Below are positions 1-64,000 of a DNA stretch of 64,000 nucleotides, piece after piece. The notes below the pieces were generated by a model that worked only from the letters and a program-made list of their open reading frames with translations, was not told where the DNA came from and did no database searches. The stretch is from Eledone cirrhosa (lineage: Eukaryota). Each line of letters begins with the position of its first letter. Positions within the stretch are counted from its first letter, which is position 1. The stretch is taken from assembly GCA_964016885.1 (NCBI GenBank), contig OZ024744.1, forward strand, positions 74,772,001-74,836,000, read 5' to 3'. The position numbers were made by a program, and so were the translations under genes.

Positions 1-2638
1 TTAATGATACAACTATTCAAAGTAAAAAAATTGAATAGAAACCCTTATCAATTTTAATTAATTTTATAAAAGTTAAATAAACATTATGGAGCACTCCATA
101 TGGAACAAAATTTAAGTCACTAATGCCGATAGAAAATAAGATATTCCAATAAATGAGCTAATATATTCATCGAAAATATATTAATTTCCGTTATGACGAC
201 TGACGTTATCCAAAGTAAAAATTCCAATTAAAACTATGGTGGACAAAAAGGAACAGAAAGAAGTAAAACTATGGAGGACAAGAAGGAACATAAATGTATA
301 ATATATATATTCAATAAGGCAAAGATTAAGTGTAGAAAGAATGACGTTCATTAGCCGTAGATGTAGAAGACTAAAATTAAACTATTAGTTAGTCAAAGAG
401 ACAATAAGATACACTCCAACGAAGGATGAATATAAAGGTAGAAGTATATAAGTCGACAAAGGATGAGTATAAAGATAGAGATATAATAATGGACAAGGAA
501 CTCAATAGGTTAAATCAGCTAAAAAACTAGAAAACTATAAATCAATAAACCGAAGACAACTAATAATAATAATAATGAACTAAAAAAGCCAAAGTGATAA
601 GGAATCCAAACAGCTAATGAATACGAATACGCCACAGAGAATTGTGTTATACATATAACTAAAAATCAACACACATATACATAGTCACAACAAAAATATA
701 TATCTATTAAATATACCTACAGATACAAAACCCTATACCCACAGAACCAATCATATGCTAAACTTACACATATCAACCAGCTTAAGAGAATGTGTGTATC
801 CATTCGCCAATGGTGATGAAGTATTTACGTCCAGCTATAGAAGACCCCATGCTATATAGACACCATAACTCACAGAAAAGAGTAAGTGGTATATTATGAA
901 GCATAAAGAATATTTAAAAAAAATATATATATATATATATAAAAAAATATCAAGACAAGACGTCCAAACCAGAGTAGCAAAGTGAGATTCCGAAAAATCA
1001 ACTACCTGAGCTTTTAGGTTTATAATAGAAGAAGGAATTAGAGATAGCATGTGGACAGGATGAAAAGATTTCCGATTTTCTATTTAGTAATACGTTTTTA
1101 GAGAAAATTATACAATGGGTTTCTAGAATGCAAAGATTACAGAATTTAGCGTGGGTGGAATAATGGTTAGAATGGGCTACAATGCGCCAATGCAGACTGT
1201 ACGGTATACCAGTCCCTTTTAAATCCCAAATATGATGCGCCAAAGAAGTTGAGTTTTAAATTTATATGTTTAAAGTTAGAGACATGCAAATTAAATCTCG
1301 TTTTAAATGTATTAGATGCGGAGCATATATAAGTTTTACAAGATGAATTAGTCCTAACATCACATGCATAGACAATAGTCTTAGTGAGGCAGTAACCATT
1401 TAAAGGGCAGCTATTACTTCTTCTACAATTACACTTACTGGTATTAGTGATTAGCTCATTTCGCGAAATATTATTCCTAGGGTTATTTGACAACAAGTCC
1501 TGCTCGGGTGATACATTATTAATAGAACTATTAAAATTAGTAGTAAGTAAAGAGCAGTAGCCGTCCCTAATTTTCTTATTATTCGTGCTAGCAAGATGTG
1601 AACTAATGTTAGGGGGAGTAGAAAAGGAGAGTTTGATGACATTCTTATTGAAGATACTATGATATTTATTAGCAGGGGGGAAATTTTTCTCCAAAATAGA
1701 AAAGAAAGACCTAGGGATACTAGTTAGTACATCAAAATTATAAGGTGGGTTGAAGTAGGTATTAAGCCTTCTCCTATTCTTACCTTTACTATTCCTATCA
1801 CGTATCGTATCCATAGGATCAGGGTTTATGTCAGGACCAATTGAATTAACACTAGTAGAAACCGCTATAATATTACCACTGGGTGTACGTTCAGAGCGTC
1901 TATCCTGTCCATTACAACTAAGTTGACAATGTGTACCATTAGACACACTATTATAATTACTATTGCGGTTGGTATTCGAAGGGTGCGGTTTGGATTTATC
2001 TATAAAATTTGTAAAATTCCTATGTTTTCTACCGGCATTAAAGGCCATATTGTGGGATATCACGTTACTATGGGTAATCGGAGTCATTTCTAGGTTGTCA
2101 TCTTTATAATGTGGCCTACCAGAGTAACCAGAGTTAGCTAGTGCATTATTATAATACTCAGCATGCGAGTTAAAATTCCTATTTCTTTAGAGAGTGTGGA
2201 GATCCTATTGGATACACCGTAAATAATAGAACTAATAATAGATTTAGGGTGGTTGGAATTAGGATTGACGTGAGAGAGTGTCTCAATGGGCTTGTGGAAG
2301 GGTTTATAATTATTAGTAACTAAGACTAATGTCACGTCTAAAAAATTAACTGCTCTATCGTTCCTATCAATCGTGATCGAAAGGTTCAAATAAAAAATAA
2401 AAAGTATATAACATCTTCCTATTATGTTCAATATTATTAGTACTAGAGTTTATCATAAATAATGCATCATCACGATAAAGTCCACCTTTAAGGTGCGGAA
2501 AGCTAACATAAAGCTCGTTTAAGAGGTACAGCCCAACAAGATCAGTCACCTGCGAAGAATCAATCGAAACCATGGTAACGTCAAAATTATTGGGTTTATT
2601 CTTAAGCGTGCAAAGTGTATCCTCGAATTCGATGAGAG
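1..2638 (-). mobile_element. Naiad-type Penelope-like retroelement, 5'-truncated and frameshifted (RT C-terminus, linker, GIY-YIG, 3' UTR running off the window)
   Basis: ORF pieces 998-2636 give [10 protein letters not shown] (RT), VNFLDVTL, YKPFHKP..SNHPKSI, YFNPPY, CNCRRSNSCPLNGYC (CxCx5C linker), TIVY..YICS..FKTRF..H and CNLCILE (GIY-YIG). The 5' end abuts a (TA)n array. Confidence 0.9.
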
Positions 2639-3290
<652 letters not shown>

Positions 3291-3299
3291 TAAATAAAC

Positions 3300-3560
3300 A
3301 ATAAAAAAAAAAATAAAAAAAAATAAAAAAAAATAAAAATAAAAATAAAAATAAAAATAAAAATAAAAATAAAAATAAAAATAAAACTAAAAATAAAAAT
3401 AAAAATAAAAATAAAAATAAAAATAAAAATAAAAATAAAAATAAAAATAAAAATAAAAATAAAAATAAAAATAAAAATAAAAATAAAAATAAAAATAAAA
3501 ATAAAAATAAAAATAAAAATAAAAATAAAAATAAAAATAAAAATAAAAATAAAAATAAAA
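3300..3560. repeat. (AAAAAT)n microsatellite
   Basis: Hexamer tandem, translated as IFIFIF in the ORF track. Confidence 0.95.
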
Positions 3561-3765
3561 AGTTGGGAATACGACAAATAATAAATAAAAATATATATAT
3601 AATAAATGCTTATAGCAGATTTAGAGCGCTCAACAAGTTCCTGGAGCAAAAGATCAATGAAAATAATCCTTAAATCACTATATGTAATGATGCATATACA
3701 TACACCCTTATACATATATACATTTACACATATATATACACACATATATATACACACATATATAT

Positions 3766-3796
<31 letters not shown>

Positions 3797-3834
3797 AACA
3801 CAACCACAGAAATGCCCACACATATACAATTACG

Positions 3835-3868
<34 letters not shown>

Positions 3869-4015
3869 TAGGAAAAAGTCTGACCCCACGGCAGAGCTCA
3901 AGCCGTTTCTGAGGCTATTATATATATATACACACAAAACAATTATATAAAAAAATACATATACACGCACAAATATACACACGCCCATACACACACATTA
4001 AATCTATATATACAC

Positions 4016-4092
<77 letters not shown>

Positions 4093-4277
4093 AATATATA
4101 CACACATACATACATACGAATATATACACACACGCGCACAAATACAACAGAAATATATAATATATACGATTATATATACATATACATATACATACAGATA
4201 GATATAAACATACATACACACATATATACATACACATATACATATACACCTAGATATACTTACACATATATATATAC

Positions 4278-4308
<31 letters not shown>

Positions 4309-4344
4309 CATATACATATACACACACATACATATACGCAACAC

Positions 4345-5458
4345 AAAAAAAGAATTTTAATATCTATAAATTAAAAAAATTTTGGCATGTGAAGGGTAAG
4401 GCAAAAATATAGGGGGGGGGGAATAAATGACATAGGAAAAGGTTTAAATATAAGGGGAGATGAGGGAGAAAGAGAATACAAGAGTACAGAACGTGGATTC
4501 AGCAGGTAAAAAAAACCGTAGTGGAAGTAAAGAACAGGAAAGGAGTTCAAGGTGGTTGAGTTATCATAGGAATGTTAATCCAGTTACAGATCAGATGTGA
4601 TTTCAGATGAGGACAACATCTGAAGATCTCGGTCTTTGAGTTCAGGCAAGCAGAAGTGGTTTTCAAGTTTAGCAAAATCCTATATTTTTCTGTGGTACAC
4701 AAATAACAATTTTTTGTGCCCCTTTGGTACTCCCTCGAATGGTCTAAAATAGAACAATCGATAGAGTACGGGATGTTTTTATCCTTGAATTCCCACACCT
4801 TACTTGCGAGGGCCGTTGCTGTTCGTTTATCGGAGTGCTTAAAAGAAGCGACATGTGCATAAAACCTATCCTGGGTGATGCCAACATATCGCTCACTCCT
4901 GGCTGGCCGGTTGTTGATTAAAGGTGTCACTTTAGCCTCATAAACAACAGATTTGGTGTTACATTTGCCCTGTAATGGGCATTCGTCCGGCTTCCTGCAA
5001 CTCCCTCCTGGATTTGTTCTCGTATGATTTGAATTAGTGATCTTGGACTTCATTGATGGGCAACAGGACTAACTGATCTTAACTACATTTCTATTAAATA
5101 TCTTAAAATATCTATGGTTAGGAGGAAAATGTTTATCTAAGAGTTCAAGGAATTTCCTTCCTACATTAGTTTTGAAAGTTAGAGAGAAGGGGGGTGTAAA
5201 CCAACTAATTTTTCTTTTCCTATTATTGTGGTTAGTTTTAGGGAGGGAGTAGGTAAATAATAAATACGTTCTGTAAAACCGCTGATTTTAAGGGCTTTAT
5301 TATATTAAGGGGTGGCTTTATTAAAAATGTCTATAGACGAAGATAAGGTAGAAATCCTACGGCTAATGTTGGGAATAAGATTTTTAAAAACTATAGGGTG
5401 ATGGCAAGACTCTTTGTTTATATACCTGAGATTTTCATTAGGTTTATGATAAGGTTTA
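4345..5458 (-). mobile_element. Naiad-type PLE fragment (RT thumb to GIY-YIG), frameshifted
   Basis: YKPYHKPNENLRYINKESCHHP, ISWFTPPFS, CRKPDECPLQGKC, SVVYEA..YVGIT..RFYAH, CYLCTTEK, CCPH. The 5' end lies in (TA)n. Confidence 0.9.
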
Positions 5459-5480
5459 TATATATATATATATATATAAA

Positions 5481-5512
<32 letters not shown>

Positions 5513-5579
5513 GTATATATATATATTTGTATATATATATATATTTGTATATATAAATATATGTATATATATATATATA

Positions 5580-6800
5580 GAATCACAAGATTTTAATTAT
5601 GATTTTGATTTTGATTTTGAATTTGAATTTGAATTGCTGTACAAAAATAGTATAGTCTAATATATGTCACTCACTGTACACCCCTTAATGGATGGTAATC
5701 ATCCTAATATATACACCCTTGTACTTCTTAATGGACAACTCTCTAACCTATAAATGGGAAATATACTCTAGAAATTAGTTATAACTTCATATGATAGGCA
5801 CGTATTTGAATCACCATTAATGTAGTTTAGGATAATAATTTAACCAAGATAACTAGCTAGTTACCTCCCCTTACGCTTTAACTCCCCTTAGTCATTCAGA
5901 CACTTCCGGAATCTAAACAGCATGATCTATTAATTAAGAACCGACTGGATACGGTATATAATTTGATTATATGCTGAGCCATCGTGAATTATACGATAGA
6001 CACGTGTTCTATATATTGCGTCTCATGGATTATGTGAGTGGTGAGCGAAGACAGTGGTACGGCTTTGCCTACGATACAATAAGGTTTATAGTATGTTGAA
6101 AGTTTCTGATATTTTGGTGTTTCCCTGCATCCGGGACTGTATATCATACAGATGTATGCGAATAAATGACTTACTAATTCAGCCCACATAATAAGATCGA
6201 TTGCCTGCTTCAACTGCCTGACCCTGCAAATATCATTCTGACGCACTCTAATCATGTATAAATAAGACACGCGTGCATGCTACACGTGAGATTGTTTCAT
6301 ACACTGACTACTCTAAACTTTCCTCTTGCTTTATCTTCATAGACTGCCAACGCTTCATGTTTATCTTTATTTTCATTTTTGTTTTTATTTTTATTTTTAT
6401 TTTTATCCTGTAACCTTTATATGTAAATTGCGATGCTATATCATTTGATGAATGTCACCCCACTGTTGATCAATATGCGCATATGTCTTATATGTCTCTT
6501 GGGTTGAAAAGGAGGTCAAGTATGTTATAGATCAGTAAATAGTTGCTCCGAAGAATCCAAACCTCGGTTTGGAGGAAACAATTGTAAGCAAATACATGAC
6601 TTAAACTGAACTTTGATTATTGTAAGCTCTATATAACTGGTCTGTAAAACAACTGATGCTATTACATTGAGCTATTTATCTTACTGGTAATAGGATAGTA
6701 ATTAATGACTATCTTTCACTATTTAGGGTTTGTATAAATAATATATTACCATCTAAGGTTTTATTACATACATAACCATAAATAGTATCCTTAATACTAT
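5580..6800 (+). mobile_element. Probable PLE 3' UTR or solo pseudo-LTR carrying a hammerhead
   Basis: Non-coding block bounded by (TA)n on both sides, with an HHR fold about 200 nt from its right end. Confidence 0.5.
6543..6591 (+). ncRNA. Type I hammerhead ribozyme, CCGAAGA (U4C) core
   Basis: UUGCU-CCGAAGA-A UCCAAACC UC GGUUUGGA G-GAA-ACAAUUGU-A-AGCAA: stem I 5 bp, stem II 8 bp, palindromic stem III, GUA triplet. Confidence 0.75.
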
Positions 6801-6807
6801 ATATATG

Positions 6808-6838
<31 letters not shown>

Positions 6839-6839
6839 G

Positions 6840-7032
<193 letters not shown>

Positions 7033-7057
7033 TTATATATATATGTATATATATATG

Positions 7058-7102
<45 letters not shown>

Positions 7103-7150
7103 GTATATATATGTATATATATGTATATATATGTATATATGTATATATAT

Positions 7151-7260
7151 ATTCTCTTTTACTCTTTTACCTGTTTCAGCCATCCGGCTGAGGCCATGCT
7201 GGGGCACCGCCCTTGTTGCTACACATTTTATCTCCAGCCTGTATAGGTTGGCCACTCGTG
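7151..7260 (-). mobile_element. Short 5'-truncated 3'-end copy of the CR1-group LINE
   Basis: Near-identical to 7925-8034, including the (GTAAAAGA) tail. Confidence 0.88.
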
Positions 7261-7280
7261 TATATATGTTTATATATATG

Positions 7281-7327
<47 letters not shown>

Positions 7328-7328
7328 G

Positions 7329-7363
<35 letters not shown>

Positions 7364-7384
7364 GTATATCTATACATCTATATA

Positions 7385-7471
<87 letters not shown>

Positions 7472-7512
7472 GTATATATATATGTATATATATATATGTA
7501 TATATATATATG

Positions 7513-7543
<31 letters not shown>

Positions 7544-7570
7544 GTATATATATATGTATATATATGTATA

Positions 7571-7633
<63 letters not shown>

Positions 7634-7637
<4 letters not shown>

Positions 7638-7760
7638 TCTTTTACTCTTTTACTCTTTTACTCTTTTACCTGTTTCAGCCATCCGGCTGAGGCCATGCTG
7701 GGGCACCGCCCTTGTTGCTACACATTTTATCTCCAGCCTGTATAGGTTGGCCACTGGTGT
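7634..7760 (-). mobile_element. Short 5'-truncated 3'-end copy of the CR1-group LINE
   Basis: Same block as 7151-7260 with a longer (GTAAAAGA)n tail. Confidence 0.88.
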
Positions 7761-7779
7761 ATATATGTATATATATATG

Positions 7780-7824
<45 letters not shown>

Positions 7825-7839
7825 GTATATATATGTATA

Positions 7840-7924
<85 letters not shown>

Positions 7925-7926
<2 letters not shown>

Positions 7927-10552
7927 TCTCTTTTACTCTTTTACCTGTTTCAGCCATCCGGCTGAGGCCATGCTGGGGCACCGCCCTTGTTGCTACACAT
8001 TTTATCTCCAGCCTGTATTGATTGGCCACTGGTGTAAGAGGGAGTTTGTTGCTGCAGCTCTTAGGTTCCCTCGTGTCTTGCTGTGGGCTCATCCGGGATC
8101 CAGGATAACAAGGTGTCGAGATGTTTCTTGAAGACATCCACCTCCACGTTATGCAAGTCTCTCAGATCCCTCGGCAGCCTGTTGAAGAGTTGAGGGCCCT
8201 TGAATCCCAGGCTATTGCAATACCTGCTCCTTATTCTAGATGTGGAAGACGGGACCTTTGGCACCACACAGTGACGTCCTCTTCGACGGTTGGTTCAGCT
8301 CCCAATGCCAAAGTTTGGTGCTAGTCCCTCCAGGATGTTCCACATGTAGATCACTGCGTATCTATCCCGTCTTCGCTCCAAGGAGTAGAGGTTCAGTTCC
8401 TTTAGCCTCTCCCAGTAGCTTGTCTCCCTCATCTTGGCAATCCTCTTGATGTAGCTTCGCTGGATTGCCTCAAGCTCCGTGGTTAGTTTGACACTATGGG
8501 GTGACCACAACTGGGAGCAGTAGTCCAGGCGGCTTAGGACAAATATCCTCGATAGTGTCAACATGGTGTCTCGATCTCTTGTCCGGAAGGTCCTCAAGAT
8601 CCAGCCAGCGAGTCGTCTGCACATTGTCACCACGTCATGATGTGTGAAGAAAAAGATGCATCATCGCTCATGTCTATGCCCAGGTCTCGTATCGATTTTG
8701 ACACGGAGATATCGATCCCTCCTGGTCCTGTGTAGTTGTGTTCCACTATATTTGTGTTTGCAGGTTTGTTTGGAGGTTTGTATTGTAGGGCTTGGAATTT
8801 GCCAGCATTAAACTGCATGTTGTTTTCTTCCGCCCATTTGTATGTGGCATCCAGATCCTGCTGTAAAAGGGCAGCGTCAGCCGGATTTTTGATTGCCTGT
8901 GCTACCTTAGTGTCATCAGCATAGCTAGTGAGGGATGTTGTTGTATGCACTACAGAGGTCATGTCTGAGAGAGCCACCAAAAACAGTAGTGGTCCCAGGA
9001 CTGTCCCCTGGGGCACCCCACTTGTTATTGGTGTTTCCCTCGAGAGGGCCCCATTTGCTGCGACTGCCTGGCTTCTGTCCCTTAGGAAGCCATGCAGCCA
9101 CTCACCTACTTTTCCAGTTATGCCGAGTCGGTGTAGTTTGTGACATATCATTCCGTGGTCGACCTTGTCAAAGGCCTTCGCAAAGTCAAGATATATCACG
9201 TCCACATGTGAGCTGTCTAGTAGTTGTCTCAGTACCCAGTCGTAGTGATGTAGCAGCTGTGTAAGGCAGCTTCTTCCTGGGCGGAAGCCATGTTGCGTGC
9301 TCGTCAGGCGGTTATTTTCCTCGAGGAAAGTGATGAGTTTCTTTCTGATGACACGCTCCATGACCTTACTGATATGCGACGTCAGGGAGACTGGCCTATA
9401 GTGTTTGGCCTCCACACTGCTACCTCCTTTATGGAGAGGGCATATTGTGCCTTCTTTCAGCTCCCTGGGTAGTACACCGCTAGCCAAGGAGCTTCTGAAG
9501 AGCATCTTCAGTGGAGTTGCTAAGGCCCGCTTACATATTTTAAAGAGAACTGCTGGGAATCCATCAGGTCCAGCAGCCGAGTCTGTTCTAATTTCATCAA
9601 TGGCGTACACCACATCCTCCTCCGTTATGTCTATGTGGTTGATGGTTGCATTTCTTGATGTAGTGTTGTGGCATCAAAGAACTCCTCTGGCTTCGTTATT
9701 TGCATGTGCCTCAGTGGACATGTGAACACACTTTTGTACTGTTCGTTCAGTATTTCACATATCTCTTGGGGATTTTCGGTTAATGAACCGTCCGTGTGGA
9801 AGAGTGGCCCAATCTTGCAGTGTATTGAGGCAGTTTCTTTTGCAAATTTAAAGAAGGCCTTAGGGTCTGTTTTAATGTTTTCTATGGCCCTGTTCTCTTT
9901 CTTTTCCCTCCCATTCTTATGGGAAAGTTTGAGTGCTATCTCGATGTCAAGTAGTGCACGTTTCAAATAGGATTCCTTCTTGTTTTTGTTTTGTTGACTA
10001 TTCAACTGGTTTGAGAGTATAGTTCTACGTCTCATAAGGATTTTCCTATCTCTGGGAATAAGATTTTTGTGTCTGTTTGCCTCTTTCTCCGGGACAAACT
10101 TTTTGCATATAGTGTGTATCGCTGTCATGAAGTGTTGAAATTGTGTGTTAGTGTCTTGTGTGGCGGTGTTTTCACTCCATGTTTGCTTTCGGATTTCTCT
10201 CTTAATCTTTTTCCAGTTAGCCTTGAAGAAGTTAAGGCTGGATAGCGTCCCGGAGTTTCTTGGTGGTTTTGTCTCTGTTGGTTCTCTTGGACCACATATC
10301 ATTAGCTCTATTAAGTTATGATCCGAGAGAATTGTTGGTGTCACCTCTACATTGTGGATGAGCACTTCGTTGTTTGTAAAACAGAGGTCCAGGACATTTT
10401 CGCCTCTTGTTGGGAGGAGTATTGCTTGCTCCGTGAACAGCCTGTGTGTGAGGGCCAGCAGGGATTCCGTCTGTCTCTGTTCTATTGACGTCATTCCAGG
10501 GAGGAGGTGGCCCTCAGGCCATTTGACCTTTGGTAGGTTGAAGTCTCCCAGC

Positions 10553-10553
<1 letters not shown>
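7925..10553 (-). mobile_element. CR1-group LINE ORF2 (APE C-terminus plus RT), 5'-truncated, with frameshifts
   Basis: LGDFNLP, TRGENVLDL, LSDHNLI (APE); GPDG, YRPVSLTS, QHGFRPGRSC, YLDFAKAFDKVDH, SGVPQGTVLGPLLF, YADD (RT); SRLDYCSQLWSP, SYWERLKELNLYSLERRR. Both ends lie in (TA)n. Confidence 0.93.
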
Positions 10554-10601
<48 letters not shown>

Positions 10602-10602
10602 A

Positions 10603-11312
10603 GTATGTACACGTACATACATATATGTATACATACGTACAGTAGAATGTATATATATACACATACATGCACACATATATATATGTACGTATGGATTCAC
10701 CGAACATTTATTATAACGCTCGGTGTGTTATTAGCTATCGTCAGCAACGTATACCTTCCTGCCAGATTGTTGAACGTATATACTTACCTTATGCATATTA
10801 ACGGCTGAGTAACCCAATTTGCATATCGAGCGGGTTAATCGGCCGGGTGCACGGAAAACGATAAACGGAAAAAATGAAATGAAATGAAATTTCCAACTCT
10901 TAGTACGGCTGTTACTTAAATATAACTATGTACACGTACATGCATATATGTATACAGACGTACAGTAGTACAGTGTTTATATATATATACATACATGCAC
11001 ACATATATATATGTACGTATGGATTCACCGAACATTTATTATAACGCTCGGTGTGTTTGTAAACAAGCATCCCGTATTAAGCCGTAGTGTCTACCAACCA
11101 TCGTTGCTCGTTTGTTCAACACAGACAAAGGAACGCTGTACTAGTTTCAAGCTTATTAGCTATCGTCAGCAATGTATACCTTCTTGCCAATTTGTTGAAC
11201 GTATATACTTACCTTATGCATATTAACGGCTGAGTAGCCCAATTTGCATATCGAGTTTACAAACACACAGAGCGTTATAATAAATGTTCGGTGAATCCAT
11301 ACGTACATATAT
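10603..11312 (-). mobile_element. Non-coding hammerhead element (retrozyme-like): partial tandem monomers plus inverted 5' segment
   Basis: Direct repeats at about 10603-10830 and 10928-11255; 11256-11312 is the reverse complement of about 11006-11064. Confidence 0.75.
11133..11175 (-). ncRNA. Minimal type I hammerhead ribozyme
   Basis: Minus strand ACAUUG-CUGACGA-U AGCU AAUA AGCU U-GAA-ACUAGU-A-CAGCGU. The other repeat copy has ACGUUG, which fully pairs stem I. GUA triplet. Confidence 0.85.
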
Positions 11313-11411
11313 GCGATGAAATATCTATGATGGTTGGCAAATCACTGATGAGGGACTAATTTTATAATATGTAATCCATGTGCAACCACGCAGTATTCTT
11401 CTCCCCTTGTC

Positions 11412-11527
<116 letters not shown>

Positions 11528-11576
11528 GTATATATATATATATGTATATATATATATGTATATATATATATGTATA

Positions 11577-11640
<64 letters not shown>

Positions 11641-11697
11641 GATGTATATATATCTATGTATATATATATATATATGTGTATATATATATATATATAT

Positions 11698-13617
11698 AAT
11701 AACGCTCTTTCTAAAGCCGGCTATCCTGATAAAATCAAATATAGTAAAGAAACAAATTCTAGAAAAACTTACAGTAGAATAATTAATCATGATCATTCCA
11801 ATAACTTTAATAAAAGACCTAGATACAAAAACATAATCTGGTATAATGCTCCTTTCTCCATCTCTATTAATAACAATATTCCTAAATTATTCTTTAGTGC
11901 CTTAAATAAATGCTTCCCTCCTTCACATATCTATAGTAAAATATTTAACAAACACACCATAAAATGTTCTTATTCTACATCCTCCAATATTTCCAACATT
12001 ATCTCTAAACACAACAATAAAATACTAAATACTAAATCTCTTCCTTCCAACACTGAATTTCATAATAACAGTAATAGTACTCCCGACGTCATTGTAAACC
12101 CTAGGCTAATTTCTGTAAACCCAAATACAACGTCAAACACAACTTCGCTAAATGTTCATAATCCAACTCTATATCAAGAAACTATTATTCCTATCGCAAA
12201 CAACTTCTCCAATCCAATTCCTTCTATAGATAACACTAGGTCACTCATTAATAATCTCTCTAATTGCAACTGCCCTATTAAAAATAAATGTCCTCTCAAC
12301 AACCATTGTCTTGATAAAAACTTAATTTATGAATGTAAAGTTATAACTAGCACCAATTCCTTCACCTATTTTGGCTCCACTTCCACCTCTTTTAAAGCTC
12401 GTCTCTATAATCATCATTCATCTTTTAAATACAAACTTAAAAGAACCAACACGGCTCTCTCAGAACTCATATGGTCCTTGAAAGACAAAAACATTAAATA
12501 TACCATCTTTTGGAAGAAGGTTTCTTCTGCGTCTTTATACTTGAACAGCTCTATATCTAAAATCTGTAATCTCTGCCTAAATGAAAAATTTACCATTATC
12601 TCTAATCTAGATTCTATAATAAATAGACGTACAGATTTGTTTTCTATCTGCTTGCATAAATTCCATAAGACTTTTCACAAAGTATACAGCTAATATTCAA
12701 TTCTTTATCAATTTAGAATCTTTTCTCAAAGGCACATATACATACACCTCTTTTAAAATATACCCATCTTCCTACCTTACTTCAAAGGGTATTATACACT
12801 CGATAATACTTGTTTACTCATTACCCTCATTCTATCTTCACCTTGTAATATCCTTCGTAACATATACATTTGTTTTTGACGCTAGATTATTCATCCTTAA
12901 TTTATTATATTTTTATCTCCCCATCATCTAACTCATTCTTAATACATATTAACTCTTTCTTCGCACATATTATCAATTCCTTCAATATACAAACCTTAAC
13001 TTCACATTATTTTTCTCAAATCCTTCAATACACAAACCTTAATAATTTTTTCTCTTCGTTAATTTTCAAATTTCCATAATACTTGTAAACATACATACAA
13101 TTTTTTTTTTTTTTTGACGTTAGAATATTCATCCGCAATACATTATTCTTTTCTCTCTATCATCAAACTTTTTAATCTCAATACATATTAACTCCCTCTC
13201 CTTCTTCGTACATATTTTCCCTTCGTTAATTTTCAAATTCTTTTAATTTATACATTATCTTCCAACGGTTTTCAACCTCTCTATGTAAAACAATATATCT
13301 TTTCTCAGTTATAAAAACTATCTCTTTCTCTCTATCACCCAACTCTCCCTCTCCACCTTCACTCTCATCTCCTCCCCTTTTTTACATCCTTTCCACCCCC
13401 CCTCTCTAAACAAAATATTTTCCCAATATCACACATCAATCTAAAATTACTTTTCATATGTTGATTTAAAACTGCACTATCCACAAGTGTTTTTTAGCCT
13501 TCATATCATGTCCTCCTGTTTTATCTGATGAAAACACAAATATTATTGCATGATGATGTTTGTTTTTGAAATGCACATAATAAAATACATGGAACTCCTT
13601 TAACCATCTTTTGATCT
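11698..13617 (+). mobile_element. Naiad-type PLE, 5'-truncated, with open linker plus GIY-YIG ORF and a 3' UTR ending in a hammerhead
   Basis: Open frame to stop at 12693: [72 protein letters not shown]. (TA)n on both flanks. Confidence 0.93.
13517..13587 (+). ncRNA. Type I hammerhead ribozyme at the PLE 3' end
   Basis: UGUUUUAU-CUGAUGA(13525-31)-16-bp stem II with one mismatch and GCAU loop-GAA-AUG CA CAU-A-AUAAAAUA. AUA triplet. Confidence 0.85.
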
Positions 13618-14385
<768 letters not shown>

Positions 14386-14564
14386 AGAGAGAATTAGTAT
14401 ATTTACCAACATATGCGTACAGATGTACACTAATGCTAGCAAATACATAAGTCATGCCATAGTACGTAGGTGGTTCTATGCAGGGGGATGCAGAACAATT
14501 ATATGAAAGACGTAAAATAAGAACATTTTAAAAATTAAAAATTAACTTACTTACTAAAATGTTC

Positions 14565-14646
14565 ACTCCAACCTATTAGTTTCTGTAATGTGATAAAGAT
14601 AGTTACGCAATGTAACTGTCGAGAATTCATTACGTCATCAGGGAGT
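14565..14646 (-). ncRNA. Type I hammerhead with extended stem II
   Basis: ACUCC-CUGAUGA-C GUAAUG..GACAGUUAC AUUGC GUAACUAUC..CAUUAC A-GAA-AC..GU-U-GGAGU. GUU triplet. Confidence 0.82.
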
Positions 14647-15105
14647 CTATTCTCAGCTAAGTCTCCAGGCAATGCGCGGACACTAGGGACTCATATAAAA
14701 ATAATAATAATTCGGTGGATGGAACAGCTAGCGGGGACTGAATTCCAAAGCACTGAAAAAGTTCACTGTCTCTGGTCAAATGGCAGATTCTAAAGAATCA
14801 ATCACGTGACACTGAGGCTAGTGGGAAGGAGTGGGGTGGTAAAACGACTAAAGCCTACTACCACTACAATGAGTTAGTAGTGGATTTGGCAGGTTTTCTC
14901 AACAAATAAATAATATGGAGATAAATATAGAGAATTAGTATATTTACCAACATATGCGTACAGATGTACACTAATGCTAGCAAATACATAAGTTATGTCA
15001 TAGTACCTAGGTGGTCCAATGCAGGAGGGTGCAGAACAGTTATATGAATGACGTAAAATAAGAACATTTTAAAAATTAAGAATTAACTTACTTACTAAAA
15101 TTTTC

Positions 15106-15187
15106 ACTCCAACTAAATAGTTTCTGTAATGGGATAAAGATAGTTACGCAATGTAACTGTCGAGAATTCATTACGTCACCTGGGAGT
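15106..15187 (-). ncRNA. Second hammerhead copy, core mutated (CAGGUGA)
   Basis: Same stems as 14565-14646 with a cleaner stem III (ACU AUUU AGU) but a damaged core. Confidence 0.6.
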
Positions 15188-15296
15188 CTATTCTCAGCTA
15201 AGACTCCAGGCAATGCGCGGACACTAGGGACTCATATAAAAATTTTAGTAAGTAAGTTAATTTTTAATTTTTAAAATGTTCTTATTTTACGTTTTT

Positions 15297-16610
<1,314 letters not shown>

Positions 16611-16664
16611 TGTTATGGAATACTGTTAGCTTCTCGCTACAACCATTTCTATACTTTTCATTTA

Positions 16665-16697
<33 letters not shown>

Positions 16698-18630
16698 GAG
16701 AAAAGTTGTATGAACAATGAGCCAGTGTGGTACCTACTTTTTCTGACGGTGTTAACCTGGTGAATCCCCACTAGAAGAGTTCAATATTAAGCCAATAAGG
16801 TTTTATGAAATATTATACTAATACCTTGTATACTTAGTTTTTGCCTTGTGATACATAGATACTGGCAAATTAGAATGTATCAATAATGAATGAATGTGAC
16901 ATTGATATTCTGCGTTTTGAAGTTTGTGAGTGACATAAGAAGCATATGACAAACATTATGATTCTAGTGGGCAGATGATGTATACGTGTATATATTTCAA
17001 TGCAAATATGTGAATTTATGCGTGGATTGTGGATTCTGATATGTGCTTATTTTCCGGGAGACTGATTGATTCAATAGACATCGTCTTTCTCACATCTTTG
17101 CATTCTATATTGCAGTCTCTACACATGTACACTTATACGCCGCTTTAAAAGACAACATGTCCTGGAATACATAATCTTTGTTAATATTGACAGTTATATC
17201 TGAAAGAGTTCAATATTTTATGTCCAATCTAATAAAATATTCATTAATAATCAGTTGGAAGAGGAATGGAAAGTCCCTAATGCAATTCCACTAACAAACT
17301 ACTTAACAAGACGATATACATATGTTGCTGCTTCAGCCTAAACCTAGCTTATTTTAAGAATGCATATGGTATTTATAATTTGATGATAATTATTCTTTCG
17401 CATCCAAAGTCATGAATTTTCAACCATAACCTTTCGAATAGTTATCTTTTATCCAATACTGTTGGACTATTAATGAATATGTTGTTGCTTAACACCCGGT
17501 TAACGCTGATTGAGCAGGCCTACGACCAAAAGAATCCTAACTGTATCCATGGTGTCTTTTTTTTTCTAGCATAGTAAATTTGTAGAAACATTTTCATCAT
17601 CTGCTGCTTTTCTTAAGAGGATAATGTACGGTTTGATTTCGGCTTTAGACTGTTATTTCTAGCAGGTAGATCGTTCACATTGACTCAATCATTAACACTC
17701 TTCAACCACGTTATTACAATATCCTGAAATTTCCTATTGGTGTTTTTGATATTCTCATTAATTCTACAATTTCCGGAGAAAATGCAGAATTTCACAGCGA
17801 CAAATCGAAATGGTTTAGATGCTATTGATGAAGATATGAAATTACACATAGCTAGTCATAATGCGGAAAATGTAGCTTAAAGTTTAAATAGAGCTTTCAC
17901 AGGCAAACGACAGCAAACGCTCTTTAAAACAACGAAGAGGAAAAACAATCCCCTAGCGAATATAAGCTATAGGGAATATGCAAGAGATAAGCTGCAAAAG
18001 ACAGACACGTGCAGAAACATGGTGTGTATCACTCAACATTCACAATTTCAGAACGGCATTAGTCTCTTCAGCTTCAATATTACAAATAGAAAATATAACT
18101 CCACAGCTGCCGTTCAACGTGATAGTGCGTCGCGGAATATCAACCTTTGATGAACATTTTAGAAACAGCAGGTATCATATTCTTTTGTTTAATTTAAAGC
18201 ATGTTGCAAAAATATGAGTTAGGATGTTTGAGTAACACAGATTGATAGTTGTATTTTTAATGTATTTCCTATGGATTATTTATTTAATCCATCCCACCAT
18301 GGTAATATCATTTGCGTTCATACTCAATTCTAGTTCATTTTAATGTGTGTTATAGCACATAGCTGTGATTTTTTGTTCTGCCATAGTGGAGTAATATTGA
18401 TGTCTGTTGGTGTATATTATGTTAGTATTAGCATGCTGTAATATAACGCTGCGGCATTGTTTGTTAATGTTAATGTGTGTTGTATGGTAATATTATTGAG
18501 GTGAATGTTAGGGTTTATTGGTGTGATGTATAAGGGTGACGTATATTTCTGGTAGTATGTTGTAGGGTAGTGTTCATCACGTATTGTATGGTAATGTTTG
18601 TGTTGTATGTTCTATGGTATTATTGGCTGG

Positions 18631-18850
18631 TGGATTCGCAGTATCACTAGAGCGTCGGACAACTTGCTTGCTTGGCTACATAGAGTTATTGCCTTTTATG
18701 TTCTGAGTTCAAATCCCGTCGAGTTTAACTTTACCTTTCATCCTGACGGGGTTGATAAAAAATAAAGCACCAGTAGTGTACAGGGGTCGATTTAATTGGT
18801 TTCTCTACTCTTCAAATTTCTGGCCTTGTGCCTAAATAGAAACAATTATT
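18631..18850 (+). mobile_element. tRNA-derived SINE (cephalopod-type)
   Basis: B-box-like GAGTTCAAATCCC followed by TTTACCTTTCATCC..GATAAAA; related copies at 19.5, 26.9, 27.2, 42.7, 47.3 and 49.5 kb. Confidence 0.75.
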
Positions 18851-19524
18851 GGTGTAGTGTATGTTAAGTCTGGTGAGTATTATAGTAGTGTTAATGTGTT
18901 GTATAGAAGTGGTGAGAGTTATTTTAAGAGTAGAGTGGCATCTGGAAATATTGAGGTGTTGTATAGATGTGTTGCAGTTTTTTTTATGGTAGGAGTGTGG
19001 TGTTGTGCGGTAGATGTTCAAGTTGTCTGGTGTTCCTATTGGGGTGCATGGTTAGGTTGTTGTGGTGTTTGATATTTTTGGTGAATTGATTCTTAATGTT
19101 AGCTTGGTGACGTTTGCTGTGTTACAGTATTATGTATAACTAATCTCGAGTTCAACTCCATTTGATTTTAGTGATTTATTATAACAAGCGGCTACTCTAT
19201 CAAATATCAAATTCGATAAACAATTGCATATCCTTCTATTATTATGAATGGGCCTGCCCTGAAAATACGCCTGTAGATTGGAGTAGAAAAACTGGGAGAA
19301 GGCACTTTGCCCTCGCGGAAAGGGTGACCGTGGTTGTTGTTGAATTTCTACACCATTGACGCTTTCGGGAATTTGTTATGTTTGTTTTTAAATGTTTATT
19401 TTCTTAGTCTCTGTTATAAATTTTATTTTACTCATTTAAAAAAAATAAAACAGTATCATCCTGTACACTCTTTAATTGTTCCTTAATGTGAGCCCTGTGT
19501 GGTTAATACAGACATTATTATTAT

Positions 19525-19722
19525 GTGGTTGATTGGCAGTATCGATAGAGCATTAGATGCCATGCTTTGCAGCATAGTGTTACGGCCCTTTAAGGTCCGA
19601 GATCAAATCGCGCCGAGGTTAACTTTGCCTTTTATCCTTACGAGGTCAATAAAATAAAGTACCAGTAATACACTGTTTAATTGCTGGCCTTGTGCCAAAA
19701 GTAGAAACAATTATTATTATTA
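19525..19722 (+). mobile_element. tRNA-derived SINE
   Basis: GGCAGTATCG..GAGATCAAATCGCGCCGAGGTTAACTTTGCCTTT..GGCCTTGTGCC..(ATT) tail. Confidence 0.72.
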
Positions 19723-20409
19723 TTAAATAATAATAATTTTGTGTAATGATAGGACATGGGTGAGAAGGAATTATGGTGAAGGAAAGAGAGTTGTTTGTGG
19801 AGAAGAATGTAGACGTCATAGTACAGTGGTTAAACATTGTGTTGTTTGTTGAATTGCTGGTGGGATATTGGTGTAGTAATGTTGTTATTAGTTGTTGTGA
19901 TGTTGGTTCTAGTTTTTGTACTAAAGTGATAAATGGTGGTGTTATTATTGTTGTTATACCTGACATTAATTCCATCTCAAATATACTGTTGGAGGTAAAA
20001 GAAAAAAAAATAACATATAGCGAAAGGGGTTTTGTAAGTTTAAATTTAAAATAATGGTAACTTATTTTAAAATAACTTTGTTTAATTTTGATCTAAGAGC
20101 TATTTTGAGGCCGAAATTATTTCTAATTGTATTTGAAGTTCCATCCATTTGTACACAGAAATGTAACATTCAATCATCTCTATATAACGCAAAGTCGATA
20201 GTTGTAAACATCTCATTGAATGTATCTAGGAAATATAACCTTACCAGAGTTATTTTATGACATTTACCTACATGAAGACTGACTGGCACTGTTATTGTAG
20301 TGTTTTGTTTTCTGATATTATTTACGTCAGAAGACTGAGGAACCAAAACTTCCACTGTCATCGCCTCCATCTCTCTCACCCTCCCTATCTCTAACTATTA
20401 TGCACAAAT

Positions 20410-20610
20410 GGGAATAGAGATGGCGTTCCTCGGAGGATGGTGAGGGAAATGCGCTGGAAGAGCCATTCTAGCTAACGAGGCTGACACCTGCGGCTAGCCA
20501 GCTCAGTGTCTATGGTGGTGAGTAGGGAGGTAGCCCTGGGTCCAAGGACACCTGAAGTCTCCACTGTTAAGGGCTTTACTGCAAACCTGTCAGAGAGCGA
20601 CCACCATTTA
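20410..20610 (-). mobile_element. CRE-like non-LTR C-terminal restriction-like endonuclease fragment
   Basis: FAVKPLTVETSGVLGPRA..L..RRCQPR*LEWLFQRISLTILRG resembles the CRE-clade P.AVET.G..G...QRIS.A.QRGN terminus. Confidence 0.65.
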
Positions 20611-21153
20611 CCTACATTGAAAGAACAAATTCTGATTATTTGATGTAAGCAAAATCTTTTTGCAAACATCGAATATTTCCTAGTATACCTAATAATTTCA
20701 AGTTTATTAACATCTAGAGTATAATATATATCTTAGCTCTTTGAGTAGGGTTTAGAATTAAAAGGATAAAATTCAATAATATCAAATTAGCTAAATTTCG
20801 AGTTATTATTGTGTTTAATATTATTAAACAATTAAAAGAAATAACCGCGTTGCCGTACATACGACGGCATAGATTCGTTAACAAAATAATGTCATTGTTA
20901 ATATTACATGAGATTTTCTAGCTAAATAATCCGATCTGGTATTTAGTGAAATAAATTAATCTACATATTGTTAGAGAAGAAAAATTGCTTGTGCTCCTTA
21001 TGTGGGATATATGCATTCCGTCTAGCTAAATTTCTAATCTAATTTTAGTTCACAAAATTTATTTCGTTATAAGCATCACACTCATAAAACAAACACACAC
21101 ACGTGCACACACAAACATGCCACACATACACACTCATCTCTCTCCCCCCCCCC

Positions 21154-21186
<33 letters not shown>

Positions 21187-21424
21187 CAAAATTAAATTAA
21201 GAGTTGTCATGTCTGAGAGACATGCGCCATATCCACTGTAGAATAAGCTCAAAGATTCCAATGAATAGATCCGAGCATTTTATATCAACTAGAAATTGAT
21301 TGACATATATATATATATAAAATAAATACATGGAACAATCACAGGGAATAATTTGTAAAGAATGTAAGCACACATAGCTAGGTAGGTAACTAATTAAAGT
21401 TTAACTAGAACTTCAAATAATTAA

Positions 21425-21518
21425 TCTCCTTTGTACATATTTCTTTAAGTAAGAAATATATTTCACCAATTAATCAGTAAATCACAGTAGTCAAATCCTG
21501 GATGGTCACCAAAGGAGA
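21425..21518 (-). ncRNA. Type I hammerhead with GUGACCA (G3-C8) core
   Basis: UCUCCUUUG-GUGACCA-U CCA..UGG U-GAA-AUAUAUUUCUU ACUUA AAGAAAUAUGU-A-CAAAGGAGA: 9-bp stem I, 11-bp stem III, GUA triplet. Confidence 0.8.
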
Positions 21519-21803
21519 AGAAAATAACTATCTGCGTTTACAAAGCAAATGCAAATCTGTGAATGACTCGAACCACGTGTTGCATTAAAAAAAAAATACT
21601 CACATCGCACAGCGTTATCCCAGTGGCGTGAATAGGATTATCGACAGCTATAAATAGCAGCCGAGTCTATTCAACTGAGTTAGCTCAACAATCAAGGTAT
21701 CTAAAAAAGATATCTATATTTGAAGTTCTAGTTAAACTTTAATTAGTTACCTATGTGTGCTTATATTCTTTACAAATTATTCCCTGTGATTGTTCCATGT
21801 ATT

Positions 21804-21890
<87 letters not shown>

Positions 21891-22169
21891 AATCTATTTC
21901 TAGTTGATATAAAATGCTCGGATCTATTCATTGGAATCTTTGAGATTATTCTACGGTGGATATGGCGCATGTCTCTCAGATATGACAACCCTTAATTTAA
22001 TTTTGTTGAGCTAACACAGTTGAATAGACTCGGCTGCTATTTCTAGCTGTCGATAATCCTATTCACGCCACTGGGATGACGCTGTGCGATGTGTGTATTT
22101 TTTTAAAATGCAACACGTGGTTCGAATCATTCTCAGATTTACATTTGCTTTGTAAACGCAGATAGTTAT

Positions 22170-22265
22170 TTTTACTTTGGTGACCATCCAGGATTTGACT
22201 ACTGTGATTTACTGATTAATTGGTGAAATATATTTCTTACTTAAAGAAATATATAAAAAAGAAGA
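22170..22265 (+). ncRNA. Second GUGACCA-core hammerhead copy, stem I decayed
   Basis: GTGACCA at 22180-86 and TGGTGAAA at 22221-28, with the same stem III. Confidence 0.65.
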
Positions 22266-22418
22266 TTAATCATTTTAAAAGGTATCTATATTTGAAGTTC
22301 TAGTTAAATTTTAATTAGTTACCTACCTAGCTATGTGTGCTTACATTCTTTACAAATTATTCCCTGTGATTGTGCCATGTATTTATTTTATATATATATA
22401 TGTCAATCTATTTCTAGT

Positions 22419-22496
<78 letters not shown>

Positions 22497-22555
22497 CATA
22501 AATATATATATATATTATATACATAAATATATATATATATATATTATATACATAA

Positions 22556-22588
<33 letters not shown>

Positions 22589-22589
22589 A

Positions 22590-23225
22590 TAGTAAAACAC
22601 TGGAGGTTTATATCCGTAGTAGTAGAACACTCAGTCCATTTGACGAGTTTGGTAGAAGTAGTATCAAAACAGTTAGTTCACCATACCGTGAACAAATGTT
22701 TCACCTTGCGGATCTTCAGCTCGGTCTGAGTGTGGTTGTACGGAAAAGGAAAAACAACTGCATGCGCAGAAACGGTCACTTCTCCCAGGCGATATGATCC
22801 CACAGTCGAAAATTGTCAGGGAGATAACTGCGAATGTCCGGAATAAATTATTCGAATTGATTAGAATATTAGAATGTTGAGTTTATTCAATCCGGAGCTT
22901 TGTAATTATGCAAGAGGTGTTTTCAAACATGTGTACAACGTGACAGAAGCTAATTCCTTGAATTTATGCAATCGCTATTGAGTAATCTCTTCAGAATATT
23001 GAATCTTTCTTCAATACACAGTCCACAAAACGGATTGCCCCTTGCGTATGGCTTGGACTTAGTGATAGCTTTCCATTGAATGGAGTAGTCTACGCCTGAG
23101 TCTTTGAGGGACCATACGTGGCTCGCGAGTTTCATGGAAGATCGTTTGTCTGGATATCTAAAGATCGACTGATGGTTCAGGAAGCGTTCCTTAAACCGGC
23201 CCTCCGCCATACCTTCATATTCTTA
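22590..23225 (-). mobile_element. Naiad-type PLE 3' fragment (GIY-YIG C-half with stops, plus 3' UTR)
   Basis: AEGRFKERFLNHQSIF..LASHVWSLKD..IQWK..CGLCIEER. The 3' end lies in (TA)n. Confidence 0.85.
22685..22725 (-). ncRNA. Minimal type I hammerhead
   Basis: ACCGAG-CUGAAGA-U CC GCAA GG U-GAA-AC AUUU GU-U-CACGGU, with one stem I mismatch. Confidence 0.75.
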
Positions 23226-23493
23226 GCGCAAGAGTATCCTAGTTTCACCCTGTGTCTTTAACAGCACTCCAAAGGAGAACATGGTTTACATACATAAAAA
23301 TGAGTTCACATTTTCGTTTATCGCTTTCTCTCTCTCTTTCCTTGGTGGGTTTGAAATAAAAGTTGGGTTGTTGCTTGTTACCGTCTAACAGGTGTTGACT
23401 ATAACTTCAGTAGTGGTAGTAGCAGTGGGAGGAGAACTTGGTTTATAAGTCGGCTCGTTCCCTGTTCTTGTCCGACTGGTGTTGACCACAACT

Positions 23494-23570
23494 GAAGAAG
23501 AAGAAGAAGAAGAAGAAGAAGAAGAAGAAGAAGAAGAAGAAGAAGAAGAAGAAGAAGAAGAAGAAGAAGA
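23494..23570. repeat. (GAA)n microsatellite
   Basis: Direct reading. Confidence 0.95.
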
Positions 23571-23574
23571 AAAA

Positions 23575-23880
23575 CTTACCAACAAGCAATACAACTATAT
23601 AATTGACTTCAAAAGCAAATCCATCCTTAATTACGGTATTCCTAAGATACTCAAAAGTGAAAAAAATGTAAGGCATGCAAGGGAGCCACAGATATATTCA
23701 TTAATATCCCCTCACTTTATGACCTAAAATTAAGACCTATAATAGCAGGCCCCTCTTGTGGAACCCACTGCTTCGGCAATTTTTTTGATATCCTATTAAA
23801 AACATTCATTAAACACATTTAAAGTTACATAAGGGACGTCTTTAATATGCTCAGCCACCTCCTCAAAACACTTAGTGATA
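23575..23880 (+). mobile_element. PLE reverse transcriptase N-terminal fragment
   Basis: YGIPKILKS, then frameshifted LKLRPIIAGPSCGTH..FDILLKTFIKHI*SYIRD, matching the PLE YGLPKIHK/LRPIV/SYIRD motifs. Confidence 0.75.
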
Positions 23881-24414
23881 CAGTATATATATATATATAT
23901 TCATCTTGAAAGGATGAAAGTTAACTTCTACAAGATTTGAACACAGAGTGCAAAGAATCAGAACAAATACCGTGACATCTAACGACTGTACCAATTTGCT
24001 GCCCGAATGAAGAAAGAAGAAGGGTGTATGAAGAAAACTGGAACAAAGAATGAATAAATAAACAAATAAATTAATTGAAAACAAGATGGATGTCCTAAAA
24101 ATAATGAGGAGCAAAATAAGAAGGGAAACGAGGAAGTAACAAGTGAGTCAACTAATCAATCAAAGAAAAAGGTAAAAAAAAAAGAAGAGAAAGAAAAAGA
24201 AAGAAAAATAATTAATTAATAAAGTAATCAATGATTGATTGATAGCTAGGATGAAAGTAAGAATGAATATAGAGAATATACACACTGGAAAAATAAAAAT
24301 AAATAAAAAGATTGAAAGAAAGCGACAAAAGAAGAAAGCAAATAAGATGCATACATAAATGTAAGAAACAAAATGTAAAAATAGATTAAAAGAAAAAGAC
24401 AGAAGGTAAGAAAG

Positions 24415-25605
24415 GAAAGAAGGAAAGAGGTAGGAGTGAAAGAGTGAAAGAAGGTAAGGAAGAAAGAGGTAGGAGTGAAAGAGTGAAAGAAGGTAAGAAG
24501 GAAAGAGGTAGGAGTGAAAGGGTGAAAGAAGGTAAGAAGGAAAGAGGTAGGAGTGAAAGGGTGAAAGAAGGTAAGGAGGAAAGAGGTAGGAGTGAAAGAG
24601 TGAAAGAAGGTAAGAAGGAAAGAGGTAGGAGTGAAAGGGTGAAAGAAGGTAAGGAGGAAAGAGGTAGGAGTGAAAGAGTGAAAGAAGGTAAGGAGGAAAG
24701 AGGTAGGAGTGAAAGAGTGAAAGAAGGTAAGGAGGAAAGAAGTAGGAGTGAAAGAGTGAAAGAAGGTAAGAAGGAAAGAGGTAGGAGTGAAAGAGTGAAA
24801 GAAGGTAAGGAGGAAAGAGGTAGGAGTGAAAGAGTGAAAGAAGTTAAGAAGGAAAGAGGTAGGAGTGAAAGAGTGAAAGAAGGTAAGGAGGAAAGAGGTA
24901 GGAGTGAAAGAGTGAAAGAAGTTAAGAAGGAAAGAGGTAGGAGTGAAAGGGTGAAAGAAGGTAAGGAGGAAAGAGGTAGGAATGAAAGAGTGAAAGAAGG
25001 TAAGAAGGAAAGAGGTAGGAGTGAAAGGGTGAAAGAAGGTAAGGAGGAAAGAGGTAGGAGTGAAAGAGTGAAAGAAGGTAAGGAGGAAAGAGGTAGGAGT
25101 GAAATAGTGAAAGAAGGTAAGAAGGAAAGAGGTAGGAGTGAAAGAGTGAAAGAAGGTAAGGAGGAAAGAGGTAGGAGTGAAAGAGTGAAAGAAGTTAAGA
25201 AGGAAAGAGGTAGGAGTGAAAGAGTGAAAGAAGGTAAGGAGGAAAGAGGTAGGAGTGAAAGAGTGAAAGAAGGTAAGAATGAAAGAGGTAGGAGTGAAAG
25301 AGTGAAAGAAGGTAAGAAGGAAAGAGGTAGGAGTGAAAGATTGAAAGAAGGTAAGAAGGAAAGAGGTAGGAGTGAAAGAGTGAAAGAAGGTAAGGAGGAA
25401 AGAGGTAGGAGTGAAAGAGTGAAATAAGGTAAGGAGGAAAGAGGTAGGAGTGAAAGAGTGAAATAAGGTAAGGAGGAAAGAGGTAGGAGTGAAAGAGTGA
25501 AAGAAGGTAAGGAGGAAAGAGGTAGGAGTGAAAGGGTGAAAGAAGGTAAGGAGGTAAGGAGGAAAGAGGTAGGAGTGAAAGGGTGAAAGAAGGTAAGAAG
25601 GAAAA
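24415..25605. repeat. 39-bp purine-rich minisatellite, about 30 copies
   Basis: Unit GAAAGAGGTAGGAGTGAAAGAGTGAAAGAAGGTAAGRAG; 13-aa periodicity in the ORF track. Confidence 0.95.
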
Positions 25606-26367
25606 GAGGGAGCGTGAAGGATGTTAAGGAGGAAATCAGCAAACAAGCAATAGTGAATAGAAATAAATAGATGAACAAACATAGGTCTTGTCCGGTACAA
25701 AAAGCATAGATATATATGTAAATAACGTAGAGAAAGAGTGTGTATACACAGATGAATTAACAACAGCAACAAGAACAACCACAACAACAACGACAACAAC
25801 AACTTGCTCCACATCTCATCTTACATACTACTATTCCGCTAACAACATCACTACTATTTACTTTTAGTATGACCACAATGAACCAACGAGGCGACATCTA
25901 CGTGGCCATTCCAACTGATAGAAATAACATTGGAAAACCCCAACAAAACTCAATCTATCAATTTAAATAAGAAAAGAGAAAAAAAGCCAATCCTATCCAA
26001 TCCGATCAAATCAAATTCAGGGCCTTCTTACTCATGTTGGAGGAATCGCTCCCTGGTTTTGGTCCATGTAAGTGGTGTAGCGTTTGGCCATTTGCGGGTT
26101 GGTGAAGGTATTTAACCCAAAGTTGGGGTGGATGGTTGTTGATTTTGAGTTCATTAATTCTTTAAACAGCTCTTGTTTATTTTGGGGGAAATGGGGGAGG
26201 GTGGCGCTCGGCTTCCACTTAACTTTCTCACCTGTCCAGGGTCTGCTGGGAGAACCGATTTAATCGCACACCGCTTGACCTGAAACAGGTTGTACTGTGT
26301 TACATGGTACCAGTAGCCGGCAGAACACTGACCTGATCTGAAACAGTATATATATATATATATATAT

Positions 26368-26513
26368 ATAACGAAGGAAGTGTGGTAAGGAACCAGATGG
26401 ACCATAACGCACCATAGTACTCAATACTTAGGGTAGTAGAGTGGGTAATAGGAACATGTTTAACCTCGACGGCAGAGCTCAATCCATTTCGATGGCTATT
26501 TCTGGACTGAGAA
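26368..26513 (-). mobile_element. 5'-truncated copy of the 47.0-47.25 kb hammerhead element
   Basis: Matches 47044-47185, retains only GAAA-stem III-GUC, and is TA-flanked. Confidence 0.75.
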
Positions 26514-26896
26514 ATATATATATATGTGTGTGTGTAAAAGGTAAACAGAAATAACAACACAATCGGTACAGTATATGGAAGGGATATATTAGCTTAACGC
26601 TTGATATAGCAGGAAGAGTGGTTGAAATGCATTTGCCTAAACCTGAACATAGGTCGGTTATGTATGGTTAAACGTCAGTCACAACTACAACCACTACACA
26701 AACAGCAGCAGCAACGTCGGTGGTGTTTATGCAATGACCACCGGAACCGAAACCAACACAAAACATGAACTTGTTCATAGATCACTATCACTGAAACTCT
26801 ACCACAGAACCATCGACAGGTATAATAGACCCTCCATAAAAAAAAACTGACATCACACAATCACTAAACAACAGCCATCTTAATTAACAATATTAC

Positions 26897-27362
26897 TTGG
26901 CAGTATCGGTGATGCGTTGGACAACATGCTTTATGACATAGATTTACAGCTTTTTACGATCTGAGTTCATATCATTCCGAGGTTAGCTTTGCCTTTCATT
27001 CTTACGAGTTCGAAAAATAAAGCACCAGTAATACACCGGGTTCGATTTAATCGACTTTTACCTTCCCCAAAATTGTTGGGCTCGTACCTAAATCAGAATA
27101 CATTACCACCACTATCTATCACCTGCAACACAACTAAAACCAACAACCACAACAACTAACAACAGCATTATTACTGGATTGGCAGTATCGGTAGAGGGTC
27201 GGACGCTATGCTTTGACGCATAGAGTTACGGCCTTTTTATGTTCTGAGTTCAGATCCTGCCGAGGTTAACTTTACCTTTCATCCTTACAGTGTCGATACA
27301 ATAAATTACCAGAAACGTACTGGGATAATTGCTGGCCTTGTGCCAAAAGTAGAAACAATTAC
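26897..27362 (+). mobile_element. Two tandem tRNA-derived SINE copies
   Basis: GGCAGTATCGGT..CTGAGTTCA..CCGAGGTTA(A/G)CTTT(G/A)CCTTTCAT at about 26897-27105 and 27175-27362. Confidence 0.75.
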
Positions 27363-27599
27363 TACACTCCTCTCTCACCAGCAATACAACAACCAACACA
27401 ATGTTTAACAACTGCACTACGACGTCCACGTTCCTCTCCACATATAACACTCTACACTTCACCATACTTCCTTCTCACCCACATTTCATCATTACACAAA
27501 AGAAACGGTAAATGGCACAATTAACAATATGGCTATAACGTATAAACTGAAGATAAAGGAATATGATGTTTAATATGTATATATATATATGTATGTTAT

Positions 27600-27992
27600 C
27601 TCTTTCTCTTAATTTCGAGTATTTTTTTGACCGGCCACTTTCCTGCTGGCAAGGTTGTAAAAGAAAAGAAATTGTCATCCCTTGAATCGCAAGAATGTTT
27701 TGCAAATTTTGAAGGTGCCAGCTATCGCAGCCATTTGTAGACTATGAATTAGGGAGCTGCGCTCTTTGTCCGTAAATCCAAATTCAGTCATACTTTGGTC
27801 CAAGTGGGTTGGTATATAACCCGTAGCTCCAATAATGGTGGGTATGAAGCTAAAGGTGTATCTTGGATACTGGATTTGTAAACTCCTCATCAATGGTCCG
27901 TAGATGTCCTCCTCCTGTATTTTTCTGACAACGTTTACATCAAGTGGGCAGCTGATCTCCACAACAGAACACGTTTTCAATGTGTGGTCCCA
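27600..27992 (-). mobile_element. R4/Dong-like non-LTR 3' fragment (restriction-like endonuclease)
   Basis: IWDHTLKTCSVVEISCPLD..YGPL..FIPTIIGATG..LQMAAIAGTFKICKTF. The 5' end abuts (CATA)n on the sense strand. Confidence 0.75.
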
Positions 27993-28076
27993 AATGTATG
28001 TATGTATGTATGTATGTATGTATGTATGTATGTATGTATGTATGTATGTATGTATGTATGTATGCATGTATGTATG

Positions 28077-28690
28077 TTAGGTCACCAGTTGGTGCTACTG
28101 GTAATATGTATCCCAGTACAACCTGTCTCATGGTCGGGTCGTTGGCGACTAAACTGGCAACACCACCAAGGTTTCTTGGTGAGGAGAGTGACTTTGGACA
28201 TCCTGCAGGACTAAAAACAAAACCTGTCAAAGGGCAAAGGACCTCTTAAGAGTCAATGGCCATCCAAAATCACCGGGAGAGATGACCCCTTAGCCTTTGT
28301 CAAGGCAGAATTCTAGGAGAAGGAAAACTCTGATATAACACCTGCAACCCTGATGGTATCCAATAATGTTGACTTGTTCTTCTTTTTGGTAAATATCATC
28401 TTGGTTAAGAGAGTGGGACTGGCTTTGTGCAGTCCCTTTGCTCACTATAAAAGCTTAACGGCACAGGTATTGCTTTATATCTGGAGATCTCTCTGCACTT
28501 GTCGTCACATGGTACAATGGGCCCAGCACTATGTGTCAATAATTGTCACAAGTGTAGTGTTTGTACCAGAGTTTTCAAATCGCTGGCTGGACTAAAAAGT
28601 CACATTCGTTCAGTGCATCGGTAGGGGTTGGTTCTCCTACATGTATATAAAGTAGTGGCCGTACTCGAAAACGAGTTGGCAGCCACCATG
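28077..28690 (+). mobile_element. Bipartite non-autonomous RTE derivative (5' UTR fused to 3' end)
   Basis: RTE 5'-UTR-like TCTAGGAGAAGGAAAACTCTG; 3' end encodes the C2H2 remnant HKCSVCTRVFKSLAGLKSHIRSVHR*; (TATG)n tail. Confidence 0.75.
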
Positions 28691-28757
28691 TATGTATGTA
28701 TGTATGTATGTATGTATGTATGTATGTATGTATGTATGTATGTATGTATGTATGTAT

Positions 28758-29268
28758 GGGCGGAAGAACTCATCGGACTCAACGGCCATCCAAAAGTGTG
28801 TAAATATGTACATACACATGTACCTCGCGGTTAAACCACTGGGAGTGAAGGACCCCTAGCCTTTGTCAGGGCATTCTTCTAGGAGAAGGCAACTCAGGAA
28901 ACTGGGATAACTCCGATATAAAACCCGCGGCTCAGTAGTTAGCGATGATGTTGATCTTTTCTTCTTTTCGGGTTGTAGCTACTGTCGTTCAGAGAGTGGG
29001 ATTGGCTCAGTGCACAGTCTTTCCTCACTTTAAAAATATGCTTCCCGCGCAGGCATTGCACGATAGAATTAATTAATAATTATTAATAATGGTATATCGT
29101 GCAATGGCCATACTCGATAACGAGGGGGCAGCCATCATGTATGCATGTATGTTTGTATGTATCTGTGTATGTTTGTATGTATGTATGTATGTTCAGCGCA
29201 CCGGTAGGGGTTCTCCTACATGGATATAAAGTAGTGGCCGTACTCGAAAACGAGTTGGCAGCCACCAT
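28758..29268 (+). mobile_element. Further RTE-derived copies (28758-29140 and 29191-29268) in TATG arrays
   Basis: Shared CTAGGAGAAGG and GGCC(G/A)TACTCGA..GGCAGCCA(C/T)CATGTATG ends. Confidence 0.72.
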
Positions 29269-29289
29269 GTTTGTATGTATGTATGTATG

Positions 29290-29620
29290 TTCTTCTGGTT
29301 TTATAAATTTCAGAAATTTTTCCCAATAGAGAGAGAGTCGGTTTCTAACATAGACACAAGACTCTCTCATTGGAATTTACACATCAACTAGGTAGATATG
29401 TATGTATGCATGCATGTGTAGATATGGATGTTATTGTATGTGTGGATGTGTATGTTTTGAGTTGTATGAGTGCATGTGTATATGGTTTGTATCTGTACAT
29501 GTGTATCTGCAGTTATTAGATGCAAAATATTTGGAATGTTTTACATATTTTTACTGTTCCATTAATGGATTGAACTTGTAATTTCCTAACTAGTTGTGTT
29601 TGTAATTCCCTAACTAGTTG
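29290..29620 (-). mobile_element. R4/Dong-like 3' fragment
   Basis: QLVRKLQVQSINGTVKICKTFQIFCI* plus a 3' UTR near-identical to 40375-40692; TATG on both flanks. Confidence 0.75.
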
Positions 29621-29847
29621 TATGTATGTATGTGTGTGTGTATGTGTGTATGTATATACGTATGTATGTACGTTTGTATCTACGTATGTACGTACGTCCG
29701 TACGTATGTATATATGTAGATATGTATGTATATGAATGTGTGTGTATGTTTGTATGCATATATATAGTGAGAGATTTATATGTCTACATATAGTATATAT
29801 GTGTGTATGTGTGTGTGTGCGTGTGCATATATATATGTATATATATG

Positions 29848-29898
<51 letters not shown>

Positions 29899-29931
29899 TA
29901 CAAGTAGGCATATATATAAATCTCTCTCTCA

Positions 29932-29963
<32 letters not shown>

Positions 29964-30130
29964 GCATATATGTATATACAAACATATGTATGTATTTTTA
30001 TATACATACATACATATGCGTGCTTATTCGTATGTCACATTTTCTGATGCGAAAGTGCGTCGCTATCTCTTTAAATACAAATATGTATGTATATCTACAA
30101 AGAACGGGACGCACTGTTTGTGTACAAAAG

Positions 30131-30163
<33 letters not shown>

Positions 30164-30201
30164 AAATATGTGTGTGTGTGTGCGTGTGTGTGTGTGTGTG
30201 G

Positions 30202-30233
<32 letters not shown>

Positions 30234-31153
30234 GTGTGTGTGCGCGTGTGCGCGTGCGCGCGTTTGTGTGTGTGTGACTGTTGTGCCTATGCACGCGCGT
30301 GTATGTATTTGTATGTGTTTCTGAGACGACGTCTATGGGCATATGTTTATATATGTGTGTATGGCTATGGGGGTAAAAAGGGGTGACGCCAATCTTTTGT
30401 TTTCTTTTGTATATTTTTGTTTCATTATTTTTTTTTTATCGTTAGTATACTTTCTGGCTGATTTTATAGTTGTTGTTATTTTTCGTTTTGTTTTTGTTCT
30501 AGAGTGTATTTCTTCTATCTGTCTCTCTGTGTGCGTGTGTGTGTGTGTGTGTGTGTATGTGTGTGTGTGTGTGTGTGTGTACATCATGTCTGTACATAGT
30601 GCATTAAAGGCAAAACGAAAACAGCACAAAGAACGTAAACTTGGTATTCGTGATAGTAAGCAAACATTCCCTTAAAGAAGCATCGAACGCTACGATGCTA
30701 GTTGATCACGTATTGTCGGTTAAGGCAGCTGTTTAAAACAGTGTGTTGTGCTTGGAAGACATTTTGGTCACGTTAGACTAGCCGTTTGCATATTCAAAAC
30801 GTGAGGGCCGTCGTTTAATTCGACACAGCGGGCTTTTAACATAGCCACACGGACCCTCACCCTTACCATCACCCTCACATCCACACGTACACATATGCAT
30901 AGACATATGCAGACACGTCATATGTACACACAAACACACGCACACATACATATACAAATATATTTTTATGTGGCCGCTTATATGCTAGACAAAATGTGTG
31001 CGTATAATAAAGTAGTCTATACACAATATATATATTTTATATACATATACATACACACACACACATATATATATATGTGTGTGTGTGTGTATGTATGTGT
31101 GTGTATTTGTGTGTACTTTTGTTTATATATATATATTTGTATTCATATACACA

Positions 31154-31223
<70 letters not shown>

Positions 31224-31309
31224 CTGTTTGTGTGTGTGTATTTGGTATATATACCACATTATTATAAGCACACACGTTGGCTGACATATAAGCGGCCACA
31301 TAAACATAT

Positions 31310-34050
31310 AATCTTTGGATCTGCAACACACACGATTATACATTCTGCCTTCAGGCTTTGTAGGAAGCTCAAGATATATACACGAATTAACACAAGAATT
31401 AATGAGGTATGTTCGAAATCACGGTCGACCAGACCTATTAATCACATTTACATATAAGTGGAAAGAGATTCAAGACGAGTTGCTTCCAGGCCAGACTCAT
31501 CTTCACAGGCATGACCTCATATTTCGAGACTTTCACCTTAAAGTTAAGAAAATTACGTATTTAATCTAAAAGTTGGAAATCTTTGGTATCGTTAGCTGTC
31601 AGCATTGTAGCATTGGATGGCAAAAACGGGTATTGCTTCATGTACACATTCTAATCTGGCTTGCAACGAAAATATACCCGAACCAAATTGACTTTGTAAT
31701 ATCAGCAGAACTTCCTGAAACTAATATAAATAGTGGACATTTTGAAATCGTCAAATCCCATATGGTTCATGGTCCTTGTGACGCTCTTAATTCGACTTCC
31801 ATGAAATGTCAAAACCGTAAATGTGAAGAAAACATCCTAAACCATCCATACAGGAACATAGACTTCTAATGGCGGTTACCGTCGATGAAGCCCAGATGCA
31901 AGAGGTGTCAAAGCCAATATTGGACGATATGAGATTGACAACCGATGGACCGAGCCTACTTGCCCACTCTTTAACAAAGCTTTCGACTCTCATATTAATA
32001 TGGAATATTGCCACTCAGTCAAAGCTATAAAGTATGTGTGCAATACGTCAACAAGGGTTCCGATGCTGCCATGTTTGCGCTACAACAACGAAATATGTCC
32101 GACGAGGTGTCCAACTTCAAACAAGGCTGATATATCAGCAGTAACGAAGCATTGTGAGGCATTTTCTCTACTATACGGACAAATACCATCCTTCTACACC
32201 TTTGATAAACAGAGAGGAAAATGGAAAAGGAAGACCAGTAGAAAATCCATCCTAAAATTCGTAAAGCAGCAACATTAGGTAGAATTTATACAATACATCC
32301 AGGGCAGCACGAATGTTTTCACTTGAGGAGGATGCTTAATGAAGTTAAAGGCCCTGAAGGCTTTGATGAACTTCTTAAAGTAAATGGCGCTCTTTGTAAC
32401 ACCTGAGGCCTGCATTCGGAGAGGTCTGTTGCAAGACGACAATCAATGGGACGCAACACTTGCAGAGGTGTCTCTATCTCGGACAACCAAAAGTATTTGG
32501 AATTTGTTCGCAGTTATATTAAAAAATTGTAACATAGCCAATCTATTGGCACTTTGGTCGACATGTCCGAAGACATCAAACACTAAGCGCAATTGAGAAA
32601 CCCTGGCATAGACATAACCTTTTGAGACGAACATTATAACACAAGTTTGATTGAGATTGAAGACAAGCTGGTGGAAATAGATGGACCTGCCCTGCTTTTA
32701 TTAGGAAATCGTTTCCTATGTTAACGAAAATGAGCCCAAACTACTAGATAATCAAAGATCAGTATATAACGTTATACTCGAGTCAAGTACATTACAGAAT
32801 GGTGGCCTATTTTTTTTATTGATACTCCGGGTGGAACTGGTAGAACCTTCTTGATAAACCTATTGTTGTCTAAAATTCGAGAAGATCAGAAAATATCTTT
32901 AGCGGCTGTTTCTTCTGGAATTACAGCTACACCTTTACCTGGTGGCCAGACAGCTCATTCTGCTTTCAATTTGGACTTGTACCTCAGTTTGAATGAAATG
33001 TCCGTGTGTCATAAATGACTCAGGAGCTCCCCCAAGTGTAGCAAAGATGTATGGCAATTTTTGTGGATAAATACACAATGGCACATTAGCACGGTTAGGA
33101 GGCCTTGGGAGGAACACTGAAAGATCACCGAAACAGCACAACAATCACGGGAGGAATTACTGCCGTTTCATGAGGGGACTTCCGACAATCTTCACCTGTG
33201 ATATTAAAGAAGACTCGTGCCAAACAAGTTCGAGTTTGCCTAAAATTGTCAACTTTATGGCCCCGTATTACCAAACTCAGTTTAAGAGCCAATATGTGAG
33301 CACAACTTCAGGGTAACAGCGTTTTTGCAGAGTTTGCTTAAAGCTTCTGAAAATTGGTGGCAGAAAAATATCCCTTGATACTGATGGATGTTTTGATCCT
33401 TCTTCATTTGTACTGTTGTGGAAAGCGCTGATAGGTTAATTTTAAAAGTTTTCCCCAATTTTGAAATTCCCCATTTAAATGCGGAGTGGCTGTGTGAAAA
33501 AGCTATTGTTACCCCCCCAAAAACATCACAGTGAAGGCCATCAACAAAAATAACTCACAAATGATCCCTGGAGGCAGTCAGACCTACAAATCTATCGAAG
33601 TAGTTGACGAGGACGAAGCTTTTCGTTATCTTGTATTTCTCAGTCTGAAACCGCCAGGTATGACGCCACACAACCTTTAATTGATGGGTTCAGTCAATAT
33701 GCTTCTCAGAAAACTGGATCAGTCAAGATTATGCAATGGCACGCGTATGTTTGTGACTGAACTACAGCCCCACATTATCATAGCCAAAATCCTTACTGGG
33801 TGTTTTATACCTAAAATACCGCTAATACCAACAGATGTCCCCTTTCGTTTAAAACCATTGCAATTCCCAGTGAGTGCCAGTTACACAATGACCATTAACA
33901 AGTCCCTAGGTTAAACACTGCAGATTGTCGGTCTCCATCTAGAAAAGGGCTGTTTCTTACATGGCCAATTGTATGTACATTGATCCAGAGTAGAAAGCCG
34001 CCACAAACATATATGCTCCAAGAAAAATAGTTAACATTGTATATACTGAA
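31310..34050 (+). mobile_element. Degenerate Helitron Rep-Helicase (pseudogene)
   Basis: ILPSGFVGSSRY..GRPDLLITFT, WQKRVLLHVHILIW (HUH), HMVHGPC, SVKAIKYVC, DTPGGTGRTF (Walker A), LPGGQTAHSAF, LCNGTR, QFPV..MTINKS, HGQLYV; many stops and frameshifts. Confidence 0.92.
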
Positions 34051-34649
34051 GTTCTGTAAATATTTTATTATTCTCGCAGAATACATTTTTCCTATTTTCT
34101 TTATTACTTCTTGTATTAAGATATTCTAAATACATTTTTAAATGAAATTTGTTTGTTTGTTCATTTGTTTCTTGCCCGCTAATTACACTATATCTTCAAC
34201 AAAATTAGCAAAGGAAATTGAGCATGTGTACGTTAAAAGTAATTTTCAGGGAAATTCAGCATGAGTAATTTTAAATGTAATTCTAAGGGAGATTCAGCAA
34301 GACACTGTGTTTGACATGGCTGAATATTTCACACAAAGACATGAGGACACGAATGAACACAACATACCTGTCGTACCAAACATACCCCCCCCCTTAGTGA
34401 AGGAAGCAGTCAATAACAACATATAGAGAAGTCTATATAGCCTAAATTAGTAGGAAAGGGACTTCGTATATACTCATGGTTAACAACCTTTTGACATTTA
34501 TCAAGAGAACGTAGAGTGTTTACATACTTAATTATCTACATATCTATATAATATATATACACATATACATGAATATATATTATATACATACATAGTTATT
34601 ATTTACATATATGTAATATATAGACACATGTATACATTATCTATATAAT

Positions 34650-35266
34650 ATTTGCAAACGTCTGTGTATTTTTATGTCTATTCCACAATGCATAATCGTT
34701 TTGAAGAACATTTTCCATCCTCTTTTTCTTCCTTCTTTTCTCTCTCCCACCTCTCTCGTGAAAAATTACCCTTTGTAATACCAAAACAAATGTACGCCAA
34801 TTTCCATGACAGTTCATATTTTTCGGGAATGATCATCTGTTTTCCAAAAGAGTTTAGAATCCTCCTAAAAGATATAGAATCACAATATTGTAAGAACAAA
34901 GTATCAGGTAAATTATTCATGTAAATTTCACTCATTTCGCATTTAATCTACATTTTAGCTTTTAAAAGAAATGCCAAGGAGAAAAGGTTCTGACACCCCA
35001 CAAGCTCTTTAGACTTTGCCACCTTATATAATACTCCAGGGTGGGTAGTTTACAAAGCTTATTTGTGTATCCTCCAAACTAGAAAACAAATGTTTACCCA
35101 GAAGTTCTTAATTTCCTTCAAAATATGTGTGATAGAATTTATGTCCCCATAAAATTGATACATTTTGTATTTTCATTTTTTAAATTATTGTTGTATCATA
35201 ATTTCAGAATTGTCTGGGAATTGAATTTGTAACATCTCAATTTTTAATCCAATTCTTTAAGCCATG

Positions 35267-35316
<50 letters not shown>

Positions 35317-35347
35317 ACCCATCTGGGCAGGTTGAAAAGTTATCTAG
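34650..35347 (+). mobile_element. Probable second, highly decayed Helitron 3' fragment
   Basis: Weak helicase C-terminal similarity; ends with a CCCA..TGGG hairpin and CTAG near 35344. Confidence 0.4.
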
Positions 35348-35765
35348 TAATTAACAGTTCGATTCTTGGACTAAGTTGTGTTCTTGAGAAAAACAGCTCC
35401 TTTCACATTGCTCCAGTATACACATGTGAAAATGAGTACCAGCGATAGCAGGAAATAGGGTGGGGCTTAACCTTTCAATGTACTGGCGTCATATCCAGTG
35501 TATTGTACTCTCAGCCACATAACAGAAACTGGGATAAGCACCGGATACTTGATAAACCTCCAAGATGAGAGAGACTTTACACTTTTTTTTTTCAAAGGGA
35601 ACAATCATTTTACTTCGTAGAATGTATTCCGTGAGCGGGTGCTTATTTTCTAATCCAATGAACAGAGTAATGTATTGGATACGTCAGTCAGTCAAGTTCA
35701 AAATGGCAAACAAACGCAGGAGTAGCGTTATTAGCTTCACGCTTGGTGAGAGTGGAGGGGAGTTG

Positions 35766-35803
35766 TTTACGACGTTACGGACATAAGTCCTTCATCAGGA
35801 AAG
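35766..35803 (-). ncRNA. Degenerate minimal hammerhead (GAAA mutated to GUAA)
   Basis: UUUC-CUGAUGA-A GGAC UUAU GUCC-GUAA-CGUC-GUAAA. Confidence 0.55.
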
Positions 35804-37490
35804 TGTGTGTGTGTGTGGGGGGGGGGGTTTACTCCGATAGGGATTGAAGGAGTTAGCGGGAAAAACATGCTCAGGAAGCTGTGACGATTGAATAAGTTTT
35901 AATATTTAAACATTAGGTGATATATAAAGGAAAGCTGAACTGTTTATCAATATTTAGAGAACGCGAGCTTTGGTTCTAGAGCAATAGATTAGGTTAATTT
36001 AGTCCCACTTCAAACTATGAAAGTTTAATACTTACCAATATTACTGGCTTCTAAATCTAAATTGAGGAGGCTCTGCAAAAACTAGACCTGCGACGAGACA
36101 CTTTCAAATTATTGTGTCATCTAACCTTTTTAGGAATCACTCCACATACTTTTTTTAGTGCCTACAGTTACCTTACAGTGCCTAGAAAAAGGTTGAAGTC
36201 AGGATTGACAAATTTCTAATATAACTGGTTCACTATTCATTTTGACACCTTCTTGCTGAAAATATAACATTTAGCATATAAAGATATGGATAAAGATAAA
36301 TATTCAGAATATTATGATAAAATAATTGACATTTTAAAATAACAACATACTTGATTCGTCGTCGGAACGATATGGATAATGGAAGTGACAGGTTATGTCG
36401 TTCAATAATTGTGAAATAGATATTTAACTTTCAGTATATATAGTGATATGAAGTCTCCTCGTGCAACTAGGTAGTGTGTTTCATTTTAACATAGTCTTTT
36501 ATCGTGTTTGAATGTTTTGTTTATTCGGTGTTCATCTCTAAAATATAAAATGGATTAACTTAACTAGGAAGTTTTAATACGCACACATGATATATATATA
36601 TATATATATATATCATGTGTGCGTATGAAAACCACCTAGGAGTGGAATTATCTAGGATATGAAGTATAAAAATATTGACTCTGTTTATACTGTAGTGTGT
36701 GTTGCTATTTAGACTCAGTACAATAAAGATCTTAGAAGGGAATGATAACCCAATTGCGACCAAGACCATATTTCTTCGACAAATACAGTCTAGGATCACA
36801 AACATTCACCTTAAGCTGTGTGATTTGAAGGACATTTGGCTGTTAATTCAAGAACTTCGAGAAACCACGTAGATGTTCTCAGGTCAATGTATGTCTGCCC
36901 CTCCCTTCCTAACATCTGTACACACCAGAAAGAAACAAAGAAATACCACCCAGAGTATCTATAGAATGTAGGGATATTTTATTTTGTTATGTTATATATA
37001 AACATATGTCAACTATATTTTACAAACAGAAGTTATACAATGATGGAGATTTTTAAGATAAAAACAAAAAGTAATGAAAAAATGGTGGGAAAGAAGGTAG
37101 ATCTGGTTGTAGAGGAAAGGACTATAAAAGTCATAAATGAGAAGGAAAGGAGGGAAAGAGCAAGGACTACAAGACAAAGTAAAAAAGAGAAGAGGAGAGG
37201 ATGATACCCTATGTCTAAGTCGGGGTAGTATATCGCGGCACTTCGCTGCACTTCGCTGCACTTCGCTGCACTTCGCTGAGAAAATTGCAAAGGCATTTAC
37301 GAGGACAAGGGCCAGCAACACCCACTGCAACAGCCACCCCACCTCGCAGGGCTCCTTCCTCTAACAGATTGCTGATGTTCCAATTTTACGTAGGACCTTG
37401 GCTGTAGGGGGTCCAAGGACGGCTGAGCTGTTTACAGTGACCGCTGCAAAGAGGAAGTGGCCGGTCAAGTCCCGTTATTTGCTTGTGTGT

Positions 37491-37526
<36 letters not shown>

Positions 37527-37529
<3 letters not shown>

Positions 37530-38122
37530 TGGTAACATGTAAGCCGGTTGATCCTGTCGCATGGTCGGGTCGTCGATGATTAAAACGGCAATCCCATCAA
37601 GTTTACTTGGTGAGGAGAGTCATTTTGGACACTCTGCAGGACAACAAAGACAAGACCTCACAAAGGGCAGAAGAACTCATAAGAATCAACGGCTATCTCA
37701 AAATATGTATGTACATGTATATATATGTATGTATATATGTATATATGTGTATGCATATGTATATATATATGCGCAGGGACAGAAATAATTGGTCTGGATA
37801 CGCGATCGCGCGGTTAAATCACTGGGAGTGAAGAACCCATAGCTCCTGTCAAGGCATTCTTCTAGGAGAAGGCAACTCAGGAAACTGGGATAACTCCGAA
37901 ATAAAACCTGCGGCTCAGTAGTTACCGATGATGTTGATCTTTTCTTCTTTTCGAGTTATAGCTACTGTCGCTCAGAGAGTGGGATTGGCTCAGTGCACAG
38001 TCTTTCCTTACTTTAAAAAAGAATCTTCATGCCCAGGCATTGCACGATAACATTAATTGATAATTATTAATAAAGGTATATCGTGCGATGGCCATACTCG
38101 ATAACGAGGGGCCAGCCATCAT
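37527..38122 (+). mobile_element. RTE-derived non-autonomous element
   Basis: Colinear with 28077-28300 and 28758-29140. Confidence 0.75.
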
Positions 38123-38575
38123 GTATATATATATATACACATCCTTATAGAACCAAAACTGGATTTTGGTCTTTTTATTTATTATTGCTATATATACACA
38201 GGAGGACAATTTGATACCTTACATTTTAAGGTATCAAATACATTACTCTATTAATTCGATTAGACCCATTCACTGAATACATTCTACGAAGTGAAATGGG
38301 GTGTTTTGCTCAACAACATAACACACAACCACAACCCAGTCCAAGAATCAAACCCATACAATTATATAAGCCCAACATCTTTATATATATATACATATAT
38401 ATACATATGTATATATATATATATACATATGTATATATGTAATAACTAGAAATTGATTAACATATATATAATCACAAGAGATAATTTTTACAAGTGTGTA
38501 ACCACACATAGCTAGGTAGGTAACTAAATAAAGTTGACTAGAACTTCAAAAATAGATACCTTATAATATGATTAA

Positions 38576-38665
38576 TCTTCCCTGTATATATTCCATTAAA
38601 GAAATATATTTCACCAATTAATCGGAAACCTCGGAAGCGGTGACTTGGATTTTCAACAAGGAAAA
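38576..38665 (-). ncRNA. Type I hammerhead with UUGAAAA (U3-A8) core
   Basis: UUUUCCUUG-UUGAAAA-U CCA..UGG U-GAA-AUAUAUUUC UUUAAU GGAAUAUAU-A-CAGGGAAGA. AUA triplet. Confidence 0.78.
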
Positions 38666-39137
38666 AGTACCAGCAATCCGTGCTTACACTTCAAGTTCAA
38701 ACTGCGACTGGCCATCACCACGTGTAGTATTTACTAGAAATACACACATCATAGTAGCTTCGTCCCAGTGGCGTGAATAGGGTTATCGACAACTAGAAAC
38801 AACAGTCGAGTCCTTTCAACAGAGTTAGCTCTACAATTAAGGAGCCGTATTTATATATCTATATCCAAAATTAAGATAAATTAAATAAATTTAATCTAAA
38901 TCAAAATTATGGGTGTCATGCCAGAAAGACATGCGCCATATCACCCGGAAAATAAGCTCTTAGATTCTAACGAGTAGGTCCGAGCATTTTATAATAACTA
39001 GAAATTGATTAACATATATATAAACATGAATAATCACAGGAGATAATGTTTACAAGTGTGTAACCGCACATAGCTAGGTAGGTAACTAAATAAAGTTGAT
39101 TAGAACTTCAAAAATAGATACCTTATAATATGATTAA

Positions 39138-39232
39138 TCTTCCCTGTATATATTCCATTAAAGAAATATATTTCACCAATTAATCGGATGGTAAACCACG
39201 GAAGCGGGGACATGGATTTTCAACAAGGAAGA
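39138..39232 (-). ncRNA. Type I hammerhead with UUGAAAA (U3-A8) core, second monomer
   Basis: Stem I UCUUCCUUG/CAGGGAAGA; same core and stem III as 38576-38665. Confidence 0.8.
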
Positions 39233-39560
39233 AGTTCCAGCAATCCGTGCTTACACTTCAAGTTCAAATCTGCGACTGGCCATCACCACGTGTAGTATTT
39301 ACTAGAAATACACACATCATAGTAGCTTCGTCCCAGTGGCGTGAATAGGGTTATCGACAACTAGAAACAACAGTCGATTCCTTTAATCTAAATCCTTGAT
39401 TTAGATTAAATTCATTTAATTTATCTTAATTTTGGATATAGATATATATGTATATGTATATATATATACATATATATATGTATATATATGCATATATATA
39501 TATACATGTGTATATATATACATATGTATATATATATATATATACATACATATGTACATA

Positions 39561-39677
<117 letters not shown>

Positions 39678-40069
39678 GCATATATATATATATGCATATA
39701 TATATACATATATATATATATATGTATATATATATGTATGTATGTATATATTTCTTCGACAAATACAGTCTAGGATCACAAACATTCACCTTAAGCTGTG
39801 TGATTTGAAAGAGATTTGGCCCGATCGTTGGTGATGCTTATGGTGATGGCGGCGGTGGATGGTGATGGTGGTGGCAGTTGATTTTGTTGTGTTGTGTGTG
39901 TGTGTTTTATTTTTTATTTATTTATTTTTTTTATCGTTTGATGCCGCCGTTGTTGTAAATGTTGTTCATTTCATTTCATTCTGAAGCTGTTATTGCATAC
40001 ATGCATGCATACCTACATACATGCATACATACATACATACATACATACATACATACATACATACATACA

Positions 40070-40103
<34 letters not shown>

Positions 40104-40204
40104 CATAATACATACATACATATATACATACATACATACATACATACATACATACATACATACATACATACATACATACATACATACATACATACATACA
40201 TACA

Positions 40205-40695
40205 TAAGATTAACGAAAAGGAGAATATTTATGCAGAACTAATGAGAAATCTGCTGATACTCCACCCGGATTACACCTTCAGATTTATGCCTGTGATTAT
40301 TGGGGCACTGGAGTATGTTAGTAACTGCCTCAATACAAATCTTGAGAAACTAGGCTTCACAGGAACAGAAAGAACACAACTAGTTAGGAAATTACAAGTA
40401 CAATCCATTAACGGAACAGTAAAAATATGTAAAACATTCCAAATATTTTGCATATAATAACTGCATATACACATGTACAGATACAAAGCGTATACACATG
40501 CACACATATAACTAAAAATATACACATGCACACATACAATAACTCCAATTCTACACATGCATGCATGCAGACATGCATACATATCTACCTAGTTGTTGTG
40601 TAAATTCCAATGAGAGAGTATTGTGTGTATGTTAGAAACCGACTCTCTCTCTCTCTATTGGCAAAATTTTGTGAAATTATAAAACCAGAAGAATA
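40205..40695 (+). mobile_element. R4/Dong-like 3' fragment in (CATA)n
   Basis: KINEKENIYAELMRNL..FMPVIIGALEYV..LEKLGF..INGTVKICKTF; CATA repeats on both sides. Confidence 0.78.
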
Positions 40696-41323
40696 TACAT
40701 ACATACTTACATGTTAGTTTTGAGGAATTTCTAATGTTATTATTTGAACACATTTCACGTTCCTGCTAAAACGGTTAAGCACTAGAGGAAAAACCTGGCA
40801 CATTTACTAACATATTTTTGTATTATTCATTTAGATATCCACAGTTTCAATGTTCCTTTCGCATAGTATTGTTCTAAGATCACGTACATCTTATCTGTTA
40901 GGTTCTACATTTTGATAAATTGTTCTGAGATAATAAGCGTTAAACCTCACTTTGAGGAAGCTTATTCATTTTAAAATAAATATTATTTACGTGATGGATT
41001 CAATTGGTTATTAATATACAGCCTGCCCGTCATACCATATATATTCAATAATTGTTGAGTCAATCGGATTGATAATTCGAAGTCATGTAATTCTGTTACT
41101 CTTTATACAACCAACTGCAATTATCACCTAAAGGTATATAGCGTCCTGGTAAGCACATGGTGAGTGATGCATGATTCCTAGTTAAAAATAATTACTCCAA
41201 TCTATTGGGAAAACCATTTACCCCATGACACATATATCACCAATGTCATTGCTAATTTATTGAAATAGAAACATCAAGCGTACGAAAGGATTTATATACA
41301 CAATTTCTTTCTTTCTTTTCGCT

Positions 41324-41341
41324 CTTCTTCTTCTTCTTCTT

Positions 41342-41372
<31 letters not shown>

Positions 41373-41692
41373 GCGGCTCTCCCTGGAGTGACTGTCTGAT
41401 ATCCGAACTACGTACCCTATGGAGTAACCCTATTCCGAATTCCTTCAGAGGAACCTGATTTGAGCTCCTCGTATTCTTTCGTTAAACGCGGAAAATTTAT
41501 GATCATTCTAACCACATGTCCGTAGTATCGGAGCTGTGATCTCTCAATTCAGAGAAGTAGCGGCTGTACCTGGAGCGTGTATCTTATTTCCGAGCTACGC
41601 ACTCTATCTAATAACGTTACTCCGAGGACCCTTCGGAGGAACCCCATTTTGGCCGCTTGTATTCGCGATCGTATTCTTTCGGTCATTACCCT
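41324..41692 (-). mobile_element. RTE LINE 3' fragment with (GAA)n tail
   Basis: VMTERIRSRIQAAKMGFLRRVLGVTLLDRVRSSEIR..IERSQLRYYGHVVRM. Confidence 0.85.
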
Positions 41693-42719
41693 TATCAATC
41701 TATTTGCTAGTTTATATTCGACAATATTTACAGAAATATCTTTATCCCCGTTTAGAAACAGCGCAATTAATTATTTTGATATTCCAGGTAATTATTAAGA
41801 TAGATTTTATTTAAATTATTTCTGCTTTGAATACTGCGTCAAAGTCATTAAGACACTTTTTAAAATTTATTTTAATTGTTTTGTTTTATTTTACTATGGA
41901 CAGTTGACCTTCCGTATTTTGAACTGAAAAAATTAAATTTCGGAGGCAAATCTTATTTCACATTTAAAAAATATCAGGTGTACTCGAAAAAATATAGTTA
42001 TGCATAATCTTTTTATGATGAGGAAATACAATATTACACTGATAATTAATTCATTAATAAAACAGTAGAAGTTTACAAAAACAATTTTATTGGTGTTTAT
42101 TAAGCACATGACTGAAAATTATTTCAGTAATATTTCTGGCTGGCAATCGGGAAGCTCTTGTTTCAAATATTAGCAAGCACCATCCTTAGAATTAATTATC
42201 CTTGACTAAAGAATGATGTTGAATTTATTGTTTTCAACTTCACTCAACCATTCTTGGGTTAATCTACGTGAAGTAACTGTAACATCTCGAAGCTGACAGA
42301 AAAGAGCAAAGCCATTATCTAATCAGTATTTCTATTCCAATCTCATAATACAGCAATATAGGAGTCTTCCTTAAGTAGTTTATTTGATGCTACTCAAACA
42401 GAAAGAAATACCTCTACAGTTACGTTTCTTTATTCTTTTCTGTAGATGCATACATTTTCCACGCTACTATGAATGTATTAATTTTATACTATCCTATCAC
42501 AACTTGTGTACCCAAGCCAAATAGAAAACCTTCACATGATCACTCGAGTTGATACATATAACAGCCAAATTTCGGTTATGTTACATCATATCAAATTAAA
42601 ATTAAACATGAAAGGACACATTGGATTGACGTAGTAGATGTATGTATAGTCTCGTAATTTCTGATAAAGTCGTTGGGGCGTCGTATTGACTTACGGCGTT
42701 TCTTGGGCATTTTAAGCCA

Positions 42720-42965
42720 GGCGGTGCTCATCCGTCTTCAGGCCTAAGTACAGCAGAGGAAGATAGAAAGTGAGAGAGGGTGAAATGAAAAACAGATATA
42801 AAGGAAGAATCCGCCCCAGTATTAGAGTGGCATTTTTTATCGACCTCGATAGGATGAAAGGCAAAGTTGACCTCGGTGGTATTTGAACTCAGAAAGTAGA
42901 GAACCGGAACTAATACCATAAAACATTCTATCCGACGTTCTAACGACTCTGCCAATTCGCCGTCT
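42720..42965 (-). mobile_element. tRNA-derived SINE
   Basis: Reverse complement GGCGAATTGGCAGAGTCG..CTGAGTTCAAATACCACCGAGGTCAACTTTGCCTTTCATCC. Confidence 0.75.
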
Positions 42966-43821
42966 GTAGTAACAAAATGATGTGAGGGTCACAATTCAAA
43001 TGCTTTTAATCTTAGATTTGCTCTATCAACATATAGATGGTATAGTGTGAAATGTATTGTCTGATTAGATGGCCGTTGCTGGTATGTTTATGAAGATAGA
43101 ATACTTAGATGAGTGTTTACTTGGGGCTAATTAACAACTTCTATTGTTTAATTTTACTATCTTTATTCTAATGCATTTTCTGCGAAATGGCAAAGCTGAA
43201 GTCGCTAAATTTGAACACTTAAATATTCTCCTTATACTCTGTGGGATAAATCGTGTTCATTTCTCCATAAAAAGTTGAATTTCGCATAGTTAAAGGAAAT
43301 GTCGTAAATTTATAAGTTATGAAGGCAACATCAAATTTAAAAAGGACCAAAGATTTTGATTATTTGAACGCAAATTTATTTATAACTTTGAAAAGCTAGA
43401 AATTATTTGCGATTTGAAATCTATTTGATTTATAAATGTGAATTACAAAAATACAACAAAGGTTATGAAACTAAAGTTTTGCTGTGAAAGGTTATGCAGA
43501 AAGTGATGAAACTGTGACACAAGAAGAGGTTTATTAAATAACTTTTTGAAGAATATGTTTGGAAAAATGGCAATGGTTAACGATTTAATAAATAATTAGT
43601 TTCAATGAAGTTTTAATATTCACACATGAATAAAAGTAAAATGAAAATGATGGCAAGAGAAATACTTTGTATTGATTATAACTGTCTTGTGCTTACGTTC
43701 CAAGCAGTTTTGAAAATATAGAATTTCTGTGGGATAAAGTAATTCTCAAATAAATCTCTCTCTGTATATCTCACTTCAATTTCTTTCTTTCTTCTAACTC
43801 CCTTCTGCCGTTCTTTCCCTC

Positions 43822-43824
<3 letters not shown>

Positions 43825-43892
<68 letters not shown>

Positions 43893-44200
43893 CTCTTTGC
43901 TCACTCACTCAATTTCGCTTTCCCTCCTTCTCTCTCTCTTTCTCTCTCTCTCTCCCTCTCTCTCTCTCTCTCTTTCTCTTAGGCTCTCACTCACGCAATC
44001 ACTCACTCACTTTTTCTCTCCCTCCCCCTGTCTATCTCTCACTTTCTTTTGCTTAGACACTCGCTCACTCACTCACTTTCTCTTTCCCCCCTCTCTCTTT
44101 CTCTCTCTCACTCTCTTTCACGTAGACTTTCAATCACTCACTTCCCCCCCTCTCTCTCTTTCTCTCTCTCTCTCTATATCTCTCTCTCTCTCTCTCTCTT
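43825..44200. repeat. (CT)n low-complexity tract
   Basis: Direct reading. Confidence 0.9.
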
Positions 44201-44724
44201 TCCATCTAGAAGATTAACTAATATCCTAAATGTCAAAATACAAGATAGTAAAAAAGGTCCTACGACAACTTCCGTTGGTTCATAGAGATTTAAAAAAAAA
44301 AAAATAATAACAAGGCAACATAACTCTGTTTACTCTATCGTAACTAAAGCAAGGTTTAGAAATAACAGATACCTGAAAAAAAGAAAGAAGACAAAAAATA
44401 TGTTTGGTTTCATGGAAAGAGTATATAAATACTTCAGGAGGAAATATAACGGTGCCAAGTCTTCTAGAAATATTAGGCATAAAATATTTCAATGTTGAAA
44501 GTCTGTTTTGCATACAAATACATGGTTTTCTTTTCGAGAGAGCTTACAGCAGTAAATGTGGAGAGACATGGCTAATGTAAAATTAAAATACAAATATGAT
44601 ATTACACTACTGCTATTGAAAGAAAATCATACGTCTATTTGGTGAGCTTATGCTCTCTATGCATACACACACAAATATAAACATATATATGTGTATATGT
44701 ATGTATGTAAATACACACACACAC

Positions 44725-44785
<61 letters not shown>

Positions 44786-45064
44786 TATATATCTTAATAT
44801 TGTATATGTATATATATATATGTATGTATGTTTTTATCTATGTATACACACACACATATACATATATATATATATACATATATACATATATACATATATA
44901 CATATATATATATATATACATATAAACAGATATATATATATATATATATATATACTTATATACATATATACATATATACATATATATAGATACGCCCATA
45001 TGTATATATACATACATATATACATATGTGCGTATCTGTATATATGTATATATGTATATATGTA

Positions 45065-45133
<69 letters not shown>

Positions 45134-45520
45134 GTATATGTGTGTGTGTGTATATATACATATATAAAAAATACATACATGTATATATATATATATATAG
45201 TAATAATAATAAATTTGAAGACTAAAATCCAAAGAGGGCTCGATAAGGATAAATATATATCAAATATATAAGAACCGTAGAGCAAATATTTATTAAAATA
45301 ACAGATTAAAGTTTAAGCAAAATACATATATACATATATATACATATGTTCATTGCAATGCTAAATAGTGAGCATTGCTACTTTGGAGTTTTGCCAATGA
45401 ATAATATTTAAACTCTACTTCGATATTGAGTACTGAGTACTCTTTTCTCTCAGTCGTCAACTACGTGCGGATTATGCCCATCTCCTCAGTCTTTCTATTT
45501 CTTCTTTAATTTCTCATTCT

Positions 45521-45558
45521 TTCTTCTGATGAGGGACTAGTATCTGAAACGTAAAGAT
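45521..45558 (+). ncRNA. Minimal type I hammerhead (GAAACGUA)
   Basis: UCUU-CUGAUGA-GGGACUAGUAUCU-GAA-ACGU-A-AAGA. Confidence 0.72.
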
Positions 45559-45649
45559 CCTCTTCTTGCTATTTCAAAAATTAAAGTAATATATTCTTTC
45601 ATGTATGGTGCCGTTTATTTTGTTATTTTTTGTTATTTCTGTCTGACTT

Positions 45650-45746
<97 letters not shown>

Positions 45747-46181
45747 AGTACAGTATATTCGAAGTTCGATCAGCAGCTAAGCCAACGAATGCCTTCAGCA
45801 GTGCAGCCAAGCACTCGACAAGGAATAGACCTCAGAGTAATAACATACAGTTTGGCTTTCCAAATTGAAAATAGCGACCACTATTTCAGCCGCGTGATCT
45901 GTAGCAACGAAAGAACTGACTAGTGAGAAAAGGATATGCACACACACACACACACACATACACACACATACATATATACATATATGAATATACATACATA
46001 CATATATGCACATATCTGTATATATAACATACCTGGACCATCACTTCAAAATTACTGAATATCTAAGTGAGGTTTCTGTAAATCCGAAATCAACAAAATC
46101 CGCTTGTGGTGTATACAAGTTAGGCATCGGGAATATCGAACAGAGGAATTTACTTTCTCAACAGGCTTTCGTTCTAACCCA

Positions 46182-46215
<34 letters not shown>

Positions 46216-46632
46216 CGGGTCACTCTTGAGTGTTACTGGTAACATGTAACCCAGTGCAACTGGTCGGGTCGTCCGCGACTAAACCGGCAACCCCACCAAG
46301 TTTACTTGGTGAGGAGGGTGATTTTGGACAACCTGCAGGACAAAAAACAAAACCTGACAACGGCCATCCAAATGTGTGTAAATATGTATATACACATGTA
46401 CCGCGCGGTTAAACCGCTGGGAGTGAAGTACCCCTAGCCTTCTAGGAGAAGGCAACTCAGGAAACTGGGATAACTCCGATATAAAACTTGCGGCTCAGTA
46501 GTTACCGATGATATTGATCTTTTCTCCACTTAAAAAAATATATTCATGCATTGCACGATAGAATTAATTAATAATTATTAAAAATGGAATATCGTGTAAT
46601 GGCTATACTCGATAACGCGGGGTAGCCATCAT
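46216..46632 (+). mobile_element. RTE-derived non-autonomous element, internally deleted
   Basis: Same 5' and 3' blocks as 37527-38122. Confidence 0.72.
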
Positions 46633-46641
46633 ATATATATA

Positions 46642-46737
<96 letters not shown>

Positions 46738-46755
46738 TATTAAATAACAGATTAA

Positions 46756-46806
46756 AGTTTAAGCAAAGAATCGCTGCTTTCACCCTTAACGGGATCTTCT
46801 GAAACT
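46756..46806 (-). ncRNA. Hammerhead-like fold with CAGAAGA (U4A) core in a TA-flanked ~275-bp element (46736-47010)
   Basis: AGUUU-CAGAAGA-U CCC GUUAA GGG U-GAA-AGCA GCGAUUCUU UGCU-U-AAACU. Confidence 0.68.
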
Positions 46807-47005
46807 AACAAAGTCAATCTGTAAACGCAGAACTGGATACTTCAAAAAACGTTGCAACCGGAGGAAGACAGGAAGACGATAGTTTGGTTCGTGGAAACGT
46901 TCGCTGGCAAAGAACGGGAAAAAACGAATTACACGTCATTAATAAGAGCGGTGAAAAACAATTACGCCCTCTTTGGATTTTAGTCTTCAGTTTTATTATT
47001 ATTAC

Positions 47006-47045
<40 letters not shown>

Positions 47046-47136
47046 CGGAGGAAATTTGGTAAGGAACCAGGTGGACTATAACGCACCAAAGTACTCAATA
47101 CTTAGGGTAGTAGAGTGGGTAATAGGAACGAGTAGG

Positions 47137-47232
47137 ACCCCGACGGCTGAGCTCAAGCCGTTTCAACGGCTAATTCTGGACTAAATGAAAATTTTTATCC
47201 TGGTATTTGAATAGCCGAGCTTCTCAAGGGGT
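47137..47232 (-). ncRNA. Type I hammerhead with UUGAGAA (U3-A8) core
   Basis: ACCCC-UUGAGAA-G CU CGGCUA UUC..GAA U UAGCCG UU-GAA-ACGGCU UGAGCUC AGCCGU-C-GGGGU. GUC triplet. Confidence 0.8.
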
Positions 47233-47289
47233 AATTCCATATATGGTAAAAGTGATTGTCACAAGGATTGGTAAAAAATTAGAAACAAT

Positions 47290-47480
47290 TATTTCACGAT
47301 TTTTAAACATGGCGGGACCCATCTCATCTCCAGATCTGAATTCTGCAGATTTCTTCCAGGGAAGTATAGAGAGTGTGGGAAAGAAAGTGAGAAAGAGATA
47401 TAGAGGAAGACTGGTAATTTTTTATCGACCTCGAATGGATGAAAGGCAAAGTGGATATCAGAGGAATTGAAACTCTGCAT
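47290..47480 (-). mobile_element. SINE copy
   Basis: Reverse complement of TTTGCCTTTCATCC..GAGGTCGATAAAAA. Confidence 0.6.
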
Positions 47481-47824
47481 CAATGGACTGCTTTTCTATA
47501 ACTTGTTACGGATGAGAGGAGCTTATCTGCAACCCCGAAGGTCCCCCTTCGTTCCTGCCCCTATTATTCCCACTTAAGAAATCTCCGAGGGTACTCTACA
47601 TTCCGTTTTCAGAAAAGATGGTGATTCCGAGCATGTCGTAGGGCGGATTAGTTGAAAACATAAGAAAAATCCTAGGAAATCTCTTCACTATCCCCAGCTC
47701 GTGTTTTTCTATAAATATAATCTGCAGAGGGGTGCTTAGCTGTAACTCCAAGAGTCCCCCTCTCTTCCCGCCTCTGTTTTTAGAAAAGGAGACGTTGGCG
47801 AGTGATCGGTGGAAAACAAACGAA

Positions 47825-47930
47825 GAACCTTCCGTGTTGGAAGTCGGACACCTCGTCGGACATAATTTGTTGTAGCGCAAACAAGGCAGCATCGGAACTA
47901 TTGTTGATGTATTTGCACGCATACTTTATA
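47825..47930 (-). mobile_element. Small Helitron Rep fragment
   Basis: IKYACKYINNSSDAALFALQQIMSDEVSDFQHGR, homologous to 32025-32130. Confidence 0.7.
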
Positions 47931-48736
47931 GGTGCAAACCTCTCCTGGCTCCCATTCTGTTTTCGGGGGTGGGCGGGGCAAAAGAGGATTGTAAGCATGT
48001 CGAAGGTCAGATTAGTTGAAAATACATGAAAAAACAGAGGATTTTTTTTCTTCGTGATCCCCAGCGGGTGCTTTTCTATAAATTTAAAAGTCTGAGAAGT
48101 GCTTATTAGTAACACCGTTTTCGGAAAAACGGAATTGTTGACGAGTAAGTCAGATGTAAGATCAGTCGAAAACAAAAGAAAAAAGCTAGAAGAGAAAAAA
48201 AAATTCCAACTGAAGAAAACATCGGGCTTAGAAAATCCGAGTGCAAATCCACTCAAGCCTGCCCTTTTTGTTTGCGGAGAAAAAGTTGATTATGAGCATG
48301 TCCGAGGTCAGATTACTTCAAAACACACAAAAACCTCAATTATACCAATTTTATTTTAGCGTTATTAGCAGTCAACGTTCAAACAAACAAATTTCCTTTT
48401 TATAAGCATTACAAGCAAGAGAACCCGCCAGAAAGAGCAGTAAAATCTCTTCATCACGTCCCTCCATTCCATCTTCGGAGATAGATCATAATTATTACCA
48501 ACACTCCTCTAACCCCCCCCCCGTGCGTGATACTAATAAGACTCTGAGCCTTGGCTTCCCTGTATTTGTGTTGTCATTAATTTAACTACACACACATACA
48601 CACATACATATATACATACTTCCATACATACATACTTACATGCATACTTACATACATACTTACATACATACTTACATACATATATACAGTCATTCATTCA
48701 TACATACATACATACATACATACATACATACATACA

Positions 48737-48908
48737 TGCTGGCTGCCAACTCGGTTTCGAGTACGGCCACTACTTTATATCCATGTAGGAGAACCCCTTA
48801 CCGATGCGCTGAACGAGTGTGACATTTTAGTCCAGCCAGCGACTTGAAAAACTCCGGTACAAACACTACACTTGTGACAATTATTGACACATAGTGCAGG
48901 GCTCATGG

Positions 48909-48910
<2 letters not shown>
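48737..48910 (-). mobile_element. RTE 3'-end copy with (TATG)n tail
   Basis: Reverse complement of 28510-28690. Confidence 0.8.
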
Positions 48911-48966
<56 letters not shown>

Positions 48967-49539
48967 AACATATAAGGCAGGCTTATGCACGATTTCTTTG
49001 AAAAAATATTAACTCACAAAACTTTGGTTAACCCGATGTTAAACAGAAGACAGTTGCCCAACATGCCAAGCAGTGGGATCAAACACCAATCCATTTAGTG
49101 GCAGAGCGAAATCCTTAGCCATTGTGCGCATGTGTTTTATAGAATTAATCTGTTTACCTGCATTGATAAATTTATAGTTTCATATATGTACGTATTTGTG
49201 TGTATGTATGCGCGTGTAATCATTTTTTCTGTGTGAGTGTGTATGTGCCTGTGCATGTATACATATGTCTGTATGGGATTTTATGTACATAGGTTTATGC
49301 GATAGCATAGTGATTTTCACGCTTAATGGTACATTACATATCCGATAAAACCAAAGAGATACATTTCTGCAGCTCCAGGAGAAAACAAAAACGTTCGTCT
49401 TATTAAAATTAAAAGCATTAATGCAAGCATGTGCCGGTTTAAAACATGTTTTGCAAAGTTTAAATGTATCATGTACGTCATGATATTTACGAGTTATAAT
49501 ATATATATCTATTAGCTACTTTAAATGTTTGTGATACTC

Positions 49540-49790
49540 GGATAGAATGATCCGTGGTGTTCGTTCCGTCTCTCTGCTCTCTGAGTTCAAATCCCACCGA
49601 GATCAACTTTGGCTTTGATCCATTTGAGGTCGATAAAAAAGTACTAGTCTACTATTGTGGTTCGTCCTTCCTCTACATATCCTTCTCATTTTCCCTCTCA
49701 CTTTCTTGCTCTCTCTGGAAGAAATCTGTTGTAGTCAGGACTGGAGAGGGATGGGTTCTGCCAGGCTTAAAATGTCCAAGAATCGCCGTA
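49540..49790 (+). mobile_element. tRNA-derived SINE
   Basis: CTGAGTTCAAATCCCACCGAGATCAACTTTGGCTTT..GGTCGATAAAA. Confidence 0.7.
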
Positions 49791-52215
49791 TGTCAATATA
49801 GCGCCTCTGCGACTCCATCAGTAGTTTAAGGATGATACCATTCTGGAGGTGCATTTGATCTTATTTTGTTTTTATAAAGCACTATATACGAAATAAACAA
49901 ATCACAAACTGGCAAGAATTGAAAATATATAGTATGTCTTCAATATATAATATTTGTCCATTGAAACTTCTGAAAGAAGTCGTCACCAGTGTAACTGATA
50001 CAAGTTATTATACATCACACATCACTACCATGATACTATCGTACTAACACTATTTTACAAAAGACACCAATTTTGCGACGCTCACACACTAATATTACCA
50101 TAGAACAAACCAGCACTACCATACAAAACGCCAACACATCATCAACCTTACTATACTCTCTACTAGCACTAACATAAAACACTCAATTCTAACAATAGTA
50201 TATAACACACCAACGCTACCACATAAACCCCATAAAAACCCTACATCTAAATATCTAAACACCCTGCAAACACCCGCAGATATTCCATCAACAATTCTAT
50301 ATAACACAACGACGATCGGGACAGACTTTGGGCTAAGCAACACCAAATATCTATAAAAATATGAGAAATAATAGTCAAACATCATTACTCAAATTATACG
50401 AACTCGAACGGCGTGGAAGGACAAACTCTAGCAAAAGTCACCACGTAGTCCTAGCAGACAAAATGGAGAAAGCACTGCCTCTGCGGTTAGCCAGGGAGAT
50501 ACCTTGGCTTAGTGATAACAACTCATGGGGGTCACGTATTTCCGGTGGCCAACTCCACCTTTATAACAGTAAGGGTACCAAAAAACGCCAGAAGTCTCCA
50601 TAGCTTACAGCTTCAATGACAAGCGTAATTGAATGGGGCCGATACTTCAACAGTTTGTCGCTGAAAGCACCAACGAAGGATGCTTTACGTGCTCACTTGA
50701 ACTGCAGTATGCCCGTCAAATGCCCATCCAGTTTCATCCTATTATCTTAAATATTTAATTATATATCCGATATTATAGTTTAAATTGTTCAACATAAAGA
50801 AGAGTGAGTCACTCACACCTTGGCTAACCAATGACATCAACTCTATAATATAATACCCTTTACTTTACATCATATCAGATATGCAGATAAGAGAATCCTA
50901 TGCGTAGCTGCTCGACCAGCTAGACATGGTAATCAAATATAGTTTAAATCATGTCGATAAAATCGAAATCATATTTAAAAAAAAAAAAAAAATGACGGTT
51001 ACGATCAAAGGTTTACTTCATGAAACCCGAAGTGATGACTAAACTACTACAACGATAACAAAACTACTACAATACCATTAAACTAACGCTACACAATGTA
51101 TCCCCCTTTTTAAAGAGCTGTAACATGCTTAAACATGTTACTGTATGCTACATGTTTAACTTTGATATGAAAGTTCAAATTGCTTGAATTACCAACGAAC
51201 TTTTTATCAATTCTAGCTAGCTATCTTATCTTGGTATTTATATATATTCATTTCGTGTAAATATACTACAGAAGATATATTGAAACTATTTCTGAATGGA
51301 AGCCTTAAGAAAGAAGACTTACATGGATATACAACCTTAATTCTTGCTTGGTTGCTCATTTTCATTAAGCTTATTTTCAGCAAGTACACTTGAAAACATA
51401 CTCTCTCATTATCTAACATGGTATCGCTCTCTCATACTCACACTAAGATACATTTTCCTTTACTTTCACTCTCTCTCTCTCACTCTTTCTCTCTCTCTCT
51501 TACTCTCTCTCTCACTCTCTCAAACACTTTTTGTCTGCCTCCCACTCTCACACACAGATACACACACATGTGTGAGTTGATAATCCTGCCTCCATTTTAA
51601 TGCATTTCTATAATAATATTATATTTTATTGGTTTTTAAATATATTTTGGGGATAAAACAATGAATGGATGTTGAGGTACTTCTATTTCAATAGGTCATA
51701 CACACTTGTAGGTTATACTTCTTTATCTTGTTGTCTTCTACTTGCTCTACCACCAATGCATCGTACTGTTTACTATAATCTACTTCTCTTAAACACTTAA
51801 TCTGATTATCATTTGCATGACTAACACAAACTTTTAACTTCTCAAGTGTATACTAGATGTCACGTTTTAATATAAACTTATATTTTCTTGATTTCTCTCA
51901 TGATTGTTACTTATTTGCGAGTAACCATTTGAGATCGAGCCGAAAGGTTAATTTTATTTTCGTTTGTGTCGTTATGACATTTTTTTTTTTAAAGATTTAC
52001 TTTTAAGTTTTCCCTCAGATTTATTTTTGCACCAGCGCAATTATGAAAATGAATTTGATTTATGTTTTCAATAATTTGTTATTTAATAGATATTTTCTTT
52101 CAAGAGGTTCCAGTGTAACTCATTTAATCATTGACTCATTTAATGATGTGAACCAATGTCTTACAAAATCGCGCTTCCACTTTTTTGCTTTGTTTTGTTC
52201 TTTTCTTTTGTTGGA

Positions 52216-52570
52216 GACATTGAGGGGTCATGGGCATGTTGTTAAAATGTCTCAGGAATGAATAGGTGGACTGATTTAACGGTAAAAACCTACCGGCAGG
52301 AGACTCAGAGGTAGACCCCCCGAGCAAGGTGGTTGGATAACATCCAGGAGCTTGGCTGGTCACACAATGGGGGTCCAGCCGGATCATTTGGAGACGGTTA
52401 CTTCTGACAGGACACGCTGGAAGGAGTGTTTGAGGACTCTTTCCGCACGTCACTCTCAGGTATAGGTTGGCGCAGAAGAAGAAGAAGAAGAAGAAGAAGA
52501 AGAAGAAGAAGAAGAAGAAGAAGAAGAAGAAGAAGAAGAAGAAGAAGAAGAAGAAGAAGAAGAAGAAGAA
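52216..52570 (+). mobile_element. RTE LINE 3' fragment with (GAA)n tail
   Basis: GHVVKMSQE..PTGRRLRGRP..RWLDNIQELGW, then about 30 GAA units. Confidence 0.78.
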
Positions 52571-53722
52571 TACAGAAATATATTATAAGTCCGCGACGTT
52601 CGGTGCCTAATGCGGTCCCTAAGGCAGTGAAAATTTGAAATATCTTTTGCTCAAATCAGTCACAAGACCATACGTATTACATGTGTAAAGTTTGAAAAAA
52701 AGTCGGTTGCGTGGTTCTCTAGTTTTAAGGTATCAGACAAACAGACATTCTCTGTTTTAGATATATAGATAATTGTATATTCGTGTACAGATATTTTTGC
52801 ATACACAATAACAAAATATACACAGCAGCAAAAAACAACAACAAAAAATAGAGGGAACGCAATTACATGCTTTTGAAAAGTCGTAATGGAAAATTATTTG
52901 CCTATTCACCCAAGGCGACTTCACTTTTTATTAGGACTTCTGCATCAATTGGTGAACATACAACGAAACATTGAAAGGAGTAAGAACACACCACTCTCCA
53001 CCACTGCAGTCCCACATGCTTACTGCTCTGTAACTATTGCTTTCATTGTACCATAGCACAACAAATACATGTTCGGTTTGTCGAATGCCTTTTTACTTAA
53101 CCCAAATCGTCTTGATTTTCGTGGGTTGAACATTTTTCTCTCAAGCACCCAATTAAGTTAAACCCCTGGTAATCTACGACGAATTTTTTTCATAAGCACA
53201 AAATGTAGACACCAATCGAGGCCGAGGTATTCCGTACTTCTCTGTACTGTTTCAGAAAGGATGGATAAACAAGCAAATCTATGTTTAGAAGCCCGAGCAA
53301 CGCTGGGCCCTTCTGCTAATCTATATATCTAAAACAGAGATTGTCTGTCTGTCTGACTCCCTAAAACTCGAGAACCACCAAACCGATTTTTTTCAACCTT
53401 TACGCATGTAATACTTATCGTCGTGTGAGTGTTTTGATCATAAAGTATTTCAAATTTTCAAAAGCCTAGGGACCGCATTAGGAGCCGGTAACGATCTCTC
53501 TCTGTCTTTCTAAGTCTGTCTTTTTAGATATGACGTCGCGCCCTTATAATATAATATCTGTCTGTATGTCTGGTTGTCTGCATTATGACATTATGACACT
53601 ATCTCTGTGTGTGTATATATATATATATATGTATATATAGTGTGTGTATATATATAGTGATTGATTTTTTTAGTTTCAGAAGATCCCGTTAAGCGATTCT
53701 TCGCTTAAACTTTAATCTGTTA

Positions 53723-53800
<78 letters not shown>

Positions 53801-54091
53801 TATATTCGTGTACAGATATTTTTGCATACACAATAACAAAATATAAACAAACGTATTTATTTCACAAGGCTCGACAGCAGCAAAAACATCAACAATAAAG
53901 AAAGGGAACGCAATTACATGCTTTTGAAAAATCTTAATGAAAAATGTTTGCCTATTCATCCAAAGCGACTTCACTTTTTATTAGGACTTCTGCATCAATT
54001 GGTGAACATACGAAGAAACTGTTTCAGAAAGGAGGGATAAACATGCCAATCTATGTTTAGAATCCCGAGCAATGCCGGGCCATTCTGCTAG
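52571..54091 (+). mobile_element. Non-autonomous Helitron cluster: inverted 5' half (52571-52769), 3' half (52770-53319), full copy (53320-54091)
   Basis: 5' TCTATATATCTAAAACAGAGA..(TGTC)n; 3' CCCGAGCAA(C/T)GC(T/C)GGG hairpin plus CTAA (53316-19) or CTAG (54088-91). Confidence 0.8.
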
Positions 54092-54559
54092 ACGTATTAA
54101 ATTAGAACTTCTTCAAAGAAAAAAAAATGTAGAACCATTGAATGATAGTTTATTGAAAATATAACGTTTACCTGTAATGTTTATCTCTGCTTCTACAGAA
54201 TTTAGAATGTCTCGGTTTCAGAGGATTCCTTAAAAGGATGAATTGCAAAGATTCTGTTGTTAAACTTTTAAATATGTTCAAAGGATAATCATAATAATAA
54301 GTGTCAGGTGGTCGGCATTTTGTGCTAGAGTTGTCACTGAAATACTGTAGTAATTTGATATCTTCCTCATTACATCTCGCTATCTCTCTCTCTCTCACGC
54401 ACAAACGCACATGCACATAAACACACAAACACATGCACACACACACATATACACACATACACACACATACACACACACATAACAGTATTCACAAGATGGT
54501 CAGCAGCAAGCGATAGTTGTCTACCGGTGTGTCGAACAATAAAAGCAATAATTTATATC

Positions 54560-57500
54560 TATCGATCAACAAAACTGTCTATCTAGTTCCCCTCTTACGA
54601 ACAAACACCGCCACCCCCCAAAAAGTACTTTTATCAACACCAACTCCCAAACCACCACAACAACACACAAAAACAAACAACTGTTCAAAAACAAACAACT
54701 GTTCAAACACAAACAACAGAAAAAACCACAAACAATTTCCCCTGAAAAACACAGTCCCACCCCATCACACTCCATCCACCACTACCACAATCACACACAC
54801 AAACACACCATCAGCACACACATACCCCTCCCACACGCCCCTGATGACGATTCATCACCAGACGAGGCTACTTCTTCATCCTCAAGTGAAGATGAAGGAG
54901 AACCTCGGAAATAAAACAAAAACAAAAAAAGAGACACCGCAATGCCACAAAAGCAACAATCACCAAACACGAACAAACACACACCACCACAATCACCCCC
55001 ACCCCTACCAGCAAAATAACCATCAACACCACCCCAAACACAAATTCCCACCATAAAACGAAAACTACAAAATGTACAACAAACGAAAATAACGCAACAA
55101 AAAAACAAACAACAATATACATAATTTAATACAAACAACAAAAACCCTATGGAGGTCATCTCCCAAGACCCATAAAGTAGAAACTGAGGGGAAAACGTTT
55201 GCAAACTCTCAACGCAGACTCTCAACCACACATAAAACTAATAAGGGTTTCCATAGAAACCTATCAGAAATTGAAAGAACAGTTTTCACAGGACGTTGGC
55301 AACCCCTGCAAAACACTAATAAACCGCGTCTTGTTGAAATGTTTCCCCACCCCACTCAACACCCCACCAGAACTGAAATGGATTTTTGAACAACCCGATC
55401 TCCAGGAAACGAAAAGGTAAGTGCACCTTTTCGTCCTTTTCGCCAACTCTTCTCCACCAACATGGCTGACTTACGAGTTGGAAGCGTGAATGTGCGTGGC
55501 CTAGGGATACCCTGGAAACAGGGCCAACTTTTAAACGACCTTAGGTCACACGGTATAGATGTAATAGTCCAGGATTCACAACAGGCAGCAACTAACCTCC
55601 ATCTTCAATTACTTTGAGATCTACGCATCTCTCTGGCAGCCGGGAGGTGGAGGGGAAATGACTGTCATGTTTCGGAAAAACCTGGATCTGGAAGTACAGC
55701 AAGTACACTTGGACCCGGAGGGTAGACTGGTAGTCCTAGACGTGAACAGTATTTGAGGTGGAGCCTTCAGACTGGTGGCCGTTTATGCCCCGACCGGGCA
55801 ATCACAATTGCGGCCAGTCTTCTTTAAGCGTCTAGAGTCTTTTCTGGGAACGTCTCGCTCCTTGCTTTTTGTGGGGGACTGGAATGGTATCCTAGATGCA
55901 CGATGGGACTATGTGGGAGCATGTCTCAGTAGAGCGGGGTGCAACACCCTCAAAAATCTAATCGGCCAATTGCAACTGGCCGATAGATATCGACTAAATT
56001 TCCCGACAGCACCACAGTGGACGTGGGCAAACCGTAGCGGGACATCTAGATCATATCTAGATAGGTTTTTCATTAGAGAGAAGGACAACAAAATGTTAGG
56101 CTGTCCACAAATGCACATAGTTGCCTATTCAGATCACAAACTAGTCGTCTGCATAGTCAACCGTGATAGAATACATAGACAAGGATCCGGATACTGGAAG
56201 CTGAACGTGTCCTTGTCGACACGAAAAGCCTACAGTGAACGGATAAGTAGATTATTTAAGCAAGAATTGATGGGAGCCATCGTCAACAATAGATGGTGGT
56301 ACTCTCTCAAGAGAGCAATTAGAGTAGAATCGATAGAGTTTAGCAGAGAATTAGCTTTAGTGAAAAACAAATCAGAAACAGAACTAGTAGCCAAGGTAGA
56401 ATAGGCGCTTAGGAGTGGAAACGCAGCTAGAGTGCTAGCTTCGAGAATGGCACTGGTTCAGTTCTTCGACGCAAAACACGAAGGCTACGTGGTCAGAAGT
56501 AAATCACGTGCTCTAGGAAACGGGGGAGCAAAAACTATCGGAGCCGTTCGCAATCACGCGTTCCATTCGACAGGGATGCACTCTCTCCTCCATTCTGTAC
56601 GTATTGACACTAGAGCCACAACTGCGGAAGTTGGAGCTTTTGCAGGGCATCCCTTTAGAACCGTGACTGCGAAAAGCGACGTCGGCTTGTGCCGACGACG
56701 TGGCGTTATTGGTGTCGGATGTATCCGAAACCGGGGCAATCGTCAACTTACTGCAGGAATACGAAAGGCTCACAGGAGCAAAACTGAACCCGGACAAGTC
56801 TGTCGGTTTGCAACTCGGAACGTGGAGAGGCAAACCCATGCCATCCGACAGCCTGGCAGTGCTACCGAGGAGCTCTACCAATTTGTGACAAGATCTACAG
56901 GCACGGATGGCCCGGCAGGGATCCTTCCAAGAGGGCTTGTCCAAGATGCGGGCAGGACATTGAAACCGTCCTGCACGCAATTGTACACTGCTCGGGCGTA
57001 ATCGACCAGTGGAACTACGCAGAACAACTGCTGTCGCGTATGGGACAAATTAATTGACTGCCGTGTCCATAGTATGGAGCAAACCACCAACTTCTTTCAA
57101 AAACGAAAGAGAGGCGGTTTTCCTCCGTATAGTGGCTATGTTGAAAGAGGTTATATGGTGGACGAGATTGAGAGGACTGAGGACAGATGCCTTTCTCTCC
57201 GGACAACAACTCATTCCCTTCTTTAGATACCACTTTAGAAGGAGAATCAGAGTGGAGTGAGAGGCACTGCACGCCAGTAAATTTACTGAAAGGTGGGTGA
57301 ATGTGGCAAAAATAGCCCTAGTGATTGGGCCTTCTTTGTATATAGACCTGTAGGTTGAGGAAGAGAGCAAAAGGAAGAAAGGAGCACTTGCACAACACGC
57401 TCCTGAAGTTGAGGGTTGTTCTATCGACGGGGTATTAAACAACCCATTTGTGGCGCCTCCCCGCTATTGTGGGTTTCGATTGTTATAATTGTTTGTTTCA

Positions 57501-57590
57501 TATTTTTTACACGATTGTATGTAAAATCCCCGGCATGTCTTTGTTTTGTCACCTTTTCTTGTGCGCCCTTGTGGCTAATAAAGAAGTATA
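54560..57590 (+). mobile_element. Tx1/L1-clade LINE, decayed and internally deleted
   Basis: ORF1 tail to about 55420; ORF2 MADLRVGSVNVRGL, AVYAPT, VGDWN, SYLDRFF, YSDH, GSGYWKLN, ADD; ends AATAAA then TATC repeats. Confidence 0.88.
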
Positions 57591-57999
57591 GCTATCTATC
57601 TGTCTGTCTGTATATTTGTATGTCTATTTATCTAACAATATATTTGAATATCTATCTATCTATGTACCTTTTGGATGGACACATGTGTTAAACTTACTCG
57701 GTCATTGTGAACTTTTATTTTTACATCAATTTGTAGAGGGATTGACAGGTCAAATTTTGAGCTGGTCAGTCTCACAAAATATTGTGCCCTTCAGGGCAAA
57801 AGCATCCAACATATTTTCAACAAAATTTTGGAAAACACTTCAATTTAAAAAAATGGCCGAAATGATGGCACTTCTTCCTTGTCAATTCAAGAAGATGGGA
57901 AGGGCCAGCTATGGCTACCTGACCAGCAAATAGTAGCAGACAAGAACAAAGGAATGCCAACACTATCGCCTCAATATTTAGAAGAGGAACAAACTTAGG

Positions 58000-58870
58000 T
58001 TGTAAGCAACTGAACACGCCTGACGTCACAAACGTCACATGTATTCACACACAGAAGGAAGTATATATAGCAAATACTAACACTACTACAAGCAACAACA
58101 ACAACAACAAAACAATAAATGAGAACGACAACAATAATACAAAAAAAAAGGAATCAGCAACAACACAAAGAATGAGACTATCATCACCACTACCAACAAC
58201 AATAATAACATTTCATTTGCAGCAACCGTTGCTAAGCAACAGGATTCTAAATATTACCTCATGGACATTTCGCAAAAGTCACAATATTTGGAAGAAGCTT
58301 CCAACTAGGTGACGTTTGAGGGAGACATCCCACAAATACACATACGCCCACAATTAATAGAAATGACACAACAACAAAAAACTGATCTACAGAACAGTTG
58401 ACATAATCACCAAAAAAATCATAACGCTCCCAACAAGCACTATCGAAGCTGCATTAAAAGACATCATGCCAGACGTGACATATCTTCAAAGAGCTAAACA
58501 GTATGGAAGTGTATTAGTGCTGGCTCAAAAACACTCGGTTCACCCAATAAAAATGGATCAACACATCTTCTTCTCCACATATATGGGAAGAAGAACCTAC
58601 AAAATAAAAATAACCAGAATCCCAGCAGAGGTCAACATATGGTGGATCCTACGCTGCATCCTGAAGAAGGGTGAGGACACCCTCCTATGTGTAGACAGGA
58701 CAGACCGGAATAACTTGTTTGGACCCTTTCATGGTGGTTCTGGTACGAATGAAGCCATAGAGAGTAGAAAAAACCCGGACAAAATCATCCTCGAAAAAGA
58801 TGTCATCTCCATTTTGGTGGAGGGGAAAAGACCTCTGTGCCATAAGGGTGGGAAAAACACACACTCTTAA
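58000..58870 (+). mobile_element. Probable Tx1-type ORF1 fragment
   Basis: YMGRRTYKIKITRIPAEV..ISILVEGKRPLCHKGG (degenerate zinc-knuckle lead-in). Confidence 0.55.
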
Positions 58871-58879
58871 ACAAACCAA

Positions 58880-59700
58880 GGACAGTTAGGGAGATAAAAG
58901 GCAGGAACACTTACCTTTTAGTTTCTTGGAGATCGGGTTGTTCATTCTCTATGTCCAAATTGAGGGTGTTGGGGAGGGAGGGAATCATTTTAGCAGGACA
59001 CGGTGAAGGGGCTTTTGGCAAGGGGAGCCCACATCATGTGGGAAGTTCCCTTTTATTGTTTCGTATTGTAGGGTTGTTAACCTGATAAGTTTAAGGTTTG
59101 GGACTGGGTTGTTGCAGGGGAAGGTTTTCCCTTCCGTTTGGATTGTGGGATCCTTTCAGAAACTTTCCATCAGCTCTATGTTTGTTGTTTTTATGTATGT
59201 GTAATGTGTTTTGTTTTTCATGTGTACTGTTTCTGTTTGTAGTTTTCTTTTTGTGGTTGGGGTTTTTGATTGTGGTGGTGTAGGTGTTTGTTTTATTGGT
59301 GAAGTGTTTGGTTGTGTTGTTGGTGTGGTTGTCGTTTGTGACGGTATGTTTATGGTGGTGTTGGGGGTGTGTGTGTTTTCTGTAGATGTTTTTGCTTTTG
59401 TGTTTTTTCTGTCTCTTTTTTTTTTTAGTTTTGGGGTTCCTCTTCATCCTTACTTGGAGATGTAGAGGTTCTCGTGTCTGAGACTTCTGAATCAGGGGTA
59501 GATGGGAGGGGTATGTTGTGTGATGGAGCGTTTGCGCAGGTGTTTGTGGGAATATTTGACAGAGAGGGGGGAGGCAAGGGAGGGTTTATCAGTGGGATTT
59601 TGTGTGTTTTGTTGTCTCTGGTCTGTGGTGGTGTGGGAGTGGATGTTGCATGTTTTTGTGTTGCATGTTTTTCTGTTGCTACTGCCAACATCAGAATCCG
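58880..59700 (-). mobile_element. Inverted Tx1 ORF1 3' half
   Basis: Reverse complement resembles 54700-55440, including CCGATCTCCA..AAAAGGTAAGTG. Confidence 0.75.
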
Positions 59701-59769
59701 AACATCAACACCCCAAACAAAATACAACAACACAAAAACATGCAACATCCACTCTCACACCACCACAGA

Positions 59770-62495
59770 GTGGTGAAGCTCTCTCAAGAGAGCAATTAGA
59801 GTAGAATCGATAGAATTTAGCAAAGAAGTAGCTTTACAAAGAAACAAAACTGAAAAGAATGTAGTAGCTAAAGTAGAAGAGGGACTTAGAAATGTACGTA
59901 CAGCTCACATGCTAGCGGTGAGAACGGCACTAGACCACTTCTTCAACGTGAAACATGAAGGTTGTATTGTAAAAGTAGAACACACGCTCTAAGAAACGAG
60001 GGATCCAAAGCTGTTAGCTAGGCCCGAGTGGCAGAAGCGAAAAGTAGCAAAAAATCCACAATTCGGTCTTTGCAAGACAAAGATGCTAGTATTCTATTTG
60101 AATCCAAGCAGATGTGCACGGCCTTCCAACAACACTTTACACAAATGTTCGTTAAAACGGTACGTCGAGCGCGGTGATGGACTTCAGTTCCTACCACGAC
60201 TGCCTACCACGACTCTCAAGCGCGGATGCAGAGAGAAGCGAAAGGCCGATCACTGCGGGCGAAATAGAAGTTACCTGGGCCGCTGTGGGAAACGCAAATC
60301 TCCCGGTTTAGATGGTCTACCCTATGAGTTTTACATAGGCATGCCAAACTTGTTCTCCGGTGTCGTCGAATCGGTCTACTGCAACTGGCAGCAGAACAGG
60401 AGGGTTCCCAGTTCTGTAGCCAGAGGCGTAGTAACGCTGATCAGGAAAGATGAGAAATAAAGGGGATGAGATAAATAATTTTAGGCCCATAACTCTGTTC
60501 AAGATGCTGCCCAAGGTGTTAGCAACAAGGCTGGCGCTTATCGTCGAGAACCTGGTAGGGGAAGCGCAAACGTGTGCAATCCCGACAAACTCCACCTCAT
60601 GCAATGCATCATAGAGAGGGTGGGTGTAAATCTGGCTTCGGTTGGGTGCTGTTCAATTTAGATTAGTCTAAGGCATTTGAGAGGGTCGACCATGAATACT
60701 TGGAAGCAGTTCTCAAGGCGGCCGGCTTCGGACCCGTCTTCTGAGGCTGGATCTATGCCATGCAAACTAGTTCGGCAGTCATGGGGAATGGCTATCTATC
60801 GGATCCACTCCAAATCATGCGTTCAATCCGTCAGGGATGCCCTCTTCCCTCTATTCTGCATGTACTGACTCTCGAGCCATTATTTCGGAAGCTGGAGCTG
60901 TTGCAGAGCATTCCGATCGAACCAGGACTGCGGAAAGCAGCGTCGGCCTATGCCGACGACGTAACCATATTGGTGTCGAAAACCTCGGAAATCGGGGTAA
61001 TCGGCAACTTATTACAGGAATACGAAACGTTGACGGGATCATAACTAAACCCAAACAAGTCTATCGGTTTACAACTCGGCACATGGAGAGGCAAACTCAT
61101 GACTTCCGACAGCGTCGTTGAACGCTGAACGGAAGGACCGGTGAAATTGTTCGGGATCTAGTTTGGTCCAGACCTCCAGGTGGACAAGAACTGGAACGAG
61201 GTCACTGCAAAGGTATTTGCACTCACCCAGAAGTGGGCTGAGTGCAGCTGAGTGCAAACTCTCCTTGAAAGGTCGAGCGGAGGTGGCAAACACTTACAGA
61301 GCGTCTGTCATCTACTACCGCTTGACACGTCCCAACGAACACCTCATCAAAATGGAACGCCTACTCTTCAAGTGCCTCTGGAAGAAACAGGCTCCATTGG
61401 TGAGGAGATCCATCTGCTGCCAACACTCTTCTAATGGAGGGCTGGGTATGCCATGGCTGATGATGCGCAAACACGCGCTCAGGCTACGGCATCTCCAGGT
61501 ATTCCTGACCGGCGAACCGGTGTGGTTCTCGAAAATGGGCACCTGGCACCTCAAGTGACTACAGGCGCTCACAGCCCTCTACCAAACGGAAACGGCAATC
61601 AAGGGGACACCACCTTTGACATTCTATAAGGGATTAGTGGAGGATAAGTGCGACGACGTTCTCGGGGAAACTCTAGGCGTCGAGGAGGATGAAGTGACCA
61701 GTCTGTTCGGTAGGACATTCCGTCCATGGCCTATGGATAATTTCCAGAGGTCTCTGTCCTGGTAGTGCTACCAAGGAGCTCTATCAGTTCGAGACAAAAT
61801 CTTCAGGCAAGGACGCCCTGGCAGAGCTCCTGCCAAAAGGACCTGTTCAAGATTCGAGCAACGCCTCGCAACCGTTCTGCACGCAATTCTTCAGTGCCCA
61901 GGGGTGACCGACCTGTGGAATTATGTCGATCAGGTAATGTCACGCGTGGTACGCATCCAGTTGTCAGCCCAGTCCATCGTGAGGATCACCACGCCGCCTT
62001 CATTTAAAAATGAAGGAGAGGCGGTTTTCCTCTGTCTGGTGGCTATGGCGAAAGATGTAATATGGTCGACGAGGTTAAAAGGACTGAGGGCAAACAGCTT
62101 TCTCTCCGGACAACAACTCATCCCGTTCTTTAAGTACTACTTCAGAAGGAAGGTGGGAGTGGAGAGAGAGGTGCTACACCCCAATATATTCGCTGAAAGG
62201 TGGGTGAATGTGACGAAAATGGCCCGAGTGAATGGACCATCTCTGTATATAAACCTCTAGGTTGAGGAAGACAAACAGGTGGAAGACGTGAAGACCTTCA
62301 AAACGTGTTCCTAGTATTGAGGGTTGTTCTCCCTACGAGGTGTAAAACAATCTCGCAGTAACGTTCCCCCCTATTAGGGATCTCGATTGTTTTATTTTAT
62401 ATATAGTTAATTGTTATTCATTATTGTTAAAGATTTTATGTAAAACCCGTCTTGTAATGACCCATTTTTGTACGCCCTTGTGGCAAATAAAGATA
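59770..62495 (+). mobile_element. Tx1/L1-clade ORF2 pseudogene (RT to C-terminus)
   Basis: KSPGLDGLPYEFY, FRPITL, SIRQGCPL, AYADDVT, LSLKGRA, GGLGMP; ends AATAAAGA(TATC)n. Confidence 0.9.
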
Positions 62496-62529
62496 TCTAT
62501 CTATCTATGTATATATATGCCAGTCTGTC

Positions 62530-64000
62530 TATGACAGTAATGGTGTTGAGCACCTCGCAAATCGAGAAAGTCGGCACCTTACTGAAGGAATACGAAAGGT
62601 TCACAGGAGCGAAGCTGAACCGGATAAGTCCATTGGTTTGCAACTCGGATCGTGGAGAGGCAAACCGATGCCTTCCGATGGCGGCGTCGGACGCTGGACG
62701 TAGGGACAGGTAAAGCTGCTCGGGGTCTGGTTTGGTCCTGACCTCCAGGTAGAGAAGAACTGGAACGAGGTGTCGGCCCAAGGTGTTTGCACTCACTCAG
62801 AAGTGGGCCGAGTGCAAACTATCCTTGAAAGGTCGAGCGGAGGTGGCGAACACTTTTATAGCATCCGCCATCTACTACCGCTTGACCGTCGTGCCTTGTC
62901 CAGCCAAAACCCTCGCCAAAAGGGAGTGCGCGCTTTTCCAATTCCTTTGGAAGTGGCGGGCTCATTTGGTAAGAAGATCCATCTGCTGCCAACGCCCTTC
63001 CAACGGAGGGAAGGAGATGCCGTGGCCGACGATGCGCTAACACTCTCAGGCTGCGGCATCTCTACGTATTCCTCACCGGACAACCGGTGTGGGCCCCGTT
63101 CGTGAGGCCAGCCTTCACACGACTCGTCTCGCTGACCGAGCTGCAGTCCTGGGTCAAGCAAAGACCGAGGAAAATGGGCGACTGGCACATCGAATGTGCT
63201 CAGGCGCTCACAGCCCTCTGGCAGGCGGACCCGGCGATCAGTGGAGACTCCACTTCGTCATTCTATAGAGGGTTGATCCGCCGCAAGTGCGACGACGTGC
63301 TCGGTGACACTCTGGGCGTAGAGGAAGACAAACTGGCCAGTCTGTTCGGTAGGACCTTCCTCCCGGGACCGATGGACAACTTCCAAAAGTCCCTGGCCTG
63401 GCAGTGCTACCGAGGAGCTCTACCAATTCGAGACAAGCTCTACAGACATGGGCGCCCGAGCAGGGACCCTGCACAAAAGATCTGCCCGAGGTGCGTGCGA
63501 GACGAAGAAACCGTCGTGCACGTATTCATACACTGCCCGGGCGTCACCGACCTGTGGGGCTATGTGGAACGACTATTGTCGCTGGTGGGACCAATCCGGT
63601 TGACCACCGAGTCCATTGTCATGATCAAACCGCCACCTTCCTTCAAAAACGAAGGAGAGGCGGTTTTCCTATGGGAGATAGCTATGGCGATAGAGGTTGT
63701 ATGGTGGACAAGGTTGAAAGGGGTGAGATCAGACACCTTTCTCTCCGGTCAACAACTGATTCTTTTTTTCAAATACCACTTGGAAGAAGAATCAGGATGG
63801 AGTGAAAGGTGCTGTACCACAGCAAGTTTTATGAAAGGTGGGTGAAATTGGCGAGAATGCCCGAGTGAATGGGCCTTCTCTCTATATCAGCCTGTAGGTT
63901 GAGGAAAGAGAGGAGGAGAGGAAAGGAGTACAAACTCTTCGTACTCCTGGAGATGAGGGTTGCACATATTTTTTTCGGGGGTATATGTTACCCATATGAA
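62530..64000 (+). mobile_element. Tx1/L1-clade 5'-truncated ORF2 C-terminus, runs off the window
   Basis: LSLKGRAEVANTFI, ALPIRDKL, CPRC..DEETVVHVFIHC (L1 zinc knuckle). Confidence 0.9.

Follow-up and report, generated by a model that had tools for sequence, protein, structure and literature searches.

How the hammerhead motifs of a single repeat family come to carry two different cores, GUGACCA and UUGAAAA, where CUGANGA would be expected, is the question raised by this locus. The window, a 64,000-nt stretch of the Eledone cirrhosa genome (contig OZ024744.1), contains four such motifs, with the 7-mers located where the initial annotation had placed them. A G3-C8 motif with an intact stem I lies at 21425..21518 on the minus strand (GUGACCA at 21509-21503, position 3 at 21509, G12 at 21464, predicted cut after N17 at 21434), and a second one with a decayed stem I at 22171..22264 on the plus strand (GUGACCA, position 3 at 22180, N17 at 22255). 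The two U3-A8 motifs are both on the minus strand, at 39138..39232 (UUGAAAA at 39223-39217, G12 at 39174, predicted cut after N17 at 39147) and at 38576..38665 (UUGAAAA, position 3 at 38656, N17 at 38585), the latter with a loop II shorter by 5 nt. The elements at 21-22 kb and 38-39 kb are 71-76% identical over 350-500 nt and, as proposed, form one family. It appears to be a common mobile repeat of about 550 bases in this genome, with a hammerhead-type motif inside whose RNA is predicted to cut itself.

Following each 7-mer, the four window copies continue with UCCA, an insert of 30-36 nt, UGGU, GAAA, a stem III of 8-10 bp and NUA. This is the layout of a type I hammerhead (I-core-II-GAAA-III-NUH-I) with three stems around the core; stem I (G2.1-C1.1) sets the register. 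An alternative register, with CUGAUUA or CCGAUUA just 5' of UGGU-GAAA as the core, was rejected; it keeps neither U4 nor positions 3 and 8 and is not flanked by a stem I. Across the subfamilies U4, G5, A6, A9, G12, A13, A14, the A15.1-U16.1 pair and an N17 other than G are all kept, and position 7 is occupied by all four bases. The conservation of the remaining core letters noted initially was borne out: freeing U4/G5/A6/A9 in the search pattern gave 1748 matches with 10 deviants among the first 100, freeing G12/A13/A14 gave 1688 matches with 2 deviants among the first 100, and a large subfamily with a broken core can thus be discounted.

Stem III is 100% paired and stem I has changes on both sides, i.e. 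compensated ones, in three of its nine pairs. The 9-bp stem I described at the outset is present in three of the four window copies; the 22180(+) copy has lost C1.1 and its stem I has a predicted pairing of 0.00. As to the two cleavage triplets, AUA is that of the family and GUA is particular to the 21509 copy. Stem II consists of just three pairs above a U10.1.U11.1 mismatch and is invariant, no pair having changes on both sides. The U.U, found in 48/48 aligned rows instead of a purine-pyrimidine combination at 10.1-11.1, is a published tolerated exception (PMC3088659, PMC7229834) and so does not disqualify the motif. Nested folding hardly ever forms stem II in any of the four window copies (probability 0.00-0.01), and in the U3-A8 copies it traps U3 in a predicted U3-A17 pair (0.75-0.83).

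The four motifs are part of a non-coding unit of about 530-570 nt with a low GC content (34%). An exact pattern search found at least 1690 motif copies genome-wide and a reversed control pattern had 0 matches, hence the motif does not occur by chance. Tandem spacings were 530-569 nt in 14 of 17 cases, most sampled loci (135/177) have a single motif, and the head-to-tail joint between units is present in public contigs, from four runs of a single study. The only ORF of at least 100 aa in the unit is a TA-repeat frame across the 22.4-kb end. The family shares with non-LTR retrozymes its dispersal in high copy number as a short non-coding unit, carrying one type I hammerhead and repeated head to tail, in a genome that also has Penelope elements. 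The family is diverse: its subfamilies are 12-33% apart, with only 158 of 328 columns invariant among seven of them.

The ends of the insertions point in the same direction. Arms end in (TA)n at two fixed sites, +157 (site A) in 73 and +299 (site B) in 39 of 220 ends, and 17 of 27 back-to-back pairs have one end of each kind and none has two alike. Two fixed 3' ends in (TA)n would be a Penelope-type signature. Within the window, the back-to-back insertion has a left arm at 21186..21697 (-), whose 3' end adjoins a short (TA)n/(GA)n run and is likely the fixed end B, and a right arm of about 1.3 units at 21698..22420 (+), with an internal TA run expanded at 21809-21887, which ends at site A into (TA)n. 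The tandem insertion at 38440..39448 (-) has 567-nt units, lies between (TA)n-rich runs, includes a short inverted piece (39396-39448) and ends at site A. Repeat detection within the window was dominated by (TA)n. A separate minimal hammerhead with a canonical CUGAAGA core is found at 22686..22725 (-) (position 3 at 22719), behind a Penelope-like endonuclease end. Its stem II (U-CC-loop-GG-U) is as in the repeat's motif and it belongs to a different family; the 8-10-bp stem III of the repeat is not that of the minimal hammerheads in Penelope pseudo-LTRs, whose helix III is minimal or absent and which flank an RT-endonuclease frame. At 22953..23222 (-), the C-terminal remnant of a disrupted, GIY-YIG-like endonuclease frame of Penelope type, 39% identical to window positions 4550-5068, is a lead only: the GIY-YIG assignment was seen on 15% of the members of one cluster, and a Pfam search with three endonuclease-like frames had no match.

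As the initial annotation had anticipated, variation at positions 3 and 8 is coupled. The letters C3 and G8 are not kept and the pair is Watson-Crick in 1629 of the 1690 copies, namely U3-A8 in 1410, G3-C8 in 180 and C3-G8 in 39, next to 16 U.G, 4 G.U and 41 mismatches (minor cells tallied by hand, U-A obtained by subtraction); A3-U8 occurred in 0/1690. Canonical C3-G8 subfamilies, overlooked initially, are still in the genome with up to 127 matches.

In a tree of 51 rows with the seven core columns masked, the G3-C8 (support 100/98) and U3-A8 (100/100) clades are each joined to C3-G8 lineages, and a single clade of the two is rejected (p-AU 0.0096). This indicates two events, not 1600, and the copy counts are pseudo-replicates, no more than two of the compensations being independent. 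As the tree lacks a true outgroup, the ancestry of C3-G8 is deduced from its position on both sides and from distant relatives (68 rows), which included 7 C3-G8, 1 A3.G8, 1 U3.U8 and 2 probable chance rows and neither G3-C8 nor U3-A8. Between the G3-C8 majority and the nearest C3-G8 subfamily, 23 of 326 columns differ. The chance that two named sites both change is p=0.005 for G3-C8 and 0.024 for U3-A8, and the joint p for both events hitting 3 and 8 is about 1e-4, a rough value that does not include the pairing requirement. The C3-G8 pair thus appears to have been replaced twice, separately, once by G3-C8 and once by U3-A8. There would indeed be two compensatory rewrites, not swapped into each other as first thought but separate departures from extant C3-G8 lineages.

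Two separate swaps of this kind would be a mark of selection for cutting. Such selection, postulated initially, is likely but not strict, because a mismatched lineage, C3.A8, still spread (8 loci with 12 copies, all with one common mark); having normal A/B ends, it moved without a 3-8 pair.

We consider it probable that the tandem 530-570 nt repeat is a retrozyme copied by a Penelope-type enzyme, with predicted self-cleavage and a C3-G8 pair replaced twice, in short a likely retrozyme with new core variants. Tandem transcripts would be cut after AUA to yield monomers, which would circularise, and the Penelope reverse transcriptase would use a break in (TA)n to prime at the fixed sites A and B of the RNA (+157 and +299 relative to the cut). 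The master copies amplified best would be those retaining a 3-8 pair, with a U3.G8 wobble step probably on the route to U3-A8.

The weak stem II would probably be propped up by a pseudoknot, helix A, in which loop II pairs with the 5' leader over at least 15 predicted, co-evolving pairs. In the 21509 copy the leader strand is 21526..21541 (-) and the predicted partner 21492-21477 (-19.0 kcal/mol). Six of 15 pairs changed on both sides and 92% of cells are paired, against 39-50% when the strands are slid; helix A is unsupported in two of five distant single copies (L237, L241). In the covariation analysis, shuffles were exceeded in three measures (the covariation score, the paired cells and the both-side cells), all inflated by kinship among the copies, and the number of pairs with both-side changes showed no excess (10 versus 10.1). 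A helix B between the 3' end of loop II and the tail behind stem I also appears in predicted folds, both strands being AU-rich near-palindromes. We tentatively entertain a more elaborate scheme for an active natural family in which 3-8 has taken three of the four possible Watson-Crick forms, including a fixed G3-C8. The leader-loop II hairpin might present stem I, core and stem II as one loop and the loop II-tail hairpin GAAA, stem III and the cut site as a second, and the ribozyme would assemble when these two loops kiss, either inside one unit or, in a multimer, across adjacent units, a scaffold that could let non-canonical cores work.

It is rather unlikely that the fold owes its conservation to something other than fast cleavage, such as protein binding, ligation or template shaping, the 3-8 pair being conserved as structure and the variant cores cutting poorly or needing the Penelope protein to cut. 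The amplified C3.A8 and U3.G8 lineages would fit such a role, as would the unfavourable stem II and U3-A17 trap in predicted folds and the Anolis Penelope hammerhead, described as cutting only with protein and as unneeded for insertion in vitro, where hammerhead mutants had no effect (PMC11167929). However, every catalytic letter is fixed across subfamilies 12-33% apart and the mismatch lineage accounts for less than 1% of copies. That the ribozyme is dead in the variant lineages, the paired changes having hitchhiked in two master copies whose numbers multiply two accidents, is highly improbable: there are only two events behind the pseudo-replicated counts and transposition may not need cleavage (PMC11167929), but both events hit exactly 3 and 8 and yield Watson-Crick pairs, and the U3-A8 clan, since divided into subfamilies that differ by 22%, retains an intact core and compensation in both stem I and helix A.

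Read as a retrozyme, the family would amount to an experiment of nature in how a ribozyme active site evolves, in one genome and on one scaffold, with an ancestral C3-G8, derived G3-C8 and U3-A8, and wobble and mismatch lineages whose copy numbers give a rough read-out of success. It bears on whether selection acts on hammerhead cleavage in elements mobilised by Penelope, the in vitro study having found it dispensable for insertion. As suspected, about 94% of the copies matching the pattern escape a CUGANGA descriptor. None of the copies tested was recognised by Rfam: no hammerhead was among the 150 of 292 window matches listed, which were only microsatellite artefacts, and seven loci with canonical cores had no hammerhead match. 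As this extends to members with a canonical core, the models are unsuited to the long loops, and animal hammerhead counts are likely too low.

The family resembles the metazoan non-LTR retrozymes (Cervera and de la Pena 2020, PMC7229834; Li et al. bioRxiv 10.64898/2026.07.22.740005) in being made of tandem, GC-poor non-coding units that each bear a single type I hammerhead, with Penelope elements alongside, and shares the U.U at the helix II base with axolotl HHR_Amex2 (PMC7229834). As those retrozymes are described, the unit here is longer (530-570 versus about 170-400 nt), stem III is long and stable instead of 1-2 bp, the 30-40-nt loop II has a predicted pairing to the leader, and three core pairs occur in one family. 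U3-A8 covariation within a Penelope-linked family has already been published for Schistosoma (Cervera and de la Pena 2014, PMC4209133), where C3-G8 and U3-A8 likewise occur in related repeats, with about 1,300 U3-A8 matches compared to 1410 here. In that account the motifs are minimal and lie in pseudo-LTRs, whereas here a full three-stem motif lies in a tandem non-coding unit, with an additional G3-C8 clade and a tree of the changes. Natural U3-A8, U10.1.U11.1 and weak stem II are also found among the variants of Perreault et al. (2011, PMC3088659), where in about 40% of the motifs a pseudoknot links the regions of stem I and stem II, of 4-6 bp compared with at least 15 bp predicted for helix A; G3-C8 is not named as natural in the text consulted there. 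Our literature search found no natural G3-C8, which other work or supplements may report. The identical pair is known from engineered C3G/G8C hammerheads (PMC11167929, PMC9901934, PMC3884650), where the swap rescues cleavage (PMC9901934, PMC11167929), though only in part. Those are laboratory mutants, whereas the G3-C8 of this family is natural and has become fixed in a clade with 180 copies or more.

The four motifs of the family in the window lie where the initial annotation had placed them, with position 3 at 21509(-), 22180(+), 39223(-) and 38656(-), as re-inspection of the sequence confirmed. The register is set by the terminal G2.1-C1.1 pair of stem I; in it, the 7-mers occupying the place of CUGANGA, GUGACCA and UUGAAAA, read as G3-C8 and U3-A8, respectively. 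This register is also supported by a minimal hammerhead with a canonical core (position 3 at 22719), whose stem II has the form U-CC...GG-U, as in the family, where it consists of three pairs above a U10.1.U11.1 mismatch. Stem I, which had been described for all copies, is lost in the plus-strand motif at 22180, and of the two proposed cut triplets AUA is that of the family and GUA is confined to the 21509 copy. At 21453-21464 (-) and 39163-39174 (-), a perfect 12-nt palindrome spans G12-A15.1 together with the 5′ strand of stem III; units could exchange stem III by means of it.

An exact genome pattern with positions 3, 7 and 8 free gave 1690 matches (control 0). Watson–Crick combinations at 3-8 comprise U-A (1410), G-C (180) and C-G (39), the others being U.G 16, G.U 4, C.A 18, U.C 6, A.A 5, G.A 4, C.C 3, U.U 3, C.U 2 and none of the rest; small cells were hand-tallied from complete lists and the U-A cell was obtained by subtraction. 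This pattern undercounts C3-G8, since a looser canonical one yielded 127 matches (control 1) against the 39, the 127 taking in more divergent subfamilies and a few pseudo-LTR-family rows. The two core pairs initially proposed for one family are both real, but the family has three Watson–Crick cores, C3-G8 being present too.

From an alignment of 220 distinct copies, 154 with homologous flanks were kept, and 51 of these (10 G3-C8, 14 U3-A8 and 27 C3-G8; non-paired cores excluded) entered a tree built without the seven core columns and without an outgroup root. G3-C8 (support 100/98) and U3-A8 (100/100) each form one side of a branch, with C3-G8 lineages placed between and around them, and constraining the two as one group is rejected (p-AU 0.0096). 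Distant relatives, searched with positions 3 and 8 free, are mostly C3-G8 (7 rows, besides one A3.G8 and one U3.U8), which favours a C3-G8 ancestor. Each compared with its own nearest C3-G8 subfamily, the G3-C8 subfamily differs at 23 of 326 columns and the U3-A8 one at 50 of 318; assuming an even spread, the probability that two named sites are both changed is 0.005 and 0.024, respectively. The loop II type branching nearest to C3-G8 occurs in 6 of 16 U3.G8 copies, which fit a wobble intermediate but could alternatively be back-mutations. In our reading of the sequences, the 3-8 pair has been compensatorily rewritten twice, independently, in what by sequence and pairing is a type I hammerhead. 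The copies share descent and are non-independent, and the argument rests on these two events only.

A pattern with the whole 7-mer freed found 1748 matches, and 10 of the first 100 deviate at U4, G5, A6 or A9, scattered in kind and one of them off register; with G12-A14 freed (1688 matches), 2 of the first 100 deviate. This level matches that expected from post-insertion decay, about 1-2% per site. All four bases are found at position 7, a free position of the hammerhead. Across seven subfamily majorities 12-33% apart, 158 of 328 columns are invariant, all nine essential letters among them (chance 0.48 to the ninth power, or 0.001); these samples were pattern-selected, for which the freed-core counts control partly. 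In a 48-row alignment, both sides have changed in 3 of 9 stem I pairs, and stem III varies by wobble only.

The leader directly 5′ of stem I is complementary in sequence to the insert in loop II, a pairing absent from the initial annotation. Within their own family these duplexes average -15 to -22 kcal/mol, against -8 for the G3-C8 leader with U3-A8 loops and -7 to -10 for the reverse. The median copy is matched by 0-14 of 500 shuffles in all seven subfamilies, three of five distant single copies are matched by 5-9 of 500, and both sides have changed in 6 of 15 pairs. Since the helix leaves every hammerhead strand free, we infer that it may form a pseudoknot propping stem II. In PMC3088659, about 40% of hammerheads are described as having such pseudoknots. 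A putative second helix, between the loop II 3′ end and the tail, would give two hairpins, each loop holding one ribozyme half. Distant families built on the same plan (canonical core, UCCA and UGGU around a long loop, long stem III, NUA) were seen at sampled genomic loci (L237-L241, e.g. L237:1220-1390 and L240); their stems differ and A2.1-U1.1 replaces G-C.

The unit is non-coding and 530-570 nt long, a length seen in 14 of 17 tandem spacings; in the window it measures 567 nt. One unit, folded as a circle, is more stable than 30 shuffles (z = -2.7). A single motif is found at 135 of 177 distinct sampled loci, where neighbouring pairs are back-to-back (27), tandem (17) or face-to-face (1). 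Copies end exactly 157 nt behind the predicted cut in 73 of 220 distinct copies and exactly 299 nt behind it in 39; TA-rich sequence adjoins 133 of 206 ends. Back-to-back pairs have one end of each kind in 17 of 27 cases and two alike in none. By anatomy, as far as sequence can tell, the element is a non-LTR retrozyme. Inverted arms and fixed ends are among Penelope traits (PMC8557442, PMC11167929).

The window is rich in (TA)n runs and decayed retroelements, in a genome of 3.0 Gb. The 22719 hammerhead, unrelated to the 530-570-nt family, has a 2-bp stem III and a near-palindromic loop and lies behind a Penelope-like endonuclease end, in an element 3′ end at 22600-23260 (-); a first-look count gave ~4100 genome-wide candidates of its type. 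Penelope-like RT and GIY-YIG remnants occur beside (TA)n runs at 1167-3077 (-), 4547-5068 (-) and 11494-12693 (+), one being 39% identical to the 22953-23222 frame. Hammerhead-like CUGAUGA...GAAAC motifs were seen near Penelope copies at other sampled loci (L062:151, L064:1307, L076:884). The window also holds a minisatellite at 24412-25609 (39-bp purine-rich unit, 30 copies, 94% match) and decayed non-LTR retrotransposon frames at 8295-10707 (-) and 55757-63845 (+) (RT-like; endonuclease-like with several repeated segments).

Selection for active ribozymes, as initially proposed, is probably the cause of the two rewrites and the likeliest we can name. Several observations count against activity. 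Stem II has almost no weight in nested folding, and in the U3-A8 copies U3 pairs to A17 with a probability of 0.75-0.83, which we liken to the C3-G17 trap treated in PMC3884650. Twelve copies at 8 loci (e.g. L118, L129, L136, L139 and L144) form a C3.A8 lineage that has spread with a common diagnostic mark and regular ends, providing a natural test of the need for cleavage, and a U3.G8 clade of 8 copies has likewise spread. Hammerhead mutants have been reported to insert normally in vitro (PMC11167929).

In the literature searched, of incomplete coverage and with supplements outside its scope, we found no report of natural G3-C8 or of cephalopod hammerheads. Natural U3-A8 and working G3-C8 are already known: the former is reported in PMC3088659 and has about 1,300 matches in Schistosoma Penelope repeats (PMC4209133), and the latter is an engineered rescue (PMC11167929, PMC9901934, PMC3884650). 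An axolotl retrozyme that cleaves also has the basal U.U of helix II (PMC7229834).
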